Positions 1 to 56,591 of a stretch of 56,591 nucleotides of DNA are shown piece by piece. The stretch comes from a virus (Duplodnaviria; Caudoviricetes). The notes under the pieces were generated by a model. That model ran no database searches and was not told the origin of the DNA. It worked only from the letters and a program-made list of their open reading frames with translations. The stretch is taken from positions 1 through 56,591 of the IMG/VR virus record IMGVR_UViG_3300027861_000038, one strand, 5' to 3'. Every line of letters begins with the position of its first letter. Within the stretch, counting starts at the first letter, position 1. The translations under genes were made by a program, and so were the position numbers.

Positions 1-70
1 AAGGTTTTAGTCGGTGCTTCCGTAAAAAAAAAGGCAGTATGGAATCATTCTTGGTGGATGGTTCTTTGGA
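1..70. repeat. Left copy of terminal overlap (near-identical to 56521-56591)
   Basis: aaggttttagtcggtgcttccgta(A)n ggcagtatggaatcattcttggtggatggt occurs at both window ends. The A-run is 9 nt here and 10 nt at the right end, and there are 2 substitutions near the end. Confidence 0.95.
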
Positions 71-3000
71 GCCTCAAGAATCTGATGCTGAGGTTAAAAA
101 CTTAGAGTCATTCCTTACTGAGCAATTAGAGGAGACACCAACACAAGAAGTACAACCTAAGTATTATGAAGAGGTAGAGGCTCCGAGCGAAGCTCAGATA
201 CAGGATGCTGCTCAAGCTGACGAGGAGGCTGAAAGGCAATCTCAAGTAAGGGAATTAGGAGGGATTGAAAAGGTAACACAATTTGATGAGGTATACGATG
301 ACCCTGAAACTCAATTTGAAATAAACCTTGAGAACATAACCCCTGAACTTGTAGAGGGTTCAGAGGAAAAAGTTGTCCCATTTCTTAATGAAATATTTGA
401 ACAAGAGGGATTTAAGTTTGAAGAGGTTAGCCCTCTTTCAGACCAAATGTTGGTATACCCTCCCGGTGGAGGAGCACCTAAGCTATTTGAATTAGATGCC
501 AATACAGAGATTGAAGAGAAGTTTTTAAATAAAGGTCTCTATAATCCAAGGTATGCACGTAGAGTTAATCCAACTCTAAGTAAGAATATCGCAAAAGAGC
601 TAAAAAAATTCATTACCGATAACAGAGAAGAGGTCGTACCTGAAGGGGAAGGTAAAATGTTTATGACCGATGCTCGAAGAAAAAATGCAATTAAAGCAAA
701 TAAAGATAGGGAAGCCCGATATAAAAACAATACAAAAGAATACAAGGAGCTAAATGCTTCAATAGAAAAAGATGCCGAGGTATTTAGAGATTTATCTAAG
801 GAAGATATAAACGCAGACCCTGAGACGAGAGAACGATACGAATCTTATATAGATAATATAAAAACCGCAGAGATACAAAGGGAAGCTCTAATTGAAGAGA
901 CTAAGATATTAGCAGAGAAAGGTGTAGAGCTTGACGTTATAGCAGCCAACTCAGCAGAGGCACAGGCTCTTAGAGGAGATTGGCTTGGTGGTCTATACAA
1001 TTCGTTCCTTGGTGGTGTCGGAGATATAGGAGCAGGACTTGCAGGTACAGGCATAGACATAGCAACCAACTTTCAAAAGAATGCAGGCTCAGGTCTTAGC
1101 GATGAGCAGTTTAAAAAAGAGATAATAAGGGTATCTAAAGAGAATGATATAGAGCTTCCTGAGAACGCAGAGGAGATGACCTTAGAGGGATTAGAGAAGG
1201 CTATGGGTGGCAGGGCTTACTCAAGAGCACCTGAAACATACAATGAGCCTACACCATACCTGCAAGCATTTAATAAGGTACTTGATATATCTCGAAAAGG
1301 GAAAAAATATTTTGATGACTATGAGGGTGCAAAAAAAGGTAGGGCGAGAAGTGTATTCTCACGTACAGCAGACTATGCAGACTTAGGTGAGGGCACACTA
1401 AGTGCTATTAGAAAATCAGTAGTAGACGCATTAGGAGATAAGAACACTACAGAGCAATGGGCTGAACTAAAGTCAGAGGGATTCCTTGGTGGAGCTGTAT
1501 TAGGTCTGTCAAGAAGTCTTCCTGCTATGTCGGCTGCACTATTAGGTGGTGTACCGGGCGTATTAGCGTTAGCAGCACAGGCATCTGACTCCATATATAA
1601 AGAGATGGAGAATGACCCTGACTTTGCTGATATATCAGAATCTGAAAAAATGAAGGTGGCATTGCCAATAGCCTTAACGGTTGGTGTACTTGAGAGGGTA
1701 GGTCTTAGAAATGCTATCAGGGGTACAGGTATGCTAAACAAACTTGTATCGAAAGCTATAGGAAAGTCCACAGCAAGGACTACAGCCAAAGAGTTCACGG
1801 ACCTTGTAGAGACAGAGATAGCGAGTGGTGTTGCAAAAGGTCTGATAAGAGCAGGTGCAGCAGGTGCAGCAGAGTTCGAGACAGGATTCCTTCAGGAGAT
1901 AGCAGACGTAACTGTAAAGGATATGTATAATGAATCAAAGGGAAAGAAAATGTTTGACACCCCTGATACATTTGTAGATATGATTTCAGATGCTGCATAT
2001 GCAGGAGCACAGGAGGCAGTAGGTGGCTTTATATTAGGCAGCCCAAGGGCGGTACAGTCAGCAATATCAGGTAACACAGTATTATCTGATGAAGAGTTTC
2101 AATCATTAGAGGCGTTTGTACAAAATCCTGAACTACTTAATGTATATAAAGACAAACTTAAGTCAAAGGTAGCGAGTGGTCTTATGACTTTAAAAGGTGC
2201 TAATAATGAACTTACATCTTTAAAAACAGGGTTAGGTATAATAAGAGATACTGAAGCATTTTTCACAGGAGACGTACCTGTATCAGAAAAATCAGAGGCG
2301 TTCACTCTTGTTAGTAGAAAGAAACAATTACAGCAAGAGATAGAAGGAGCTGACCCTGAGTTGGTTACACCACAGCGAGAAGAACTTAAGAAAGTAAACG
2401 AGAGACTAACAGAAATTTCAAAAATAGATGCCATTCAAGAGCAAAGCACAGAGACGGTGGATGCACAAGAACCTGCCGAAAGTAGCCCAACAATGGGAGA
2501 TACAGTATCCGAAACAGAGACCATTACCGAACCGACTGAAGTCGACAAAGCTAAAGTCGAGGAAGAAGTAGCTTATATAGAAAGAAGGAGAGAGGAAGAG
2601 TTAAACTTAGAAAAACCTTTCAAACAAAAAAATGATGGGAGTGGTTTAGTTGAAATTAAAACAACTGTTACAGAAGAAGATGGTATTAAAAAAACTACAT
2701 TTAAAACAAAAACTACTAATAGAAAAGGAGAATCAAGAGAACTATTCGATAAGGGTTATAATACTATTGATGATTTATTTGAAGATTTAGGTTTTGAAGA
2801 AACTTATGAAGGAGAAGAAAAAGTATTAAGAGATTTAGCACAAGAAGGCAGAATAGCTGTAAAAGAAGTTAGAGAAATTAATGGTGTTTCAGTAGCTTCT
2901 ATTGAAATTGCAGGAAGTGTTCTTGATGTTAGTTTAAATAAAAGAAATAAAGACAACGCTAAATATGATGCTGAAATAGCAGAGGTTAGAGCTGCACAGC

Positions 3001-6000
3001 AAGTCGAGGAAGAGGCAACAACAGAACAAGAGGTAGAAGACTTTGAGGCGTTTATAGAAAGTGATAATGCACAGTTCCAATTGTCTCAGGGTACTACAGA
3101 TGAGAAGACAAAAAAGAAACAGACAAGAGAGGCGTTAAAGGTATTCAAAGAATTAGATAATCAGCCATTAGCTGAAGACGCTGTAGAAGTAGAGCAGCCT
3201 GATGTGGCTACAACACCGGTTAAGGTTGAGGATAACAATAGGCTTGCTAATAAGATTAAAAGGTTTAAGATGATTGATATCATAGGCAGGAAGCTAAACC
3301 TATTAATGGCTGATAAACTAAAAGTAGAACTAAAAGACCCAACGAAGCCATACAGTAAAGAAACCAATCCATATAAAATGATGGGAGGAAACTTCTTTCC
3401 GTTGATGGAAGATATGTTTGGTAAGATTGCGTGGGCATCAATCACAGATGCAGCGACAACAAAGATAATAAAGGGTGCGATGGACGGAGACTACTCTGTG
3501 GTCTACAATATGGGCAACGGTGGTATTATGTCAAATATTATCATAGCTGAGATGTTGGACGAGAAGATACCTGAAGGCAGAAAGGCAGAGTTTTATGAGC
3601 TTATCAAAGACAGGGTTAATGAATCAGGTTTGAAAGACGTTAAGCCTGCAAAAAAACACATAAAGGATAGTACCGATATGAACTCATTCTTTAAGCTATT
3701 ACAAGAAGAGAAGGTAGAGACAAGGGCTGCTGTTATGGAACTTATACTACCTGAAGACTTAGATATAAAGTCAAAGAGCACATTAGAGCAGGAACTACAG
3801 GGGCTTGGCATATCAAGAGATAGTCTAATCGAGGAGACGAGCGAGAGCTTTGCTAAGGACTTACCTACAGGTGCTATCACTATGGTGCTTGAGATTACAA
3901 ATAAGGATGGTATCAAGGTTAGCGAGCTAAAAAAGCAGCTTGATAAAAAACTTAAAAACAAAGAGATAACAGAAAATCAGTACGACAAGGGTATAGAAGA
4001 TATCATAGCGTCTGCAAAGATGACACAAGAGCAGCAAGAGGCTGAGGGTATACCAATCCATAATAACTACCCGTACTATATTAGAGGTAGGGCAGTTGCA
4101 ATGATGGAAGAGACTGTGCCATTCTACAAAGTGATTAAACAATACTCTGATACCCTTCAGGAAAGAGTATTAGGTAGAGACAAGAAGAAGGCAAGAGGAA
4201 TAAAAGAGGGTCTCAAAGATTTTGAGGAAAGAGTATACACCATTATTAACAAAGCTAAGGGAGATAAGGTATCAACAGTAGACAAAAAGGCTGCGATACA
4301 AGAGGTACTTGATTCAGAGGATTTCAAAAAATTAAAAGTTAAGGACAGGAAAGTAATCAAGCCGCTATTAGAGCAGGCTTTGGAATTAAATAGCAAGTCA
4401 AAGATAACCGAGGTGCTTGCAGTAGCAGAGACTCCTTTAGCTAAGATGAGGAGATATAGTGCAGCCGAGGCACAGGCTGCCGCAATGACTTCAGCTATGA
4501 CAACAAGTAGCACAGCGTATGCGATATCTGATTATGTGGCATCTGATTATGAAATATTCTTAAATAGGATTAGCAAGTCATTCCCCAATGTAGAAGTTGT
4601 AAGCACACAAGAAGAGTTTGACGCACTAATTGAAGACGTATATGCTAAGAGTCTGTCAACTAAAAACCAAACTATATATGGTGCTGTATACAGGGGCAAG
4701 CTATATCTAAACCCAAGACAAAGAAACTTCAATACTCCTATACACGAGTATGGGCATATATGGCTTAACACAGCGAAGCAGGAAAGACCTGACCTATACA
4801 AAAAAGGTATGGAGCTTATAACCAAGGACAACGCCTATATAGAACAGATTAAAAATAATCCTGACTACATCCGTGTTGTGAAGCAAATGAAGAAGGGTGG
4901 TGCTACAGATGCTGAGATAGATAGCTACATAAAAGAAGAGGCATTAGCTACAGCCATAGGAGATAAGGGTGAGGCATTCGTTAACGCATCTGTAAAGAGA
5001 AACTTCAAAGAGTGGCTTACTGATTTATTTAAAAACATTCAGAAGTTATTTGGTATATCTACATATACATCAGAGCAACTTCAGGATATCACGTTAGATG
5101 AGTTCTTACAGGGGATTACAGTAGACATACTATCAGGCAAGGAGGTGTTTAAAGATGCGAGTACCAAAGCGTTTTCAGATGCATTGCAGTTGATGACATC
5201 TACCGAGACAAAGGGATTAACCCCAACACAGATAATCCAAGTAGGTAGGGACAACAACTTTAAGGATAGCACTATTAAAGATTATTTAGTAAGGATTAAG
5301 GGCAATAAAGTCAAGGATATAGATGCACTACTAAGCACACCTGTAGACTTATTTTCTGATAAGTTCCCTGAGAGTTTTAATAATATCGAGGGCGGTGCAG
5401 CAAAAGGTACAAGGCTATATGACAGAGTAAATAAATTTGCCAATAAGCTTATACAGAAAAACAATAAGAACACAAGGCTAACAGACTTAGAGTTAAATGC
5501 TAAGGTAGAGGAGTTCGCAAGAGAACAGAAGAAAGACTACATTACTAATAGTCAGCTAAATGATAAGGTAAGAGAGTTTAGAGAAACACTTGAGGCAAAA
5601 AATTCAAAGCGTAAGAAGCCACTAACTGCTTCGCAGATAAACGCTAAGGTAAAAGATTTCAGAGAGTCTGAGATAATAGCAAGGGAAGAGACGAACAGTA
5701 TCATCCAAGAAAATATTACAGAGTTTAAAGACAACCTAACTGAGTCTAATAATAGAAAGGCTCCACTACTTTCAAAGCAGGATATTGTAGATAAGACAAT
5801 AGAGTTCTTAGAGGCACAGCCTGAGTATATAGCCGAGGCTGATACATATACAGTAGGTAGCGAGAAGAAGGGAACCAAGGAGACAAAGAGACGAAAGGGT
5901 TTATCCACACAGCAGGCATCTATGTTAAGCGACTTGCAGAAAGTTATTGGTATTAGACCATCACAGGATATGGCAGCTAAAATCAGTAAGGCTCGAAGGA

Positions 6001-9000
6001 TGATTACGCAAAGGAAAAAAGGTGCAAGAGATTTAAACGCAATAAAAACAGAGCTAAGGAACTTTATCAGGAAGACTATACCAAAAGCCACGTACACTAA
6101 ACCTGAAGTGATAAACTTAATTAGAAAGGTTAGCATTGCGAATGAGGCAAACATTGATAATATATATAATGAGGTATTAGAGTTTACAACGAAGAAGAAT
6201 GTAGAGATACTATCTAAAAATATTAATAAGATTTTAAGTGAGACATTCACTAAGGTTGAAAGCGGTAGGCTCAAAGGTGTAAAGATTGATGTCGCAAGCA
6301 AGGAGAGAATTGATGCAATCAAGAAGATGTTAGCTACTGAAGAGATGAGTGCTGAAGATATTCTTAATGCTAATGTCCTGCTAATGGCAGAGTATGTTGA
6401 ATTGCAACAAAATCCTGAGCCGACTATTGAGAGTCAATCCAAGATGTCAGACATTCAGATAGCAATGGAATACAATAACTCATTGCTAATGGAAGATACC
6501 GATATAAACAAGGTTACCTCTTTGGATTTAGTAAGCACATCTCTTGACGAGCTAATACAGGATGGTGTTACAAGATTAGATAGAGAGCTACAGATGGCTT
6601 CTCAAAAATACAAGGAGACATTTGAGTATATATATGAGGATGTTGTTGGGGAGCGTATTGATATGGACTCTCCTGATGCCAAGACAAGATTAGACAAGGC
6701 AAAAAGAAACAGAGCCACTCAGGCTGAGAGGGAGAGAGTTGCCGGCAATATCAAACGTGCGTTGAACATTATAGGTAGAGGTATATCTAATGTCTTTACA
6801 TCTGCCGAAGCACTCGATGGATTGATGGATAAGATTTCGTCACTACCGGGAGAGATGTTTGGTGGCAGGACTCAGGAGATAGTTACAGATAGGATTGATG
6901 CCGCATCAAGAGAGTTCAAGGGTAGGAAGATGTATGTAAGTGAGAGAATCAGAAAAGAACTTGAAGAAATCTATGGTAAGAAATGGAAGGAAGAGGCAAT
7001 AAAAAACACAAAGACAATTGGTACTGAGATATATAGGGATACACAAGAGATAGCTGATGCAAAGAAAGCATACGAAGCAAATCCTAATAGTGCTACAAAG
7101 GAAAGTTTAGCTAACGCCATATTAAACAATGAATTAATCTTGAGTCCGAATCAGATGTACTATTACTACAATCAATTCAAAGACCCTGCAAACCTTGGAG
7201 CATTCTCAAATATGTTTTCTCTTGAGAGCATTAGTAAGAATGATACACAAGAAGAGAAAGACCGCAAGAATAAAATAAATGAGGCGAACGCTAAGAGGGT
7301 AATGGATGAGGTTACATCTAAGCTGACTCCTGAATTAAAAACATTTGCTGATTGGCAGGTGAATGAGTTTTTCCCTGAGCTGTATGAGAGATATAATCCT
7401 GTATATAAAAAGATATACAGGACCAATATGCCTTGGAATGAGTTCTATGCAGGTATAATATACAGACAGGGAGTTGAGCTTGAGCCAATGGATTTACTCG
7501 CAGGATTAAATAGCTCATCTATGTCAGCAGTTACAGCAGCATCAAGCAAGATAAGGAAAGCTAACAATTTAGAGATAGCTAAGACGGATGGTACGAATGC
7601 ATTAGCAAACTACCTTGAGGATATGGAATACTTTGCAGCATATGCAGAGGTTATAAGAGATGTTAATAAGCTATTTACTAACGAGTATATTTCTGATGCC
7701 ATAACAAGTATGCACGGGAAGACTACAATGAATCTAATAAACGATTCTATTAAGAAGATAGCAAACAGAGGTGTGGCTAATACAACAGCAGACAGCCTTG
7801 TTAATGGTATGAACACCATATTTGCTACATCAAGAATTGGATTGAGTCCTGTTATTGCAGTTAAGCAGTTGACATCTGTATTCACATTTGCTAATGATAT
7901 TGGTATAGGTAATTGGGTAAGCTATGCAGGCAAGAGTATACCTGAGATATCAAAGACTTGGAAGGAAATAGTTGAAAACTCTATATACCTAAAAGATAGA
8001 TATGGCGAACAGATATTAAGAAATATAGAGAGCTATAGTGAGTCGTCAATGAAAGATTTTGTGCCAAACCCTACTAAAGAATTCATTATGAATGTCATAC
8101 TATACAATGTTAAGTGGGGAGATAGGACTGCTATTATGGTAGGTGGTATGCCTAACTATAATTTCTACAAGGCACAGTATAAAAAGAATAATCCCAACGC
8201 TACCGAACAGGATGCTATTGACTATGCCATAGTAAAGTTTGAAAGGGATACAAAGAGAACGCAGCAATCAGGTGACCTTCCTGATAAAGATGTATTTCAA
8301 ACAGGAAGCCCACTTGTAAGGGCAGCGAATATGTTCTTGACAACACCAAAGCAGTATCTAAGAAAAGAGATACAGGCAGTAAGGAATCTTAGCAGGAAGG
8401 TTTCACAATGGGATAAAAATGCAGGTAAGGGTACGGTAACAGAGAACATAAGAACCTTTCTTATGTACCACATATTTATGCCTGTGCTATTCCAATATAT
8501 ATCCGCAGGGCTACCGGGATTGTTTGCTGATTGGGAGGATGAAGATGAGCAAGACTTATTGAGAGCAGGGATACTTGGTAACCTTAATGCATTGTTTATA
8601 ATAGGTGAGGTTATTACAGGCATTGGAGATTATCTTACTCATAAGCCGTGGGCAGGTGAAGGTACTAAGTCAGTTGGTTTACTAAACCTCTCATCACAAT
8701 TGTTTAAAAAAGCAAAGAAGGCAAGAGATGCAAAAGACCTTGAGAAGAAATCTAAATATTGGAATGACTTTATCTTTGAGTCTGCAACAATAACGGGTCT
8801 ACCTGTACCAACATTAACGAGATTGTTTGAAAACATAACAGACATAGGAAGCGATAATGATATGGGTAAGGATGTCTTGAGACTTTTAAACTTTTCTAAA
8901 TACCAAATAGATGGTCCGACTAAGACTAAGGCTAAGGCTAAGACTAAGGCTAAGGATGATAGTGTAAGCACTACACCGGGATACTTTAGGAGGGGTGCTA

Positions 9001-9053
9001 AAAAGAAGAGACGTTCACGAAAGAGGTCTTCAGGTGGGCGAAGATTTTTTTAG
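39..9053 (+). CDS. Giant virion/ejection-type polyvalent protein with zincin-like HExxH domain; true start probably 56356, across the junction
   Basis: 3004 aa ORF, last of three putative internal-virion genes after the tail module. It has TPIHEYGHIW (4743-4757), an acidic N-terminus, Gly/Ala-rich hydrophobic segments and an Arg/Lys-rich C-terminus. Confidence 0.75.
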   Translation: MESFLVDGSLEPQESDAEVKNLESFLTEQLEETPTQEVQPKYYEEVEAPSEAQIQDAAQADEEAERQSQVRELGGIEKVTQFDEVYDDPETQFEINLENITPELVEGSEEKVVPFLNEIFEQEGFKFEEVSPLSDQMLVYPPGGGAPKLFELDANTEIEEKFLNKGLYNPRYARRVNPTLSKNIAKELKKFITDNREEVVPEGEGKMFMTDARRKNAIKANKDREARYKNNTKEYKELNASIEKDAEVFRDLSKEDINADPETRERYESYIDNIKTAEIQREALIEETKILAEKGVELDVIAANSAEAQALRGDWLGGLYNSFLGGVGDIGAGLAGTGIDIATNFQKNAGSGLSDEQFKKEIIRVSKENDIELPENAEEMTLEGLEKAMGGRAYSRAPETYNEPTPYLQAFNKVLDISRKGKKYFDDYEGAKKGRARSVFSRTADYADLGEGTLSAIRKSVVDALGDKNTTEQWAELKSEGFLGGAVLGLSRSLPAMSAALLGGVPGVLALAAQASDSIYKEMENDPDFADISESEKMKVALPIALTVGVLERVGLRNAIRGTGMLNKLVSKAIGKSTARTTAKEFTDLVETEIASGVAKGLIRAGAAGAAEFETGFLQEIADVTVKDMYNESKGKKMFDTPDTFVDMISDAAYAGAQEAVGGFILGSPRAVQSAISGNTVLSDEEFQSLEAFVQNPELLNVYKDKLKSKVASGLMTLKGANNELTSLKTGLGIIRDTEAFFTGDVPVSEKSEAFTLVSRKKQLQQEIEGADPELVTPQREELKKVNERLTEISKIDAIQEQSTETVDAQEPAESSPTMGDTVSETETITEPTEVDKAKVEEEVAYIERRREEELNLEKPFKQKNDGSGLVEIKTTVTEEDGIKKTTFKTKTTNRKGESRELFDKGYNTIDDLFEDLGFEETYEGEEKVLRDLAQEGRIAVKEVREINGVSVASIEIAGSVLDVSLNKRNKDNAKYDAEIAEVRAAQQVEEEATTEQEVEDFEAFIESDNAQFQLSQGTTDEKTKKKQTREALKVFKELDNQPLAEDAVEVEQPDVATTPVKVEDNNRLANKIKRFKMIDIIGRKLNLLMADKLKVELKDPTKPYSKETNPYKMMGGNFFPLMEDMFGKIAWASITDAATTKIIKGAMDGDYSVVYNMGNGGIMSNIIIAEMLDEKIPEGRKAEFYELIKDRVNESGLKDVKPAKKHIKDSTDMNSFFKLLQEEKVETRAAVMELILPEDLDIKSKSTLEQELQGLGISRDSLIEETSESFAKDLPTGAITMVLEITNKDGIKVSELKKQLDKKLKNKEITENQYDKGIEDIIASAKMTQEQQEAEGIPIHNNYPYYIRGRAVAMMEETVPFYKVIKQYSDTLQERVLGRDKKKARGIKEGLKDFEERVYTIINKAKGDKVSTVDKKAAIQEVLDSEDFKKLKVKDRKVIKPLLEQALELNSKSKITEVLAVAETPLAKMRRYSAAEAQAAAMTSAMTTSSTAYAISDYVASDYEIFLNRISKSFPNVEVVSTQEEFDALIEDVYAKSLSTKNQTIYGAVYRGKLYLNPRQRNFNTPIHEYGHIWLNTAKQERPDLYKKGMELITKDNAYIEQIKNNPDYIRVVKQMKKGGATDAEIDSYIKEEALATAIGDKGEAFVNASVKRNFKEWLTDLFKNIQKLFGISTYTSEQLQDITLDEFLQGITVDILSGKEVFKDASTKAFSDALQLMTSTETKGLTPTQIIQVGRDNNFKDSTIKDYLVRIKGNKVKDIDALLSTPVDLFSDKFPESFNNIEGGAAKGTRLYDRVNKFANKLIQKNNKNTRLTDLELNAKVEEFAREQKKDYITNSQLNDKVREFRETLEAKNSKRKKPLTASQINAKVKDFRESEIIAREETNSIIQENITEFKDNLTESNNRKAPLLSKQDIVDKTIEFLEAQPEYIAEADTYTVGSEKKGTKETKRRKGLSTQQASMLSDLQKVIGIRPSQDMAAKISKARRMITQRKKGARDLNAIKTELRNFIRKTIPKATYTKPEVINLIRKVSIANEANIDNIYNEVLEFTTKKNVEILSKNINKILSETFTKVESGRLKGVKIDVASKERIDAIKKMLATEEMSAEDILNANVLLMAEYVELQQNPEPTIESQSKMSDIQIAMEYNNSLLMEDTDINKVTSLDLVSTSLDELIQDGVTRLDRELQMASQKYKETFEYIYEDVVGERIDMDSPDAKTRLDKAKRNRATQAERERVAGNIKRALNIIGRGISNVFTSAEALDGLMDKISSLPGEMFGGRTQEIVTDRIDAASREFKGRKMYVSERIRKELEEIYGKKWKEEAIKNTKTIGTEIYRDTQEIADAKKAYEANPNSATKESLANAILNNELILSPNQMYYYYNQFKDPANLGAFSNMFSLESISKNDTQEEKDRKNKINEANAKRVMDEVTSKLTPELKTFADWQVNEFFPELYERYNPVYKKIYRTNMPWNEFYAGIIYRQGVELEPMDLLAGLNSSSMSAVTAASSKIRKANNLEIAKTDGTNALANYLEDMEYFAAYAEVIRDVNKLFTNEYISDAITSMHGKTTMNLINDSIKKIANRGVANTTADSLVNGMNTIFATSRIGLSPVIAVKQLTSVFTFANDIGIGNWVSYAGKSIPEISKTWKEIVENSIYLKDRYGEQILRNIESYSESSMKDFVPNPTKEFIMNVILYNVKWGDRTAIMVGGMPNYNFYKAQYKKNNPNATEQDAIDYAIVKFERDTKRTQQSGDLPDKDVFQTGSPLVRAANMFLTTPKQYLRKEIQAVRNLSRKVSQWDKNAGKGTVTENIRTFLMYHIFMPVLFQYISAGLPGLFADWEDEDEQDLLRAGILGNLNALFIIGEVITGIGDYLTHKPWAGEGTKSVGLLNLSSQLFKKAKKARDAKDLEKKSKYWNDFIFESATITGLPVPTLTRLFENITDIGSDNDMGKDVLRLLNFSKYQIDGPTKTKAKAKTKAKDDSVSTTPGYFRRGAKKKRRSRKRSSGGRRFF

Positions 9054-9054
9054 A

Positions 9055-9153
9055 TTAGAGACTTGTAACTACCCTATACAGAACATACAGTAGCATTGAG
9101 TTTAATGCCAATGCTGCTGTAAATTCTAAGTATTTTTTTTGATTGCTGTTCAT
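9055..9153 (-). CDS. Possible 32-aa membrane peptide (MNSNQKKYLEFTAALALNSMLLYVLYRVVTSL)
   Basis: Hand translation. It fills the gap between converging genes and has one hydrophobic helix. Confidence 0.35.
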   Translation of the reverse strand: MNSNQKKYLEFTAALALNSMLLYVLYRVVTSL

Positions 9154-9157
9154 TGTA

Positions 9158-9568
9158 TTAAGTTAGTTTAACGCCCTTAGATATGTCGAGGTATCCTATC
9201 TCCTTGGAGATATTATTCCTTCCATTAAAATCAGTATGCCTTGGTAGGTCTTTCATCTCCCACTCAACATCTCCATACTTTAGTAAGTAGAAAGCCCACA
9301 CCCCTTCAGGTGTAGAGTTTATGTATACGGGTCTTGTGCTATTCTCTTTAGCCCTCTTCATTAGTGCATCATACTTTTTCTTCTCAATGATTAGACCATC
9401 GTAGTGCTTTCGTCTGCACTTCAACTCAATGTCCATCTCGTATGCCTTTGATATGCAATCGTGACGAGACATCTCATCATCAGACTTCTCTAAGTCTTCA
9501 ACAAAGTATTCCTTTAGAAAGTCGAACAGCTCTTGCTCCTTGAAAAAAAAATTGTAGTTATATTTCAT
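9158..9568 (-). CDS. PD-(D/E)XK-family nuclease
   Basis: HDC...DIELKCR resembles the D...(D/E)xK catalytic motif. Confidence 0.55.
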   Translation of the reverse strand: MKYNYNFFFKEQELFDFLKEYFVEDLEKSDDEMSRHDCISKAYEMDIELKCRRKHYDGLIIEKKKYDALMKRAKENSTRPVYINSTPEGVWAFYLLKYGDVEWEMKDLPRHTDFNGRNNISKEIGYLDISKGVKLT

Positions 9569-9749
9569 CTTCTAATGAAGACTCAATCTCCCTGAGAAAA
9601 GAGATTAAGTCTTTTAGTTCTTTCTTTAGTGGCTTAAATTCTCGGTCAACTAAAGACTCGTATATAACATTAGAAGAGTCGTTGATTGTGTCCATCAGAT
9701 AGTTAATGTGAGCTATTCTCTCTCTGTCGTATGCTGATGGTTTTGCCAT
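9558..9749 (-). CDS. Hypothetical protein
   Basis: 63 aa ORF tightly packed in the operon. Confidence 0.65.
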   Translation of the reverse strand: MAKPSAYDRERIAHINYLMDTINDSSNVIYESLVDREFKPLKKELKDLISFLREIESSLEDEI

Positions 9750-9753
9750 TGTG

Positions 9754-10311
9754 TTATTGTAATCCGTTATAGAAATGAGTTAGCTTCTTCAGAACCCCAT
9801 CTTCTGCCCCAATTCGAGTTCGCTCTTGTATAAGTTTAAATATATCTTGGAGCCTGCCCTTTGTCTTGTAAGATGATTCAATGCTATCCTTTAATTGTTT
9901 CTGCTCGGAATATAATTCATTTATTTTGTTTTGCAAAAAAAAGATTTCCTTAGTTAACTCTGAATTTGTAAATTCAAATATGTGACCCAAGTCATTTACG
10001 AACGATTTCCTAACAACAGCGTAGTCTTCGCTCAATGCCTTGTCTGTTTTCAAGTACCACTCAAATGTTTTTAAGTAGTGGATAATACTTGTGTGGTCTT
10101 TCTTTAGGAACCTTCCTATCTCTGATGGTCCGTATCCTTTCTCGTGCATTATGTAGGAGAACATCATACGTGCCTCTACCTTTTCTTTTGTTCGGGACTT
10201 ATCTTTTATTACATCCACGCCTAAGTGGTGTTGGATAATGTCCTTCAATGCGTTCATTCTTACTGAGTTCTGTGTCTCTTTAGCTGTCTGTGTCTGTGTT
10301 TGTGTTGTCAT
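9754..10311 (-). CDS. DnaA C-terminal (domain IV)-like HTH protein with coiled-coil tail
   Basis: SRTKEKVEARMMFSYIM...SEIGRFLKKDHTSIIHY resembles the DnaA domain IV pattern R...AR.....Y...IG......DHTTV.H. Confidence 0.7.
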   Translation of the reverse strand: MTTQTQTQTAKETQNSVRMNALKDIIQHHLGVDVIKDKSRTKEKVEARMMFSYIMHEKGYGPSEIGRFLKKDHTSIIHYLKTFEWYLKTDKALSEDYAVVRKSFVNDLGHIFEFTNSELTKEIFFLQNKINELYSEQKQLKDSIESSYKTKGRLQDIFKLIQERTRIGAEDGVLKKLTHFYNGLQ

Positions 10312-10657
10312 ATTTTTTTTTATTTAAGTAAAATTGTATTGATTTATTTAAGTTAACGTAATCTAAGTATGTGTCTGAGTCAATAGACTCAAAGTCAAGT
10401 AGCAATGGTAGTTCCCCTGCCGTGTTTAAAAATTCTATACGAAAGAATAATGGAGACTTTCCCTTTACCACACCAACCATCTGCTGTGCCCATCTATCCT
10501 CTATCGGTAGGTAGTCTGTAACCTCAACAAGCTGTGTGAGTATATCGTCTGAGTAGTCTGTGAAATCAGATAGGGCTTCAAAGAACCACCCATCCATCTC
10601 AAGTCTTCCTACTATTGGATGCTCATCACCCTCTGTATACCTCTGTTCTGAATCCAT
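10280..10657 (-). CDS. Hypothetical acidic protein (start may be 10597)
   Basis: ORF track and operon context. Confidence 0.6.
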   Translation of the reverse strand: MDSEQRYTEGDEHPIVGRLEMDGWFFEALSDFTDYSDDILTQLVEVTDYLPIEDRWAQQMVGVVKGKSPLFFRIEFLNTAGELPLLLDFESIDSDTYLDYVNLNKSIQFYLNKKKYDNTNTDTDS

Positions 10658-10865
10658 ATCCTTCTAATTCTTTTATTCTGTACTCTTGAAGCGAAGATAG
10701 CTTTCCCTTGGGAGTCTTTATCTCGCTAAATAAAACATCTGTGTGTGGTGGTATAGCCAACAGGTCAGGTATACCATTCTTATTTGTAGTGGTTAGCTTT
10801 ATCACATAGTAACCCTCTGCTTCGAGCTGTTTAATTCTCTTGGTCTGAATTTTCTGCTCGCTCAT
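10626..10865 (-). CDS. VRR-NUC-type nuclease / Holliday junction resolvase
   Basis: SEQKIQ...GIPDLLA...FSEIKTPKGKLSSLQ is typical of VRR-NUC. Confidence 0.85.
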   Translation of the reverse strand: MSEQKIQTKRIKQLEAEGYYVIKLTTTNKNGIPDLLAIPPHTDVLFSEIKTPKGKLSSLQEYRIKELEGYGFRTEVYRG

Positions 10866-10866
10866 A

Positions 10867-12360
10867 TCACAAAGATAGTAAATCCTTTTTAAAATGGTTA
10901 ACAGTATAATCTTTTTTCTTGCTGACAGCTTTATATATATCTCTCTCTATGCCACCCTTGGCAAAGACCCAATACACATCTGACTCAAGTCTATCCTTGG
11001 TTGTCATCCTATCCCGGCTCTGCCAATAAGATGTAGCACTAAAGTCTATGTTATAGTAGACAAGAGCCTCAGCCTGTCGTAGTGAGATACCCTCACGACC
11101 TGACACTATCTGTAGTGCTATCGACTTGTCTGTGTCTTCAAAGACACTAAGCTCTGTGGTTAGGCTATCCTTTCCGTATACCTCCATCAATGCGTTCAAC
11201 TCTTCTTTAAACTTATAGAAGATACCAATCTTGGCATCAGCAAAGTTGTCGTGTATATACTTGGCTTTACTCAAGTCTATAATCTTAGAGTTGCCCGACT
11301 CAAACTTAACTGTGCCTGAGTATATCTGATGTAGTTTCATCATTAGCTTTACAGGAGTATCGCCAAGTATGGTCTCCTCTTTTCCCTCGACTACTAAGTT
11401 CTTCTTTAGCTTGCCTGCTATGCTGTGTGTTAGGTCTGACATCTCTACCTCAAGTACGTGCTCTCGTGTGTCTACCTTGAAGCCTGCCTCTTTTTGAGTG
11501 TATGCAATAGTGTATGGCTTCATCTTGTCCAATATAGTAGTCATACCATCCTTGTATTCGTTGATAAATAATCCGTTTATCTTTCTCTGCTTTACTATCA
11601 CATAGTCTTTAGCAAACTTATAGAACGATACATACTCCTTGAATGGGTTAGATGGTATGGCATATACTTGGTGGTACATCTGACTATAAGACTCAGGTGT
11701 TGGCGTACCTGATAGCAGTATCACGGATGCCTTGGTCTTCTTAATCATATCCCTTACTGCCCTTGCTCTTTTACTTGGCTTAGGGTATGCTCCCATACTA
11801 TGAGCCTCATCACAGATGATGACATCAAACTCAATTGAACTATCAACCTTGTGTAGTGACTCGTAGTTTATAACCACTAAGTTGTAGTCGGGTCTGAGTA
11901 GATTAAAATCATTCTCAATACTACTGATTGCCTTCTTCTTTGTTATGAACAGGACATTCTCACAGCCCATAAGCTGCGATATGCCCATACTTGTAAGTGT
12001 CTTACCTGTCCGCACCTCCATAGCTAAGTATAAGAAGCCGTGCTGCATAAGTATCTGTGTGCCTTTTGATATTATCTCCTCTTGATAATCTCTGAATTTA
12101 ATTTGTTTTGGTTTTTCCATTAGTTCTTTGTAGTGTGTTAGCGATGCCTTGGTCTTGGCATCTAATTCATTGCTTGACTCGTAGACTCTTGTCTTTACGA
12201 TGTGTGAAGCCCGACCTCGACCCACCTTCTTTTCTTTGGTTCTGAATATAATATTGTGGAATATCTCGCATTGTCTATGCATCATCTCGTCTGAAAATCC
12301 TGCTATCCTTTTAGTTATCCCACTCTTATATTCTCCCTTTAATATATGTGCCTCATCCAT
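10867..12360 (-). CDS. SF2 (SNF2-like) DNA helicase
   Basis: Q motif FRDYQ, Walker A EVRTGKT, DEAH box, SGTP motif III, GREGISL and QSRDR. Confidence 0.9.
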   Translation of the reverse strand: MDEAHILKGEYKSGITKRIAGFSDEMMHRQCEIFHNIIFRTKEKKVGRGRASHIVKTRVYESSNELDAKTKASLTHYKELMEKPKQIKFRDYQEEIISKGTQILMQHGFLYLAMEVRTGKTLTSMGISQLMGCENVLFITKKKAISSIENDFNLLRPDYNLVVINYESLHKVDSSIEFDVIICDEAHSMGAYPKPSKRARAVRDMIKKTKASVILLSGTPTPESYSQMYHQVYAIPSNPFKEYVSFYKFAKDYVIVKQRKINGLFINEYKDGMTTILDKMKPYTIAYTQKEAGFKVDTREHVLEVEMSDLTHSIAGKLKKNLVVEGKEETILGDTPVKLMMKLHQIYSGTVKFESGNSKIIDLSKAKYIHDNFADAKIGIFYKFKEELNALMEVYGKDSLTTELSVFEDTDKSIALQIVSGREGISLRQAEALVYYNIDFSATSYWQSRDRMTTKDRLESDVYWVFAKGGIERDIYKAVSKKKDYTVNHFKKDLLSL

Positions 12361-12366
12361 ATCTTA

Positions 12367-14787
12367 CTAAAGACTTATAGGGGTTACTCGTTTAATCATT
12401 ATCCACTTTCCTGTAGATGTCCTACCTGTTTCGGGTTGTATACCTGTAAGATGTGTTCCGTATGCGATAAGCCATCTATTAAACATAGTAGCACTAAGTG
12501 ATTGTTGGTCAGGGTAATCTCTCTTAAACTCTGCAAGTAGGTTGCTTGTCTCAATTCTTATACCTGTCTCTAATGAGTCCGCCTTTTCTGAGCCTTGTAC
12601 TAATCCACACCACTCAATGAAGTCGTGAGATGTCTCAGCAGATAGCTGACGAATCTTTAAGTTTATGAATCTGCTTTTTACTAATCCTGTTTTTAGGAAT
12701 CCTTGTAGGCAGGATATCATATAGTTATCAAATAGACACCACTCATCCTCATCCCACTCAGAAAAGAAATGTTTCCCAAACTCATCAAGTGGAGTGTAGT
12801 TCTTATTGTATGCAGAGTGTAGTTCTACCTCCCACTTACGTCTTGCAAATGAGTTACCTGTACCCTTGATTGCGTAGTTAGTTGTTATCCCAATCTTAGG
12901 AGAACGTGAGAATGGTATCTTGATTGCATCCTTATTCTTCTTCTCCAATGTCATACCCTCGGTTACTACACTAAACAATCTTTCAAAATCAAAGTTCTTC
13001 TTGACATCATCAAAGCATAGTATCTGTGTATCTGCTGATACTAATTGGTATGGGAATGATTTCTCAAATGCAAACTGCTTTCCATCAATCACTACGACCT
13101 TCTTCATCTGAGATAGTGCGTTCATAAACAATCCCTTACCTGTACCTCCTTCGGGGTTATCTGATATAACCTCATCATTAAGTATAACAGCAGGGCAGTA
13201 GCTAAGATTCTTATGTCCGTGCATCATAAACCCTATCGTGGACTCCATAGTATTCAGCCTGTCGTTATCGTCATTACATATGCGAGATATGAATACCTTG
13301 TAGTCTGAACCCTCAGCATCACACATCGTAAACTTCCTATCTATTACGTGGTCTTTCCAAACGTATCCACCCAAGTCAAGGTAGTCAATATGCTCTACAC
13401 CATCATTCGTAATCTTTACTGCACAATTATTGTAATATAAAAACGAGGTATCCTTAGAGTCCTCAATGAAGTAAATATCTATGGTTGATAGTAGGGTAAG
13501 GAACTCCTCTCTAAAGTACCTTACAGAGTCTGCAAAGTGGTTGTATACCGAAAGGTCATCTAACTCTATGAGGTAGTTTAAAATAAAATCCTTAATCTCT
13601 TTCTCTGATGTGTGGTCAATTAGATTGTTTGTAACCTTTACAAACACATAGTTCTTGCTGCCTTCGGGGCAGTATTTGTAGAAGCCATTGTCCTCAAGGA
13701 ATTTCTTAAAGCTAAAGTGTACTAATTTTATAACACCCTTCTCGTTCTTTTCCCAAAAGGTTTGCTGTGCATTCTCCTTTTCAATTCTATTTATTACAGA
13801 TTCAATATTATCGCCATCAATCCCTGCGTCATCTAACTGAAGGCGAATCTCCTTTTTTGATACACCTCTCATCATCTTAGACTTGATTGCATTTACCTTG
13901 TCCTCGTCCTCATAATACTTCGTTCCAAAGTTTTCAGTTTTTGAATAGGCAGAGTCTATCGTTCTCTGAATCTCTGCATCAGAGAAGTCATTAGCTGCAT
14001 CCTCGAATTGGTTTAGTACATATGCCGCAAGTGATTTGTTTATACCATAGTCATTGAACGCAGCAGCAAGTACATATGCGTGTTGGTTTCTCTGTCCATC
14101 TGACATAGGGAACTTCTTTGTCCACCACTTTACTAATATATCAACCACCTTGTTCTCATCTGTGATTGGTATCGTTGGTGTATCTCTGTGCTTTATAACC
14201 TCATTATACTCAGGCTCTGCTATCGTATCCCATAGAGATGACTTTTCGTTGATGTGAATCAATGGGTCATAAGACTCGTAGCATACACGAGATATATTCT
14301 TTGATGTCTTGTCAAAGTATTTACTATCAAAGTATTTCTCAAGTGAGTTGAAATAGTTTACGTGATTGTTTATATCCGTAGGTATCTTTATCAAAGCCTT
14401 TAGACCATTACCCGATGGAGATATGAATACTGAGTATACATATTGGTCTTTGCTTAATCTCTCTTTGTGTTCGAGAAGTATTTTCTTTTTCTCGTATCCA
14501 TCAAAGTCAAGGCAGATGATTCCGCTATGCTCTTCGATAGATGCATCCTGTCTCTTTTGGAAGATACCACTAAAGCATATAGCAGGAAGCCTTCTCTTTA
14601 GGTCGTTCCTCTCTATCTTATCCTTGGTCTGTCTTATTTCTTTTACGAGTTTCTTGGTGGCTCCGTTCTTAATTCTTAGTAATACCACCTCTAACTCCCT
14701 GTGGAAAGGGGCTTCAGTCTCTTTAATGTTCTTAAATATTGTTACTCTTGGCTGCATTTGTGCTTGTTTCTTATTATCTGTGTTCAT
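12367..14787 (-). CDS. Primase-helicase: BT4734/VirE-N-like primase domain, PriCT-like region and SF3-type P-loop
   Basis: LPAICFSG...HSGIICLDFD, FISPSGNGLK, DKTSKNISRVCYESYD, GQRN, Walker A EGGTGKG, Walker B CFDD and ITTN. Confidence 0.85.
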   Translation of the reverse strand: MNTDNKKQAQMQPRVTIFKNIKETEAPFHRELEVVLLRIKNGATKKLVKEIRQTKDKIERNDLKRRLPAICFSGIFQKRQDASIEEHSGIICLDFDGYEKKKILLEHKERLSKDQYVYSVFISPSGNGLKALIKIPTDINNHVNYFNSLEKYFDSKYFDKTSKNISRVCYESYDPLIHINEKSSLWDTIAEPEYNEVIKHRDTPTIPITDENKVVDILVKWWTKKFPMSDGQRNQHAYVLAAAFNDYGINKSLAAYVLNQFEDAANDFSDAEIQRTIDSAYSKTENFGTKYYEDEDKVNAIKSKMMRGVSKKEIRLQLDDAGIDGDNIESVINRIEKENAQQTFWEKNEKGVIKLVHFSFKKFLEDNGFYKYCPEGSKNYVFVKVTNNLIDHTSEKEIKDFILNYLIELDDLSVYNHFADSVRYFREEFLTLLSTIDIYFIEDSKDTSFLYYNNCAVKITNDGVEHIDYLDLGGYVWKDHVIDRKFTMCDAEGSDYKVFISRICNDDNDRLNTMESTIGFMMHGHKNLSYCPAVILNDEVISDNPEGGTGKGLFMNALSQMKKVVVIDGKQFAFEKSFPYQLVSADTQILCFDDVKKNFDFERLFSVVTEGMTLEKKNKDAIKIPFSRSPKIGITTNYAIKGTGNSFARRKWEVELHSAYNKNYTPLDEFGKHFFSEWDEDEWCLFDNYMISCLQGFLKTGLVKSRFINLKIRQLSAETSHDFIEWCGLVQGSEKADSLETGIRIETSNLLAEFKRDYPDQQSLSATMFNRWLIAYGTHLTGIQPETGRTSTGKWIMIKRVTPISL

Positions 14788-14819
14788 TTTGTGCTTGATT
14801 TGTGTTAATTTTATTTGTA

Positions 14820-14937
14820 TAAGTTATTGTATATCAGTTGCTGTGTTTATAATGCTTATTTTTTTTCATTTTCTCTAAGGGAAAATATATATATATATAA
14901 GTAGTAGTAGTAGTAGTAGGGAGTCTTGAATTTTACA
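14820..14937. repeat. Copy 1 of ~120 bp non-coding element (candidate origin), contains (GTA)6
   Basis: 37/45 identity with 27446-27490. Both copies also share AAAATATATAT, a trinucleotide tract, TAGGG and GAATTTTACA. Confidence 0.75.
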
Positions 14938-14950
14938 CTCATTTGGAGGT

Positions 14951-14979
14951 AAAAAAAGGGAGATGTGTAATCTCCCTTT
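14951..14979 (-). terminator. Intrinsic terminator after putative SSB
   Basis: AAAGGGAGAT-gtgta-ATCTCCCTTT with an A7 run on +, which is a U-tail on the minus strand. Confidence 0.75.
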
Positions 14980-15005
14980 AACAAAAAATATGAAATTAAA
15001 AAAAC

Positions 15006-15287
15006 CTAAAAAGGCAAGCTATCATCCGCCTTCGCTGTAGTAGCTGTGGCTTGAGTAGCTGCCTCTTCGGTCTTGGCAGGTGCTTCCCACGTATCAAGTT
15101 CGCAATAGTAGTTTCCTCCCTTTGCTATCTTGATGTCGAGGTTTACCCAACCATTCTTTTGGTGTGTTTGTAGGAATGCAATTGCTGCATCTACTTTAAT
15201 TGACTGTCGTCCTACGACAAATTCGGGGGCGTTCTCTTTTCTCTTGAATGAGAAGCCGTCTGCAAATACTTTTTCTTTTTGTGACAT
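15006..15287 (-). CDS. Putative single-stranded DNA-binding protein
   Basis: Small beta-rich protein with an acidic DDSLPF C-terminal tip, adjacent to the recombination genes. Confidence 0.6.
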   Translation of the reverse strand: MSQKEKVFADGFSFKRKENAPEFVVGRQSIKVDAAIAFLQTHQKNGWVNLDIKIAKGGNYYCELDTWEAPAKTEEAATQATATTAKADDSLPF

Positions 15288-15308
15288 AATATTTATTTTA
15301 ATTTTACT

Positions 15309-16037
15309 TTATAGTTCTTCTGTTATGAAGTATTCATTTATATCCTCCTTTGGATTCTCACCAAAGAACTTATGATATACTGATACTGCTCTCTTTACTT
15401 TCTCTTCGCCTCTTGCTACAAACTCCTCTGATGGATGGTATATACCAAGCTGCTTTGTTGTCTTGTCTACCACATAGAATACTAATGGCTTACCAAATAG
15501 CTTCTGATATATGTAGCATTGACTATCGTAGTTATACTTACGTGCTGACCACTTGAACTGAGTGATATCTCCCGTGGTCTTTAGGTCAATCAGCTTATCG
15601 TTACATACGATGTCAGCCTTACCCTTCCATTGGAGTCCATCAATAGTTGTGATGGCAGGAACCTCATACTCTACACCCTCAGACCTTACTCCCTCAAAGA
15701 ATGATAGGTTACCCATCATTGCATTGACGCAGTCTCGAATCTCTTGTCCCTCTTTCTCAAGCATAATGATACCACCTGCATTGGCATTAACCTGCTCCTT
15801 GTATGCCTTTGTATTCCTACTTGACACATCAATGAAGTTGGTCTCTGCTGCCTTCTCAGGCTCAAGTATTAGCTGATGAAAGTATCTGCCCTTGTGATAG
15901 TTTACATTATCATTCTGTGGCTTTCTGAAGTTTGTTGGGTCATTCAGTAGTGTGCCTATGTCTGAGTTAGACAGGTACTGCTTCCCAAACGAGCCGTAAT
16001 ACTGCTCGTCATCCCTAAGCAATTCTAATACGTCCAT
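15309..16037 (-). CDS. RecE/ExoVIII-like PD-(D/E)XK exonuclease (DUF3799-like)
   Basis: LSNSDI...G..FH..ILEP, WKGKADIV, IDLKTT and YNYDSQCYIY. Confidence 0.8.
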   Translation of the reverse strand: MDVLELLRDDEQYYGSFGKQYLSNSDIGTLLNDPTNFRKPQNDNVNYHKGRYFHQLILEPEKAAETNFIDVSSRNTKAYKEQVNANAGGIIMLEKEGQEIRDCVNAMMGNLSFFEGVRSEGVEYEVPAITTIDGLQWKGKADIVCNDKLIDLKTTGDITQFKWSARKYNYDSQCYIYQKLFGKPLVFYVVDKTTKQLGIYHPSEEFVARGEEKVKRAVSVYHKFFGENPKEDINEYFITEEL

Positions 16038-16038
16038 A

Positions 16039-16680
16039 CTACTTAGTTATCTTTTTAATCTCAGCGAGTGCATTGTCGCTAAGTGTGTATGATGAACTTA
16101 TCTTTTTAACTACTGCATTGTATCCGATAGCCTTGTTCTCTTTACAGAAATTTACCAATGCCTCCCACTTAGGGGAGTCAGTATCCACTACCTCTGACTT
16201 ACTTGGTGTAGGCTTGATTGGCTCTTGTGCTATCGTATCTTGTGGCAAGTCATCGCCTGAGTATAGGTATATACCTAAGCCGAACATCGCAAGGTTCTTA
16301 ACCAAGCATCTCATAATCGTCTTATTGATATCAAATGCCGTGGCAGCAGCAACCTGCTTCTCTCCATATCGTGTAGTGTAAGAGTATGCAACCTTCTTCA
16401 TCGCTTGATTTTTGCTATCCATTACAGGTAGCCACATCGTTAGCGTCTCTCCATCTATTGTTACAGATGTGTAGCACATAATACCTAAGTCATTGTCCAC
16501 TAACATCTCGCCTATCTCATAGGTGGCATCGGGGCAGTTACTCTTTGTAAGACTCCACGCATTTGCCCAAGACAGATACGTTAGGTTACTCTTCTTCTCA
16601 ACGTATTTGTTGACGTTGATGGCAGATAACTTCTCAAAAGTAGTCTGCTTTTTTGTTGTTGTTTTTTTAGTTGTTGTCAT
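16039..16680 (-). CDS. Sak-like single-strand annealing protein (DUF1071)
   Basis: FEKLSAINVNKYVEKKSNLTYLSWANAW, MWLPVMD, DINKTIMRCLVKNLAMFGLGIYLY. Confidence 0.85.
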   Translation of the reverse strand: MTTTKKTTTKKQTTFEKLSAINVNKYVEKKSNLTYLSWANAWSLTKSNCPDATYEIGEMLVDNDLGIMCYTSVTIDGETLTMWLPVMDSKNQAMKKVAYSYTTRYGEKQVAAATAFDINKTIMRCLVKNLAMFGLGIYLYSGDDLPQDTIAQEPIKPTPSKSEVVDTDSPKWEALVNFCKENKAIGYNAVVKKISSSYTLSDNALAEIKKITK

Positions 16681-17080
16681 TTTTAATTTTATTTAATTTG
16701 TTATTTATTTCTGTGTACTTTTTTAATACCTCATCTCGTCTGTCCTTGAGCATCTGAACAAGTTTTTTACTTCCTCTCCTGCTCATCGCATCCTTTATTT
16801 TATTCTCAATAGAGTCAAGCTTTAGACAATAGTTAGACAAAGCTACAACAAAAACTCCATACCTCCAACCATTATCTAAAAATATTTTTACTTGGTCTTC
16901 AGTTAGTTCTGCGTAGTAACCCTCGCTGAATTGTGCGTGCAGTATCTCCACATCTGATGTGATGTTGTCTCTTATAATCTTTACTCCGTATAGCGTATTG
17001 GATATGTATCCAACACCATTTAGTCGGGCTGCGTATCGGTCTTTATTAGACTGATTGAATACTTCTTCCAAGCTATACAT
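16667..17080 (-). CDS. Hypothetical protein
   Basis: 137 aa ORF in operon. Confidence 0.7.
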   Translation of the reverse strand: MYSLEEVFNQSNKDRYAARLNGVGYISNTLYGVKIIRDNITSDVEILHAQFSEGYYAELTEDQVKIFLDNGWRYGVFVVALSNYCLKLDSIENKIKDAMSRRGSKKLVQMLKDRRDEVLKKYTEINNKLNKIKNDNN

Positions 17081-17082
17081 AT

Positions 17083-17370
17083 CTACTTTAATCTATTTAC
17101 AATAGTCTTCCAATCTCTATCAGACTCTACCTTTTCGGTAACCTTTTTAACTCCGTATATTATAGGAGAGTGGGCTATGGTATATCCGTTGTCCTTCATA
17201 TACTCTTGTATCTGTATCCATTGCATATTCCTATGCTTGCATAGGTAATACAATAGGTGTCTTGCATCTGCGATTGTGTTCGCCTTATTCTTTTTGAATA
17301 GTTGTGATGGCTCTATGTTGAATACCTTGCAGGTCTTCTCTACATACTGATTGAATATCTCTCGTTTCAT
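17083..17370 (-). CDS. Second DnaA C-terminal-like HTH protein
   Basis: Start moved to MKREIFNQ, which overlaps the upstream stop as ATGA. Motif IADARHLLYYLC...HSPIIYGVKKV. Confidence 0.65.
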   Translation of the reverse strand: MKREIFNQYVEKTCKVFNIEPSQLFKKNKANTIADARHLLYYLCKHRNMQWIQIQEYMKDNGYTIAHSPIIYGVKKVTEKVESDRDWKTIVNRLK

Positions 17371-17591
17371 TTTCTTCTCTCCTCGTAGTCCTTTACTATA
17401 GTGCTGATTGATGATAGGATAGTATTCAATGCCTTGTCCTTGTTGAACGTGATTGATACTACCTCTGTCTCTTGGTAGCTTAGTCTCTCTCTGTTGTTGC
17501 GTCTCCACTCCTCGTATCTGTAGTCATCATCTGTGTACAGATGCATCGTCTCTTCTTGCATTTGATTAAATAATTCTTTTGATTTTCCCAT
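17367..17591 (-). CDS. Hypothetical protein
   Basis: 74 aa, translationally coupled to the next gene. Confidence 0.65.
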   Translation of the reverse strand: MGKSKELFNQMQEETMHLYTDDDYRYEEWRRNNRERLSYQETEVVSITFNKDKALNTILSSISTIVKDYEERRK

Positions 17592-17595
17592 AATT

Positions 17596-17877
17596 TTATT
17601 TCTTTGATTTTAATTTTAATTTTTCTAACTGAACTCTGTATAGCATTAGGTATCCTATCAAGTCGAGAATCGTGTCCTCTGTATTGTCGTTCACACCCAC
17701 CTGCTTTATCCTACTTAGCTTGTCATCTATCCGTGCGAGGATTGCCTCTATCGGAGATAGCTTTGAGAATATTTGTGGTGGCTGATTAGCCGTGTCTCCA
17801 TACGCCTTGTTCTTTTCGATTAGTAGCATCACTACCTCTCGTCCTACTTCTTTGATTAATTCTTCTGTTGATTTCAT
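17596..17877 (-). CDS. Nucleotide-modification-associated domain protein (DUF1599/Nmad1-like)
   Basis: LIEKNKAYGD...ILARIDDKLSRI...EDTILDLIGY. Confidence 0.75.
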   Translation of the reverse strand: MKSTEELIKEVGREVVMLLIEKNKAYGDTANQPPQIFSKLSPIEAILARIDDKLSRIKQVGVNDNTEDTILDLIGYLMLYRVQLEKLKLKSKK

Positions 17878-18179
17878 TACTTCTTCATTTCTATTGCTGT
17901 CTTGTATGCTGCCTCAAAGCTATCGAACTCTTGAATAAGAAACTTTTCGGGTACGATTAGTCTTTTGTGTGACTTGATTAGTTCTTCTATTTCTAAGTAG
18001 CTTTTAGTTACAAACAAAAAGTAGTCTGCATCGTGTGCTATAAATAAATAAACCTTGTCACTTGATGTGTCGTTAGCAAAACATAATCTGTCAACCTCTT
18101 CAGCTAACTCTTTTCTTTGGATGTCTATCTTCTTAACATCCTCTCCTTTTGCGTAGTGCAATACTATTTTATTTTCCAT
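17877..18179 (-). CDS. Hypothetical protein
   Basis: 100 aa, preceded by a TAnnTTTG promoter core (18185-18192, minus). Confidence 0.65.
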   Translation of the reverse strand: MENKIVLHYAKGEDVKKIDIQRKELAEEVDRLCFANDTSSDKVYLFIAHDADYFLFVTKSYLEIEELIKSHKRLIVPEKFLIQEFDSFEAAYKTAIEMKK

Positions 18180-18237
18180 TGGTACAAATTTAGTTTAAAC
18201 ATTTTACAATTCCTAATTTATTTTCTTGTGTATATAT

Positions 18238-18684
18238 CTATATACGTTTAATCAAATCATAAACTGATTTCCAATCTTCATCCGTTGCTATTGACTTGGT
18301 TTTATATAATTGTCTTAAAGAATTTAAAGCCTCATTCACTCTTGATTTCTTTGTGCTTCTCGATATCTTTATATCTTTAGGTATCCTATCGGTTAGTCCC
18401 CATATATAACAATTATTATTGCTAACAATATCTTTCTTCTCTCCCACCTCTATGATTACCCCATATTTTTTCAATTCTGATAGCCTTGCGTTAAAAGAAG
18501 AAGGGTTTGTGTGTGGATAGTGAGTCTTTGATGTCCTTACTATTTCGTTTGCAGTCATATCTCCGTGTCTAAATAGAATTTCGTAAACTTCCATTCTTCT
18601 TTTAGATAACAAGCCGTTTTCTTTTATTGCATTGTAGCAATCGATTGATGTCTGTCTTCTATTCATATGCTTTCTTGTGTACAT
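18238..18684 (-). CDS. Winged-helix DNA-binding protein
   Basis: VYEILFRHGDMTANEI...SFNARLSELKKYGVI. Confidence 0.65.
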   Translation of the reverse strand: MYTRKHMNRRQTSIDCYNAIKENGLLSKRRMEVYEILFRHGDMTANEIVRTSKTHYPHTNPSSFNARLSELKKYGVIIEVGEKKDIVSNNNCYIWGLTDRIPKDIKISRSTKKSRVNEALNSLRQLYKTKSIATDEDWKSVYDLIKRI

Positions 18685-19036
18685 ATCTTTCGATGGTCTC
18701 TAAGTTCTTTGAACGCTTGCCAAATCCCTTGCCCGATGGTCGGTATAGATAGTACCCATTGCTAAGTATCTCTATGTAATACTTGTCTTGGTATACGATG
18801 ACATCAACTGCCTTGTCGTGTAGCTTTGATACATCGTAGAATGATGTGTCATCTATTGGCTCTATGTGTGAGCCAACCACAAAGTTAGCGAAGCTATTTT
18901 CTGCCATCGCTACCTGCAATGTATCTGCTAACTGCTTGTCAGCCATCTGCTGAAGAGTCCGTATCTCCTCAGCACTTCCACCCTTCATCTTTAGGGTAAG
19001 TATCTTTCGCCACAAGGCATCCATCTTACTTTTCAT
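18659..19036 (-). CDS. Hypothetical protein
   Basis: 125 aa ORF in operon. Confidence 0.6.
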   Translation of the reverse strand: MKSKMDALWRKILTLKMKGGSAEEIRTLQQMADKQLADTLQVAMAENSFANFVVGSHIEPIDDTSFYDVSKLHDKAVDVIVYQDKYYIEILSNGYYLYRPSGKGFGKRSKNLETIERYVHKKAYE

Positions 19037-19057
19037 CCGTCAATAATAATACTTTAT

Positions 19058-19363
19058 TTATACATTTGCAATGCTCGATGTGAACTTTATGTCATTTATC
19101 TTGGCATACCAATACCCATCCTTGAGTATCTTGTCTGCATTATGAAACCATTCATCCTGCTTATGGTATCCTATCTCTATACATACTCTTGAATGCTTTA
19201 GTGCCTCTGTTACCTCATCAACGCTTTCAAGTTGAAAGTCGTGTTCCTCATCGGTTAACTCATACAAGTCAAACGCTTGCCATAGTTCTTTGATGGCTGA
19301 TTGTGTCTTTAACTTATCGGTTATATCCAACCACATAAAGTTATCTTTAGTTTTTATTATCAT
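19058..19363 (-). CDS. Hypothetical protein
   Basis: Start probably MIIKTK, overlapping the upstream stop as ATGA. Confidence 0.6.
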   Translation of the reverse strand: MIIKTKDNFMWLDITDKLKTQSAIKELWQAFDLYELTDEEHDFQLESVDEVTEALKHSRVCIEIGYHKQDEWFHNADKILKDGYWYAKINDIKFTSSIANV

Positions 19364-19842
19364 AATTTTTCCTTTACTTTTTTCCAATATTTTTTTGTTG
19401 ACCTTTTCTTATCTCCTCTATGTCCACCATTCCATTTACGTGCTACTATCTCATAGAACTCTAACCTCGTTAACCCATCGCAGCACTCAACCTCCTCTGC
19501 CATTATCTCAAACATCTCTAATGATTTAACCCTGCTCCACCTATCGTTCAAGGTGTATCGCATCTGTATGTCATTAAGCTTTAGGATTCTGTTAACCTCA
19601 CGCACCATTATAGGACGTATCTGTAGGCATCCTACGGCATCTTCCTTACGGCAGTACGCATTGTCATTACCTCTGCTCTCCACTTGGATGACTGCTGCCA
19701 CAAAGCTATCCCATACCACCACCTCTTCTTCTATTGGCTCAGTCTGTACTTTTATCTGTGTCTTTGAAGGCACATCCACTCTGATGGATGATAGTAGCAG
19801 TATGACAAATATTGCTATCACTATTGTTGTTACTCTTTTCAT
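19360..19842 (-). CDS. N-terminally anchored lysozyme-fold (SLT/destabilase-like) muramidase
   Basis: Signal-anchor N-terminus, then AVIQVESRG, AVGCLQI, ARKWNGG and YWKKV. Confidence 0.8.
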   Translation of the reverse strand: MKRVTTIVIAIFVILLLSSIRVDVPSKTQIKVQTEPIEEEVVVWDSFVAAVIQVESRGNDNAYCRKEDAVGCLQIRPIMVREVNRILKLNDIQMRYTLNDRWSRVKSLEMFEIMAEEVECCDGLTRLEFYEIVARKWNGGHRGDKKRSTKKYWKKVKEKL

Positions 19843-20024
19843 ATACTATTTGCGATAAATATTGTGAATGATACACCTATCATAAATGACATAGTCATCA
19901 CGTATGGTGTAGTTATAGTTAACTCTCCGAATCCAATCGGCAAGAGTAGAGATAGTGCCAATACATATGTTACCATACCGAACGCTATCCTATTCTGCTT
20001 TCTTATTTTTTTCTGTCCTCTCAT
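19839..20024 (-). CDS. Small two-TM membrane protein
   Basis: Basic N-terminus and two hydrophobic helices. Confidence 0.6.
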   Translation of the reverse strand: MRGQKKIRKQNRIAFGMVTYVLALSLLLPIGFGELTITTPYVMTMSFMIGVSFTIFIANSI

Positions 20025-20308
20025 CGTGCCGATTGTACCTTTCTTACTTTAGCTTGCTCAAGCATTTTCTTTAACTCTCTAATCTCACTACTGCTATACC
20101 TCGCAGCCTTGCCTTTCTCTTTGTACTCAGCTATCTGTGGTCTTAGCTTAATATTGAATGTACTTCTGCTGCATCCAAGGTACTCGTAGCACCTCTTGAT
20201 ACTCCATCGTTCATCTAAACTCTCTGTCTCTGCCTCAGCAAGAAACTTAATAAGGAGATTCTTTAACTCCTCTACATCTTTCTCAATTTTATTTAATTTA
20301 TTTTCCAT
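20021..20308 (-). CDS. HTH_17/excisionase-like DNA-binding protein
   Basis: WSIKRCYEYLGCSRSTF...ARYSSSEI. Likely start MENKLNK. Confidence 0.65.
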   Translation of the reverse strand: MENKLNKIEKDVEELKNLLIKFLAEAETESLDERWSIKRCYEYLGCSRSTFNIKLRPQIAEYKEKGKAARYSSSEIRELKKMLEQAKVRKVQSAR

Positions 20309-20318
20309 AATTTTATTT

Positions 20319-20573
20319 TTAATCTCTAATAGGTTCTGTTTCGTCTGTTCCACAGAACTCCCAATCATCTATGTTATCTCTAATGAATAGTTCAATATCT
20401 TTTAATGCAATCCCCTTATCATCAGAGGATAAATCTATATCGAACTCAACTCCATTGATAATTAATGTTGAGTCAATATTCTCAACGCAATAATAATCCT
20501 CAATCTCATTTGCATCAAAGGTATGCACCATATGTACACTATCTAATGTGCCATCTGTTAATGTATACATCAT
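20319..20573 (-). CDS. Hypothetical acidic protein
   Basis: 84 aa, D/E-rich. Confidence 0.55.
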   Translation of the reverse strand: MMYTLTDGTLDSVHMVHTFDANEIEDYYCVENIDSTLIINGVEFDIDLSSDDKGIALKDIELFIRDNIDDWEFCGTDETEPIRD

Positions 20574-20734
20574 CTCTTTACTGTTGCCTTTAATTTGTCC
20601 CTACTTATCCAAGCATATCTTGGTTTGTTCTCTTGGTATACTCTGTCCTCTGCCTCCCATTTGGAGTGTGCAGATACAACCTCAATAAACTTGGTCGCAT
20701 ACCTCACGTTGTACATTCTTTTAGTCTCTCTCAT
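20570..20734 (-). CDS. Hypothetical protein
   Basis: Likely start MRETKR, coupled to its neighbours. Confidence 0.5.
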   Translation of the reverse strand: MRETKRMYNVRYATKFIEVVSAHSKWEAEDRVYQENKPRYAWISRDKLKATVKR

Positions 20735-20942
20735 TGTATCCCCTTTCTTTACCAATGTCATAAATCCTTTCTTGGATTTTTTCTATTATCCAATGGCTTG
20801 TTAATACCTCATCGAGTACATCTTGTGCATCGTCATCGGATACATCCTTAAACTTGTCTTTAACATCGTCAATGTGCCATATGTTACCTACATAATAACC
20901 TGCGTCCATAAGTGCTTTTCTTGTTTTATTATTATTTTTCAT
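20721..20942 (-). CDS. Hypothetical protein
   Basis: WHIDDV...DAQDVL pattern seen in small phage early proteins. Confidence 0.6.
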   Translation of the reverse strand: MKNNNKTRKALMDAGYYVGNIWHIDDVKDKFKDVSDDDAQDVLDEVLTSHWIIEKIQERIYDIGKERGYNERD

Positions 20943-20987
20943 AATGTCTTTCTAATTTTTTTACAATTATAGTATAGAAATACTATA

Positions 20988-21320
20988 CTACCTAATTTTA
21001 TCTATTCTTTTATTATAATCTTTTGATACTTGCCTTACTTCCTCAAGTGTGCAGTCCATTTCTATGTTAGCTGAGTAGTCTATGTCATTGTCCATACAGA
21101 ACTTACCCAATGTGCATCCGTGCAATGCGTCCAATACATTTGCTTGGTTTAAGATTCGCTTTGCCTCTGTCTCATAGCCTATCCCCTTTGCCCTCTGATA
21201 TGGCATAAGGAACTCTCGCTTGAATGTCTTGGACTCAACCAAGATAGTGCCTGAGAAATAGCTTGCACCATCTACGTCATCGTAATGCTCGAAGCATTCT
21301 ACTCTTATTCTATTGCTCAT
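20988..21320 (-). CDS. Hypothetical protein
   Basis: 110 aa ORF. Confidence 0.6.
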   Translation of the reverse strand: MSNRIRVECFEHYDDVDGASYFSGTILVESKTFKREFLMPYQRAKGIGYETEAKRILNQANVLDALHGCTLGKFCMDNDIDYSANIEMDCTLEEVRQVSKDYNKRIDKIR

Positions 21321-21951
21321 TGTACCACTTAATAAATTCTATAACTACATAATGACACGCTATTAGGCTATCAGTATTAAATTCTTGATAAAGAATATCA
21401 TTACCTTTTACTATTAAACATTGCCAATCTTTATCTATTGGTTGGAAGTTCTTTTCAAATGTATATCCTAGTAACTCTATCTTCTCCACCACGGGCATCA
21501 GCCAATTCCATTCGTCATAAGGTAAAAACTCTGCCTCATACCATTCGCCACTATCAAACTCTCGGTGGTAGTACTCTGTTATGCCTTTGTTAGATACTTC
21601 CATTTCTAAATCCATAAACTCTGCTATTAATCTGTTATCTGTCATCTTACTTGCTTTGTACCACTTAATAAATTCTACTACTGCATTATGCAAAGACTTA
21701 ACATCCCATATGTTGTCGCTACCAACCTCTGTAAGTAGTGAAACAACCTCATCAAGAGGTTTGTCTATTTTGCGTGATATTTTCATTACCACAGGCATAA
21801 GCCAAGTCCAAGAGGTGTAATATTCCATTGATTCAATAGGTACTACCTCGTTTCCTTGAGGTGTCATTTGTATCATTACTGAATTATCGTTAGGGTCTCC
21901 ATAGGTCATACCCATAAACTCTGCGATTAATTTGTTGTTTAACTCTCTCAT
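21310..21951 (-). CDS. Protein with two tandem copies of an N.LIAEFM...W.WLMPVV.KI...EFIKWY domain
   Basis: Internal duplication visible in the translation. Likely start MRELNNK. Confidence 0.7.
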   Translation of the reverse strand: MRELNNKLIAEFMGMTYGDPNDNSVMIQMTPQGNEVVPIESMEYYTSWTWLMPVVMKISRKIDKPLDEVVSLLTEVGSDNIWDVKSLHNAVVEFIKWYKASKMTDNRLIAEFMDLEMEVSNKGITEYYHREFDSGEWYEAEFLPYDEWNWLMPVVEKIELLGYTFEKNFQPIDKDWQCLIVKGNDILYQEFNTDSLIACHYVVIEFIKWYNEQ

Positions 21952-21952
21952 C

Positions 21953-22162
21953 TTACTTACTTTTTTGAGGTAATACAAGGTAAACAATCGCTCCCAGTAA
22001 GGATAGAATAAACAAGGTAGTGATACTGAATGACACCATCGTAAAGATGTCATTACTCACATCCTCTGCCATTGAGACAATCATTCTCGCTGCGTTCACG
22101 AATACGAATAGCAATGCATTTGCTATTAAAAACTTCTCTGTAATTTTAATTAATTTTTTCAT
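21953..22162 (-). CDS. Small two-TM membrane protein
   Basis: Two hydrophobic helices. TAnnTTTG core at 22195-22202 (minus). Confidence 0.6.
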   Translation of the reverse strand: MKKLIKITEKFLIANALLFVFVNAARMIVSMAEDVSNDIFTMVSFSITTLFILSLLGAIVYLVLPQKSK

Positions 22163-22222
22163 ATTTTTTTTTATCTTTTTGTTGTTAATTTATTCAAAGG
22201 TAATACCTAAATTGTACAGATC

Positions 22223-22432
22223 CTAATCTGTTTCAGCTATCTCGTTTAACTTTAGCCAAAAATCCTTATATCCGTGAGCATTTACTGCAATTCCCGAATG
22301 TTGCCAATTGTGAGGCGAGTCTACTTTTTTAGTAACCTTTCGCCATCTTAATGAATTTCCACCACGAAGATGAATAGGTTTGCACCTTACCATCTGACCT
22401 ACTTTAATTCTTTCTACTTTTAAATTTTCCAT
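22223..22432 (-). CDS. Array gene 12, hypothetical
   Basis: 69 aa, downstream of hairpin R1. Confidence 0.65.
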   Translation of the reverse strand: MENLKVERIKVGQMVRCKPIHLRGGNSLRWRKVTKKVDSPHNWQHSGIAVNAHGYKDFWLKLNEIAETD

Positions 22433-22495
22433 AATATTTTTTTTCTGTTACTACCAATAGCCCTATACCAAATGGTATAGGGCTATTAGTTTGAT

Positions 22496-23047
22496 TTAGA
22501 ATGATGGGTCTCTGTACTGTTCAGCTACTCCAAAAATAATCGAAGTTCTACTGAAGTTTTTGTACTTCTTTGTCAAACCGTCAATTAGCTTATGATAGAA
22601 CATTCCTTCTCCTTCTCCTTCAACTATATCGTCATATGTCAAACCACGTTCTGATAGTAATATGTCCAGCCATCCGTATCCGTACTCCTTGTAGTACTTC
22701 TTCTCTAAGGACTTAATTATATCTACAGAGTAACTAATTTCTCCCCAACAAGATTTCTTTGCATTCCATTCTAACGTTAATGTATGTCCTTCTGAATTGT
22801 CGCTATACTCATAACGCTCGTCTCCGTAACTCTCTCCTACAAACTTAGTGTTCATTTCTTGAATCACGCAGCTCAAACCATCATCGGACACCTCAATAAC
22901 TTGGTACGCTTGTCTGTCTGAATACCCTAAAATTGTTGCACCTTCTCCAACAATTGGAATGCTTGAATTGTTGCCCATCATTTGGTTAATAAAGCCTCCA
23001 GCAACACCAACTTTTCTACTTTGTCTTTTTTCTATTTCGTTTTTCAT
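22496..23047 (-). CDS. Array gene 11, hypothetical (VGEGATILGYSDRQAYQVIEV motif)
   Basis: 183 aa, downstream of R2. Confidence 0.75.
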   Translation of the reverse strand: MKNEIEKRQSRKVGVAGGFINQMMGNNSSIPIVGEGATILGYSDRQAYQVIEVSDDGLSCVIQEMNTKFVGESYGDERYEYSDNSEGHTLTLEWNAKKSCWGEISYSVDIIKSLEKKYYKEYGYGWLDILLSERGLTYDDIVEGEGEGMFYHKLIDGLTKKYKNFSRTSIIFGVAEQYRDPSF

Positions 23048-23106
23048 AATATTTTTATACTACCAAATCCCGTACACCAAGTAGATGTACGGGTAAGTTT
23101 TTTACT

Positions 23107-23433
23107 TTAAATTTGAGACCAATCCGACCATAATTGTGCAATCAAAAGATTCTCAATATCTATTTTATTATATATCAAATGATATATATTTTCAAATGCC
23201 ATTTGCCTTTCATTTTCAAACCTTTCTCCTGTCAATATAGATGTATCAAATGGTGTAAAATCTCCAATTATTCTGCTTATTTCCCTTGCTTTGTGGTAGT
23301 ATATTACGTTTTCGTCATTATCAATCATCTCCCAAATTAGGTCATTTAGTGTATCAATATCTTCAATTTCATTGTCTGCAATTAAATCTTTGATTTGCTC
23401 TGTGTACTCGTTTATTAAATTTTCTATTGTCAT
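23107..23433 (-). CDS. Array gene 10, Ocr-like acidic DNA-mimic (anti-restriction) protein
   Basis: Start MTIENL lies right after R3. MTIENLINEYTEQIKDLIADNEIEDIDTLNDLIWEMIDN...YY aligns by eye with T7 Ocr [39 protein letters not shown]...YY (Ocr recalled from memory). Confidence 0.6.
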   Translation of the reverse strand: MTIENLINEYTEQIKDLIADNEIEDIDTLNDLIWEMIDNDENVIYYHKAREISRIIGDFTPFDTSILTGERFENERQMAFENIYHLIYNKIDIENLLIAQLWSDWSQI

Positions 23434-23479
23434 ATACCACCAAATCCCGTACACCAATTAAGATGCACGGGTATTGATG

Positions 23480-23528
23480 TGTTATTTGCACGGGGGCAAA
23501 TGTTATTTGCACGGGGGCAAATGTTATT
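23480..23528. repeat. 21-bp tandem repeat (TGTTATTTGCACGGGGGCAAA)x2.3
   Basis: Exact copies at 23480-23500 and 23501-23521, then a partial TGTTATT. Confidence 0.95.
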
Positions 23529-23532
23529 ATGA

Positions 23533-23973
23533 CTATGCACCTATAGCCCTTTCAGATTCTGCATATGCGATATTATATGCTTCCTCATTAATGCATCTGT
23601 CGTTGATGCTTAGAATTTTTTCTTGTTGTTGGGTTAAGGAATCATAGTCAATTATATTATTAATCTTAGTTCCTCCACAGGCATCACATTCAATGTCTGT
23701 TCTTCCACTAAAATAATCCTCGTGAAAACCCTCATCTATAATTCCATTTTCATCGTACATCATCGATGAAATGTCATATCCTCCCACATCATATCTTGAC
23801 CTATGCCCACTTCCATTACAGGTGTCACACCAATCAACTTTGCAAGGTAGAATGGTTTTACAAATCCCATCTGAGATAGTTATTTTAGACTTTAAATCAT
23901 CTGAGAAATCTTCTTCCTCGTATCTGTAGATAAAACTTTTGTGCAATTTGTATTCAATTTTTTTACTTTTCAT
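23533..23973 (-). CDS. Array gene 9, CxxCxGxG zinc-finger protein
   Basis: CDTCNGSG and CDACGGTK. Start MKSKK directly follows R4. Confidence 0.7.
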   Translation of the reverse strand: MKSKKIEYKLHKSFIYRYEEEDFSDDLKSKITISDGICKTILPCKVDWCDTCNGSGHRSRYDVGGYDISSMMYDENGIIDEGFHEDYFSGRTDIECDACGGTKINNIIDYDSLTQQQEKILSINDRCINEEAYNIAYAESERAIGA

Positions 23974-24037
23974 ACCACCACATCCCACATACCAATGAAG
24001 ATATGTGGGTAAGTGTTTGTGATGGGTTTGCTTTGTT

Positions 24038-24184
24038 TTAAATTATTATTAATATAAATTTCCGAAATGGCAGTTTAATTCTATAAATTGACCCGTTGTA
24101 ATTTTTGTAAGCTAATGATATTATTTTAGCTTGGTTGTAATTCTTTGCAAATGTTCCGATTCGTACTTTCATTTTTGTGTTCAT
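24038..24184 (-). CDS. Array gene 8, 48-aa basic peptide (MNTKMKVRIGTFAKNYNQAKIISLAYKNYNGSIYRIKLPFRKFILIII), missing from the ORF track
   Basis: Hand translation. It fills the slot between R4 and R5 and has the same A-rich AAAATATT-ATG leader as array genes 1, 11 and 12. Confidence 0.6.
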   Translation of the reverse strand: MNTKMKVRIGTFAKNYNQAKIISLAYKNYNGSIYRIKLPFRKFILIII

Positions 24185-24250
24185 AATATTTTTTTTCTGT
24201 TACCACCTAAACCCGTACACCAATTAAGATGTACGGGTATTGATGTGTTA

Positions 24251-24478
24251 TTATAAATTATCTCTACTTGAGTTATTTACTATCATTTGACTGGTAGGTG
24301 CTATTCCAAAATAAGTGTTTAATTTACCATATATATGTCTACAATGGTTCATTATTTTCTCTGAATCATATTCTAATTGTTCCCCTTTGTAATCTGTAAC
24401 GGGATACCATATAGTTTCAAACCCTTCATTCACGAAAGTTACCCAAGCCATTTCTTTATCTAATTCTATTCTGTTCAT
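24251..24478 (-). CDS. Array gene 7, hypothetical
   Basis: 75 aa, ATG directly after R6. Confidence 0.75.
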   Translation of the reverse strand: MNRIELDKEMAWVTFVNEGFETIWYPVTDYKGEQLEYDSEKIMNHCRHIYGKLNTYFGIAPTSQMIVNNSSRDNL

Positions 24479-24539
24479 ACTACCAATAGCCCTACACCAT
24501 TTGGTGTAGGGCTATTGTTTGTGATGTGATAAGGATTAA

Positions 24540-24767
24540 TTAATTTTCCTCTAAATGTTGCTGAATTAAATTGCTTTCTATTAAAAAGCATCCGATGATT
24601 TTAGATTGGGCAATTTCGGTTAAAATCTTATCTACTGAGTAACCTTTTATGCCGAAATTACGATACAAATATTGAATTCTTAATGCCTCAAGTAATTCTT
24701 GTGCATCGCCATTTAAGATTTGCTTTTTTTCAACTTCTACCAATTTATTAAATTCTTTTCTTGTCAT
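24540..24767 (-). CDS. Array gene 6, hypothetical
   Basis: Start MTRKEF directly after R7. Confidence 0.7.
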   Translation of the reverse strand: MTRKEFNKLVEVEKKQILNGDAQELLEALRIQYLYRNFGIKGYSVDKILTEIAQSKIIGCFLIESNLIQQHLEEN

Positions 24768-24826
24768 ACTACCAAATCCCACAAACCAATTAAGATTTGT
24801 GGGGATTGTTTTGTGATATGTTTGGA

Positions 24827-25048
24827 TTAATGGAAATATAAATCTTCGTGAGACGTTGCTCCAATTGGCTCGCCATACACATAGTCGTTTATTGCCTTAT
24901 CCATCAACTTGTAATAGATGGAATCGATGTACTCATCCCTACAATTGCTTTGCATCTGGTTACCATCGCTGAAATGCACTTTAAACACTGGACTCATTCC
25001 TGCTCTAACGCGATAAATTTTAGTTACTTTTAAATCTGTTTTTGTCAT
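24827..25048 (-). CDS. Array gene 5, hypothetical (MTKTDLKVT...)
   Basis: 73 aa, ATG directly after R8. Confidence 0.75.
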   Translation of the reverse strand: MTKTDLKVTKIYRVRAGMSPVFKVHFSDGNQMQSNCRDEYIDSIYYKLMDKAINDYVYGEPIGATSHEDLYFH

Positions 25049-25104
25049 ACTACCAAAACCCGTACACCATTAAGATGTACGGGTATTGATGTGTTTGTTG
25101 TTGT

Positions 25105-25368
25105 TTATGTCCAATAATTTTTAATCCTCAAACCTTTAGTTCTTATGGCTTCATTCATTTCGGCAGAACTTACGGTAAAAAAATTATCTTTGAAATCTTG
25201 AAAGAATTCGTAAGAATTTTCCCAATTTTCTATGTGTTTTTTTGAATCCACGAAAAGAAATGCTTCTTCTTCGCTTTCAAACTCATCGATAACTTTGTTA
25301 TTGTTACCTCCATCTATTAAAAAATAGGTGCTTTCATTTGTTGTTACTTTTAAATCTGTATCTGTCAT
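25105..25368 (-). CDS. Array gene 4, hypothetical (MTDTDLKVT...)
   Basis: Start directly after R9. Confidence 0.75.
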   Translation of the reverse strand: MTDTDLKVTTNESTYFLIDGGNNNKVIDEFESEEEAFLFVDSKKHIENWENSYEFFQDFKDNFFTVSSAEMNEAIRTKGLRIKNYWT

Positions 25369-25428
25369 ACTACCAATACCCCACATCCATTGTCTAGGAT
25401 GTGGGGTATTGTTTGTGATGTGATGTTG

Positions 25429-25674
25429 TTAGTATAATTCGCTTTTTTCGATTCGCTTTACCTCATATTTTGGCAACTCATAGCAATAGTCTAAATATTT
25501 ATCAAATGAACTTTCGCATTTTTTGTCCCATTTTTTGTAGGATTTTTCATCCCCTTCGCTATCTGCAATGTTTCTTAGATTGTCGTATTCATTGTACTTT
25601 TTTAGCCATTGTATGGCCTTCTTGAAATTGCTTTGATTCGCTTTATTTTTTGCTTTAAATTTTGTATCTTTCAT
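25429..25674 (-). CDS. Array gene 3, hypothetical
   Basis: 81 aa, ATG directly after R10. Confidence 0.75.
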   Translation of the reverse strand: MKDTKFKAKNKANQSNFKKAIQWLKKYNEYDNLRNIADSEGDEKSYKKWDKKCESSFDKYLDYCYELPKYEVKRIEKSELY

Positions 25675-25729
25675 ACTACCAAAACCCCTACACCAAATGG
25701 TGTAGGGGTATTAGTTGTGATGGTCATAA

Positions 25730-25975
25730 TTATCCTTTATAATTTACCTTTATCCAACTTAATAAAATGTCTTTGTTTTGGTCATCTAATTCCATAAACC
25801 AAGAAAAAAAAGCTAGTGTACCTTTTCGTTCATACATATCGCTAAACTTAGATTGTAAGTGATTTGACATACTATCCTTCCATACTTGTGAGATGAAATT
25901 TGTAGGGTAATTATGCCCAAATAACATAAATTTAGTGATTGCTTTTGATGTGTTTTTAAAATCTGTGTTTGTCAT
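25730..25975 (-). CDS. Array gene 2, hypothetical (MTNTDFK...)
   Basis: 81 aa, after R11. Confidence 0.75.
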   Translation of the reverse strand: MTNTDFKNTSKAITKFMLFGHNYPTNFISQVWKDSMSNHLQSKFSDMYERKGTLAFFSWFMELDDQNKDILLSWIKVNYKG

Positions 25976-26034
25976 ATACTACCAATAGCCCTATACCAAA
26001 TGGCATAGGGCTATTGCTTGTGATGGGTTAGGGA

Positions 26035-26358
26035 TTAAGATAATAATCTTTTAATATCTGCTTCTGTTTTTTTACGTTTAGCTGATTCCATTTCGTATGC
26101 AATCACCTCTTTTTGCACAAACCATTCCACAACTGCTCTGTTTTCATCCATACCATCACAACCCCAACTTGTGCCCGAAACACCGTCTTTTTTAACCCAC
26201 ATAACTGCTTGGAATAAATCACCATACTTTGGATTGATTTCTACACGATAGTTTACTTCCAATCCATTCTCAAGATGAATAGTTTTCTTGCCGTTTTCTT
26301 TGTTTGCTACAACTGCAAATCTGTCTAATTTCTGTAATAATTCTTTAACGTTTTCCAT
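26035..26358 (-). CDS. Array gene 1, hypothetical
   Basis: 107 aa, after the divergent hairpin R12. Confidence 0.75.
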   Translation of the reverse strand: MENVKELLQKLDRFAVVANKENGKKTIHLENGLEVNYRVEINPKYGDLFQAVMWVKKDGVSGTSWGCDGMDENRAVVEWFVQKEVIAYEMESAKRKKTEADIKRLLS

Positions 26359-26428
26359 AATATTTTTTGCTTTATATCACCAAAACCTCGCAGCCGTGGT
26401 ATGGCTCGAGGTTCCAATTTATTTTAGT

Positions 26429-26440
26429 ATGTCAATGAAC
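26429..26440 (-). promoter_or_regulatory. boxA-like antitermination motif GTTCATTGACAT
   Basis: Resembles rrn/lambda boxA (GCTCTTTAACA) and lies in the array leader. Confidence 0.45.
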
Positions 26441-26511
26441 CAGGGTAGTCCCTACTATAGTGTCCAATAAAATGGACGCTGCTTTCGGGGTCGGTTACCT
26501 TTTCAACAATG

Positions 26512-26519
26512 CAAATATA
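26512..26519 (-). promoter_or_regulatory. Bacteroidota -7 promoter element TATATTTG driving the early array
   Basis: CAAATATA on the + strand matches TAnnTTTG. It is ~155 nt upstream of array gene 1. Confidence 0.65.
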
Positions 26520-26705
26520 ATATCACAGATATCATATAAACTAATTTCTTTGTAAAATAAATTAATCTTTTGTTAATATATTATCTTGTATCTCAGCAAT
26601 ACTGCGCCTTTCAGAGCGAAATTTTTTTTGTGTTTTTTTCCCTTCATTCGTTTAGGCTGGCAAAATTGCGCCCAGGGATTAAGCCTTCCCTCAAGGTATG
26701 CAGGC

Positions 26706-26857
26706 TATATATATATATATTGTATGGGGATATTATACGGGTATGGGGTAACGGGTAACGGGTAACGGGTATAGGTACGGGGTGCGTAAAACGGGTAGGT
26801 AGGTAGGTAGTGCCATAGATAATGTAGGTAGGTATGTAGGTAGGTAGTGCCATAGGT
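26706..26857 (+). repeat. Low-complexity G-rich block: (TA)n, (GGGTAAC)3, (GTAG)n, GTAGGTAGGTAGTGCCATAG x2
   Basis: Read directly. It lies at the divergence of the two transcription arms. Confidence 0.9.
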
Positions 26858-26984
26858 AAACGCCAAAAAATTGGACTGCAGGGATCACATCAACACCCCA
26901 CCCTAACTTTTTTTTTCGGTTTTCTTTTTCGGCAACTTTGCGTGCAACCCCCTATAACCCAAATAGTATATACAACTAATGTGT

Positions 26985-26992
26985 TATATTTG
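26985..26992 (+). promoter_or_regulatory. TAnnTTTG promoter core (first of a set)
   Basis: Other + copies upstream of genes: 27651, 30146, 31217, 34418, 41048, 44578, 52938. Minus copies: 10870, 18185, 22195, 26512. Confidence 0.7.
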
Positions 26993-26995
26993 CAT

Positions 26996-27139
26996 ATGAG
27001 TTATAAGATATCAATACACAATCGCATATTCATAGGCTTCGCATTGGGATGGAGTTACTATGGGAAGACAGAGGAATATGACTACAGTGAGTTCACATTG
27101 TTCTTAGGGTTGTTGAGTATCGTTATAGTAAGAAGTTGA
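26996..27139 (+). CDS. Small hydrophobic protein (MSYKISIHN...)
   Basis: ATG just after the promoter core. 47 aa. Confidence 0.55.
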   Translation: MSYKISIHNRIFIGFALGWSYYGKTEEYDYSEFTLFLGLLSIVIVRS

Positions 27140-27143
27140 TATT

Positions 27144-27341
27144 ATGAAAATGTTTAAGTATAAAAGTATGGGCGGTCTTCGAGTAGAGGACGGTAGATTA
27201 GTTAACGACCGTGAAGACGGTGTAACAGGAATTGCGAAAGCTGCAAACGTCAAACAGATGATGAAGCGAGCAAAGAAAGTTGATATGATAGCGGACGGAA
27301 TTAGTCTTGCTGAAGCCAAGAAAGGATTTTATAGGATGTAA
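27144..27341 (+). CDS. Hypothetical protein
   Basis: 65 aa, followed by a terminator. Confidence 0.65.
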   Translation: MKMFKYKSMGGLRVEDGRLVNDREDGVTGIAKAANVKQMMKRAKKVDMIADGISLAEAKKGFYRM

Positions 27342-27368
27342 ACCTATAATTTTGTGTTGTTCATTTAT

Positions 27369-27395
27369 AAGGGAATTTAACGATTCCCTTTTTTT
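27369..27395 (+). terminator. Intrinsic terminator
   Basis: AAGGGAAT-ttaacg-ATTCCCTT followed by a T-run. Confidence 0.8.
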
Positions 27396-27445
27396 GTGTT
27401 TGTTTTTTACATTTCAATGCTCTTTTTATGCTCTTTTTTTTCTTC

Positions 27446-27566
27446 TAACTTATTGACTATCAATAGTAGTGTTTAAAATGCTTATTTTTTCTTTCAAAAG
27501 TTCTATAAGTAAAAATATATATTACTACTACTACTACTACTACTATAGGGGAACCGGAATTTTACA
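27446..27566. repeat. Copy 2 of ~120 bp non-coding element, contains (TAC)7
   Basis: Homologous to 14820-14937. Confidence 0.75.
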
Positions 27567-27687
27567 TTGAGCATTGTTGGGATTGTTGGGAGTAGTTGGG
27601 ATTATTCCTAACTCCCAACTTTGGTATTACCCTAAGTGAATATTTTTATGTATCTTTGCAATAGAATTAAATACACTCTAAAATTAT

Positions 27688-29271
27688 ATGTCAGAAATCG
27701 GATACACTCCCAAGAACTTATTGTTCAATGAAGATGGTAGAGAAAGATTATTCTCAGGTATTGAGAAATTAGCAAATGCGGTCAAGTCAACATTAGGACC
27801 ATCAGGTCAGACTGTACTTATCGAGTCCCCACAACACACACACGGAATCACAGTTACCAAAGATGGTGTAACGGTAGCCAAGTCAGTATCACTCCTTGAC
27901 GCTACAGAGAATCTCGCTGTACGCATTATGAGGGAGGCAAGTGAACGAACTGCGACTCAGGCAGGTGATGGTACTACAACAGCCATAGTATTGGCTGAGG
28001 CACTCGTAAAAGAAGCCTACAAGCATTTGAACGATGGTAAGCACAACAAGACTATGGTATTGAGAGATATCGTAAGTGAGACTGAGAAGATTGTAAGCGA
28101 GTTAAAGAAGAAGAGCCGTAAGGTAAACAAGTCGACCCTAAGGGATGTGGCTACCATATCAGCGAACAATGACAAGGAGATTGGCTCCATCATCGCTGAG
28201 GTGTACAAGAAATTAGGCAAGCACGGTGTTGTTGCGGTTGACAAGTCACAGACCTCTGAGACATACTATGAGGCAACGAGTGGTATCAAGATTGACCGAG
28301 GGTATGCAAGCCCATTGTTTGTGAACGACCAAAAGAAGGACGAGTGTGTACTTGAGGACGTATTCATCTTGGTATCAGATGCAACGATTGAGAACATACT
28401 TCAGATTGAGACGGTATTGAAACCAATCATTCAAGAGAACAAGCGACTATTGATAATAGCCCCGACATCGGGGAATGTGACGAACACATTAGCTGCGAAT
28501 GTTATGAAGAGTAACTTACAGTTGTGTGCGATACAGCCACCAAACTTTGGATACAAGCAGCACGAGCTTATGCAAGACATAGCGATAAGTGTTGGTGCAA
28601 CGTACTTTAGTGAGAAGACGGGTGATGACCTAAGTCATATGACGTTTGCTGACTTGGGACACGCATCAAGGGTTGTGGTAGGCACAGACTCAACGGTTGT
28701 GATAAAGGATGACAATGCGTTAGAGGATGAGATTAAGAGTAGAGCAGAGGAGTTAAGGATTGCTGCTGACAATTCAACCAAGAAGGCAGACAAAGAGTTT
28801 ATAATGTCAAGGATAGCCTCATTGATGGGTGGCGTAGGTGTCATCTATGTAGGTGGGAATACTGACCTTGAGCAGAAAGAGTTATACGATAGGGTTGACG
28901 ATGCGGTATGTGCGGTACGTTCGGCACTTGAGGAGGGTATACTACCCGGAGGAGGCGTTGCCTTGTACAAGATGGCTGAGGGTATTGACACGAGCACGGT
29001 ATCGGGTAAGATACTATCAAAGGCTTTAATGGCTCCAATGTTGCAGATATATGAGAATGCAGGACTGACTGTAGGTGGCTCACGTATGAGTGATGAGTTT
29101 AACTACGGACAGGACGTAAAGACTGAGGAGTATGGAGATATGTACGAGTTGGGTGTTATAGACCCTGTAAAGGTTACGAAGTGTGCATTGCAGAATGCGG
29201 TGTCGGTTGCAGTAACTATCCTATCAACCAATGCTATCATCACGATGGCGAGAACATACGAAGACAAATGA
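27688..29271 (+). CDS. groEL: Phage-encoded chaperonin GroEL
   Basis: AVKSTLGPSG, TKDGVTVAK, AGDGTTTA, VATISANND, GILPGGG and GVIDPVKV. Confidence 0.97.
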   Translation: MSEIGYTPKNLLFNEDGRERLFSGIEKLANAVKSTLGPSGQTVLIESPQHTHGITVTKDGVTVAKSVSLLDATENLAVRIMREASERTATQAGDGTTTAIVLAEALVKEAYKHLNDGKHNKTMVLRDIVSETEKIVSELKKKSRKVNKSTLRDVATISANNDKEIGSIIAEVYKKLGKHGVVAVDKSQTSETYYEATSGIKIDRGYASPLFVNDQKKDECVLEDVFILVSDATIENILQIETVLKPIIQENKRLLIIAPTSGNVTNTLAANVMKSNLQLCAIQPPNFGYKQHELMQDIAISVGATYFSEKTGDDLSHMTFADLGHASRVVVGTDSTVVIKDDNALEDEIKSRAEELRIAADNSTKKADKEFIMSRIASLMGGVGVIYVGGNTDLEQKELYDRVDDAVCAVRSALEEGILPGGGVALYKMAEGIDTSTVSGKILSKALMAPMLQIYENAGLTVGGSRMSDEFNYGQDVKTEEYGDMYELGVIDPVKVTKCALQNAVSVAVTILSTNAIITMARTYEDK

Positions 29272-29474
29272 TTTGCCCAATCTGTAAAAAAGAGATGATA
29301 TGGGGAGGAAACCACGACTCTGAGGATTATTGGGGCGAAGAGGCTGAGGGTGGTATAGTATCAAACGCATCCTGTCATAATGACGAGTGTGATGTGGACA
29401 CGGTGCTGATATACAACAGGACGACAACCCACTTAGACTTGTACGACCCGGAGAAGGGAATAGAAATAGATTAG
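29268..29474 (+). CDS. Small Cys-rich (zinc-ribbon-like) protein
   Basis: MICPICKKEMIWGG...CHNDEC. ATGA overlap with the groEL stop. Confidence 0.65.
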   Translation: MICPICKKEMIWGGNHDSEDYWGEEAEGGIVSNASCHNDECDVDTVLIYNRTTTHLDLYDPEKGIEID

Positions 29475-29476
29475 AT

Positions 29477-29734
29477 ATGAAACCAATAGGACCATATATT
29501 TTAGTAACGGAAATCAAGGAGGAGATTAAGACTGACTCAGGCTTACTCCTCTCAAGTAATGACGCAAAGGAGCTTCGCTATAAGAAGGCTCAGGTTAATG
29601 CGGTAGGTACAGACGTATCGAATGTATTAGCAGATGACCTTGTGTACTATGACTCAAGGGCAGGGTATACGATGATAATAGACGAGAAGCAGTATACTGT
29701 AATCAGTCTACGTGATATCGTTGTTGTCTTGTAA
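29477..29734 (+). CDS. groES: Co-chaperonin GroES
   Basis: MKPIGPYILV...KTDSGLLL...VNAVG...DIVVVL. Confidence 0.88.
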   Translation: MKPIGPYILVTEIKEEIKTDSGLLLSSNDAKELRYKKAQVNAVGTDVSNVLADDLVYYDSRAGYTMIIDEKQYTVISLRDIVVVL

Positions 29735-30131
29735 ACTTGTTCATACGTTTGATAAAGTTCCGATAGACCTTATCCATATAGGGGACATTATTTCTAAAGA
29801 GGGGATTTGACCCTTCTGATTCGGGAATCTCTTCGCCCTCAAGTTTTTTGTAGACGGAGGTAAGCATACGATTGGCTTTGTATGAGAGCTTGTATACAGC
29901 CCTCTTTCCATTCTTGGCGTTTCTAAACTTTTCTATCCAACCTCTTTCTCTTAGGCTCTCGAACCTATTCTTATCCCACGAGATAAGCTCATTGAACTCA
30001 TCAAACTTATTCTTATCGAAATACTTTTCACTTCTAAGGAAGAGCAAGAACTCCAAGTCGGGTGCGGAGAGATTGTACTTAGACTGAACAAAGTATCTAA
30101 CGGGTCTCCAATATTTAAGGTAATCTTTCAT
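29703..30131 (-). CDS. Winged-helix (MarR-like) regulator
   Basis: LSAPDLEFLLFL...LRERGWI...AVYKLS. It is the only minus-strand gene in the late arm. Confidence 0.6.
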   Translation of the reverse strand: MKDYLKYWRPVRYFVQSKYNLSAPDLEFLLFLRSEKYFDKNKFDEFNELISWDKNRFESLRERGWIEKFRNAKNGKRAVYKLSYKANRMLTSVYKKLEGEEIPESEGSNPLFRNNVPYMDKVYRNFIKRMNKFTRQQRYHVD

Positions 30132-30172
30132 AAAAAAAAATTTCGTAACTTTGTGGTGTAAAGATACGCATT

Positions 30173-30436
30173 ATGACCAAATCTTCAAAGAAAACATCTA
30201 ACCCATATAAGCAGACTGATTGGAAGAATCAGCTTAGTGCTGCTGCAATGCCTGACTTAAAGAAGATAGACGAAAGCAGAAAGAAAATGACTTGGACCCC
30301 TAAAGGTGGACAAAAGGGAGGAAGACAAGTGTCAGACACAAAACGTTTGAGATTTGGAGGTAGTGTGCTTGGAATACCAACGCCATTGCCGAGGAAAACC
30401 AAGAAAGGGTCAGTTAGAAGAAGAAGAGCACGATAA
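30173..30436 (+). CDS. Basic hypothetical protein
   Basis: K/R-rich, promoter core at 30146. Confidence 0.55.
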   Translation: MTKSSKKTSNPYKQTDWKNQLSAAAMPDLKKIDESRKKMTWTPKGGQKGGRQVSDTKRLRFGGSVLGIPTPLPRKTKKGSVRRRRAR

Positions 30437-30798
30437 TGCCAAAGGACGCTTGCTATAAGAAGGTAATGAAGAGCTACGGCAAGTGGTCGGCTCGTGCAGC
30501 TCAGGCTACGGCTAAGTGTCGTAAGGCTAAGGGCAAGGTGCGAAAGACCAAGGCAGGCTCTAACCTAAAGAGGTGGACTGCTGAGAAGTGGGTTGACACC
30601 CGTACAGGCAAGCCCTGTGGGACAGGCGGAAAGAGCGAGTATTGCAGACCATCAAAGAGAGTGTCTTCAAAGACACCCGTAACCAAGTCTGAGATGTCTA
30701 AGAGTTTGTTAAAGAAGAAGCAGGCTCAGAAGAAGAGTATAGGCAAGCAGGGTGCAGGAGGAAAGAAAGTATCACCAATAAGAAAAAAACGAAAATGA
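30436..30798 (+). CDS. Basic Cys-containing protein (DUF5872-like)
   Basis: KDACY...WSARAAQ...LKRWTAEKWVD...CRPSKRVSSKTP. Confidence 0.65.
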   Translation: MPKDACYKKVMKSYGKWSARAAQATAKCRKAKGKVRKTKAGSNLKRWTAEKWVDTRTGKPCGTGGKSEYCRPSKRVSSKTPVTKSEMSKSLLKKKQAQKKSIGKQGAGGKKVSPIRKKRK

Positions 30799-30926
30799 AA
30801 AAAGTATTAAAGCCATATTTCACAGCAGCAAACAAGAAGACTAAAGGGAAACCTGAAATGTTAGGACTACCATCTGAAGAGTACATTAAAAATAGTCGAT
30901 ACGCTAAGATAGCTAATAAGAAGTAA
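30795..30926 (+). CDS. 43-aa basic peptide
   Basis: Hand translation MKKVLKPYFTAANKKTKGKPEMLGLPSEEYIKNSRYAKIANKK, coupled at both ends. Confidence 0.55.
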   Translation: MKKVLKPYFTAANKKTKGKPEMLGLPSEEYIKNSRYAKIANKK

Positions 30927-31216
30927 TGGCTGAAAAGAGCAAGATGAAATGCAATGTCGTAAAGAGAAGCGACAGGGCAGGGAAGAAAAAAATGGTAAAA
31001 GCCTGTGAAGGTGGCAAGGAGAAGTTAATTCACTTTGGTGCTAAGGGCTATGGTCATAACTATTCTCCTAAGGCTCGTAAGTCATTCAAGGCAAGACACA
31101 AGTGTAGCACGGCTAATAGCAAGCTAACGGCAAGGTATTGGTCTTGTAAAAAACTATGGGCAGGACCGGGAGGTTCTACCAAAAGCTCTCCAAAAAATCG
31201 TAAAGGAAAATATTAG
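30926..31216 (+). CDS. Basic protein with HFG...ARKSFKARHKC...ARYWS motif (DUF5754/DUF6321-like)
   Basis: Motif recognised by eye. Confidence 0.65.
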   Translation: MAEKSKMKCNVVKRSDRAGKKKMVKACEGGKEKLIHFGAKGYGHNYSPKARKSFKARHKCSTANSKLTARYWSCKKLWAGPGGSTKSSPKNRKGKY

Positions 31217-31231
31217 TATCTTTGCAATATT

Positions 31232-31432
31232 ATGAAGCAAGGATATAATGCAAGACTCGATGAGTCAATGGGAGCAAAAAACGGAAAGAAGTCTCAATCT
31301 ATGAAGTCTCGCAGAGATGAATCTAAAGGAATGGAGAAGGCTATGGGAAAGAAAGCTTACTCAGGAAACAAGTCTTCTGCACAGGGATGCTACCATAACA
31401 ACAATGTAGTAATCAAGAAGCATAACTTTTAA
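31232..31432 (+). CDS. Basic hypothetical protein (MKQGYNARLDESMG...)
   Basis: 66 aa, promoter core at 31217. Confidence 0.65.
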   Translation: MKQGYNARLDESMGAKNGKKSQSMKSRRDESKGMEKAMGKKAYSGNKSSAQGCYHNNNVVIKKHNF

Positions 31433-31569
31433 TGGGGAAATTCTTTGTAAAGTTAGGTTTGTGGATTCAAGCATTGTGGTGTAAGTTTCAATGCAAATGG
31501 AATAAGCTCGTATCTAAGCTAATGTTTAGTGTAGAGAAATGTCCAAATAAAAATTGTACCTGTAAATAA
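31432..31569 (+). CDS. 45-aa Cys/Trp-rich peptide
   Basis: Hand translation MGKFFVKLGLWIQALWCKFQCKWNKLVSKLMFSVEKCPNKNCTCK. Confidence 0.55.
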   Translation: MGKFFVKLGLWIQALWCKFQCKWNKLVSKLMFSVEKCPNKNCTCK

Positions 31570-31570
31570 A

Positions 31571-31726
31571 ATGAAATCAAAAGGATTAGGAGACACGATT
31601 GAAAAGTTCACCAAGGCTACCGGAGTAAAGACAATGGTAGAGAAGGTATCAAAGGCTACAGGTAAAAGCTGTGGCTGTGAGGCAAGAAAGAAAAAACTAA
31701 ATAAGGTATTCCCTTATAAAAAATAA
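31571..31726 (+). CDS. 51-aa KSKGLGDT...CGC...RK..LN family protein
   Basis: Hand translation MKSKGLGDTIEKFTKATGVKTMVEKVSKATGKSCGCEARKKKLNKVFPYKK. Confidence 0.7.
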   Translation: MKSKGLGDTIEKFTKATGVKTMVEKVSKATGKSCGCEARKKKLNKVFPYKK

Positions 31727-31735
31727 AAAGTAAAA

Positions 31736-32215
31736 ATGGCATACGAAAAATTACAAGCAAGTGCAGCGATAACGATATATAAAAGCGATGACGCTAATAT
31801 ACCTAATCCGGCAGCACAGAGTATTACAGGGTCAGCAACATCTATATCAGCTAACAAGTTAGTAGATAGTGCAGCACCCTTCGCAGACGTAAAGGTTGGA
31901 GACATTGTGTTAAACACAACCGCAGGAACATCCGCAACAGTAAAGGCAGTTGACTCTACAAGTCAGTTGACATTAAACGCTGATATATTTACAGCGATTC
32001 CCGGTAATTACATTCTATACACCCAACAGCTTGACTTACTAAAGGCAGGTAACGGATGTGTTCTATACATAGGAGTTGCAGGAAATCTTAGTGTTGTAAC
32101 GGTAGCAGGCAATAGCGTTATATTCTATAATGTACCTGTAGGGTTCTTTCCTGTTCAAGTAAATAAAGTTCTTTCTACTGACACGGCGGCTGAGAATATT
32201 GTAGCTTTATGGTAA
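31736..32215 (+). CDS. Putative virion structural protein
   Basis: A/T/S/G-rich, with C-terminal LYIGVAGNLSV...PVQVNKV...IVALW. Confidence 0.65.
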   Translation: MAYEKLQASAAITIYKSDDANIPNPAAQSITGSATSISANKLVDSAAPFADVKVGDIVLNTTAGTSATVKAVDSTSQLTLNADIFTAIPGNYILYTQQLDLLKAGNGCVLYIGVAGNLSVVTVAGNSVIFYNVPVGFFPVQVNKVLSTDTAAENIVALW

Positions 32216-32337
32216 ACAAAAGCGTTGTGATATTTGGAGGTCATATCTCTGTGATTACTCATCATAGTGGGAATAAGAGAAGATATGTTTCTACTACCAC
32301 TAAGAGTGATTTGAAGTTAAAGGTTAAAGTAAAATAA
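32209..32337 (+). CDS. 42-aa hypothetical peptide
   Basis: Hand translation. Fills the gap between neighbours. Confidence 0.35.
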   Translation: MVNKSVVIFGGHISVITHHSGNKRRYVSTTTKSDLKLKVKVK

Positions 32338-32339
32338 TT

Positions 32340-32510
32340 ATGAATGGGTGGGTATCAGATATGAAGCTATTTTTACTTAATGGGAGTACATTTATGATAT
32401 CCCTATCAACACTTGAGACATCATTAAAGATACTATTGCTTTTAGTATCTATAGGGTATACCATCTACAAGTGGTGGATTACGAGTAAGAGAAAGAAGAA
32501 TGATAATTAG
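32340..32510 (+). CDS. Holin-like 56-aa membrane protein
   Basis: Hand translation ...LKILLLLVSIGYTIYKWW with a basic tail, immediately upstream of the endolysin. Confidence 0.6.
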   Translation: MNGWVSDMKLFLLNGSTFMISLSTLETSLKILLLLVSIGYTIYKWWITSKRKKNDN

Positions 32511-32901
32511 GAAGATTATAATCCATTGTTCCGCAACAAGAGAGGGTCAGGACATTAGTGCTGATGAGATAAGAGGGTGGCATAAGGCTAAAGGATGGTC
32601 TGATATTGGCTACCATTATATCATAGGTCTTGACGGAACGATAGCAAAGGGCAGGGAGGATAATATTCCCGGTGCTCATTGTAGGGGTCATAATGGGAAT
32701 AGTTTAGGTATATGTTACATCGGTGGTGTCGAGCAGGATGCAAAGACTCCTAAAGACACGAGGACTGATGAGCAGAAAGAAAGTTTGGAGACGTTGCTAA
32801 CGGTGTTAAAAATTCAGCATCCTGAATCTAAGGTTCACGGTCACAGAGATTTTTCACCTAAAGCGTGTCCAAGTTTTGATGCAACGGAGGAATATAATTA
32901 A
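32500..32901 (+). CDS. Endolysin, N-acetylmuramoyl-L-alanine amidase (T7 lysozyme type)
   Basis: IIIHCSAT, GWSDIGYHY, GAHCRGHN, HGHRDF and KACPSF. Confidence 0.95.
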   Translation: MIIRKIIIHCSATREGQDISADEIRGWHKAKGWSDIGYHYIIGLDGTIAKGREDNIPGAHCRGHNGNSLGICYIGGVEQDAKTPKDTRTDEQKESLETLLTVLKIQHPESKVHGHRDFSPKACPSFDATEEYN

Positions 32902-33293
32902 TGAAGAAGATATTTGATTGGTTTGGAGGTAGTGTAGTAACAGACTTACTTGGCGGATTGGATAAGCTATTCACCTCTAAGGAAGAGAAGATAAAGGCAC
33001 AGAATGTAATCAAGGAGATTCTTGTAAAGAAGCAGATTGAGTTACAGCAGTTGCAGACTGAGATAATTGTAACAGAGGCTAAGGGTAATTGGCTACAGAG
33101 AAGTTGGAGACCAATACTTATGTTAGCGTTTGGGTTTATAGTTATCTATGTAAAATTTTTAGCACCTGTATTAGGGTTGCCTATTCCACCACTTGAGAAT
33201 GAGTTTTGGAATTTATTGCAGCTCGGTATTGGTGGATATGTAATTGGTAGGACAGGCGAGAAGATGATGAAGTCATACGCCACAAAGAAATAA
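32901..33293 (+). CDS. 3TM-type holin
   Basis: EAKGNWLQRSWRP followed by hydrophobic helices and GRTGEK. Confidence 0.8.
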   Translation: MKKIFDWFGGSVVTDLLGGLDKLFTSKEEKIKAQNVIKEILVKKQIELQQLQTEIIVTEAKGNWLQRSWRPILMLAFGFIVIYVKFLAPVLGLPIPPLENEFWNLLQLGIGGYVIGRTGEKMMKSYATKK

Positions 33294-33296
33294 TAT

Positions 33297-34145
33297 ATGA
33301 TAAATGCAATATCCATAACAACAAGCAACAGATATCCGGGAGGTGGTGATGTACCTGTAATATTAGCAGAAAATTATATTGCAGCAAGAGGTATAACAGA
33401 CCCTAACCATCAGGCTTATCTATATGCATTTAATGAGGAGTTGATAAATGGAGGTCTTGTAAATACAGATGGCACTTCTACTTATATAAAAGCACTATAT
33501 CTTTATGGTGGTACTCAGGCTACAGCAGCAGGTCACAAATGGAACTTTATGAATCCTGTTGATACTGACGCAGCATTTAGGGAGACCTATTTTGGTGGTC
33601 TAACTCAGAACTCAAATGGTATAACAGGTAATGCAATTGATGCTTATATCGACCCACACTTTTCACATTCTGATTTTGCGGGTCAAGATGACTGTCATAT
33701 TATGACATACATACGTGATAATCAATCTCCATCAGGATTGCAAGCAGCTTATGGAGCAATTGCAAGTTCATTTAATGGTACAAGAATGTTTCCTAAATAC
33801 AACGGGACAACTATGTTAAATGCTTTATTCGGGTCAACAGGTGGTGGTGTTGCTAATACGGATTCAAGTGGGCTTTGGATAACTACAAGAACAGGTTCAG
33901 GTAATCAGCCTATTTATAGGAATGGAAGTTCTTTTGGCTTAATTGGAAGTAGTTCATCGTCAGTACCTACGGCATCAATTAAAGGTTTATGTGTTGATTA
34001 TAACAACGGACAAATAATCTACCAATACAGTAGTTATAACATTTGTGCAAGAAGCTATGGCAATGGCTTAAGCAGTAACGAAAGTGCAGCTTATTCATCT
34101 GCATTAAACAATTATTTTACATTATTAGGGTTAAACATATACTAA
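33297..34145 (+). CDS. Putative virion appendage protein (lectin/LamG-like)
   Basis: G/S/T/N-rich beta-type sequence. Confidence 0.5.
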   Translation: MINAISITTSNRYPGGGDVPVILAENYIAARGITDPNHQAYLYAFNEELINGGLVNTDGTSTYIKALYLYGGTQATAAGHKWNFMNPVDTDAAFRETYFGGLTQNSNGITGNAIDAYIDPHFSHSDFAGQDDCHIMTYIRDNQSPSGLQAAYGAIASSFNGTRMFPKYNGTTMLNALFGSTGGGVANTDSSGLWITTRTGSGNQPIYRNGSSFGLIGSSSSSVPTASIKGLCVDYNNGQIIYQYSSYNICARSYGNGLSSNESAAYSSALNNYFTLLGLNIY

Positions 34146-34148
34146 GAT

Positions 34149-34406
34149 ATGACAGAAGTTTATTTAATACCGACCAATTTAGATTTACAATACTTAATTA
34201 CTTTTATAGGTACTGAAGGTACTGTTATAAATCCTGTTAAGGATGCAGATGGAAATTATATAATTAGTCAAGAGATTTGGGATAGTTATGAGTTTACTGA
34301 GTCGAGAGCTACGTTAGAGGGAGAAGGATATGTGTTTATATTGATTGATTATAACCCTATAATATATCCTCCCGGTCCCTTAAAAGATGAGATAGGAAGC
34401 GAATAG
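34149..34406 (+). CDS. Hypothetical protein
   Basis: 85 aa ORF. Confidence 0.6.
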   Translation: MTEVYLIPTNLDLQYLITFIGTEGTVINPVKDADGNYIISQEIWDSYEFTESRATLEGEGYVFILIDYNPIIYPPGPLKDEIGSE

Positions 34407-34443
34407 ATTAAATATGCTATCTTTGTAGTATAAATAAAATCAA

Positions 34444-34683
34444 ATGGCAAAATTAAGTAAGAAAGAATTAGAGAGGGTACAAGGTATGCTCAATGCATTT
34501 AATCAATCAAAGATGCAGTTGGCTGATGCTGAGTTAGCAAAGAGGTCAATCATCAACGAGATTGATAAGATAAAAGAGGAGTACACCAAGATAGAGGCAG
34601 AGATGGCTGATAAGTATGGTGGCGGAGACTCTATAAGAATTAATGTTCAGACAGGACATATAGAAAAGAAAAAAGACAAATAA
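34444..34683 (+). CDS. Coiled-coil protein
   Basis: Heptad pattern ending KYG...INVQTG. Confidence 0.65.
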   Translation: MAKLSKKELERVQGMLNAFNQSKMQLADAELAKRSIINEIDKIKEEYTKIEAEMADKYGGGDSIRINVQTGHIEKKKDK

Positions 34684-34687
34684 GCAA

Positions 34688-35290
34688 ATGGGATACATAG
34701 CAAATTACGCACAAGCAACAGCACCATCATTAACCGATAAGGTTATAGGTACTGACGTAGATAATAACAACGCAACAAAGAACTTCACTATACAAGATAT
34801 ATTAGGGTTAGGTGGGGTTACACTTACAAATGTTTTATCTGCTGAAGACGTTGCAGTATCTCAAGGACCATCTACAACAAACTCATTGTATCAGATAGTT
34901 ATCGGTGGGGCACAGGGCACAGCATCTGACCCTGTTATGTTGGATGCATCAGGTAACATTACATTTAACCAAGCAGGTACATACTTGCTAATAGCACAAG
35001 GGTGTTTTGGAAGGTCAAATGGAGGAGCTTCTGCATTAGTTCACTTTGGTACTTTTATTGATGGAGTTCAAGAGGGAGCAAGTCAGAGTGTAGGTATTAA
35101 GGATGCAGGAGACAAGATTCCATATGAGAGGACTGTTCCTATTGTTGTGACTGCAGGTCAGATTCTAAACTTTAGAATGTCAAGAGATAGTGGATTTTTT
35201 AATGAAGGGTCTTTAGTATCTTCTACTGATACAGATGGTCTTTTCACTATCACTCCCAACTTTAAGATAAATATATTAAAAGTAAAATAA
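34688..35290 (+). CDS. Putative fibre/spike protein (BclA-C/C1q-like C-terminus)
   Basis: DKVIGTD...TKNFTI at the N-terminus, GNITFNQAGTYLL. Confidence 0.55.
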   Translation: MGYIANYAQATAPSLTDKVIGTDVDNNNATKNFTIQDILGLGGVTLTNVLSAEDVAVSQGPSTTNSLYQIVIGGAQGTASDPVMLDASGNITFNQAGTYLLIAQGCFGRSNGGASALVHFGTFIDGVQEGASQSVGIKDAGDKIPYERTVPIVVTAGQILNFRMSRDSGFFNEGSLVSSTDTDGLFTITPNFKINILKVK

Positions 35291-35523
35291 TGTCAGGTAT
35301 TATTAGGAAGATATCTATAGGACCCGATTATAAATCCGGGGCTATGCACTACATAGTAGGGCAGGCTGTGGGTAGGGGTGCATATACCATCCATCTAATA
35401 ATGTACGACAATAATAGTAATTCAATTAAAATATGGATTGAGGATGATAGTGAGGCGGTAATACTTTGGAAAGAGTTTACTTCAACTATGCCTGTGTCCA
35501 TAGAGTATAACATAGAATTTTAA
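35290..35523 (+). CDS. Hypothetical protein (IRKISIGPDYK...MHY)
   Basis: 77 aa ORF. Confidence 0.7.
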   Translation: MSGIIRKISIGPDYKSGAMHYIVGQAVGRGAYTIHLIMYDNNSNSIKIWIEDDSEAVILWKEFTSTMPVSIEYNIEF

Positions 35524-36087
35524 ATGAGGTCACCCCATTCATTTATTGTAAAACCATTAAACAACAAGAGATACAACAACACCAAAGATATTGGTGGCAT
35601 AGAGTTTATTGTAAGCACATCAGAAGAGGACCACAAGTTCTCTAATAGGTTTGCTGAGGTAGTTGAGACTCCTGTTGGGTATGATGGAAAAATCTCCAAG
35701 GGAGATACACTACTTGTACACCACAACGTATTCAAGTTCTATAACGATATGAAAGGGAGGCGTAAGAGTGGCAAGAGCTATTTCCAAGATGACCTATTCT
35801 TTGTAGAATTAGAGCAGTTCTACGCATATAAAAAAGATGGGACTTGGTACTCTTATGATAGGTATTGTTTTGTAAAGCCTGTACCTACAACAGAGTCCTA
35901 TATATATAAACCATTTTCGGAGGAGCCACTTGTAGGATTAGTAAAGATATCCAACGACTACTTGATTAGCAAGGGTGTTAATAATGGAGATAGGATATCC
36001 TTCAAGCCTGAGAGCGAGTATGAGTTCGACATTGATGGCGAGAAGCTATACAGGATGTATGACCATCAGATAACAATGAAGCTATGA
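35524..36087 (+). CDS. Divergent tandem GroES-like protein
   Basis: Two halves, FIVKP...GG...AEVVETP...GDTL and CFVKP...GLVK...GDRISF...EFDIDGEKLY. Confidence 0.5.
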   Translation: MRSPHSFIVKPLNNKRYNNTKDIGGIEFIVSTSEEDHKFSNRFAEVVETPVGYDGKISKGDTLLVHHNVFKFYNDMKGRRKSGKSYFQDDLFFVELEQFYAYKKDGTWYSYDRYCFVKPVPTTESYIYKPFSEEPLVGLVKISNDYLISKGVNNGDRISFKPESEYEFDIDGEKLYRMYDHQITMKL

Positions 36088-36094
36088 AGTTAGG

Positions 36095-36376
36095 ATGGAT
36101 TCAAAGGATATAAAATTAAAAATAATAGAAGCAGGGTATAAAGCAGTAGAGCAGCTAATAAAGGTTTCCAAGGAGGCTATTATAAAACACGACCCGGAGG
36201 ATGATATCTCTGCTGACAGATTAAAGAACGCAGCAGCTACAAAGAAGTTAGCTATATTCGATGCGTTTGAGATATTGAATAGGATTGAAGCTGAGAAGGA
36301 GGCGTTAGAGTCTTTGAAGAACGGTCCTAAGAAGACAGATACAAAACAGGGATTTGCAGAAAGACGGTCTAAATAG
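36095..36376 (+). CDS. Putative terminase small subunit
   Basis: Small helical protein immediately upstream of TerL. Confidence 0.45.
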   Translation: MDSKDIKLKIIEAGYKAVEQLIKVSKEAIIKHDPEDDISADRLKNAAATKKLAIFDAFEILNRIEAEKEALESLKNGPKKTDTKQGFAERRSK

Positions 36377-38585
36377 AAACTTACATAGGGTTATAGAAGA
36401 CTATATACCAAAGACAGTCCTTGTGAATAAGAACAAGGCTAAGACTTGGACGTATGGATATGACAGTAAGTATGACTTAGTTATAATATCTAAGGACGGA
36501 ACGTTAGGAGATGTCATCGAGATACAGAGTCTAAGAATAGGGCTACCTGCTAAACCGAAGGAATGCTTTAAGAGACATAAGAAAAAATCTGAGCAGTATT
36601 GGGAGAGGGCAGATATACCAAAGGAATTAAATAAGATACAGTCTATATTCCAATGGAATGAGAAGCCATCTGAGTTTAAGGATAGATGGGTGGACTATAT
36701 TGAGAAAGAGTTTGAGAGAAGAGAAGATGGGATGTGGTTTATGTCAAACGGTATCCCTACATATATCACAGGCTCTCACTATATGTACTTGCAATGGGCT
36801 TCTATTGATGTAGGATACCCTGACTTCAGAGAGGCTAACAGGCTATTGTTCTTACATTGGGAGGCTTGCAGGGCAGACAAACGTAGCTTTGGTCAAGACT
36901 ATCTAAAGATAAGACGTTCAGGTTTCTCATTTATGAGTTCATCTGAGTGTGTGAATACAGGGACACTCGCAAAGGATGCGAGGGTTGGTATGCTATCCAA
37001 GACAGGGGGCGATGCAAAGAAGATGTTTACGGATAAGGTCGTGCCAATAAATAGCAGGCTACCTTTCTTCTTTAAGCCTATTATGGATGGTATGGATAAG
37101 CCTAAGACTGAGTTAGCATTTAGGATTCCTGCATCAAAGATTACAAAAAAGAATATGTACGACACATCTACTGATGAGTTGTACGGATTGGATACCACTA
37201 TAGATTGGAAGAACACAGATGATAACTCCTATGATGGGGAGAAGCTATTGCTGTTAGTCCACGATGAGAGTGGTAAGTGGTTGAAGCCAAACAATATATT
37301 AAATAATTGGAGGGTTACTAAGACCTGTCTACGATTAGGTAGCAAGGTTATTGGTAAGTGTATGATGGGTTCTACATCTAATGCATTAAAGAAAGGTGGA
37401 GAGCAGTTTAAGAAATTATATAGAGACTCTGATGTTACAAACCGTAACTCTAATGGTCAGACTAAGAGTGGACTATACTCCTTGTTCATTCCAATGGAGT
37501 GGAATATGGAGGGGTTTATAGACAGGTATGGTATGCCTGTATTCAGGACACCTGAAGAGCCTGTACTTGGGATTGATGGCGAGGAGATAACTCAGGGTGC
37601 TATAGACTATTGGAAGGGCGAGGTTGACTCTTTAAAAAGCGACCCTGATGCATTGAATGAGTTTTACAGACAGTTCCCAAGGACAGAGTCACACGCATTT
37701 AGAGATGAGAGCAAGCAGTCTATATTTAATCTAACCAAGATATATCAGCAGGTTGAGTATAACGACTCATTGATTATGGAGCACCACGTAACTCGTGGGT
37801 CTTTCTCTTGGAAGAATGGTATAAAGGATACAGAGGTAGTATTCAACCCTGACAAGAGGGGACGGTTCTATGTATCGTGGACACCAAGTAAAAACTTACA
37901 GAACAGGGTAGTAGAAAAGAATGGAGTAAAGTATCCGGGCAATGAGCATATGGGTGCGTTCGGATGTGATAGCTATGACATATCAGGAGTAGTTGGTGGC
38001 GGTGGCTCTAATGGGGCACTACACGGAAAGACTAAGTTTAGTATGGAAGATGCACCAAGCAATCAGTTCTTCTTAGAGTATATAGCAAGACCTGATACGG
38101 CAGAGATATTCTTTGAGGATGTGCTAATGGCTTGCGTATTTTATGGTATGCCACTCCTGTGTGAGAATAACAAGCCGAGACTATTATACCATTTTAAGAA
38201 TAGAGGGTATAGGGGGTTCAGTATGAACAGACCCGACAAGCCTGCTAACAAGCTCTCTAAGACAGAAAGAGAGCTTGGGGGTATACCCAACTCAAGTGAA
38301 GACGTTAAACAGGCTCACGCCTCTGCTATAGAGTCTTACATAGAAGAGCACATTGGCTTCAAGTCTGAGGACGAGATGGGCGATTGTGTATTCGTAAGAA
38401 CCTTAGAGGATTGGGCAAAGTTTGACATATCGAACAGAACTAAATTTGATGCGTCTATTAGCTCAGGTTTAGCTATAATGGCAACGCAGAGGCATCTATA
38501 TTTTACTGAGAAAAAAGTATCAAAAATAAAGATTAACTTTGCAAGGTATAGTAATAGAGGCAATACAAGCGAAATAATTAGATGA
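36354..38585 (+). CDS. terL: Terminase large subunit
   Basis: LKIRRSGFS (Walker A-like), LLVHDESGK (Walker B), GSTSN and the nuclease motif AFGCDSYD. Lies upstream of the portal. Confidence 0.88.
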   Translation: MQKDGLNRNLHRVIEDYIPKTVLVNKNKAKTWTYGYDSKYDLVIISKDGTLGDVIEIQSLRIGLPAKPKECFKRHKKKSEQYWERADIPKELNKIQSIFQWNEKPSEFKDRWVDYIEKEFERREDGMWFMSNGIPTYITGSHYMYLQWASIDVGYPDFREANRLLFLHWEACRADKRSFGQDYLKIRRSGFSFMSSSECVNTGTLAKDARVGMLSKTGGDAKKMFTDKVVPINSRLPFFFKPIMDGMDKPKTELAFRIPASKITKKNMYDTSTDELYGLDTTIDWKNTDDNSYDGEKLLLLVHDESGKWLKPNNILNNWRVTKTCLRLGSKVIGKCMMGSTSNALKKGGEQFKKLYRDSDVTNRNSNGQTKSGLYSLFIPMEWNMEGFIDRYGMPVFRTPEEPVLGIDGEEITQGAIDYWKGEVDSLKSDPDALNEFYRQFPRTESHAFRDESKQSIFNLTKIYQQVEYNDSLIMEHHVTRGSFSWKNGIKDTEVVFNPDKRGRFYVSWTPSKNLQNRVVEKNGVKYPGNEHMGAFGCDSYDISGVVGGGGSNGALHGKTKFSMEDAPSNQFFLEYIARPDTAEIFFEDVLMACVFYGMPLLCENNKPRLLYHFKNRGYRGFSMNRPDKPANKLSKTERELGGIPNSSEDVKQAHASAIESYIEEHIGFKSEDEMGDCVFVRTLEDWAKFDISNRTKFDASISSGLAIMATQRHLYFTEKKVSKIKINFARYSNRGNTSEIIR

Positions 38586-41017
38586 AAGAGGTACAAATTA
38601 ATATATCATCTACAAGTTTTCCAAATCAATTTGTGTCGGATGCAGAGAAAAAAACTGTCGAGTTCGGGTTACAGATTGGTCAGGCTATTCAGTATGAGTG
38701 GTTTAGAAAGGATGGAAATTCTTGTAGGTACTACAGTCAATGGAGAGACTTCCAACGATTAAAATTATATGCAAGAGGTGAGCAGTCAGTAGGTAAATAT
38801 AAAAATGAGCTTGCTGTTGATGGAGATTTAAGTTATCTAAACTTAGATTGGACACCTGTACCTATACTTCCAAAGTTTGTTGACATAGTTGTTAACGGTA
38901 TGCAAGACCGTATGTTCGAGCCAAAGGCATATGCACAGGATGCTATGTCTATGTCTAAGCGAAGCAAGTATCAGCAGATGATAGAAGGGCAGATGGTTGC
39001 AAAGCCTATGCTTGAGATTATACAAGAGAAGACAGGGGCTAATCCTTTCACGATGAATCCTGATGAGCTTCCTAATACTGATGAGGAGTTGGCTTTATAT
39101 ATGCAGCTTAACTACAAGCCTGCAATAGAGATTGCAGAGGAAGAGGCTATAAGCACAATATTTGAAAGTAATAAGTATAACGACATAAGAAAGCAGCTTG
39201 ACTATGACCTTACCGTATTAGGTATAGGATGTGCCAAGCACGAGTTCCTTCCCGGTGGAGGAGTAAAACTAAACTATGTAGACCCTGCTAATATTGTATA
39301 CAGCTATACTGAAGACCCTCACTTTAAAGATTGTTTTTATTGGGGAGAGATTAAGACTGTACCTATTACTGAGCTTGTTAAGATTGACACAAGTCTAACC
39401 AATGAAGACTTAGAGACAATATCTAAATACTCTCAAAGTTGGTATGACTACTATGATGTTGCTCAATTCCAACAGAATGATATGTTCTATAAGGATACTG
39501 CGACTCTACTTTACTTTAACTATAAGACCACTAAGAAGGTCGTATACAAAAGAAAGGTAAAGGATAATGGTAATGTATCTATGGTCGAGAAAGACGATAG
39601 CTTTAACCCACCTGAAGATATGCAAGAGGAAGGGAAATTTGAAAAGGTTTCTAAGACTATTGATGTATGGTATGAGGGTGTTATGGTTATGGGTACTAAC
39701 ATTATACTCAAGTGGGATATGATGGAGAATATGGTACGACCACAGTCTGCCACTCAACACGCTATACCTAACTATGTATGTGTTGCACCAAGAATGTACA
39801 AGGGAGTTATTGAGTCTTTAGTTAGAAGGATGATACCATTCGCTGACTTGATTCAGATTACTCACCTAAAACTACAGCAGGTTATATCGCGGGTTGTACC
39901 TGATGGTGTATTTATTGATGCAGATGGTCTAAGTGAAGTAGACTTAGGTACGGGAGCAGCATACAATCCTGAAGACGCTTTGCGACTATACTTCCAAACG
40001 GGTAGTGTAATCGGAAGGAGCTATACAGGAGATGGAGAGTTTAATAATGCAAGGGTTCCTATTCAGGAGCTAAACTCTAATTCGGGTGCATCCAAGACTC
40101 AGATGCTTTTAACTAACTACAATCACTACCTAAACCAAATAAGAAATGTAACGGGACTTAATGAGGCAAGAGACGGAAGTTCTCCTGACCCTAATGCATT
40201 AGTAGGATTGCAGAAGTTAGCAGCATTAAACTCTAACGTAGCTACAAGGCATATACTACAAGGTAGCCTATATATATGTAGGAGTCTATCTGAGGCTATA
40301 ACATACAGAGTAGCTGATATCCTTCAATACTCTGACTTTAAGGATGAGTTTATAAATCAGATTGGCAAGTACAATGTGTCTATACTAAGTGATATAAAGG
40401 ACTTATATATATATGACTTTGGAATATTCATTGAGATGTCTCCTGACGAAGAGCAGAAGGCAATGCTTGAGCAGAATGTTCAGATGGCTTTGTCTAAGGG
40501 AGATATAAACCTTGAGGACGCTATTGACATTAGAGAGATACGAAATCTTAAACTCGCCAATCAATTGCTAAAGGTTAAGAGAATATCTAAGCAAGAGAGA
40601 GAAGAGAAGATGGCTATGCAGCAGCAGCAGATGCAAGCTCAACAGCAGGCTCAGTCTCAGCAGTTAGCAGCACAGGCAGCTCAGATGAAGATACAGGCAG
40701 AGACTCAGGCTAAGATGCAGTACAGACAGGCTGACGTAGCATTCGAGATTGAGAAGATGAAGAACGAGGCTATGTTGAAATCTCAGTTGATGGATAAAGA
40801 ATTTCAACTTAATCTTCAATTAGCACAGATGAACTCACAAGCGTTATCTGATAGAGAGTCTTCAAGAGAGGATGCTAAGTCAAACAGAATTAGCCAACAG
40901 AATACAGAGCAAAGCAAGTTAATTAACCAAAGAAAGAATAATCTACCTCCATTAAACTTTGAATCAAACGAGGATAGCTTAGATGGTTTTGACTTTGCTG
41001 AGTTTAACCCAAGATAA
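38582..41017 (+). CDS. Portal protein
   Basis: 811 aa after TerL, with PILPKFVDIVVNG and a Gln-rich C-terminal barrel as in P22-like portals. Confidence 0.85.
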   Translation: MKEVQINISSTSFPNQFVSDAEKKTVEFGLQIGQAIQYEWFRKDGNSCRYYSQWRDFQRLKLYARGEQSVGKYKNELAVDGDLSYLNLDWTPVPILPKFVDIVVNGMQDRMFEPKAYAQDAMSMSKRSKYQQMIEGQMVAKPMLEIIQEKTGANPFTMNPDELPNTDEELALYMQLNYKPAIEIAEEEAISTIFESNKYNDIRKQLDYDLTVLGIGCAKHEFLPGGGVKLNYVDPANIVYSYTEDPHFKDCFYWGEIKTVPITELVKIDTSLTNEDLETISKYSQSWYDYYDVAQFQQNDMFYKDTATLLYFNYKTTKKVVYKRKVKDNGNVSMVEKDDSFNPPEDMQEEGKFEKVSKTIDVWYEGVMVMGTNIILKWDMMENMVRPQSATQHAIPNYVCVAPRMYKGVIESLVRRMIPFADLIQITHLKLQQVISRVVPDGVFIDADGLSEVDLGTGAAYNPEDALRLYFQTGSVIGRSYTGDGEFNNARVPIQELNSNSGASKTQMLLTNYNHYLNQIRNVTGLNEARDGSSPDPNALVGLQKLAALNSNVATRHILQGSLYICRSLSEAITYRVADILQYSDFKDEFINQIGKYNVSILSDIKDLYIYDFGIFIEMSPDEEQKAMLEQNVQMALSKGDINLEDAIDIREIRNLKLANQLLKVKRISKQEREEKMAMQQQQMQAQQQAQSQQLAAQAAQMKIQAETQAKMQYRQADVAFEIEKMKNEAMLKSQLMDKEFQLNLQLAQMNSQALSDRESSREDAKSNRISQQNTEQSKLINQRKNNLPPLNFESNEDSLDGFDFAEFNPR

Positions 41018-41078
41018 TGAGCAAAAAAAACTATAATATATTTTGCCTAAATTTGCAAACAATTAAATCAAACACATA

Positions 41079-42212
41079 ATGGAATTTAAAGTTAAAGCGG
41101 TAGAAGTCGGAGAAGAGAAGTCAACTCAAGAAATAGAAAGAGAATTACTTGAGAAGCACGAGGAAAAATTAAACCAAGAGGGAGCACCTGATGTTGAGGT
41201 TCAAGAGACACCAAAGGTAACCCTTCAAGAGGAAACTCCTCAAGTAGAGGAGCCGACTAAAGAAGTAGAAACACAATCTCAGGAGCTTACGCTAACTGAG
41301 GAAGACGTTCTTAAATTTATTGGTAATAAATACGGAAGAGAAATCAATTCACTTGATGAGTTCAATCAAGCGAGAGAGGAGAGCGACCCTCTCCCTGAGG
41401 ATGTATCCAAGTATTTACAATACAAAAAAGATACAGGTCGTGGCATTAATGATTTTATGCAATTGCAAAAGAATTATGATGACGCAGAGCCTGAGCAACT
41501 GCTACGAGATTATCTTAGTGCAACCGAGAAAGGGTTGGATGCAGAAGACATTGACATTCTTATGGAGGATTATTCCTATGATGAGGACATTGATGACGAT
41601 AGCTACATTAAGAAAACCAAGTTAGCAAAAAAGAAGACAATTGCTAAAGCCAAAGACTACTTTGCAGAGCAACAGGAAAAATACAAAGTTCCTCTCGAGT
41701 CGAGAAGGGATGGTCTTCCTGATAGCGAAGCGAAAGAGTTGGAGGAATATAGACAATATATAGCTGACGCTAAGACGATAGATGAGCAAAACTCTCGCAA
41801 GAGAGAGGTGTTCTCGAAAAAGACAGATGACGTATTCAACGAGTTCAAAGGTTTTGAGTTCAAATTAGGCGAAGACAAATCTATTTCTTTTTCACCGGGA
41901 GATGCTGCTGAACTTAGAAAGAGTCAATCAGACCCCTCAAACTTTATTAAAAAGTTTTTGGATGAAGATGGAATCATAAGTGATGCGGAGGGATACCACA
42001 AGTCTTTAGCAATGGCGATGCATCCTGACAAGTTTGCTAAGTTCTTTTACGAACAAGGCAAGAGTGCTTCGGCAGATGAGCAGATGAGGAAAATGAAAAA
42101 TGTCAATATGACAACTCGCTCTGCTCCTGAAGTAACACAATCGAAATCAGGTATGCAAATTAAATCTTTGAACAAAGACTCAGGTCGTGGTTTAAAGATT
42201 AGGAAAAGATAA
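41079..42212 (+). CDS. Capsid scaffolding protein
   Basis: Very acidic coiled-coil protein between portal and MCP. Confidence 0.7.
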   Translation: MEFKVKAVEVGEEKSTQEIERELLEKHEEKLNQEGAPDVEVQETPKVTLQEETPQVEEPTKEVETQSQELTLTEEDVLKFIGNKYGREINSLDEFNQAREESDPLPEDVSKYLQYKKDTGRGINDFMQLQKNYDDAEPEQLLRDYLSATEKGLDAEDIDILMEDYSYDEDIDDDSYIKKTKLAKKKTIAKAKDYFAEQQEKYKVPLESRRDGLPDSEAKELEEYRQYIADAKTIDEQNSRKREVFSKKTDDVFNEFKGFEFKLGEDKSISFSPGDAAELRKSQSDPSNFIKKFLDEDGIISDAEGYHKSLAMAMHPDKFAKFFYEQGKSASADEQMRKMKNVNMTTRSAPEVTQSKSGMQIKSLNKDSGRGLKIRKR

Positions 42213-42256
42213 TTAATAAAAAAGTTTAACATTTAAAAAAAAAAGAAAAAAAAATT

Positions 42257-43696
42257 ATGGCAGTATTAGCTACCCCGGGTTTTGATTTAACCCCAAGTGC
42301 TCAACAAGTACCGTTGAGTACAAATTACATCACTAACTTCGACTTCTTGAATCAGTATCTTCCTGATACCTACGAGAAAGAATTCGAGCGTTATGGAAAC
42401 AGAACAGTATCCTCATTCCTTAGAATGGTTGGAGCTGAAATGCCTTCTAACTCAGACCTTATCAAATGGGCAGAGCAAGGAAGACTACACACTAAATACA
42501 CAGACGTTACAACAGGTGCAGCAGCAGCAGCAGACGTTGCTACATTTACAGTAAATGACGTTTTAGTTCCTGCATTAGCATCAGCAGCAACAACACTTGA
42601 GGCTGTTGCTATTCGAGTTGGACAGACAGTTATGATTACTCGTAATACAGCAGTTGTAGGTGACACAAATAGCATAAAAGCTATAGTAACAGCAGTTGGT
42701 TCAGGTACTACAAATCGAGAGATTACAGTTGCATTTTATGACGCAGCCGGTATTACTAACACAGCAGCAGCAGACAAGTTTACAGTATTTGTTTATGGTT
42801 CTGAGTTCAAAAAAGGAACTGAAGGAATGGTTGGCTCATTAGAGTCTGACGATTACATCTTCGAGAACTCTCCAATCATCATCAAAGACAAGTACGCAGT
42901 ATCAGGTTCTGATATGGCACAAATTGGATGGGTTGAGGTAACTACTGAAAATGGAGCTAACGGATACCTATGGTACTTAAAGTCTGAGCACGAAACTCGT
43001 TTACGTTTTGATGACTACTTAGAGACTGCAATGATTGAAGCAGTTCCGGCAGCCGCAGGTTCAGGAGCAGCAGCAGCAGCCGTAGGAGCTAAAGGTTCTG
43101 AAGGTATCTTCTACGTTGTTAACAACCGAGGAAACGTATGGGGCGGAGGTAGCCCAACTACTCTTCTTGAGTGGGATAGTATTATCTCAAGACTTGACAA
43201 GCAAGGTGCGATTGAAGAAAACGTAGTATTTGTTAATAGAGATTTCTCTTTTGACATTGACGATATGTTAGCTGCTCAATCAAGCAACGCAGCCGGTGGT
43301 GTATCTTATGGTCTATTTGACAATGAGAAAGATATGGCATTGAACTTAGGTTTCACAGGATTCCGTAGAGGATATGACTTCTACAAGTCTGATTGGAAAT
43401 ACCTAAACGACCCAACTATGCGTGGTGGATTAACAAGCGGAGCAGTAAACGGACTATTAGTTCCTGCCGGTTCTACTTCAGTATACGACCAAGTAATGGG
43501 TAAAAACGCAAAGCGTCCATTCTTGCACGTTCGATACAGAGCTTCTGAAACTGAAGACAGACGTTACAAAACGTGGATTACAGGTTCAGCAGGTGGAGCA
43601 CAAACTTCAAGCTTAGATGCTATGGAAGTACACTTCTTATCTGAGAGAGCTGTATGTACGTTAGGTGCAAACAACTTCTTCTTATTCCAAGACTAA
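42257..43696 (+). CDS. Major capsid protein
   Basis: 479 aa, with strong codon bias, an A-rich leader, a following terminator and the canonical position. Confidence 0.85.
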   Translation: MAVLATPGFDLTPSAQQVPLSTNYITNFDFLNQYLPDTYEKEFERYGNRTVSSFLRMVGAEMPSNSDLIKWAEQGRLHTKYTDVTTGAAAAADVATFTVNDVLVPALASAATTLEAVAIRVGQTVMITRNTAVVGDTNSIKAIVTAVGSGTTNREITVAFYDAAGITNTAAADKFTVFVYGSEFKKGTEGMVGSLESDDYIFENSPIIIKDKYAVSGSDMAQIGWVEVTTENGANGYLWYLKSEHETRLRFDDYLETAMIEAVPAAAGSGAAAAAVGAKGSEGIFYVVNNRGNVWGGGSPTTLLEWDSIISRLDKQGAIEENVVFVNRDFSFDIDDMLAAQSSNAAGGVSYGLFDNEKDMALNLGFTGFRRGYDFYKSDWKYLNDPTMRGGLTSGAVNGLLVPAGSTSVYDQVMGKNAKRPFLHVRYRASETEDRRYKTWITGSAGGAQTSSLDAMEVHFLSERAVCTLGANNFFLFQD

Positions 43697-43712
43697 GAAG
43701 TAAATTAATAAT

Positions 43713-43749
43713 GGGATGGGGCTACATATGTAGCCTCTCCCTTTTTTTT
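43713..43749 (+). terminator. Intrinsic terminator after MCP
   Basis: GGGATGGGGCTACA-ta-TGTAGCCTCTCCC followed by T8. Confidence 0.85.
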
Positions 43750-43769
43750 AAGAATTAAATTAGAATTAA

Positions 43770-44519
43770 ATGAAAAATAAAAACAAAGTATTTGAAGCTA
43801 AGTCTTACAGGCTTACAAGAGATGTAGCACCTTTATCTTTTATGCTACCGACACAAAACAGTAGAAGATTCCCATTAATGCATTTTGACGAAGACGCAGG
43901 TACTAACCGAGAGCTTCGATATGCACGAAACCAAAAGTCCCCATTTGTAGAAGAGCAAGATGGAAATGCCATTCTTGAACCCGTAATATTTGAAGATGGG
44001 CTACTTCACGTTCCAAAAGAAAACCAAGTATTACAGCAGTTCTTACACTACCATCCCTTAAACGGAGTACAGTTTCAAGAAATAAACAAGGCTAAGGATG
44101 CCACAGAAGAGGTAGACTACCTATTAGTTCAAGCAGACGCATTGATAGAGGCTAAGTCACTTAGCTTAGAACAGCTTGAGAATGTATGTCGTGTACTCTT
44201 TGGTATGGATACATCAAAGACATCCACCGCAGAGATGAAGCGAGACATATTAGTATTTGCTAAGAACAATCCAAGTGACTTCTTAGATGTTATAACAGAC
44301 CCTGAGCTACAGTTAGTAGGAACGGTTCAAAGATTCTTTGACCAAGGGCTATTAACATTTAGAAAAAGTAACAAAGAGGTATGGTTTAATTTATCTTCCA
44401 ATAAAACAAAGTTATTAAATGTACCTTTTGGAGAAGAAGGTATAGATTTAGTTGTCTCTTATATGAAGAGCGATGATGGTATAGATATATTAAAACACCT
44501 TGAATCACTATTAGACTAA
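43770..44519 (+). CDS. Conserved hypothetical protein after MCP
   Basis: 249 aa ORF. Confidence 0.75.
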   Translation: MKNKNKVFEAKSYRLTRDVAPLSFMLPTQNSRRFPLMHFDEDAGTNRELRYARNQKSPFVEEQDGNAILEPVIFEDGLLHVPKENQVLQQFLHYHPLNGVQFQEINKAKDATEEVDYLLVQADALIEAKSLSLEQLENVCRVLFGMDTSKTSTAEMKRDILVFAKNNPSDFLDVITDPELQLVGTVQRFFDQGLLTFRKSNKEVWFNLSSNKTKLLNVPFGEEGIDLVVSYMKSDDGIDILKHLESLLD

Positions 44520-44540
44520 CAAGTTACTCTACCAATATAC

Positions 44541-44574
44541 AAAGACTCCGCAAAAATGTGGGGTCTTTTTTTTT
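44541..44574 (+). terminator. Intrinsic terminator
   Basis: AAAGACTCCGCA-aaaa-TGTGGGGTCTTT followed by a T-run. Confidence 0.75.
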
Positions 44575-44602
44575 GCCTATCTTTGTAATAAAATAAGAGC
44601 AG

Positions 44603-45571
44603 ATGATTAACTCGGTCCGACAGACGGTAATGTCTGTATTGAACAAAAATAATTACGGGTACATAACCCCATCTGATTTCAACTTGTTTGCAAAGCAAGC
44701 TCAGTTAGATATCTTTGAGAATTATTTCTATCAGTACAACTACCAATTAATGAAAGAAAATGCCCGTCAATCAGGAACGGGTTACGCAGATATTACGAAA
44801 GGTATAGAGGAGGTAATAGACTCTTTCTCAGTAACGCTACCATTGCTACAGAACGCAGGTAGTCAGTATTTCTTACCATCTCCAACAACAACTAACAATA
44901 GCTACTATCTTATTAACAAGGTATTAATCTATACTAATCAATTGGCAAGTGGTACTACAGATGCAGTTAATGCAACATTTACGCTTGTAGAGGACTCTAC
45001 AGCAGACTTTACGGCAAGTGGTGTATCAGTAGGAGATATCGTATCAACGGTAACAGGAGGCGTTACATACAATACTATAGTGGCATCTGTGAACAGCTCT
45101 ACTCAGTTAACAGTAGGAGCTACGTCAGGCGTAAATGTATGGGACCCTATTGGTAAGACTTATAATATATATAGGGCATCAGACATAAAGGAAGCAGAGA
45201 AGGTAAGCAATAGCAAGATTACTATGCTAAGTAATTCTATCCTTACTGCACCAAACCTAACATTCCCTGCATACGCACAGGAGGGTGACTTCTTGGATTC
45301 TTATCCAAATACGATAAGTAATATAGGGCAGTTGATTTCTCAGTACATTAGATTCCCATTTGCACCTAAGTGGACATTCATAACATTAGCAAGTGGAGAG
45401 CCTGTATTTGATTCAGGAAGTGCTGACTATCAAGACTTTGAGCTACCATTGGACGATGAGGTTAACTTGGTTAACAAGATTCTACAATACGCAGGTATGT
45501 CGATTAGAGAGATTCAGGCAGTACAGTTTGCACAGGCTGAGGACAACGAGAATACAGCATCAGAAAAATAA
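44603..45571 (+). CDS. Head-tail connector/ring protein
   Basis: VLNKNNYGYITPSDFN...AQLDIF and position after the capsid genes. Confidence 0.6.
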   Translation: MINSVRQTVMSVLNKNNYGYITPSDFNLFAKQAQLDIFENYFYQYNYQLMKENARQSGTGYADITKGIEEVIDSFSVTLPLLQNAGSQYFLPSPTTTNNSYYLINKVLIYTNQLASGTTDAVNATFTLVEDSTADFTASGVSVGDIVSTVTGGVTYNTIVASVNSSTQLTVGATSGVNVWDPIGKTYNIYRASDIKEAEKVSNSKITMLSNSILTAPNLTFPAYAQEGDFLDSYPNTISNIGQLISQYIRFPFAPKWTFITLASGEPVFDSGSADYQDFELPLDDEVNLVNKILQYAGMSIREIQAVQFAQAEDNENTASEK

Positions 45572-45574
45572 CAT

Positions 45575-46498
45575 ATGGCATATATATCACAATATCAATA
45601 CTACGAAAATGGAGGGGCAAGCCCTGAAGATGAAAATTGGGGTTCATACCAATATGTTTCTTTAGAGGATATAGTAAATAATTTTATGTTAATGTACGCA
45701 GGGAACCACTCATTGGTAAACAACGAGCCTCGCTACAAGGTATTGTTCCACGCAAAGAGGGCGATACAAGAATTAAACTATGACGCATTTAAAGAGAGCA
45801 AGATATTAGAACTAAATGTTGGGGCACAGCTTAGGTATGTGCTACCATCAGACTATGTAAATTGGATTAGAGTGTCAATGTACCGTGATGGTCTATTGAT
45901 GCCATTGACTGAAAACATTCAGACCAATTGGTCAAGTGCATACCTACAAGACAATAACGATAGGATACTATTCGATATAGACGGTAACGCATTAAGCCCT
46001 CAGAACTCAAACTTAGACCAAGATAGATTAGATGGGACTAAGCAGTCTATATACCTAAACCAAAACTCTGAGTATTATGGGAGAGCAGGTTGGAATATTG
46101 ATGGGGCTTGGTACTTTGACTATGGGATAGGTGCTCGATACGGATTGAATACAGAGACTGCAAATGCAAACCCTACATTTAAGATAGATGCCAAGGGTGG
46201 TGTAATAAACTTTAGCTCAGGTATTGAGGGAGAGCTTATTGTGCTTGAGTATGTGTCTGATGGTATGGAGAATGGAGACGACAGCAAGGTAACTGTTAAT
46301 AAGTTATTTGAAGACTTCATCTACGCTTACATTGAGTATGCTATATTAAATAGCAAGGTAGGTGTACAAGAGTATGTCGTAAGGAGAGCACAGAAGAGAA
46401 AGACGGCATTACTTAGAAACGCAAAAATAAGAATTAGCAATATACATCCGGGAAGATTATTAATGAATCTAAGAGGAAGAGATAAGTGGTTAAAATAA
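45575..46498 (+). CDS. Tail tube/ring protein
   Basis: AKRAIQEL...LPSDYVNW and position. Confidence 0.6.
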   Translation: MAYISQYQYYENGGASPEDENWGSYQYVSLEDIVNNFMLMYAGNHSLVNNEPRYKVLFHAKRAIQELNYDAFKESKILELNVGAQLRYVLPSDYVNWIRVSMYRDGLLMPLTENIQTNWSSAYLQDNNDRILFDIDGNALSPQNSNLDQDRLDGTKQSIYLNQNSEYYGRAGWNIDGAWYFDYGIGARYGLNTETANANPTFKIDAKGGVINFSSGIEGELIVLEYVSDGMENGDDSKVTVNKLFEDFIYAYIEYAILNSKVGVQEYVVRRAQKRKTALLRNAKIRISNIHPGRLLMNLRGRDKWLK

Positions 46499-46499
46499 T

Positions 46500-49400
46500 A
46501 TGGCGAATATTCAAAGAAACTTTATAGCAGGTAGGATGAATAAATCAGTCGATGAGCGACTCGTTCCAAACGGGGAGTACATTGATGCATTAAACATTCG
46601 TATGGGGTCAACAGAAGGCTCTGAGATAGGTGTCCTTGAAAACTCTAAAGGGAATACTCAGCTAACAACGTTAGAGTATAATGGCGAGGCACTATCTGCT
46701 AACGCAAGGTGCATAGGAGCATTTGACGATGGAGCCAATGAGACTATGTATTGGTTTATACACGACTCAAACTTTGGTCAAGGCTCACCTACAGGTAAAC
46801 TTGATATGGTAGTGTCCTATAATGTGAACACTACGGTAGTTGTATACCATCTAATAAGTATCAATGATGGTGGTGGTGTCAATACCACACTAAACTTTAA
46901 TCCTGAGTACCTAATAACAGGCGTAAATAAAGTTGAGGACTTGTTATTCTTTACAGACAACTTCAATCAGCCAAGGGAAATAAATGTTAAGAGAGGTTAC
47001 TCTCAGCCCGTGGCAGGTGTAGATGGGTTTGATTATGATGACATATTGGTAATAAAGAGACCACCATCAGCAGCACCTGAAGTAGCTCTTGTTACCACAT
47101 CTCCAAACGAAACATTCTTAGAGGAGAGGTTTATATGCTTTGCTTATAGATACAAGTATGCTGATGATGAGTATTCAGCTACATCTCAATGGACAGACCC
47201 TGCATTTGTACCAAGAGCTTTTGAGTTCTCTTTTGAAAGTATGTTAAATGAGGGTATGATTAATGAGTTTAATCAAGCACGGGTAACCTACAATACAGGT
47301 GGTCCATTGGTAAAAGGTATAGATATATTATTTAAGGATGCAGATAGCCCTACTATAAAGATAATAGAGAAGATTGATAAGGCGAAAGCAGGTCTTACGG
47401 ACAATGCAGAAGAGAGCTTTACATTCACAAATAGTAAGATATTTACAATACTCCCTGAGTCAGAGATACTAAGACTATACGATAGCGTACCATTACTAAG
47501 TAAGGCTCAGACAGTTATGGGCAACCGACTTATGTACGGTAACTATACTGAAGGATTTGACTTGATAGACAATGACGGCAACAATGTTAGGTTTGATTAC
47601 ACTACTTCTCAGAACTCTGTATCTCTTAGTACAGATACTATTGAAGGTACACTATCAGCAGCAACCTATACCATAAGTGGAACAGATGCACCTACGGATA
47701 CTTTGGTTTCATTTGAATTTCCTTTAAGTATAGAACTAAAAGCAGGAGCATCTCTTACGTTCTCATTTTCATTCAATCACTTTGGTTGGTCATCAGGAAG
47801 TACAACACCTACACCTACATCTAATAATGGAGATGGCAATCCTCTTGAGTTTACATTCGCTCTTACAAGAGACTATGTGAGTGTGTACGACTTATGGCTA
47901 AGTGATGAGTGGCAAGAGGCGATAGGAATATCTTTACCCGGTGGTAATATTCAGCCAATGGCTACAGCAGAAGATGGGACTACATTAACAGATTTATATA
48001 ACACTATATTTGCTGACATTCTTAATGGTGCATATGAAAAATATCAGAGTGGTATAAGTGCTATTGAACAAGCAATTATAACTACGGCTTCAGCAGGGTC
48101 AGGTATAATTACCTTTCAGTTCCCTGCTATACAATACCAAGATAATATTACTGCTGCTAATGTATATACGGAATACTTATCTGTTGTTGACCCAACTATA
48201 GAATACTTGTCAACAGGAACTCAGAAGAGCTTACATAGCAATAGAGGATATGAGATAGGGATAGTATATATGGATGAGTTCAATAGGTCCACTCCTGCAT
48301 TAGTTAGTGAGAACAATACGGAGCACTTCCCTTGTTCTACTTGCGACACAGCTAATAGTATTGACGTAACTATACCAACCACACAGCTTGCTCCATTTTG
48401 GGCAAAGAAATATAAGTTTGCAATAAAGCCTGACAGAGAAACTTACGAGACTATATACTCAAATATATATTTTACAGAACCCGGCAGTAGTGATACATAC
48501 TTCTTACTTGAGGGAGAGAACGCTGCCAAGATAACAGATGGACAGAGGTTAATAGTAAAGAGAGATGTTAGGGGTTCGGCAGATAGCTGCCTATATGCTA
48601 CAGTATTAGAGAAAGAAGCAAAGCAAGAAGATTTTATTGACGTTCCATCATCTGAAAATCCTGACATTGATTTACCTATACCAAGTGGTGTGTATATGAA
48701 GATAGACAACACTAACTTATCCGTAAATAATACAGATAACTCTATTATAAATCTAAGAGGACCGGATGCTAAGTCAAATCAATCAGGTATATCACCTCGA
48801 ATAGTTGTTCCTATGAATATATTTAATCCAACATCAGGAGTTTCAGAGGATTTTGATATACCACGAGGCAGTAGGATTGTGCTTTATTATAGAAATATTA
48901 GAGAAGGTGGTGGACTTCTTGGGAGATGTGAAAAAAGAGAGTACCAATTGGATGTAGTATATACAGCGTCTGCTGATTATGACAATATGTATGATTGGTT
49001 TGTAGGCGATAATATTGATTTGACATTGAATAATGGGGCTATAAATGTAGGTCCTCAGTCAAATGAATTTTTAGACCCAACTCCGGGAACCCCTGTTCCT
49101 CTTACGGGTACTACGGTTCCTCGTTTGGGAAATAGTGTAAGTGTAAATAAATGGCAATTCTTTAGATTTACTTCAAGTAATTCTTTAGTATTGGCTATAA
49201 CAGGTGCTCAGGCTTGTGGGTCAAGTGATAAGAGACAGTCTTTTCTCGAAGCTCACGTAACCGTATACAGGGCAGATGAGACAGTAGTATTTGAAAGCGA
49301 ACCACTTGATGCATCTCCTGATATTTGGTATGAGTCTTCTGAGTCATTTGGAATTGTTGAAGGTACAAATAAGTGTCGTATAGAGTTAGGTGTTGCAACA

Positions 49401-51155
49401 GCAGAGCCTACAGCTATTGCATTTAACTATCTTGATTTAGATGGAAGAAGTCAGCAAATAGTATTGCAGCCCGGAACGGCACTCTTTGTAAATGGTATAT
49501 GTGGTAGTGCAACGGTATCTCCTACTACACCGGCTACTCTTCCTGTTACAATATTTGATACAGCATTAGCAGCAGGAACACATTTGGGTAATGTTCAAGA
49601 CCAAGTCCTTAGCTCATCCACTCCTGCCATATGCGAAACAAACTTCTTTAACTGCTTTACGTTTGGAAATGGTGTAGAGAGCTATAAGATTAGAGATAGT
49701 GCCATTGGTAAACCTTTTGCACTTGGCAACAGGGTTACATCCACACAGGCAAATGAGGTTGAGCAGGTTAATCGCTTTGCTGATATTACCTATAGTGGTA
49801 CATACTCAGACGAGTCAAATGTAAACAGGCTAAATGAGTTTAATAGAGGGCTACTTAACTTCAAGCCACTCGAAGAGTCTTTTGGTCCTGTGGAAATACT
49901 ATTCGGTAGAGAGACAGACGTACTGATTCTACAAGAAGATAAGATATCATACATATTAGCAAGTGGTAAGAATTTACTTTCTGATGCAGCAGGTGGAAGC
50001 ACCCTTACCTCAGTACCTCAAGTATTAGGAACTCAGATAGCAAGGATTGAGGAGTTTGGTATCAGTAATAACCCTGAGAGCTTTGCTCAATGGGGACCTG
50101 ATAAATACTTCACAGACGCAAAGAGAGGAGCTGTATTGAAACTTACAGGGGCGAGTGGTCCGAGTGATTCATTAGAGATTATCTCTCAGAATGGTATGAG
50201 AACTTGGTTTAGAGACTTGTTCCTTGTATCAATGGATAAACAGAAACTTGGTGGCTTTGACCCATATATGAATGAGTATGTCATCACAGCTAACCAACAA
50301 GACTTACCTGCACAGATTGAATGTGTGGACTGCAATATATCTCAAACGGTAACAATAACACCTGAGACTCCCTATAACAGATGCTTTGAATTAGGTGCAG
50401 CGATTGGAGAGACTATTATGGGTTGGGGTGCTTCAATAATTAACCAAGGAGATGTTCTTGACTACGATGTAATCATTACCTATAATGGAAATGTAACGCA
50501 GATATTAGGGTCGAGTAGTGGTACAGGTACACTCATATTCCAAAAGGATACGATAAATGTAACTGAGGTAACAATACAGATATTATCAAGGGTTCCAATG
50601 AATATTAATTTTACGGTAGGATGTCCTTTATCTGAGACTATTAGTATCGTTGAGGTGTGTGTGACGAGTCCGAATGAAGAGGGACTACAAGTTCATAACC
50701 AACACAGGTTTGTGGATGGTACATATACATCACCCCTAACATCAAACCAAGTAAAGTTTGGAACAGACGTAGGTAACCCTGTGGTGTCATACTATGATGT
50801 TACAACAGGACCACAAGGTGTTGGGGCAATACCACCGAATGGTGCGAGTATGACCCTTACATTCAATAAGCTGAGTGGAGATAGTGCGACATTTGATACA
50901 GCTACAAATGACTTTAAGTTTTTAAGGAGTAGTACAAACTATCCAAATACACAGGCATCTATTGCAACCCTTTTAGCTGCGGCTACGTCAATGACTACAG
51001 ATACAGGTGGAGCACCCAATACATATACGGGTACTTTTACTGTACCTAATGGAAGTAATGGAGATTTTTTATATCTTATATATGACTATAGAAAACCTAA
51101 CAATGTCAACTTGTGTTTTGGTGCAGACTTGGAATCTTCTTGTTGTGGATGTTAA
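46500..51155 (+). CDS. Tail nozzle/stabilisation protein with inserted domains
   Basis: GRMNKSVDERLVPNGEYIDALN, LFFTDN, FAYRY, GNGVES, EFGISNNPES and YFTDAKRG. Confidence 0.75.
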   Translation: MANIQRNFIAGRMNKSVDERLVPNGEYIDALNIRMGSTEGSEIGVLENSKGNTQLTTLEYNGEALSANARCIGAFDDGANETMYWFIHDSNFGQGSPTGKLDMVVSYNVNTTVVVYHLISINDGGGVNTTLNFNPEYLITGVNKVEDLLFFTDNFNQPREINVKRGYSQPVAGVDGFDYDDILVIKRPPSAAPEVALVTTSPNETFLEERFICFAYRYKYADDEYSATSQWTDPAFVPRAFEFSFESMLNEGMINEFNQARVTYNTGGPLVKGIDILFKDADSPTIKIIEKIDKAKAGLTDNAEESFTFTNSKIFTILPESEILRLYDSVPLLSKAQTVMGNRLMYGNYTEGFDLIDNDGNNVRFDYTTSQNSVSLSTDTIEGTLSAATYTISGTDAPTDTLVSFEFPLSIELKAGASLTFSFSFNHFGWSSGSTTPTPTSNNGDGNPLEFTFALTRDYVSVYDLWLSDEWQEAIGISLPGGNIQPMATAEDGTTLTDLYNTIFADILNGAYEKYQSGISAIEQAIITTASAGSGIITFQFPAIQYQDNITAANVYTEYLSVVDPTIEYLSTGTQKSLHSNRGYEIGIVYMDEFNRSTPALVSENNTEHFPCSTCDTANSIDVTIPTTQLAPFWAKKYKFAIKPDRETYETIYSNIYFTEPGSSDTYFLLEGENAAKITDGQRLIVKRDVRGSADSCLYATVLEKEAKQEDFIDVPSSENPDIDLPIPSGVYMKIDNTNLSVNNTDNSIINLRGPDAKSNQSGISPRIVVPMNIFNPTSGVSEDFDIPRGSRIVLYYRNIREGGGLLGRCEKREYQLDVVYTASADYDNMYDWFVGDNIDLTLNNGAINVGPQSNEFLDPTPGTPVPLTGTTVPRLGNSVSVNKWQFFRFTSSNSLVLAITGAQACGSSDKRQSFLEAHVTVYRADETVVFESEPLDASPDIWYESSESFGIVEGTNKCRIELGVATAEPTAIAFNYLDLDGRSQQIVLQPGTALFVNGICGSATVSPTTPATLPVTIFDTALAAGTHLGNVQDQVLSSSTPAICETNFFNCFTFGNGVESYKIRDSAIGKPFALGNRVTSTQANEVEQVNRFADITYSGTYSDESNVNRLNEFNRGLLNFKPLEESFGPVEILFGRETDVLILQEDKISYILASGKNLLSDAAGGSTLTSVPQVLGTQIARIEEFGISNNPESFAQWGPDKYFTDAKRGAVLKLTGASGPSDSLEIISQNGMRTWFRDLFLVSMDKQKLGGFDPYMNEYVITANQQDLPAQIECVDCNISQTVTITPETPYNRCFELGAAIGETIMGWGASIINQGDVLDYDVIITYNGNVTQILGSSSGTGTLIFQKDTINVTEVTIQILSRVPMNINFTVGCPLSETISIVEVCVTSPNEEGLQVHNQHRFVDGTYTSPLTSNQVKFGTDVGNPVVSYYDVTTGPQGVGAIPPNGASMTLTFNKLSGDSATFDTATNDFKFLRSSTNYPNTQASIATLLAAATSMTTDTGGAPNTYTGTFTVPNGSNGDFLYLIYDYRKPNNVNLCFGADLESSCCGC

Positions 51156-51179
51156 AAAGAAAATAATTAGAATTAAAAA

Positions 51180-52121
51180 ATGGCAACAGTAAACGTATAT
51201 ATAGACGGAACAACACTAAGCAACTCTACTGCGGTTTATACAGACGCAGGGCTAACAACTTGTGCAACAGCAGGTTTCTACTCTGATGGTAGTATATCAA
51301 GAGAGCAAGTGGTTAGTGGAGGTACTTGTTACCTATTACCAAATCAGACTTGCCCTTCTTGTGTAACAGAGTGTGGAGGTCCTACCGTATCAGTATCATC
51401 AGGTGTAACAGGGTACTATATTTTAGATATAGACACAGGTGGAACATCTACAGATACAGGGGCTATAGTGATTAGCTTTAATCCTGCAAGTGTACCGGAT
51501 GGTATAAGAGCCGTATACAATGGAGTTACTTACAATAAGCTAAGTGCTCCTGCTTATGGCAAACTACAGTCAACAGGTATCAATGACCCTTTTACATTTA
51601 TTGGAAATGCAGGAGATGATTGTGGTCTTAGTGGTAGTTCCTACACTTTGGACGAGTATGAGTACGATGGTACTTCTTTTGTGGCTACAGGTAACACTCA
51701 GGGCATAACAGTAAACTCAGTAGATGTACAGTTAACAGCTACTGCACCGGGGCTTTGTGTTATGGTTATACCAAAACCTACAGCATCGCCTTCTATTATA
51801 AGGATTGAAATTGCAGCAGCTTGTGCAGGTACAGGGTTCGGTATCACAACAGCGTGTCCAACACAATTGACATCTTTCGCAGCATCTTCAAGACAGGTAT
51901 CAGATGTAGCAGCCTGTGCTGAGACTACCTATCCCGTAACGCTTTATAATGTTCCTGTAACGGGAACAGCAGGAGTACCTGCGTTACACGACTATGTGTT
52001 CACAGATGCAAGCGGACAATTTGCTCCGGCAGATGGTTTCTATAAGACTGTAGACGCAGCCGTTGAATATAGCATTCAAGTTGTAGATGGAATAATTGAC
52101 ACGGTAATTACCTGTCCATAA
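51180..52121 (+). CDS. Cys/Thr-rich tail-associated protein
   Basis: Repeated VYTDA...A..GFYSDG-type module at both ends. Confidence 0.6.
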   Translation: MATVNVYIDGTTLSNSTAVYTDAGLTTCATAGFYSDGSISREQVVSGGTCYLLPNQTCPSCVTECGGPTVSVSSGVTGYYILDIDTGGTSTDTGAIVISFNPASVPDGIRAVYNGVTYNKLSAPAYGKLQSTGINDPFTFIGNAGDDCGLSGSSYTLDEYEYDGTSFVATGNTQGITVNSVDVQLTATAPGLCVMVIPKPTASPSIIRIEIAAACAGTGFGITTACPTQLTSFAASSRQVSDVAACAETTYPVTLYNVPVTGTAGVPALHDYVFTDASGQFAPADGFYKTVDAAVEYSIQVVDGIIDTVITCP

Positions 52122-52133
52122 AGAAAATAAGAT

Positions 52134-52931
52134 ATGAGTGAAGTAATAGCAGGAAATAATTATACACTAACTTACGATAGAGGGGTTACGGGATTCCCGT
52201 CATTCTATTCGTACTACCCTGATTTTATGATGGGTATGAATAACTATTTTTATACTTGGAAGGGAGGCAACCTATACAGGCATAATACAAACGAGACTCG
52301 CAATAATTACTATGGTGTTCAGTATACCTCGCAAGTGATATCAGTATTCAATGACTCTCCCTTAGAGAATAAGCTGTTCAAGACTATAGAGCTTGGAGGA
52401 GATGACCGTTGGGATGTTGCATTGATTAGCGACCAACAGACCACAGGATTTATTGATGAGGATTGGTTTGAGGAGAAGGAGGGTACATTCTTTGCTTTCG
52501 TTAGAAATAGTGGAACGGTTCCTGCAACATTAGACCAATACGCATTACGTTCAGTAAATGGCTTAGGTACAAGCTCTAATATCACTACGGTAACTACAGT
52601 ATCTACGATTGACTTTAATGTCAATACTCCGGTTGGTAGTATTATAAGCATTGGGGACTATGTATATTGGGGCAGTAGTACACCTACTTTGTTTGGTGTA
52701 GTCACAGCAATAAACCAAAACTTACCACAGGGTATTAACAATGTGGTTGTCAACAACTCAACAGGTGCAGTTCCTGTTGGGACAGCAGAGTATATACTAT
52801 ACATAAAGAACTCAGTAGCTGAGTCTCAAGGTATCTTGGGTCACTACGGACAGTTTACCCTGACAAACGACAACACATCTAAGGTAGAACTATACGCAGT
52901 ATTATCTGAGGTTATGAAATCATTCCCATAA
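52134..52931 (+). CDS. Tail protein, probable detached C-terminal part of the nozzle
   Basis: TLTY...FPSFYSYYPD...LYRHN...RNNYYG...VFN..P...KLFKT...EKEG. Confidence 0.6.
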   Translation: MSEVIAGNNYTLTYDRGVTGFPSFYSYYPDFMMGMNNYFYTWKGGNLYRHNTNETRNNYYGVQYTSQVISVFNDSPLENKLFKTIELGGDDRWDVALISDQQTTGFIDEDWFEEKEGTFFAFVRNSGTVPATLDQYALRSVNGLGTSSNITTVTTVSTIDFNVNTPVGSIISIGDYVYWGSSTPTLFGVVTAINQNLPQGINNVVVNNSTGAVPVGTAEYILYIKNSVAESQGILGHYGQFTLTNDNTSKVELYAVLSEVMKSFP

Positions 52932-52952
52932 TTTTTGTATCTTTGCTGTAAT

Positions 52953-53468
52953 ATGGATGAAGTTCAATTAGTACAACCCAATCCTGAATCTGTTTTGGAG
53001 AATATTATCCAACACAGAGGGGCATTATGGGAAAAGATTAATGAATTTAAAAGTCAAATGATATCTATGGAAGGAGTGGTATTACACCACACTAAAGAGA
53101 TGGAGGAGACTATGCCATTAAAGCACCATATAAAAGATGGTATTTACACAAGAGAAGTTTTTATGCCAAAGGGTATGTTGGTATTAAGTTTTATTCATAA
53201 GGTAAACCACCCATCTTTTTTTTTAAGTGGAGAGATGTCTATCTTAACAGACAAGGCAGAGATAAAAAGAATAAAAGCACCTATGGTGGTGCAAACAGAA
53301 ATAGGAACGCAAAGGGTGGCTTATATACACGAAGATAGTGTTTGGGTGTGTACTTATAGGACAGATGCAAAGACGGTTGAGGAAGCAGAAAAAGAAGTGT
53401 TTACCGAAGACTACAATGAGTTACCTGAATATGTTATAAAAGAAAAGAAGAAATTATGTCAGGAGTAA
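52953..53468 (+). CDS. Cupin-fold protein
   Basis: HHIKDGIYTREVFMPKG...IHKVNH...GTQRVAYIHED. Start MDEVQL follows the promoter core at 52938. Confidence 0.7.
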   Translation: MDEVQLVQPNPESVLENIIQHRGALWEKINEFKSQMISMEGVVLHHTKEMEETMPLKHHIKDGIYTREVFMPKGMLVLSFIHKVNHPSFFLSGEMSILTDKAEIKRIKAPMVVQTEIGTQRVAYIHEDSVWVCTYRTDAKTVEEAEKEVFTEDYNELPEYVIKEKKKLCQE

Positions 53469-54274
53469 TAGCAGGATTAGCAATAAGCACAGTTTCAGCA
53501 GGTGCATCGTTTGCTCAAGCAGCAAAGCAAAACAGCTTAAAGCGTCAAGCACAATCAGATGCAGAGCAGGCAATGGCTGCTGCAAGAGGGAAGTTGGATG
53601 TAAACTTTGCAGAGCAGATGTCTATAAAGAAAGAGGCATACGACTTGGAGAGACAGGCTATGTTAGTTCAAGGAGCACAGCTTACTCAGGCAGGTATAGA
53701 GAGCGAGAGAGGAGCAGCAGCTACAGCAGGTAGGGTGTTCGCTCAACAGCAGTTAGGGCAGCAGCAGATTAGGAGTGCTATGGCTGATGAGATGACAAAT
53801 ATTGAGGCAGCAGTCCTTGAGGAAGAGTCAAGGCTAAGAGACTTAGGAGTTGGCTTAGACTTAGAGGAGGTAGCAGGTCAGCAGATGATGGCAGCAGACG
53901 CACAGAGGGCGGCAGCAGCATCCACACAGCAAGGTTTCCAAAGTGCATTAGGTGCAGCAGAGTTAGCAGTAAAACAAGTTCCTTTGTATAGGGAAACAAG
54001 AGCAGACAGGTTGGCTCGAAAGGCATCCGAGGCGGCAGCTTTTCGAGCTGATGCTCTTGCGACAATACCAACGGCAGAATCATATAAGGGATTTAGCGTA
54101 CAAACACCTCAAATGGGAACAGATTTTCTTATGCCAACAACTATTAACCCATTCGCTTTGAGTAGTGACCCTACCCTGTCAAATAAAAAACCTTTTGAAT
54201 TTGATACAGATGTTTCCCTTTTTCCTATGCCCGGTTATACATATGACCCAATCACAGGAAAGTACAAAAAATAA
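53456..54274 (+). CDS. Putative internal virion/ejection protein
   Basis: Hydrophobic G/A N-terminus and an A/Q-rich coiled coil. Confidence 0.6.
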   Translation: MSGVIAGLAISTVSAGASFAQAAKQNSLKRQAQSDAEQAMAAARGKLDVNFAEQMSIKKEAYDLERQAMLVQGAQLTQAGIESERGAAATAGRVFAQQQLGQQQIRSAMADEMTNIEAAVLEEESRLRDLGVGLDLEEVAGQQMMAADAQRAAAASTQQGFQSALGAAELAVKQVPLYRETRADRLARKASEAAAFRADALATIPTAESYKGFSVQTPQMGTDFLMPTTINPFALSSDPTLSNKKPFEFDTDVSLFPMPGYTYDPITGKYKK

Positions 54275-54288
54275 AATAATAGAACAAT

Positions 54289-56349
54289 ATGCCAACAGGT
54301 TATAAATATGTAGAGAGAGACGCTCAGGATACTCAGATAAATTGGGCTGAGGTCGGAGCCAACTTTAGCGGTATGCTCCAAGAGGAGAATCGTGTAAGAG
54401 AAGAAAAGAAGGATGCTTTAGATGAGCAAGCAAGAGCCTATCAGAACTCATTAAACTCAATACCTACAGGACAGAATACACAGCTAAACGATGCTGCGTT
54501 AAATTTTGCAGCAGACTTGCAAGAGCAGGCTCTAATGCTAAATAAAAATCTAAAGGCAGGGTTACTAAGTCCAAGAGACTACACAAGGTATATGCAAAAC
54601 CTTATGGACGGTACAAATCAAGCGTTTGGTCTATTTGATGATTACAATCAAGAGTATTCAAGGAAGATGAAGATGGTAGAGGATGGAACGCTTTCTCAGG
54701 TTGATTTAGAAATTATGGCTAACACCGAGTCGTTTGCAAACTTCCAAAATCACAGACTTGTAATAAACCCTGATGATAGTAAAGTAGCCTCTGCGAGAAT
54801 GATTGAAGGACCTGACGGGACTTTAGTGCCTGACACTAACCCGAACCACTTAGCATTGGTATCAGTTCTTAGAGATAGGATAAGACAGACAGTACCCAAG
54901 TTTAATGTGATGGGTGTATCTGAACAGAGAGCGAAGGCTTTAGGTACTGACCAACGTACTATCATTGAGAGTATGGGTACTGCATATAAGGCAGGTATAT
55001 TTAAGGATGTATCAGATATAAGACAAAGAGAACGCTACGGAGATAAGACAGATGCAGAGTATGCTAAGGAGCTTGGTATAAAAGAAGAGGATTTCAAGTC
55101 CATCTCATTGTTTTATGAGAGTCAAGATAAGTGGGCGAAGAGCCAAGTGTCATCAGCCGTTAATAGTATGGCAGGTGCGTCTACACTTGTAGACTTTATA
55201 ACCTCTAAGGGTGGTACTCAGTACACTACAACATTTGACCCAAAGGGAGTATTCAATGAGGACGGAAGTCGAGACGAAACCATTATCCTACTTGAGAATA
55301 AGAATGGGAGGGTGGTATCAGATTTAACAGATATCCAACAGGCTAATGCGGAGCAGGCTTTAAAGGACCAATCAGAGAGTATGATTGATACTAAGGTTAC
55401 AACGAAGACGGTGTTTACTGAAAAAGCTCCACCTGTAAGAAGCGGAGGCGGAGGCGGAAGCAGATATCCAAAAGGCGACAAGCCCCTAAGCGATAAACAA
55501 TTATTCGGATACCTAAAAAACCTATGGGAAGGTACAGAGGGTCAAATAAACTCAGCAGAGAAGCGACTCCGTGGTTACAATCCGGACATAGTAAAAATAG
55601 AGAGGAATGACGAAGGAGTGTACATAACCTATCAAGACGAAGAATCAGGAAAACTACTTACAGAGACATTTGATTTTGCTAAGATGGATACTGAGGCAGA
55701 TTGGATAGCAGGTATTTCATCTTTTGTGGGAGGGAGTGTAGTTGGAAAAGACTATATTAAAAAGTCACTTGAATGGTCAGGGTATGGCGAACCTCAAAGT
55801 CTAAAAAAATATGGTAAAACTTTTACTGACCAAGGAGAAGCCGTTCAACAAGAGAGAAAGAAGCTAACAAGAGATACTTTTTATGACAAAAACAATCAGA
55901 CGGTTCTTGCAGAAATAGCAGACGTAGTTGAAGCGCAGAACGGGGATATAATAAAAGCTGATGAAATAAAGGGGTTCAATTCTTTTAAGGTAAAAAGAGC
56001 TGATGGTAAAATAGAAGAGTTTAATACAAACCAAGGAACTGTGTTGAAAGCTCGAAATGAGTTAAATAGATTTTATGAATTTATTAGGGGAGGCACTACC
56101 GAGGCTAAAGGAACTACAAAGGCAACTGATTATATAGGTGGTCTTAGAGAGCAATATCCTGACCTTAAATTTAAAACAACGGCAGGTGGTAGTGTACAGG
56201 TGTTTGATAGAAAAACTAAGAAGAGATTAGTGGAATCATATTACACAAACGAAAAAGGTAAAGGAAAAATAGAAGCTGCTATATCACCGTATGCACCTAA
56301 GCCTGTAACACCTACGGAAAACGTAAATACAAGTAAATACAACAAATAA
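54289..56349 (+). CDS. Putative internal virion/ejection protein
   Basis: 686 aa helical protein between the small and giant ejection-type genes. Confidence 0.6.
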   Translation: MPTGYKYVERDAQDTQINWAEVGANFSGMLQEENRVREEKKDALDEQARAYQNSLNSIPTGQNTQLNDAALNFAADLQEQALMLNKNLKAGLLSPRDYTRYMQNLMDGTNQAFGLFDDYNQEYSRKMKMVEDGTLSQVDLEIMANTESFANFQNHRLVINPDDSKVASARMIEGPDGTLVPDTNPNHLALVSVLRDRIRQTVPKFNVMGVSEQRAKALGTDQRTIIESMGTAYKAGIFKDVSDIRQRERYGDKTDAEYAKELGIKEEDFKSISLFYESQDKWAKSQVSSAVNSMAGASTLVDFITSKGGTQYTTTFDPKGVFNEDGSRDETIILLENKNGRVVSDLTDIQQANAEQALKDQSESMIDTKVTTKTVFTEKAPPVRSGGGGGSRYPKGDKPLSDKQLFGYLKNLWEGTEGQINSAEKRLRGYNPDIVKIERNDEGVYITYQDEESGKLLTETFDFAKMDTEADWIAGISSFVGGSVVGKDYIKKSLEWSGYGEPQSLKKYGKTFTDQGEAVQQERKKLTRDTFYDKNNQTVLAEIADVVEAQNGDIIKADEIKGFNSFKVKRADGKIEEFNTNQGTVLKARNELNRFYEFIRGGTTEAKGTTKATDYIGGLREQYPDLKFKTTAGGSVQVFDRKTKKRLVESYYTNEKGKGKIEAAISPYAPKPVTPTENVNTSKYNK

Positions 56350-56355
56350 ATAATA

Positions 56356-56591
56356 ATGAACGAAGAGGCAATACAAGACGCATACATCTTATTTAAAGGT
56401 GCAGGCTATAACAAATCAATTGAGGAGTTTAAATTATTAATGTCTACAAATAGTGAGGCGTTAAATGATTCATACATATTATTTAAAGATGCAGGCTATA
56501 ATAATTCAATCGAAGATTTTAAGGTTTTAGTCGGTGCTTCCGTAAAAAAAAAAGGCAGTATGGAATCATTCTTGGTGGATGGTGCTTTGTA
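56356..56591 (+). CDS. N-terminus of the giant protein (continues at 39 across the junction)
   Basis: MNEEAIQDAYILFKGAGYNKSIEEFKLLMSTNSEALNDSYILFKDAGYNNSIEDFKVLVGASVKKKGSMESFLVDG is in frame when the A10 version of the run is used. Confidence 0.8.
   Translation, partial: MNEEAIQDAYILFKGAGYNKSIEEFKLLMSTNSEALNDSYILFKDAGYNNSIEDFKVLVGASVKKKGSMESFLVDGAL
56521..56591. repeat. Right copy of terminal overlap
   Basis: Near-identical to 1-70. Confidence 0.95.

Follow-up and report, generated by a model that had tools for sequence, protein, structure and literature searches.

The window analysed here, a 56,591-nt phage contig (56.6 kb; genome completeness ~93%), comes from a phage whose host is a member of Flavobacteriia in a marine setting. 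Its minus strand carries an array of 12 small ORFs (g01 to g12; 48 to 183 aa), each headed by one copy of a ~54-nt element, and the exactly 12 element copies (c01 to c12) together span positions 22447 to 26426 (Table 1). A motif scan and a covariance model (R1) both placed one copy before each of the 12 ORFs, in agreement with the preliminary description of the locus. Blastp returned no clusters among the ORFs, which bears out the earlier statement that their bodies are unrelated, apart from the first ~8 codons common to g02 to g05. The locus is probably a single polycistronic operon, for which early timing is predicted. Promoter-like TAnnTTTG motifs were found at the two array-flanking positions where promoters had been proposed; however, the motif is not enriched across the window (72 observed versus 58 ± 8 in shuffles), so promoter status for the two is no more than plausible.

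A strong family match was obtained for a single cargo gene of the 12, to a family without known function, which does not support an anti-defence cargo as proposed earlier. The acidic g10 had been described as Ocr-like, but it had no Pfam match, a pLDDT of 56, and no usable Atlas neighbour, and this assignment is unsupported. A homologue of g04 is present in Nonlabens phage P12024S/L. For g11, we found 32 related loci in IMG/VR and Atlas neighbours that are viral hypothetical proteins, with no match in Pfam or PHROG.

Table 1. Elements, cassettes, and associated features of the window. Element rows give R1 score and folding energy.
Feature	Position	Strand	First T of 8-mer	Properties
Promoter-like TAnnTTTG motif	26512..26519	-		Bacteroidota -7 type; array head
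c01, leader element	26373..26426	-	26383	49.9 bits; -18.2 kcal/mol; stem of 13 bp containing a single bulge, followed by UUGGUGAU and an A-rich spacer; precedes g01
g01	26035..26358	-		107 aa
c02, short form	25975..26026	-	25985	61.6 bits; -27.4 kcal/mol
g02	25730..25975	-		81 aa
c03, short form	25672..25723	-	25682	67.7 bits; -27.9 kcal/mol
g03	25429..25674	-		81 aa
c04, short form	25366..25421	-	25376	59.2 bits; -29.7 kcal/mol
g04	25105..25368	-		87 aa; phrog_33529, family of unknown function
c05, short form	25046..25098	-	25056	69.8 bits; -23.5 kcal/mol
g05	24827..25048	-		73 aa
c06, short form	24765..24818	-	24775	69.1 bits; -19.8 kcal/mol
g06	24540..24767	-		75 aa
c07, short form	24476..24527	-	24486	67.6 bits; -29.0 kcal/mol
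g07	24251..24478	-		75 aa
c08, long form, A-rich spacer	24199..24252	-	24209	67.4 bits; -23.7 kcal/mol
g08	24038..24184	-		48 aa, basic
c09, short form	23971..24024	-	23981	62.3 bits; -24.6 kcal/mol
g09	23533..23973	-		146 aa; two CxxCxGxG motifs, from translation
21-bp tandem duplication	23480..23521			precedes c10
c10, short form	23433..23486	-	23443	69.8 bits
g10	23107..23433	-		108 aa, acidic, net charge -17
c11, long form	23056..23108	-	23066	60.8 bits; -17.6 kcal/mol
g11	22496..23047	-		183 aa; widespread phage protein family of unknown function
c12, long form	22447..22498	-	22457	62.6 bits; -28.4 kcal/mol
g12	22223..22432	-		69 aa; last cassette
Promoter-like TAnnTTTG motif	22195..22202	-		just past array end
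Sak-type single-strand annealing protein	16039..16680	-		PF06378, E 1.8e-41
PD-(D/E)XK exonuclease (DUF3799)	15309..16037	-		PF12684, E 9e-17

A structured element at each start codon

The element consists of a CA-rich 5′ flank, a hairpin of 10 to 15 bp, and a conserved 3′ tail, (U/A)UGGURGU, followed by the start codon. The stem sequence differs between copies with pairing retained, and all 12 copies carry an 8-mer, (U/A/G)(U/A)GGURRU, after the hairpin (GGUAGU or GGUGGU, and GGUGAU in c01). The previously proposed consensus needs correction in its 5′ CAUCAC part, which is missing in c01, c11, and c12. In the motif scan, bare variants of the 8-mer gave 14 other matches in the window, none of them with hairpin context. 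In an unfiltered R1 search of the entire window, the array copies scored 49.9 to 69.8 bits; beyond these 12 and their antisense echoes the best match reached 16.7 bits (E 0.077), and outside the array 15.4 bits (E 0.18), consistent with the reported confinement of the element to the array. The repeat contains neither a sigma70-type early promoter nor a Shine-Dalgarno sequence, and an Rfam search of the window returned no match.

As had been noted, the ATG follows either directly, within 0 to 2 nt of the element (8 of 12 copies), or after an A-rich spacer (14 to 19 nt in c01, c08, and c12; ~9 nt in c11). Among 42 distinct copies, this spacing falls into two classes only (31 short, 11 long). The distance from the upstream stop codon to the element, in contrast, varies from 3 to 60 nt. 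Copies ending in GGUAGU-AUG have an A at position -3.

All 12 copies fold into the hairpin, with energies of -17.6 to -29.7 kcal/mol and z scores of -3.75 to -8.46; none of 200 shuffles folded as well for 11 of the copies, and 1 of 200 did for the remaining one. When the 12 copies are aligned, pairing in helix 2 reaches 88.9%, with double changes at 9 of 15 pairs, a result matched by 0 of 500 shuffles. The same pattern was seen in a set of 56 copies (39 distinct) from nine sources, in which 89.2% of cells were paired, compared to 33 to 46% in slid-alignment controls, and the 39 distinct copies have compensatory changes at 9 of 15 stem pairs. Double-change cells numbered 74 in this set versus 19.4 in shuffles (0 of 500 as high), although such cell counts exceed the number of independent events because ~17 stem types recur through recombination. 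Of 17 distinct 10-bp core stems, 15 are fully paired, and the leader hairpins of the window and contig L120 differ by two compensatory double changes. U-G pairs occupy one pair position in 17 of 39 copies and another in 16 of 39; their counterparts on the opposite strand would be A-C mismatches, which points to the sense strand (RNA). Selection thus acts to keep the hairpin paired on the sense strand.

Cassette exchange at the element junctions

The preliminary description had suggested a covariance model and a virome search, and the same element was indeed recovered in ten further metagenome or virome contigs (8 of 11 metagenome loci matched by pattern, plus IMG/VR contigs L135 and L139). Cassette families, defined by blastp, number at least 25 across these relatives and occur in differing orders, and at least 13 families that are absent from the window lie between elements. 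Where the window reads g01 to g12, L127 reads g01 g02 g03 g04 N4 g05 g06; L130, g06′ g02 g03 g04 N4 g05; L129, the end of N4, then g05 g06 N2 g07; L125, g09 g08 g07 g10 g04 N4 g05 N5 N6 N7 N8 g09; L123, N9 g10 g04; L126, N10 g06; and L120, g01 g06 g03 g10 N1 N2 N3 g12. L135 and L139 add further cassettes, and the leader element stands before g01, N9, or N10 in other contigs. Many of the common cassettes are 100% identical in protein and have different neighbours. The array flanks are collinear at 90 to 96% nucleotide identity in L120, L121, L135, and L139, and in each of two long relatives, of 55 kb and 44 kb, both conserved flanks surround a differing array.

Synteny-block ends inside the arrays fell within element windows in 26 of 27 cases, these windows making up 36% of the array length (p = 7e-11), and 16 of 27 fell within a narrow window covering 22% of it (p = 3.5e-5). 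Gene order among relatives is therefore not fixed, and the earlier view of the repeats as places of gene gain, loss, and swapping agrees with the ten contigs, whose other gene sets or orders break at elements. From this comparison of gene orders, the junctions are the sites where relatives insert, lose, replace, and reorder single-gene cassettes. Two junctions in the relatives lack the element (N6-N2 in L135, and one small gene in L139).

The point of crossover differs from junction to junction and may lie in the 5′ flank, the stem foot, the start codon, or the first codons. The same gene can be found behind different stems, g04 and g05 each with two to three of them, and one junction (L120_e3) encodes a chimeric N terminus in which a g02-like MTNTDF is fused to the g03 body. 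Such variation points to homologous recombination between short repeats rather than to a site-specific recombinase. The Sak-like and RecE-like genes mentioned earlier correspond to a Sak-type annealing protein and a PD-(D/E)XK exonuclease (Table 1), which may catalyse the cassette exchanges.

All comparison genomes are short-read metagenome assemblies, in which repeats can yield chimeric joins. The last junction of L121 (L121_e4, g03 to g02 again) ends 46 nt past the ATG and may be an assembly artefact. As an independent check, we used Logan contigs from three runs (X2, X5, and X6) belonging to three studies, and their joints end in elements just as in the assembled relatives. The joint 23466 to 24233 has 20 shared letters, the joint 24473 to 23969 was seen in all three runs, and a 1,050-nt record from X5 has the order g08-g07-g10. 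Adjacencies also recur in separate contigs (g04-N4 in three, N4-g05 in four, g10-g04 in two).

Possible roles of the hairpin

Taken as a whole, the earlier interpretation of a modular locus with dual-purpose repeats is partly supported. In our view the elements are probably RNA hairpin joints that carry no promoter, lie between the cistrons of one early operon, and double as crossover points for homologous recombination. Sense-strand covariation and position make an expression or processing signal plausible, and we infer an RNA role in processing, stability, insulation, or translation tuning. The hairpin would punctuate the mRNA between cistrons and could end or protect the RNA of each, possibly once an endonuclease has cut the message in the manner of T7 RNase III sites. 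It may also shield each start region from whichever neighbour recombination brings, so that any newly joined ORF would be expressed from the sole upstream promoter. In short-form starts (n = 8), positions -20 to -1 are 14% A with a P(paired) of 0.82, compared to 55% A and 0.31 for the 38 other genes of this phage. Since Flavobacterium start regions are described as usually A-rich and unstructured (PMC6847099), the hairpin appears to be a deliberate departure that needs a function. With a strong hairpin abutting the start codon, initiation would be expected to suffer in a host of the Flavobacterium type, and the "insulation" may therefore in truth be repression.

Other roles on the RNA can be envisaged. 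The hairpins may serve mainly as targets for an endoribonuclease specific to double strands, either host RNase III or an enzyme of the phage, whose cleavage would yield monocistronic messages, one product with a protective hairpin and the next with a very short leader, and shuffling would be a by-product of the repeats. This T7-style processing seems to us possible but doubtful. Helices plus flanks average ~18 to 19 pairs, with up to 22 in short forms and internal loops, the hairpins lie between early-looking genes behind one promoter-like motif, cleavage would strip the structure burying positions -20 to -1 of 8 of 12 starts, and the sense-strand G-U pairs are consistent with RNA. However, RNase III substrates typically extend over about two helical turns, and the core stems are perfect duplexes of 10 to 15 bp, under that length; the outer pairing has no conserved register (41% paired in the 12-copy alignment), and Rfam gave no match in the window. 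Hairpin and UGGURGU tail might instead act as a translation signal where ribosomes make no use of Shine-Dalgarno sequences, with a helix docked at the place of the SD duplex, or the CA-rich flank as a stand-by platform, setting the initiation rate of each cassette. The strict two-class spacing to the ATG, the attachment of the element to starts rather than to upstream stops, the A at -3, and the co-conserved first ~8 codons would fit, and there is a precedent in the start-associated repeats with an upstream inverted repeat of Cluster K mycobacteriophages (PMC3203893). We nonetheless find such a signal unlikely, given that translation in F. johnsoniae is reported to be lowered by near-start structure and raised by A-rich leaders (PMC6847099), that inspection revealed no ribosomal complement to the tail, and that P(AUG paired) is inconsistent, exceeding 0.5 in 11 of 31 short forms. 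Partial attenuation, by which each hairpin would halt some RNA polymerases to create an expression gradient along the array and prevent read-through into the next module, is quite unlikely. The intergenic position after every stop codon, the two to four U that follow some stems, and the termination shown for PeSL stem-loops (PMC2839356) speak for it, but the sense-strand hairpins have no U-tract and a simple terminator scan called 0 of 12 on the minus strand (4 were called on the opposite strand). Twelve attenuators in series would also almost silence distal genes such as g11, the tenth gene downstream, whose family in other phages lies directly behind a promoter.

The exchanges themselves might be attributed to an integron-like system, in which hairpins folded in single-stranded DNA act as attC sites that a dedicated recombinase cuts and joins. 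The locus does resemble one in its one-directional array of promoterless small cassettes with a single promoter, its repeats that conserve structure over sequence, and its conserved flanks. Yet PF00589 (consistent with the earlier remark that no integrase is recognisable), PF00239, and PF01797 had no match in the window, with positive controls detected, and no integrase or other tyrosine recombinase, serine recombinase (resolvase), or Y1 transposase was found in the ~93%-complete genome. Stem type shows no consistent link to the gene upstream or to the one downstream, a GTTRRRY-type core is absent, and the core stem has no conserved extrahelical bases. The attC analogy drawn previously thus fails on the recombinase and on the fixed crossover point, and we regard this reading as very improbable. 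It is hardly credible that the array is fixed in nature and the shuffling only apparent, despite the short-read origin of every relative and the doubtful L121_e4 junction: the foreign cassette families between elements cannot be chimeras of the window, adjacencies recur across accession series and Logan contigs from three studies, and the 55-kb and 44-kb contigs combine both flanks with different arrays.

Comparison with known systems

The probable intercistronic joints described above have several counterparts. In phage T7, RNase III processing signals (R0.3 to R1.3) lie between the early genes, and both systems have conserved hairpins at the cistron boundaries of one early polycistronic transcript (predicted in the present case). 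The present stems are shorter and perfect, cleavage here is hypothetical, and there is no sequence relation or Rfam match; no role as shuffling points is known for the T7 sites. Integron gene-cassette arrays comprise attC sites, the integrase IntI, and a Pc promoter, and share with the present locus a single promoter (here promoter-like), small promoterless cassettes arrayed in one direction, and repeats conserved in structure above sequence. The present locus differs in having no integrase, fixed crossover point, or attC core sequence, and its repeat accompanies the start of the following gene, not strictly the end of the preceding gene.

The start-associated sequences (SAS/ESAS) of Cluster K mycobacteriophages (Pope et al. 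2011, PMC3203893) are likewise asymmetric conserved motifs a few bases 5′ of the start codon in non-structural genes. An imperfect inverted repeat with a variable spacer lies just upstream of them, and a translational role is presumed. They differ in holding an SD-like GGAG within another sequence and in being dispersed over half a genome, whereas the present element stands at every array gene; the passages of that paper drawn on here report no cassette shuffling.

The closest resemblance is to the promoter-early stem-loops (PeSLs) that mediate gene shuffling in T4-like phages (Arbiol et al. 2010, PMC2839356; Comeau et al. 2014, PMC4122927). Both are ~50-nt repeated intergenic motifs with a stem-loop containing G-T pairs, and both directly precede small ORFan genes of a hyperplastic early region (predicted to be early in the present case). 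In both, genes are inserted, deleted, and replaced among close relatives through recombination from one copy to another. The PeSL analogy made earlier holds for this modular shuffling, but the sigma70-type early promoter and Shine-Dalgarno sequence that define PeSLs are missing from the present repeat, and the whole array depends on one upstream promoter-like motif. In addition, the present hairpin abuts the start codon, the host belongs to Bacteroidota, and the phage is not T4-like (the annotation of its closest GenBank relative is that of a podovirus). The array would thus represent a promoterless counterpart of the gene-shuffling joints known in T4-like phages.

Structure and setting of the element

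Reading of the minus strand together with a scan for the tail motif placed 12 copies of the hairpin element (c01 to c12) in the window; each precedes one of 12 ORFs in a row, which encode 48 to 183 aa (the cassettes g01 to g12). The hairpin has a stem of 10 to 15 bp and a loop of 4 to 8 nt and is followed by the tail (U/A)UGGURGU; the ATG lies 0 to 2 nt past the tail in eight copies (short form) and behind an A-rich spacer of 9 to 19 nt in four (long form). The 5′ flank is CA-rich, i.e., CAUCACAAAC-AAUA or, in three copies, ACACAUCAAUA. The consensus proposed in the preliminary description needs correction in the 5′ flank, which is weak or absent in c01, c11, and c12. Folding energies of the 12 copies range from −17.6 to −29.7 kcal/mol, much lower than those of shuffled controls. 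The covariance model that had been suggested as a check was built from these copies (R1); it recovered all 12 in a search of the whole window (49.9 to 69.8 bits), as well as copies in relatives. Elsewhere in the window, R1 scored at most 16.7 bits, weaker antisense echoes of the same sites aside, and a search of the whole window against Rfam at gathering thresholds returned no family. Both the arrangement of one element per small gene and its restriction to this region, as previously described, are therefore correct, and the array is real, well delimited, and evolutionarily active. An exact 21-bp tandem duplication with a small hairpin in each unit lies within the array; its copy number varies, with a 21-nt gap in one contig from a sequencing run and a single copy in the metagenome contig L125.

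Pairing in the main helix reaches 88.9% across the 12 window copies, and 9 of 15 pairs show double (compensatory) changes; these values were not reached in any of 500 column shuffles, and pairing fell to 34 to 45% when the partner was slid by 1 to 3 columns. When copies from other contigs were included (56 copies, 39 distinct), pairing was 89.2% and 74 double-change cells were observed versus 19.4 expected (0/500 shuffles); since the same stem types turn up in different contexts, the count of independent covariation events is in the teens rather than the seventies. Fifteen of the 17 distinct 10-bp core stems are fully paired. U-G pairs occur in 17/39 copies at one position and in 16/39 at another; read on the complementary strand they would give A-C mismatches, which assigns the fold to the mRNA-sense strand. 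The comparison of copies thus indicates selection for the hairpin, acting on its sense-strand form. In single-sequence folds the CA-rich flank also pairs with the tail, forming an outer helix whose register is not conserved (41% paired in the alignment).

The window (56,591 bases, the entire IMG/VR virus record) is estimated to be about 93% complete, and its proteins affiliate it with phages of Flavobacteriia. Its primase-helicase is 67.8% identical to that of the uncultured podovirus MW202828.1 and 39% identical to those of Flavobacterium “elemo” phages, and Nonlabens phage P12024S/L is the sole cultured source of a homologue for one cargo gene (g04). The gene order comprises a plus-strand structural module with terminase, a phage GroEL, a divergent control region, the minus-strand array, and replication and recombination genes. 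The divergent control region contains about seven TACCCGT-type short repeats, an (AT)n run, and a 29-nt direct repeat; run contigs break inside it, at 26858, and it could be a regulatory or origin-like iteron field.

Coordinates of features in the window and in relatives
Feature	Sequence	Position	Strand	Remark
Giant ORF, >3004 aa	window	3-9053		after structural genes; runs off contig start
247-aa gene	window	21310-22053		just past array; internal duplication of ~100-aa unit
TAnnTTTG motif	window	22195	−	intergenic; array end
TAnnTTTG motif	window	26512	−	intergenic; array end
Terminator call	window	22456-22487	+	simple rule
Terminator call	window	24484-24517	+	simple rule
Terminator call	window	25374-25411	+	simple rule
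Terminator call	window	25684-25709	+	simple rule
21-bp tandem duplication	window	23480-23521		between g09 and c10
g09	window	23533-23973	−	two CxxCxGxG motifs
Divergent control region	window	26690-26860		between array and GroEL operon
29-nt direct repeat	window	26794-26822 and 26831-26859		inside divergent control region
GroEL-type chaperonin	window	27688-29271		phrog_5725, E 7e-137
Diverged element-like hairpin	L135	8843-8895	sense	before 73-aa gene
Diverged element-like hairpin	L139	1722-1774		before 54-aa gene
Palindrome region	L087 (MW202828.1 30000-60850)	~13746-21786		syntenic early region
Region of a different hairpin	L048 (IMGVR_UViG_3300025276_000005)	5482-11811		seven copies

Exchange of cassettes at the elements

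Use of a gapped element pattern led to 11 metagenome loci, eight of which carry 2 to 12 sense-strand copies each (44 strong copies in total); the other three (L122, L124, and L128) gave no R1 match. Further copies were found in the IMG/VR contigs L135 and L139. Clustering of the ORFs behind the copies in the window and the eight metagenome contigs yielded 22 cassette families, to which L135 and L139 add at least three, for at least 25 overall; cassettes labeled N are absent from the window. The new cassette N4 lies between g04 and g05 in L127 and L130, N2 is inserted between g06 and g07 in L129, and the array head is N9 in L123 and N10 in L126, in place of g01. In L125 the order is g09 g08 g07 g10 g04 N4 g05 N5 N6 N7 N8 g09. 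Both conserved flanks are kept at 90 to 94% nucleotide identity around other cassette sets in L120 (a 55-kb contig: g01 g06 g03 g10 N1 N2 N3 g12), L135 (44 kb: g03 g10 N11 N6 N2 N1-like), and L139, in which the last cassette is new. Many common cassettes are 100% identical in protein to the window copies and have different neighbors, which points to recent exchange, not slow divergence. Gene gain, loss, and swapping at the repeats, as anticipated in the preliminary description, is accordingly seen in orders that differ in 10 contigs, with breaks at elements.

The 247-aa gene just past the array, which has relatives in 42 IMG/VR loci, is missing from L120, L135, and L139, where its flanking genes are adjacent, i.e., an indel beyond the hairpin array. 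L135 and L139 also bear a diverged element-like hairpin outside the main array (R1, 25 to 29 bits), located between homologues of the window genes at 20988 and 20740; R1 found no such hairpin at the equivalent site of the window.

Alignment of the eight metagenome contigs to the window gave synteny blocks (≥100 nt, ≥85% identity) with 27 ends in arrays, 26 of which lie in a span that starts 25 nt ahead of an element and ends 35 nt past its ATG; this span covers 36% of the array length (binomial P = 7e-11), and the single outlier lies 2 nt beyond it. Within the narrower span from element start to ATG+15 (22% covered), 16/27 ends were found (P = 3.5e-5). The same gene occurs behind different stems (three for g05, two or three for g04, g06, and g07). 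In L125, the c09 stem found before g07 has stayed with its upstream gene, g08, and the stem at g10 has stayed with the downstream gene. Crossovers have no common position, some lying in the 5′ flank or at the stem foot and others at the ATG or some codons further on in the ORF; the repeat reaches about 25 nt into the coding sequence of g02 to g05, and the L120 ORF L120_e3 has a g02-type N terminus on a g03 body. A site-specific enzyme would not give such scatter, which argues for homologous recombination between short diverged repeats. As already noted in the preliminary description, no integrase is recognizable: tyrosine recombinases (PF00589), serine recombinases, and Y1 transposases (PF01797) had no match in this ~93% complete window, although PF00589 matched 14/14 control genomes and the controls for the other recombinase searches also matched. 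The Sak-like gene was likewise found by profile search, as a single-strand annealing protein of the Sak family (E 1.8e-41) adjoined by a PD-(D/E)XK exonuclease gene (E 9e-17). Pairs of annealing protein and exonuclease recombine short homologies, and this pair may act in cassette exchange.

Twenty public sequencing runs of seawater or marine origin, from 14 studies, contain parts of the locus; none of the 21 runs listed for it is an RNA run. When contigs of three runs, each from a separate study, were placed on window positions 21000 to 27500, they showed joints with ends in elements, a contig-level counterpart of the deletion reads that the earlier description had recommended seeking at the repeats; parts of this stretch had no contig cover in runs X2, X6, and X11. 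The joint 23466→24233 has 20 shared letters and leads from c10 to c08, skipping g09 and g08; 24473→23969, present in all three runs, joins the starts of g07 and g09; and 24011→25087 occurs in two runs. A 1,050-nt run contig at depth 36.5 reads g08-g07-g10, the L125 order, and at some joints the intervening letters make up additional stem variants in which pairing is compensated. As the evidence consists of contigs and not of reads, it demonstrates the existence of such molecules and gives no frequencies. A role of the repeats in recombination is thus supported by comparative and population data, and public seawater metagenomes, with their many coexisting arrangements of the same cassettes, allow the shuffling to be followed.

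Transcription, translation, and cargo

Intergenic minus-strand TAnnTTTG motifs, the Bacteroidota −7 type promoter motif, occur only at the two array ends and in 0/12 elements, and a sigma70-type scan was not enriched (26 found versus 27.7 in shuffles). The idea that the hairpins are promoters of a virion RNA polymerase, as in N4- or crAss-like phages, would look to the giant ORF for the enzyme; its >3004-aa product had no match by sequence in Pfam, PHROG, or PDB, and host-type promoter motifs precede the array and its relatives. The idea was dropped as unsupported, not disproved. No U-tract terminators were called at the elements on the sense strand. Four opposite-strand calls have TTTGTGATGT-like tails, and no plus-strand gene is placed to need them.

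The leaders of the 38 other phage genes are A-rich and open, with 55% A at positions −20 to −1, a mean minimum free energy of −5.0 kcal/mol, and a pairing probability of 0.31; the corresponding values for the eight short-form array genes are 14% A, −25.7 kcal/mol, and 0.82, and long-form genes are intermediate. In the portions of two studies drawn on here, initiation in Flavobacterium johnsoniae is favored by upstream adenines and low structure, and Shine-Dalgarno (SD) pairing is unused (PMC6847099; PMC7797042). Because of this preference for A-rich, open leaders, a hairpin set against the start codon appears to be a costly departure kept by selection. Such a strong hairpin at starts in a lineage of A-rich, unstructured leaders makes the array a compact test case for the way in which SD-blind ribosomes cope with structured leaders. 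Sequestration of the start codon was rejected as a consistent feature, with P(AUG paired) >0.5 in just 11/31 short forms.

Covariation and context suggest that the hairpin has a role in RNA. It could be a site of endonucleolytic processing, as at T7 RNase III sites; it might protect cistron ends from exonucleases, insulate each start region from variable neighbors, or serve in damping or attenuation. A more far-reaching reading, which we consider improbable, is that the joint is a “plug-and-play” adaptor for SD-blind hosts, with a hairpin 0 to 12 nt from the AUG, combined with annealing-based cassette capture. The hairpin would then be clipped off, giving a near-leaderless message, or would instead dock on the ribosome platform in place of the SD helix, and the joint with the phage annealing recombinase would form an integrase-free capture system. 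If true, gaining the ~50-nt joint would allow any ORF to be recruited, to be expressed under the common promoter, and to pass between co-infecting phages by exchange.

As for the cargo, Pfam gave no match for the 10 of 12 cargo proteins scanned or for ten new cassettes from relatives. All 12 were searched against PHROGs, with one strong match (g04, to a family of no known function) and two weak ones. The g11 family occurs in 32 IMG/VR loci, usually right behind a promoter motif. Translation of g09 revealed two CxxCxGxG motifs of the DnaJ zinc-finger kind, with no Pfam match. The product of g10 is acidic and had been called Ocr-like; nothing supports an Ocr fold, since Pfam and PHROG gave no match, the AlphaFold model (pLDDT 56.1, from a five-sequence alignment) was too poor for a fold search, and Atlas returned no usable feature match and only structures with TM ≤ 0.50 and no named family. 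For the locus as a whole, an anti-defense role is no more than a reasonable guess, based on where it lies and how much it varies. R1 provides a handle for harvesting the cassette pool, whose families so far are all without known function and in which anti-host or anti-defense genes would be expected.

Distribution and comparison with known systems

More distant loci were searched with R1 as well. Nothing was found below E 0.3 in 43 loci around homologues of the 247-aa gene; the syntenic early region of MW202828.1 gave at best 11.9 bits, 32 loci around g11 homologues a single match of 22.6 bits, and 37 IMG/VR loci from the bare 3′-tail pattern chance-level single matches of at most 20.6 bits. 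A pattern scan of genome contigs for a host or prophage copy returned four loci, none with R1 at E ≤ 0.001, and megablast of window positions 20000 to 30000 against the annotated phage collection gave no match, i.e., no close relatives. Because R1 finds none in these more distant loci, the element is confined to a narrow lineage. Of the 12 cargo genes, hardly any occur in these element-less relatives: tblastn of the cargo proteins against the loci collected to that point matched only g02 (36% in L047) and g04 (Nonlabens phage), and none matched L048 or L087.

These last two bear their own, different repeated hairpins before early genes. L087, which comes from the closest GenBank relative, has a perfect 16-bp palindrome, GTGTCGTTAACGACAC, in at least 14 invariant copies whose sequence bears no relation to that of the window element; by coordinates, about eight lie in short gaps before small genes and several lie within annotated ORFs, and the palindrome could be bound by a protein or form a small hairpin in RNA. 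In L048 the hairpin is GATGTCCGCTTAAGCGGATGTC-like, and three of seven copies lie directly behind a 63-nt repeat with a TAnnTTTG promoter-like motif, by its sequence a PeSL-like (promoter-early stem-loop) unit of promoter plus hairpin in a flavobacterial-type phage. It seems usual for phages of this group to carry intergenic hairpins, the hairpin sequence being lineage-specific. Among the papers listed in literature searches for such repeats in Flavobacterium or Cellulophaga phages, none concerned a Flavobacterium phage.

The integron analogy drawn in the preliminary description is reduced to the array layout: the window has no IntI-type tyrosine recombinase (PF00589), and, unlike attC sites with their conserved core sites and single fixed crossover point, its elements have varying junction positions and a stem type that is not tied to the upstream gene. 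REP/BIME repeats differ in their associated Y1 (HUH) transposase of the RAYT type, which is absent from the window (PF01797). The SAS/ESAS of Cluster K mycobacteriophages, in the part of the source cited, are also start-associated (PMC3203893) but consist of a 13-bp GGGATAGGAGCCC-like motif 3 to 8 bp before the start, whereas the window tail lacks an SD-like core. Compared with the irregular hairpin of about two turns at T7 RNase III-type sites, the element helix has a mean of 18 to 19 predicted pairs, flanks included, and an outer helix with no conserved register.

Going by the passages of the two reports drawn on here, the closest known system is the PeSLs of T4-like phages, repeated promoter and stem-loop motifs before ORFans in hyperplastic regions, which were shown there to act as promoters and terminators and to bring about indels, replacements, and mini-circles (PMC2839356, PMC4122927). 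In both systems a stable stem-loop lies intergenically before an ORFan, and recombination between copies explains indels and replacements among close relatives; the window joint differs in having neither the defining early promoter nor an SD. Early ORFan diversification by recombination at repeated regulatory joints thus extends beyond T4-like phages to an unrelated marine phage of Flavobacteriia, the new aspect being a shuffling joint that works with neither a promoter nor a ribosome-binding site of its own.

Follow-up and report, generated by a model that had tools for sequence, protein, structure and literature searches.

Each of 12 small genes in the window (the whole 56,591-nt stretch of viral DNA that was analysed) is preceded by one copy of a hairpin-forming repeat. 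We hold, with about even confidence, that these modules are promoter-less intercistronic RNA hairpins, similar to the promoter-early stem-loops (PeSLs) of T4-like phages, that punctuate a polycistronic early mRNA and also serve as homologous-recombination joints. The array would then represent a design already described in T4-like phages, but without the promoter. The DNA belongs to an uncultured marine podophage with Bacteroidota-like translation signals that lack a Shine–Dalgarno sequence; an earlier note had named Flavobacterium as the host, which was not borne out, the signals being Bacteroidota-like only. The genes and repeat units, R1–R12, are located as follows.

22223..26358, minus strand: the 12 small genes of the array, with one unit immediately ahead of each
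26035-26358, 25730-25975, 25429-25674, 25105-25368, minus strand: array genes 1–4, in order
24827-25048, 24540-24767, 24251-24478, 24038-24184, minus strand: array genes 5–8, in order
23533-23973, 23107-23433, 22496-23047, 22223-22432, minus strand: array genes 9–12, in order
26356..26424, minus strand: R1, in the 5′ leader of gene 1 and divergent from the other copies; stem CCUCGAGCC/GGCU(G)CGAGG with one bulge
25973..26027, minus strand: R2; stem GCCCUAUGCC/GGUAUAGGGC, one G-U
25672..25723, minus strand: R3; stem CCCCUACACC/GGUGUAGGGG, AUG inside the predicted lower helix
25366..25421, minus strand: R4; stem CCCCACAUCC/GGAUGUGGGG, 8-nt loop
25046..25098, minus strand: R5; stem CCCGUACAUC/GGUGUACGGG, one G-U
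24765..24819, minus strand: R6; stem CCCACAAAUC/GGUUUGUGGG, one G-U
24476..24527, minus strand: R7; stem GCCCUACACC/GGUGUAGGGC, 15 continuous bp
24182..24253, minus strand: R8; CCCGUACAUC stem, long A-rich spacer before the AUG
23971..24025, minus strand: R9; stem CCCACAUAUC/GGUAUGUGGG, flanks CCAUCACA/UGUGGUGG pair
23431..23487, minus strand: R10; stem CCCGUGCAUC/GGUGUACGGG, two G-U
23045..23107, minus strand: R11; CCCGUACAUC stem only (10 bp) without lower pairing, long spacer
22430..22497, minus strand: R12; 17 continuous bp, long A-rich spacer

The 12 minus-strand copies (22430-26424) agree with the coordinates 22451-26413 given in the earlier note. All units have a single orientation, strictly one per gene; the first gene has its hairpin and none follows the last. 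The same is true of the related locus L010, and in a further relative, L114, 12 units serve 12 genes in the same one-before-each pattern. The module, of about 55–80 nt, is built from a 5′ flank rich in A and C, a 10-bp stem whose base is C/G-rich, a loop of 4–8 nt, a 3′ flank (nUUnGGURRU) and the AUG, and some copies also have the first codons after the AUG in common. The apical pairs (Y-C...G-G) and the single-stranded flanks are conserved; the stem bodies are variable, and the loops vary in both sequence and length. The distance from unit to AUG is 7–12 nt in 8 of the 12 copies and 21–26 nt, with a long A-rich spacer, in the other 4. R1 (MFE −20.2, z −5.0), one of the copies with the long spacer, was missed by the covariance model; the equivalent L010 copy scores 26.7 bits. 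Nothing in Rfam reached the gathering threshold anywhere in the window, and a search of 185,579 species genomes did not find the repeats, save for four single matches at chance level.

The 10-bp stem pairs in all 12 copies though the stem sequences differ, and all nine 5′ arms quoted in the earlier note were found with complementary 3′ arms. Covariation was scored in an alignment of ten copies (A2), R1 and R4 being excluded because MAFFT set both out of register. In the upper stem of A2, 100 of 100 cells pair, and two-sided changes are present in four of the ten stem pairs (15 cells). The covariation score of 0.294, versus 0.128 for shuffles, was reached by 0 of 500 shuffles, and sliding the partner by 1–3 columns reduced pairing from 88.8% to 31–45%. 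A wider set of 29 distinct copies, from the window and L010, L104, L114, L117, L119 and L120, gave 87.8% paired cells and a score of 0.302 versus 0.135, again reached by 0 of 500 shuffles. Pairing is under selection: it is conserved across distinct stems with compensatory change, structure being kept rather than sequence, as had been surmised.

The fold is also asymmetric between the strands. The upper stems of R2–R12 contain eight G-U and no A-C pairs, which represent only about three independent G-U events in the window because a single AUC/GGU closing pair, shared between copies, accounts for six of them. Across 17 distinct stems from the window and other contigs, 154 cells are Watson–Crick, 12 G-U, 1 A-C (in stem L114:4112) and 3 other, corresponding to an estimated 7 or so independent G-U events versus 1 A-C; the imperfections are therefore G-U wobbles on the mRNA strand, as claimed previously. 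The MFE was lower on the sense than on the antisense strand for 12 of 12 units and 10 of 12 whole spacers, with sense-strand z-scores of −3.0 to −8.5, in keeping with the earlier assignment of the fold to the coding strand. Moreover, in one flank pair (alignment columns 15-50), 15 copies have C-G and 12 have U-G. With so few independent G-U events, the evidence for one strand is suggestive, not decisive. The fold probably works at the RNA level and not in single-stranded DNA, but the mRNA and the non-template strand share one sequence, so that the strand bias does not distinguish between them.

The Bacteroidota −7 promoter consensus is TAnnTTTG, and two candidate boxes of this kind flank the array.

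26512..26519, minus strand: TATATTTG, a candidate −7 promoter box of host type, upstream of R1 by about 90 nt
22195..22202, minus strand: TACCTTTG, the following candidate −7 box, shortly beyond the downstream end of the array

On the minus strand within 22000-27000, intergenic TAnnTTTG occurs only at 26519 and 22202, with none at 22203-26511, and the array contains no promoter boxes. Because these sole intergenic host-type boxes flank the array, it reads as one operon, probably transcribed as a single RNA. The upstream box, in a region conserved in L010, is presumed to be the single promoter of the array; no −33 TTTG was present 16–23 nt from it. The downstream box is a candidate start of the next transcription unit. 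Matches of sigma-70 type were not enriched (28 versus 29 expected).

These observations are consistent with modules that have no promoters of their own and stand one by one ahead of the orphan genes in a single early operon. The module would most likely fold on the mRNA, where a stable local helix would punctuate the polycistronic transcript, insulate the start region of each cistron and perhaps give processed messages a protective end. The 16–21-bp forms could be substrates for host RNase III, a double-strand-specific endonuclease, as at five early sites of phage T7.

The predicted MFE duplex is irregular and 16–21 bp long in 11 of the 12 copies, so the extended duplex of about 20 bp described in the earlier note holds for these and fails for R11, which has just 10 bp. 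Outside the window, two L010 copies with 10–11 bp are likewise short for RNase III. The same note had the lower stem reaching the AUG; this is predicted in several copies, but the covariation of the lower helix is weak (two pairs, one cell each). The AUG is predicted to be mostly paired (P unpaired < 0.2) in 3 of 12 copies, and its accessibility in the array genes is like that of 34 other phage genes (means of about 0.45 and 0.48). Together with the long A-rich spacer in 4 of 12 copies, these values do not bear out processing to free each start codon, as first suggested, as a general rule. No RNase III gene is present in the phage; the enzyme is present in a Bacteroidota control genome (B. thetaiotaomicron). 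The T7 RNase III sites (R0.3, R0.5, R1, R1.1 and R1.3) each comprise an upper stem, an internal loop and a lower stem, and they are not known as recombination joints. According to one account, the five sites lie in a host-made early precursor of roughly 7,000 nt (PMC4858673). The window units resemble them as predicted irregular hairpins of about 20 bp on the mRNA strand of a polycistronic early RNA presumably made by the host, with one ahead of every gene and the first gene no exception. That the window array is a single transcript is suggested by the flanking promoter box. They differ in that some copies have just 10–11 bp and in showing no sequence relation. Given the irregular 16–21-bp hairpins in 11 of 12 copies and one hairpin before each cistron, the anatomy fits T7-type sites, and by analogy RNase III cleavage at the units is plausible.

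A different role for the same hairpins would be in sense-strand transcription, as intrinsic terminators that leak or as attenuators, stepping expression down along the operon and leaving a 3′ hairpin on each message, which is the role of the stem-loop in PeSLs. We regard this as unlikely. The G/C-rich stem base is followed by UUUU, AUUU, UAUU or UUUA, and PeSL stem-loops are described as effective terminators in one report (PMC2839356). However, 0 of 12 units reach the sense-strand threshold of 5 or more T in 8, versus runs of 5–7 T in the ordinary terminators of the phage (43707-43748; 27369-27390), the unchanging part of the 3′ tail is GGU rather than U, and a unit stands in the leader before the first gene with none after the last. 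On these grounds the units do not look like intrinsic terminators, although the stem itself would suit one; the U-tails are too weak, as the earlier note had judged, and strong sense-strand termination is not supported. Terminators of antisense (plus-strand) transcription, shielding the early operon from read-in, are highly improbable: four units (R3, R4, R7 and R12) pass the rule on the plus strand, where the tail UAUUGUUUGUGAUG is U-rich, but it is these four that lack G-U pairs, the remaining eight have a clearly poorer fold on that strand (z −1.3 to −4.3), and no evident plus-strand promoter faces the array. It is also quite unlikely that the units are operators for a hairpin-binding protein, such as a phage translational repressor silencing all early cassettes together. 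Such a protein would read the conserved flanks and loop-closing pairs and leave the stem sequence free to vary, as is seen, and the 7–12-nt spacing to the AUG in most copies would suit it. Against it, a scan of 35 window proteins turned up no recognisable RNA-binding protein, the loops differ, and in 4 of the 12 copies the AUG is 21–26 nt away.

The array is a mosaic when compared with its relatives. L010 is 87–95% identical (about 92%) on both flanks and carries a different gene set between them; window positions 22234-26508 had no match in L010 in a default search, and homologues of window genes 3 and 10 adjoin there. In L114, window genes occur in the order 9′, 8, 7, 10, 4, new, 5 and so on, and one 1,050-nt metagenome contig has the order 8-7-10. 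Break-points fall at the units: in five contigs, 24 of 26 internal end-points of homology lie at most 15 nt from a unit, and in metagenome joints from four runs 19 of 30 end-points are inside a unit or no more than 10 nt away from one, with about 5 expected. Crossovers occur at several spots in the unit, including the loop, the flank and the first codons. Judged from these sequence comparisons, the units are the recombination joints of a hyperplastic, hypervariable gene-cassette region, by which cassettes would be gained, lost and reordered at the DNA level. Two further phage genes may bear on the exchange.

15309-16037, minus strand: exonuclease (PHROG E 5.6e-28)
16039-16680, minus strand: Sak-like single-strand annealing protein (PHROG E 7.1e-49)

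This pair (15309..16680) is likely to be machinery of exchange between short repeats, and the phage may use it in shuffling the cassettes. No match to a tyrosine recombinase (PF00589) or a serine recombinase (PF00239) was found in the record, which is 93% complete. Of ten cassette proteins tested, none matched Pfam and four matched PHROG, three of them to unknown-function families only; the fourth, the 23533-23973 protein, additionally matched a Q-like antitermination family, but weakly and unconvincingly (E 0.005, without a passing stretch). Elsewhere in the phage, a giant ORF had no Pfam, PHROG or PDB match and no RNA-polymerase motifs; its Atlas neighbours have LPD38/39 domains.

Cassette mobility raises the question of whether the hairpin acts in DNA. 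Extruded from DNA that is single-stranded or supercoiled, it would be a recombination site recognised by its structure, or else an N4-type promoter; we consider this reading very unlikely. The attC sites of integrons are imperfectly palindromic, conserved in structure, variable in sequence and strand-specific in their folding, and they separate promoter-less, same-orientation cassettes, of varying content and order, under one promoter. The window units share the conserved fold, the variable sequence and the strand bias (G-T being tolerated in DNA too), and they lie between promoter-less, same-orientation cassettes behind one promoter, permuted in order between relatives. In contrast to attC, they have no R″/R′ core motifs seen in their flanks, they precede rather than follow genes, the 93%-complete record shows neither an integrase nor another recombinase of the two families sought, and the crossovers are spread over the unit, which argues against site-specificity. 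N4-type hairpin promoters are recognised by a virion RNA polymerase through a template-strand hairpin with a 5–7-bp stem and a 3-nt loop. This candidate was rejected: the window stems are 10 bp and the loops 4–8 nt, the better fold is on the non-template strand, and the giant ORF, with its LPD38/39 neighbours, has no polymerase match or motif. A more specific version, to which we give very little credence, makes the array an integrase-free phage counterpart of the integron, in which hairpins folding from single-stranded sense DNA would be structure-read joints and the phage's own exonuclease and Sak-like protein would excise and re-insert promoter-less cassettes behind one early promoter; were it true, selection on the fold would act on cassette mobility as well as on mRNA. 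Selfish or neutral palindromic repeats without RNA function, which recombination would spread and template-switch or gene-conversion correction would preserve as palindromes, are decidedly unlikely. The array is lineage-specific, the units move with or between cassettes, and quasi-palindrome correction is a known mutational route by which template switching can yield compensatory change in DNA palindromes without RNA selection. Such correction predicts equal G-T and A-C intermediates, however, whereas 12 and 1 were seen; multi-mismatch hybrid stems were found in 0 of 37 unique copies although within-unit crossovers are common; and the one-per-gene, single-orientation layout is strict.

The favoured reading, of RNA hairpins that double as recombination joints, finds its closest precedent in the PeSLs of T4-like phages (Arbiol et al. 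2010, PMC2839356; Comeau et al. 2014, PMC4122927). As described there, PeSLs are likewise short repeated stem-loop modules; they separate small orphan genes, non-essential ones, within a hyperplastic region, and copy-to-copy recombination explains insertions, deletions, replacements and reordering in close relatives. By the same account, a PeSL contains a strong host-type early promoter; the window module has none, and its cassettes would therefore depend on one upstream promoter. The window stem-loop further differs as a predicted poor sense-strand terminator (by the U-tail rule), in a stem sequence that varies with compensation rather than forming a conserved motif, and in host signals that are Bacteroidota-like and without Shine–Dalgarno. 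In the 7 kb upstream of GroEL, 10 of 16 ORFs have a hairpin in the window and 4 of 14 in L010, and the other 30 loci with a full flank have 0–4 hairpins per locus; a layout this rare among relatives is no prerequisite for early gene expression in the clade. Transcribed palindromic repeats of bacteria include REP/BIME and, in Neisseria, the Correia/NEMIS elements, which RNase III cuts. The window repeats resemble them as intergenic, imperfect, presumably co-transcribed palindromes whose hairpins may affect mRNA processing or stability, and differ in being phage-borne, one per gene, in one orientation and tied to the start codon.

Twelve hairpin units (R1–R12) lie on the minus strand between positions 22430 and 26424 of the window, one ahead of each gene; the unit of the first gene sits in the leader, and none follows the last gene. 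In each unit a 10-bp stem with a loop of 4–8 nt stands between an A/C-rich 5′ flank, in many cases CAUCACAAnnAAUA, and a 3′ flank that follows nUUnGGURRU. The AUG is found 7–12 nt past the stem in 8 of the 12 copies, and R1, R8, R11 and R12 have an A-rich spacer of 21–26 nt before it. An Rfam scan of the whole window returned no family. Pairing was assessed in an alignment of ten copies (A2), from which R1 and R4 were excluded because they were out of register in MAFFT. All 100 upper-stem cells of A2 are paired, with changes on both sides at four of the ten stem pairs (15 cells). The covariation score of the window copies was reached by none of 500 shuffles, and sliding the partner column lowered pairing from 88.8% to 31–45%. 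Among 29 distinct copies, 87.8% of cells are paired, and their covariation score of 0.302 was likewise reached by no shuffle, so the covariation proposed in the earlier note holds for the upper stem. The lower helix, formed by the flanks beneath it, shows barely any covariation. All units fold much better than shuffled versions of themselves, with z values from −3.0 to −8.5.

The same note had read strand-specific G–U pairs as a sign that the coding strand folds. The upper stems of R2–R12 contain eight G–U and no A–C cells on the sense (mRNA) strand, although six of the eight are a single shared closing pair, which leaves only about three independent events in the window. When a covariance model of the window copies was run, only 1 of 80 related IMG/VR loci (L010) contained the hairpin family, and a flank-gap-flank scan of metagenome contigs identified five further contigs with arrays. 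The 17 distinct stems (37 unique copies) comprise 154 Watson–Crick, 12 G–U, 1 A–C and 3 other cells. The A–C stem (at position 4112 of contig L114) and a G–U stem (L119:51) are hybrids, reciprocal to each other, between stems with a one-position difference, the expected product of a crossover in the loop; counted as independent events, about seven G–U stand against one A–C. The minimum free energy (MFE) is lower on the sense strand for 12 of 12 units and for 10 of 12 whole spacers. The hairpin therefore folds better as the mRNA strand, and the G–U tally is suggestive, not decisive; RNA and the non-template DNA strand are indistinguishable here because they have the same sequence.

The window is a full IMG/VR virus record (56,591 bp, linear, ~93% complete) that encodes a large terminase and a portal protein, a primase/helicase and a separate helicase, and an exonuclease and a Sak-like annealing protein. 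Two further genes are referred to below:
3–9053, plus strand: giant ORF of 3016 aa, E/K-rich, open at the 5′ end of the record
27688–29271, plus strand: phage-encoded GroEL-like chaperonin
With GroEL as the query, 436 related stretches were found in IMG/VR, which places the phage in a large uncultured marine clade, and the region was traced to DNA runs from marine or seawater metagenomes. None of the 21 runs listed is of RNA, and parts of the array occur in 14 studies. The closest GenBank record is the uncultured podovirus MW202828.1, with a GroEL 59.6% identical, followed by Flavobacterium and Cellulophaga phages at ~39%; megablast of the array region gave no match among GenBank phages. Only 1 of 46 gene leaders of the phage carries a Shine–Dalgarno-like core and the leaders are 46% A, features that fit a Bacteroidota host.

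The consensus of the Bacteroidota −7 box is TAnnTTTG. On the minus strand between 22000 and 27000, intergenic DNA contains two such boxes and no more, one (26519) upstream of R1 and one (22202) immediately beyond the array, and sigma-70-type matches are not enriched. The array thus reads as one operon of 12 promoter-less genes, and a host-type promoter within each unit was rejected on consensus scans alone (TAnnTTTG and sigma-70-type). Ten cassette proteins were tested: Pfam returned no family, and nearly all PHROG matches are of unknown function. In a survey of the 7 kb upstream of GroEL, hairpins stand before 10 of the 16 window ORFs and 4 of the 14 in L010, and before 0–4 ORFs per locus in the other 30 (31 loci with a match start at 10001 were counted; 16 without the full upstream flank were excluded). 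The layout is lineage-specific, which marks it as an accessory device rather than a requirement of the clade.

Comparison with relatives indicates that the units are where cassettes are joined. L010 has a GroEL 98% identical to that of the window and matches both flanks at 87–95% nucleotide identity, and default blastn left window positions 22234–26508 unmatched in it. This locus carries five units, laid out as in the window, and in it the homologues of window genes 3 and 10 are direct neighbours, accompanied by other genes. A sensitive comparison with five contigs gave 26 internal homology end-points, 24 of them no more than 15 nt from a unit and the remaining two being the outer array borders in L010. 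In L114, which has 12 units and 12 genes, window genes occur in the order 9′, 8, 7, 10, 4, new, 5 and so on, and in L117 an additional cassette is inserted between two units. A given stem is found with varying flanks and downstream genes, and a given gene behind varying stems. As the first codons (MTxTDLKV...) are common to several unrelated cassette proteins, the repeat extends ~25 nt into the coding sequence. Metagenome contigs from four runs, belonging to four studies, yielded 15 listed joints. Of their end-points, 19 of 30 lie in or no more than 10 nt from a unit (about five expected), but at the majority of these joints one side is short (28–47 nt), which makes them possible repeat cross-matches, so only long-sided ones were relied on. 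A 1,050-nt contig has the gene order 8–7–10, with sides of 241 nt. Neither a tyrosine nor a serine recombinase is encoded in the ~93% complete record and crossover points are scattered across the unit, which makes ordinary homologous exchange likely; we infer that it perhaps runs via the phage exonuclease and annealing protein.

What the hairpin does at each joint was weighed against several known devices. The fit to sense-strand terminators is poor: no unit of the 12 has at least 5 T in 8 nt on that strand, in agreement with the earlier judgement that the U-tails are too short and broken for strong intrinsic terminators, conservation in the tail falls on GGU and not on U, ordinary terminators of this phage do have T runs, and a unit precedes the first gene while none follows the last. 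An N4-type hairpin promoter was rejected together with the idea that the giant ORF is a virion RNA polymerase, as this ORF has no DxDxD and no T7-type motif B or C and gave no match in Pfam, PHROG or PDB. Its Atlas neighbours bear LPD38/LPD39 ‘polyvalent protein’ domains, and it is probably an injected multi-domain protein. GGURRU was dismissed as a Shine–Dalgarno sequence, lying 0–3 nt from the AUG in a phage whose leaders almost all lack such a core.

By analogy, the closest functional model is the early region of T7, in which one RNase III site lies ahead of each early gene. PMC4858673 describes a precursor of ~7,000 nt made by host polymerase and cleaved at five places by RNase III. RNase III is present in Bacteroidota (control genome), and in 11 of the 12 copies the predicted MFE structure has 16–21 bp, with 20 bp in R7, and frequently includes a lower helix and an internal loop. 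R11 falls short of the ~20-bp duplex proposed earlier, having, like two L010 copies, only 10–11 bp; these short forms and the scant covariation of the lower helix count against the T7 model. So does the start codon: it had been suggested that processing frees each AUG, yet for no more than 3 of the 12 copies is the AUG predicted to be largely paired, with no difference from 34 control genes, and sequestration as a general feature was abandoned. On the T7 analogy, the longer hairpin forms are putative RNase III substrates that are likely cleaved. Our preferred reading is that the module punctuates the RNA as a hairpin, which would insulate each cistron and supply a protective end to its processed message.

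Local RNA structure is thought to govern start-site choice in hosts without Shine–Dalgarno sequences; a portable hairpin beside the AUG would accordingly be a testable device for context-independent expression. Phages house fast-evolving host-takeover and counter-defence genes in early arrays of this type, and knowing the joints explains their exchange and allows cassette boundaries to be called automatically in metagenomes. The promoter-early stem-loops (PeSLs) of T4-like phages (PMC2839356, PMC4122927) behave like these units. The module here differs in lacking their defining promoter, and it probably fails in their terminator function. Integron attC sites are similar in form, but this phage has no integrase. 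Among the papers listed in a full-text search with phage names and hairpin terms, none names Flavobacterium or Cellulophaga phages. The present case is a promoter-less variant, conserved in structure, in a host group without Shine–Dalgarno sequences. It carries the PeSL concept from T4-like phages into a large, uncultured clade of marine phages, in a form in which structure, presumably that of the RNA, is selected rather than sequence.

Several pattern matches were set aside. Pattern GGGNNTTGGTAGTATGACA occurred at seven IMG/VR loci with no model match and was attributed to chance. The flank-gap-flank pattern hit two IMG/VR loci, one with a weak, apparently coding model match (23.8 bits), and gave four single matches in unrelated taxa among 185,579 species genomes; being at chance level, the latter give no clue to the host. 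Another weak model match lies outside the array in L010 (5130–5183, minus strand; 23.2 bits, E 0.042). The units are also distinct from a 16-bp GTGTC-N6-GACAC palindrome of relatives, which is invariant, recurs every 1–2 kb and is also found in coding DNA. Its perfect form is invariant across many relatives:
11132–11147: exact copy of GTGTCTTCAAAGACAC
30661–30676: exact copy of GTGTCTTCAAAGACAC
19758–19773: near copy
L001, L014, L015, L021–L023, L037, L046, L056 and other relatives: GTGTCTTCAAAGACAC also present
The two exact copies are the only ones in the window, both within coding DNA. Variant GTGTCTTCGAAGACAC occurs in L069 and L070, and GTGTCGTTAACGACAC in MW202828.1. Loci have up to 14 copies, upstream of minus-strand genes and sometimes within longer variable stems or before T runs; the palindrome has the look of a site for a sequence-specific factor common to the whole clade. 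L012, a relative with 73% GroEL identity, has its own array at about 6876–8754, in which each of five identical hairpins (GGGGAGCGCAATGCTCCCC) stands before a small early gene, ~20 nt upstream of it, with an A/C-rich spacer after the hairpin; they are unrelated in sequence to the window units and equivalent in position.

The product of cassette gene 9 (23533–23973, minus strand) contains two DnaJ-type zinc-finger motifs (CxxCxGxG); its PHROG matches are weak and unconvincing (among them one to a Q-like family, E 0.005), and L114 has two paralogues of the gene. Immediately upstream of R10, a 21-nt direct duplication (AACATTTGCCCCCGTGCAAAT twice) spans 23488–23532; 21 nt are missing there in one metagenome contig, and 23514 is the end-point of one joint. 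The 1.2-kb non-coding divergent stretch (26450–27687) that separates GroEL from the early operon is possibly an origin or a genome end; it holds CCTAC/CTACCTAC runs, three CCCGTTA copies, a (TA)n run and, at 27499–27538, a (TAC)n/(TAG)n run, and a (TAG)n run occupies the corresponding place in relatives.

Follow-up and report, generated by a model that had tools for sequence, protein, structure and literature searches.

The closest described relatives of the locus analysed here are the PeSL cassettes of T4-type phages, stem-loop intergenic repeats which, as described by Arbiol et al. 2010 (PMC2839356) and Comeau et al. 2014 (PMC4122927), flank the orphan genes of a hyperplastic region and end at the start codon. 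In those accounts close relatives differ by insertions, deletions and replacements that are put down to recombination between repeats, crossovers fall in the loop and beside the ATG, and no dedicated recombinase is named. The same holds for the locus in the window, by which we mean the whole stretch of 56,591 nucleotides that was analysed. However, its array belongs to a Bacteroidetes podophage, and so to another host phylum and phage type. Its cassettes contain no recognisable promoter or terminator of host-type consensus, its shared unit enters the gene by 5-14 codons and generates chimeric N-termini, and its stem has an RNA-strand G·U bias, with sister lineages using hammerheads in the slot. 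A second likeness is to the tandem hammerheads of phages and prophages, structured RNAs placed between single small genes of a long phage transcript, which are proposed to cut long transcripts into gene-length mRNAs (Perreault 2011, PMC3088659). In 21 sister loci, hammerheads fill the exact slot and strand of the window cassettes, but the latter have neither the core nor an Rfam ribozyme match, and self-cleavage is not indicated.

Integron arrays, phage T7 and the T-even phages offer more distant comparisons. Integrons combine short ORFs and variable cargo with attC imperfect palindromes conserved in structure more than in sequence; their core sites are RYYYAAC and GTTRRRY, with a single crossover point. 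The window shares the short ORFs split by imperfect palindromes and the variable cargo, but it has no integrase and no fixed crossover point, and each hairpin lies upstream of, and is fused to, a gene start, with N-terminal fusions as the outcome. In T7, RNase III processing hairpins separate early genes, and there too stable hairpins punctuate a polycistronic phage mRNA right before start codons; the window cassettes differ in being one repeat family that doubles as recombination sites, cleavage being only a candidate activity. T-even phages place a common capsid-targeting leader on variable internal-protein genes. Short N-terminal leaders likewise head unrelated genes of the variable locus studied here, but they are of several unrelated types, conserved at the nucleotide level, and show no sign of a protease site or of a targeting function.

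We consider it likely that a marine Flavobacteriia-type podophage here keeps small genes in a hyperplastic array, in which portable front ends are shuffled together with their genes by homology or microhomology and serve as RNA punctuation. The locus documents how small accessory genes turn over in a phage that does not belong to the T4 group, the breakpoints being resolved to the nucleotide in natural populations; through repeated front-end cassettes, new genes inherit a ready-made start and first codons.

The array and its cassettes

Twelve small genes stand in a row on the minus strand between 22223 and 26432, each preceded by a cassette. A covariance model (CM) recovered 12 sense-strand cassettes in the 56.6-kb genome, all of them on the minus strand at 22450-26423 (4.2 kb). 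Cassettes consist, in order, of a C/A-rich flank, a stem-loop of 8-15 bp and the segment UUDGGYRRU. In class 1 the AUG follows this segment directly (0-2 nt), and in class 2 an A-rich leader of 11-20 nt intervenes. The features, with the gene behind each cassette given as its cargo, are as follows.

26376-26423, minus strand: cassette R12, first after the intergenic region; class 2; stem type CCUCGAGCC; CM 38.2 bits; joined to its gene through GGUGAU, AUAAAGCAAAAAAUAUU and AUG at 26358
26035-26358, minus strand: R12 cargo, 107 aa, starting MENVKELL; no known family matched
25978-26029, minus strand: cassette R11, class 1 extended by two bases (GGUAGUAU-AUG); CM 62.9 bits; fold z-score -5.4
25730-25975, minus strand: R11 cargo, 81 aa, leader MTNTDFK
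25675-25727, minus strand: cassette R10, class 1; CM 66.4 bits; fold computed
25429-25674, minus strand: R10 cargo, 81 aa, leader MKDTKF; family core from about residue 7 (KAKNKANQ)
25369-25424, minus strand: cassette R9, class 1; stem type CCCCACAUCC; CM 60.0 bits; fold computed
25105-25368, minus strand: R9 cargo, 87 aa, with the 13-residue leader MTDTDLKVTTNES foreign to its family; core TYFLIDG...
25049-25102, minus strand: cassette R8, class 1; stem type CCCGUACA; CM 59.7 bits; fold computed
24827-25048, minus strand: R8 cargo, 73 aa, starting MTKTDLKVT, with the LKV(T/V) part native to its family
24768-24822, minus strand: cassette R7, class 1; CM 64.1 bits
24540-24767, minus strand: R7 cargo, 75 aa, starting MTRKEFNK
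24479-24530, minus strand: cassette R6, class 1; CM 70.3 bits; fold z-score -6.5
24251-24478, minus strand: R6 cargo, 75 aa, starting MNRIELDK
24202-24254, minus strand: cassette R5, class 2, with GGUGGU, AACAGAAAAAAAAUAUU and AUG at 24184
24038-24184, minus strand: R5 cargo, 48 aa, starting MNTKMKV
23974-24028, minus strand: cassette R4, class 1 (GGUGGU-AUG); CM 50.9 bits
23533-23973, minus strand: R4 cargo, 146 aa, Cys-rich, starting MKSKKIEY
23436-23483, minus strand: cassette R3, class 1 (+AU), with a G·U pair within the stem
23107-23433, minus strand: R3 cargo, 108 aa, starting MTIENLINEY
23059-23111, minus strand: cassette R2, short class 2, with GGUAGU, AUAAAAAUAUU and AUG
22496-23047, minus strand: R2 cargo, 183 aa
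22450-22495, minus strand: cassette R1, class 2
22223-22432, minus strand: R1 cargo, 69 aa, starting MENLKVERIKVG

A Pfam search of the array cargo returned nothing above cut-off. In the cassette alignment the flank consensus reads ...CACAAACAAUA / UUDGGYRRU. The second leader class described in an earlier note on this DNA is borne out: GGTRGTAACAGAAAAAAAATATTATG occurs in two exact copies only, at R1 (22430-22455) and R5 (24182-24207), with shorter relatives at R2 and R12. A looser cassette pattern matched 43 stretches of viral contigs, 42 of them with a single match, and these we judge to be mostly chance. Beyond the clade, the TTGAGGTGGTA motif was confined to L031, with 3 copies, and L053, with 2, behind structured elements.

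The cassette as an RNA element

The stems are maintained by covariation. Paired cells amount to 87.6% in 64 distinct cassettes, compared with 73.1% in shuffled alignments and 31-45% when partners are slid; compensatory change affects 11 of 15 stem pairs, and the observed values were reached by none of 500 shuffles. When read in the mRNA sense, the inner stem holds 42 G·U/U·G pairs as against 5 A·C/C·A pairs. This excess on the mRNA-sense strand, together with the covariation, indicates that the stem acts as RNA. The cassettes fold with energies between -20 and -31 kcal/mol (z-scores between -2.8 and -6.5). Rfam models gave no match in the window at the gathering threshold, and only chance-level matches in E-value mode over 22000-27700.

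Sister phages carry hammerheads in the same genomic slot. Matches numbered 33, in 21 of the 97 sources and on the array strand in every case, while the 17 cassette-bearing sources had none; the two elements never occur together. A hammerhead model built from the sister phages found no match in the window, and the CUGANGA...GAAA core is absent from the cassette. By analogy with these phages we infer that the cassette hairpin takes the job of their hammerheads as intercistronic mRNA punctuation, and it may mark the boundaries between cistrons of a polycistronic mRNA for processing, stability or insulation. The mutual exclusion of hairpin cassette and hammerhead in one slot offers a testable handle on the purpose of phage hammerheads, and also on polycistronic expression in hosts that initiate without Shine-Dalgarno pairing.

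Transcription signals bear on a reading in which the cassettes are PeSL elements in the full sense, each supplying promoter and terminator, possibly for a phage-specific polymerase, so that every gene forms its own transcription unit. The layout would fit, given that the repeat ends at the start codon and crossovers occur in the loop and near the ATG, as described for PeSL (PMC2839356), and a giant ORF of 3004 aa could hide a virion polymerase. However, sites of sigma-70 type are not enriched (28 found, 27.1 expected), and the box TAnnTTTG, which we take to be the Bacteroidetes -7 consensus, occurs inside no cassette. A candidate box of this type lies upstream of the array:

26512-26519, minus strand: TATATTTG, candidate Bacteroidetes-type -7 box

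Terminator calling picked out no cassette on the gene (minus) strand and four on the opposite strand; cassette tails read UUUUGGUAGU or UUUAGGUGGU, and the U run of an intrinsic terminator is absent. We also considered promoters for an N4-like or crAss-like virion polymerase and rejected them: Pfam, PHROG and PDB searches gave no match for the giant ORF (39-9053), which also lacks a DFDxD motif. Early transcripts of phage phi14:2 are described as having no common upstream motif (bioRxiv 10.1101/2020.03.07.982082). Moreover, the slot is filled in sister lineages by ribozymes, which act on RNA. With these points against it, a cassette made of promoter and terminator has only a small chance of being the correct reading, though a phage-specific promoter may be present.

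Translation signals were examined in the same way. GGUGRU is complementary to AUCACC of the 16S 3' tail, but a Shine-Dalgarno-like reading of GGURGU does not agree with the class 2 spacing: the distance to the AUG is 0-2 nt in class 1 and 11-20 nt in class 2. Bacteroidia ribosomes ignore Shine-Dalgarno sequences according to the accounts in PMC7797042 and PMC13000453, and translation in Flavobacterium is described as tuned by mRNA structure (PMC6847099). Array genes are more unpaired than other genes at positions -3 to +24 (0.70 versus 0.57, p 5e-4) and more paired at positions -20 to -1 (0.30 versus 0.60). The greater accessibility of the leaders may be a simple effect of A-richness.

A more far-reaching proposal, which we put forward tentatively and hold to be unlikely, is that cassette and leader together form a plug-and-play expression adaptor. 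A specific RNA-processing site, at which an RNase of host or phage would cut or which might even cleave itself, would have replaced the hammerheads of sister phages and be fused to a standard start and codon ramp, with the C/A-rich flank and GGURGU as recognition or catalytic elements. Any ORF joined in frame behind such an adaptor would be released from the polycistronic mRNA by cutting, and its translation would run at a defined level.

Leaders shared by unrelated genes

The starts that drew attention to the locus, MTKTDLKVT (ATG at 25048), MTDTDLKVT (25368), MTNTDFK (25975) and MKDTKFK (25674), were confirmed by translation, as was the divergence behind them: in BLASTP among the 12 array proteins, these four are alike at residues 1-9, 1-12 or 1-22 only. 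The DNA common to R8 and R9 proved to be a 34-nt string with exactly two copies, at 25023-25056 and 25343-25376, and none in 100 shuffles; of the first 26 nt of the two genes, 24 agree in the alignment. The earlier note had overlooked a third shared leader, MENLKV(TSN). Leaders shared between unrelated genes generally cover the first 5-9 codons and extend up to 13-14. The proposed unit of hairpin, start and first codons is real and exchangeable relative to the cargo, while its supposed limit of about nine codons does not hold.

Array genes share more of their beginnings than other genes do. Prefixes of 15 nt or more, with no more than one mismatch, join 21 of 325 pairs of cargo families and none of 1830 control pairs (control maximum 14), the count covering 26 families from 17 cassette-bearing sources; families were set by BLASTP and may include distant paralogs, namely the IKVG families fam9 and fam34 and perhaps fam10 and fam24. 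Mean identity over nt 4-27 was 10.5/24 in 66 array gene pairs versus 7.5/24 in 1830 non-array pairs (non-array maximum 17), a comparison that ran with a wrong R9 start. Six of 12 array genes have a TTTAA among their first 27 nt, as do 4 of 61 other genes (Fisher p 8e-4), and its enrichment at +9 to +20 may reflect a functional role rather than mere microhomology.

The TYFLIDG cargo of R9 is the clearest instance of one gene behind several leaders. Its four known N-termini are MTDTDLKVTTNES in the window, MTNTDFKNTSKAI in P0002, MENLKVTSNEN in P0003 and plain MK in Nonlabens phage P12024S, and three of the four are nucleotide-identical to the leaders of other cargoes; MTNTDFKNTSKAI equals residues 1-13 encoded by the R11 gene. 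The earlier note had asked whether homology begins only behind the leader, and this is what we find for R9, where PHROG 33529 matches the protein only from residue 14 on, and for R10, an 82-member family conserved only from about residue 7, whose cargo is found behind three leaders. For R8 the result is mixed, since distant homologs (59-65% identity) start MKNELKVV and MSDTLKVT, in part the outcome that the earlier note had named as evidence against a foreign leader. The retention of xLKVT in these homologs indicates that the leader is native to the R8 family, which, judging by such alignments, was probably its donor. Homologs of R11 come from close relatives only, too close to place the native start, but its opening residues recur elsewhere, with 7 of them heading R10 cargo (L003, L127) and 13 heading R9 cargo (P0002).

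These data also weigh on a reading without exchange, in which shared N-termini result from paralogy or from convergent selection for A-rich unstructured codons. It could draw on the xLKVT start kept in distant R8 homologs, on the IKVG families, possible paralogs with about 12 N-terminal residues in common, on the phage-wide A-rich starts, and on the tuning of Flavobacterium translation by mRNA structure (in the account of PMC6847099). However, the four N-termini of the TYFLIDG cargo, the excess of 15-nt prefixes and the lack of similarity among array proteins beyond their leaders oppose it, and for R9 and R10, where PHROG and family alignments begin past the leader, it is refuted; overall it appears quite improbable.

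That the leader is instead a functional peptide tag, such as a targeting or degradation signal on the model of the T-even capsid leader, is extremely improbable. Unrelated small proteins of one locus do share short N-terminal peptides, as this reading would have it, but the leader types (MTxTD[LF]K, MENLKV, MKSKEI, MNTKMKV) are unrelated to one another, position 3 is freely K, D, N, R or H, differences mostly alter the amino acid while identity lies at the nucleotide level, and the same cargo occurs with and without a leader. We favour the view that leader codons are hitchhiking pieces of the 5' ends of neighbouring genes. The starts of orphan proteins should not be read as fold or family, given chimeric N-termini of 5-14 residues.

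Exchange of front ends among related phages

Sixteen related contigs contain the same cargo with different leaders and the same leader with unrelated cargo, in variable gene order; fourteen metagenome contigs have 1-4 pattern matches each and also differ in gene order. In the close relative L003 the flanks are 92-95% identical to those of the window, the array measures 2.6 kb compared with 4.3 kb, and an R10-type gene directly adjoins an R3-type gene. All these comparisons involve metagenome assemblies, in which repeats of about 50 nt can yield chimeric gene-order joins. However, the leader-cargo junctions overlap by only about 8 nt and recur in independent contigs, and they are therefore not assembly artefacts. 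Contigs from 4 runs of 4 studies yielded 15 listed joints, one of which shares 20 letters; by hand count 19 of 30 joint ends fall inside cassette intervals, which make up 21% of the stretch, and a cassette contains one or both ends of 12 of 15 joints, although joints were called at 85% likeness, with many sides of 30-42 letters, and may stem from repeats or from other organisms. In MW202828.1, the nearest relative in GenBank (terminase 75% identical), the equivalent array is free of hairpin cassettes, and the cassette is also absent from two cultured relatives, phi38:1 and the hammerhead-bearing Flavobacterium phage elemoA.

Crossovers map to the loop of the hairpin, to GGURGU/AUG and to codons 2-14. 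At the level of sequence, the comparisons establish that related phages exchanged, deleted, inserted and re-ordered array genes through recombination in the repeated front ends. Since crossovers may lie anywhere from the loop to about codon 14, hairpin type, leader type and cargo combine independently of one another, and genes acquire chimeric N-termini in frame. The scatter points to exchange driven by homology or microhomology rather than to a fixed site. The genome encodes candidate enzymes for such exchange:

16039-16680, minus strand: Sak-like single-strand annealing protein (phrog_659, E 7e-49)
15309-16037, minus strand: exonuclease VIII-like nuclease, partner of the annealing protein (phrog_412, E 6e-28)

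A search for tyrosine recombinases (PF00589) had no match in the genome, which is rated 93% complete, and was positive in 14 of 14 control genomes. The dedicated gene-capture mechanism envisaged in the earlier note finds no support in this result, nor in breakpoints that are scattered over loop, GGURGU, ATG and codons 2-14. An integron-like form of capture would have a structure-specific recombinase that recognises the hairpin as single-stranded DNA; promoterless gene cassettes would enter at one fixed position, downstream of a standard start. Imperfect palindromes with variable stems and conserved flanks between short ORFs, and relatives that differ in gene content, would agree with it; but besides the missing recombinase, breakpoints span about 100 nt rather than one triplet, the 3' flank UUDGGYRRU does not fit GTTRRRY, and the G·U bias is that of coding-strand RNA. 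We therefore regard capture of this kind as very unlikely.

Under the preferred account of homology-driven shuffling, the annealing protein and exonuclease of the phage would recombine homologies of 20-60 nt and microhomologies such as (A)TTTAA(A), and a site-specific recombinase would play no part. The 5' ends of neighbouring genes would be carried along as leader codons. These would be tolerated, and probably favoured, because the first ~8 codons stay unstructured beside a 5' hairpin, which is relevant to a host initiating without Shine-Dalgarno pairing.

Individual contigs illustrate the range of exchanges. In L136_8945 the hairpin is a chimera whose crossover lies within the shared loop. 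In L136 an R7-type leader and its hairpin precede R10 cargo, the R10-family gene having the cassette of an R7-family gene from -44 to +20. In L003 the first 6 codons of R1 stand, nearly unchanged, ahead of unrelated cargo, and the R3 orthologs of L003 and L127 start MTNTNLINDY (MTIENLINEY in the window). Finally, in L134, ATGAAAGAT is set before the cargo's own ATG.

The cassette array and its relatives

The tailed phage under study (56,591 bp, 38% G+C, completeness rating 93%) carries terminase, portal, primase-helicase and helicase genes. By terminase its nearest GenBank relative is the uncultured podovirus MW202828.1 (75% identical), with further relatives among podophages of Flavobacterium, Cellulophaga, Tenacibaculum and Maribacter. 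Twelve small minus-strand genes, R12 to R1 in transcription order, run from 26358 down to 22223, and the same cassette stands ahead of each: a flank rich in C and A (consensus ..CAUCACAAACAAUA), a stem-loop 8-15 bp long and the motif UUDGGYRRU. AUG follows this motif directly in class 1 cassettes (R3, R4 and R6-R11); class 2 cassettes have an A-rich stretch ending AAUAUU-AUG in R1 and R5, with a shorter version in R2 and R12. Genes outside the array have plain A-rich leaders similar to the class 2 stretch. A covariance model built on 64 distinct cassettes gave 12 sense-strand matches in the genome, every one inside the array. Other features of the window are:

39-9053, plus strand: ORF of 3004 aa, function not assigned by homology
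15309-16037: exonuclease VIII-like protein
16039-16680: Sak-like annealing protein
21310-22053, minus strand: ORF of 247 aa with an internal duplication (21320-21354 resembles 21656-21690)
ATG at 22162, minus strand: first gene after the array; its leader (22163-22202) is A-rich and class-2-like, with a TACCTTTG box and no hairpin
27688-29271: GroEL gene

The 3004-aa ORF has no sequence match in Pfam, PHROG or PDB and no DFDxD motif; its MW202828.1 homolog bears an implausible annotated name. Odd short tandem repeats (GGGTAAC units and GGTAGGTA units) occupy 26650-26870, part of the sizeable intergenic gap that separates the array from GroEL.

Scanning viral contigs with GroEL as the anchor yielded 436 relatives, and the 80 best of these were retained. 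Among them L003 is a close relative (GroEL 98% identical, flanks 92-95% identical). A cassette pattern search re-found the contig of L003 and added L084, and a stricter pattern gave 14 metagenome contigs with 1-4 matches apiece. Cassettes and downstream ORFs were taken from 17 cassette-bearing sources, the window included, and the proteins, clustered minus their first 12 residues, fell into 26 cargo families having members of 40 aa or longer.

Leaders shared by unrelated cargo

The two DNA strings that the earlier note had described as shared between array genes each occur in two exact copies and are absent from shuffles. As it also stated, array genes begin MTKTDLKVT, MTDTDLKVT, MTNTDFK and MKDTKFK, and BLASTP finds no likeness elsewhere among these four. 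Leader sharing exceeds chance. Identity over nt 4-27 was 10.5/24 for array gene pairs vs 7.5/24 for non-array pairs (non-array maximum 17), with 24 of the first 26 nt identical between R8 and R9, and 6 of the 12 array genes have TTTAA among their first 27 nt vs 4 of 61 others. Prefixes of 15 nt or more, with one mismatch or none, link 21 of 325 cargo family pairs vs none of 1830 control pairs. A third leader, ATGGAAAATTTAAAAGTA (MENLKV), stands in front of at least five families.

Leader and cargo assort independently. The R10 cargo (core KAKNKANQ) begins MKDTKF in the window, L129, L138 and L140, MTNTDF in L003 and L127, and MTRTEF in L136. The L003 copy is identical from -3 to +21 to the unrelated R11 gene of the window and R10-like from about +14, and the L136 copy has its hairpin and leader (-44 to +20) in common with an R7-family gene of L127. 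The family has 82 representatives in a 50%-clustered library; most of the 30 aligned start 0-4 residues ahead of the conserved A-x-N-x-K-N-Q, which places the first six residues of the window protein outside the core. A cassette-free homolog in L066 starts MNYKGIDIKNKAN. The R9 cargo (core TYFLIDG) has four N-termini: MTDTDLKVTTNES in the window; MTNTDFKNTSKAI, equal to residues 1-13 of the R11 gene, in P0002; MENLKVTSNEN in P0003; and MK, with a stop codon upstream, in Nonlabens phage P12024S. In L134 three codons, ATGAAAGAT, precede a cargo's native ATG; the same cargo lies behind a class 2 leader in L128. At the R1 position L003 has an unrelated cargo behind nearly identical six first codons, and homology returns at the stop codon. 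Also in L003 (6890-7602, minus strand), a 237-aa cargo family of L134 and L136 is split between a 16-aa start and an ORF of 203 aa, and the gene after it has no cassette.

The expectation that homology begins only after the leader was borne out for R9, whose protein matches PHROG 33529 from residue 14, and for the R10 core. It failed in part for R8, a family that retains its LKV(T/V) start even in homologs of only 59-65% identity; the leader is therefore native there, and this family probably donated it. Paralogy over some 12 residues may account for the IKVG families, and there is a weak alignment between fam10 and fam24. The R8 and possible-paralog results speak against a simple scheme in which foreign cargo always sits behind one fixed leader.

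Recombination at the cassettes

The cassettes and their genes are mosaics of hairpin type, GGURGU type, leader and cargo, and recombination occurs at cassettes. Three different stems stand ahead of the R8 cargo. The hairpin at L136_8945 combines a left arm of first-cassette type with a right arm of R9 type around a common loop, and its arms no longer pair. In L135 (1834-1899) a single palindromic hairpin is flanked on each strand by GGURGU and AUG and is shared by two divergent genes, which suggests inversion through the hairpin. Gene order also varies: L127 and L136 arrange common families differently, and L138 matches the window over the R12-R7 genes, with its R9 and R8 cargos separated by one additional gene.

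Contigs from four runs (four studies) were placed on 21500-27000 at 85% likeness. Cassette intervals (ATG-27 to cassette 5' end +10) make up 21% of this region and hold, by hand count, 19 of the 30 ends of the 15 joints listed among 23, in short-read assemblies where repeats of ~50 nt can produce false joins. Among the listed joints one has 20 shared letters, and that from 24473 to 23969 was found in all four runs. The leader-cargo junctions are real sequence, since their overlap is only about 8 nt and they recur in independent contigs. The Sak-like annealing protein and the exonuclease VIII-like protein are the candidate machinery for this recombination. Integron-like gene capture is made unlikely by the scattered crossovers and by the lack of any encoded tyrosine recombinase in this genome, rated 93% complete. 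Two population joints (22178, 22185) end in the leader at 22163-22202. In several runs there are indels and a 45-letter replacement near 26440-26447, and one run skips 226 nt of the 247-aa ORF (21684 to 21911).

The PeSL (promoter-early stem-loop) cassette of T4-type phages is the closest known system. Layout and crossover sites (PMC2839356) are common to both; unlike PeSL, the window cassettes show no recognisable host-type promoter and their unit extends into coding sequence. We read the array as a variant of the PeSL type that recombines at its cassettes, and infer an RNA role of the hairpin and a benefit of the leaders.

The hairpin as a probable RNA element and its positional counterparts

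The stem covaries strongly. Pairing holds in 87.6% of cells, where shuffles give 73.1% and slid partners 31-45%; double changes occur in 11 of 15 stem pairs, and there are 22 inner-stem types. G·U/U·G outnumber A·C/C·A in the inner stem (42 vs 5), as expected for coding-strand RNA. Predicted folds are stable (z-scores -2.8 to -6.5), and several class 1 folds pair the flank's conserved CAU with AUG. Cassettes hold no sigma-70-type or Bacteroidetes-type (TAnnTTTG) promoter box and received no terminator calls on the gene strand. Boxes of the TAnnTTTG form occur upstream of R12 and after the array, one each, which makes a single long transcript plausible. Predicted openness is 0.70 in array genes vs 0.57 in other genes over -3 to +24, and 0.30 vs 0.60 over -20 to -1; the former would be in line with a start-exposure role. 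In Flavobacterium, according to PMC6847099 and PMC7797042, mRNA structure rather than Shine-Dalgarno pairing tunes initiation.

Sister lineages carry type III hammerhead motifs at the matching position, again on the array strand (33 matches, scoring 63-80 bits, in 21 of 97 sources: L007, L008, L009, L014-L017, L024, L026, L027, L030, L035-L037, L039, L040, L055, L062, L063, L078 and L081). Two loci are given here:

L039, 8046-8101, minus strand: sister hammerhead
L141 (cultured Flavobacterium phage vB_FspP_elemoA_13-1A), 20116-20173: hammerhead-like motif, core CUGAAGA...GAAAC, 33 bits

The sister motifs sit between small genes of the GroEL-adjacent array, each with a hairpin ahead and an ATG 20-35 nt behind. 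Their stems covary, the CUGANGA...GAAA core is intact, and they score under the Rfam gathering cut-off (41.4 vs 48.5 bits). None occurs in the 17 cassette-bearing sources, and outside these the cassette model gave a single weak match, in L019. By position, the hairpin cassette would be the counterpart of these hammerheads; tandem phage hammerheads have been proposed by Perreault et al. (PMC3088659) to cut long transcripts into gene-length mRNAs. By hand count, 8 of 23 aligned hammerheads have U opposite U instead of the usual core-adjacent G-C pair closing stem II (e.g., L008 7160-7215, L015, L030 and L039 4187-4242) and may be slow or regulated variants. About 14 nt separate the L141 motif from the first small-array gene downstream, and this phage is a possible laboratory model.

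Two more distant relatives have other minus-strand elements: L031 carries a hairpin, UUGAGGUGGUA and an A-rich leader between genes (e.g., around 16379), and L053 a GAGGUUCA hairpin family (4348, 5848, 6339, 7534, 7787), one copy of which matches the Rfam DUF805b RNA.
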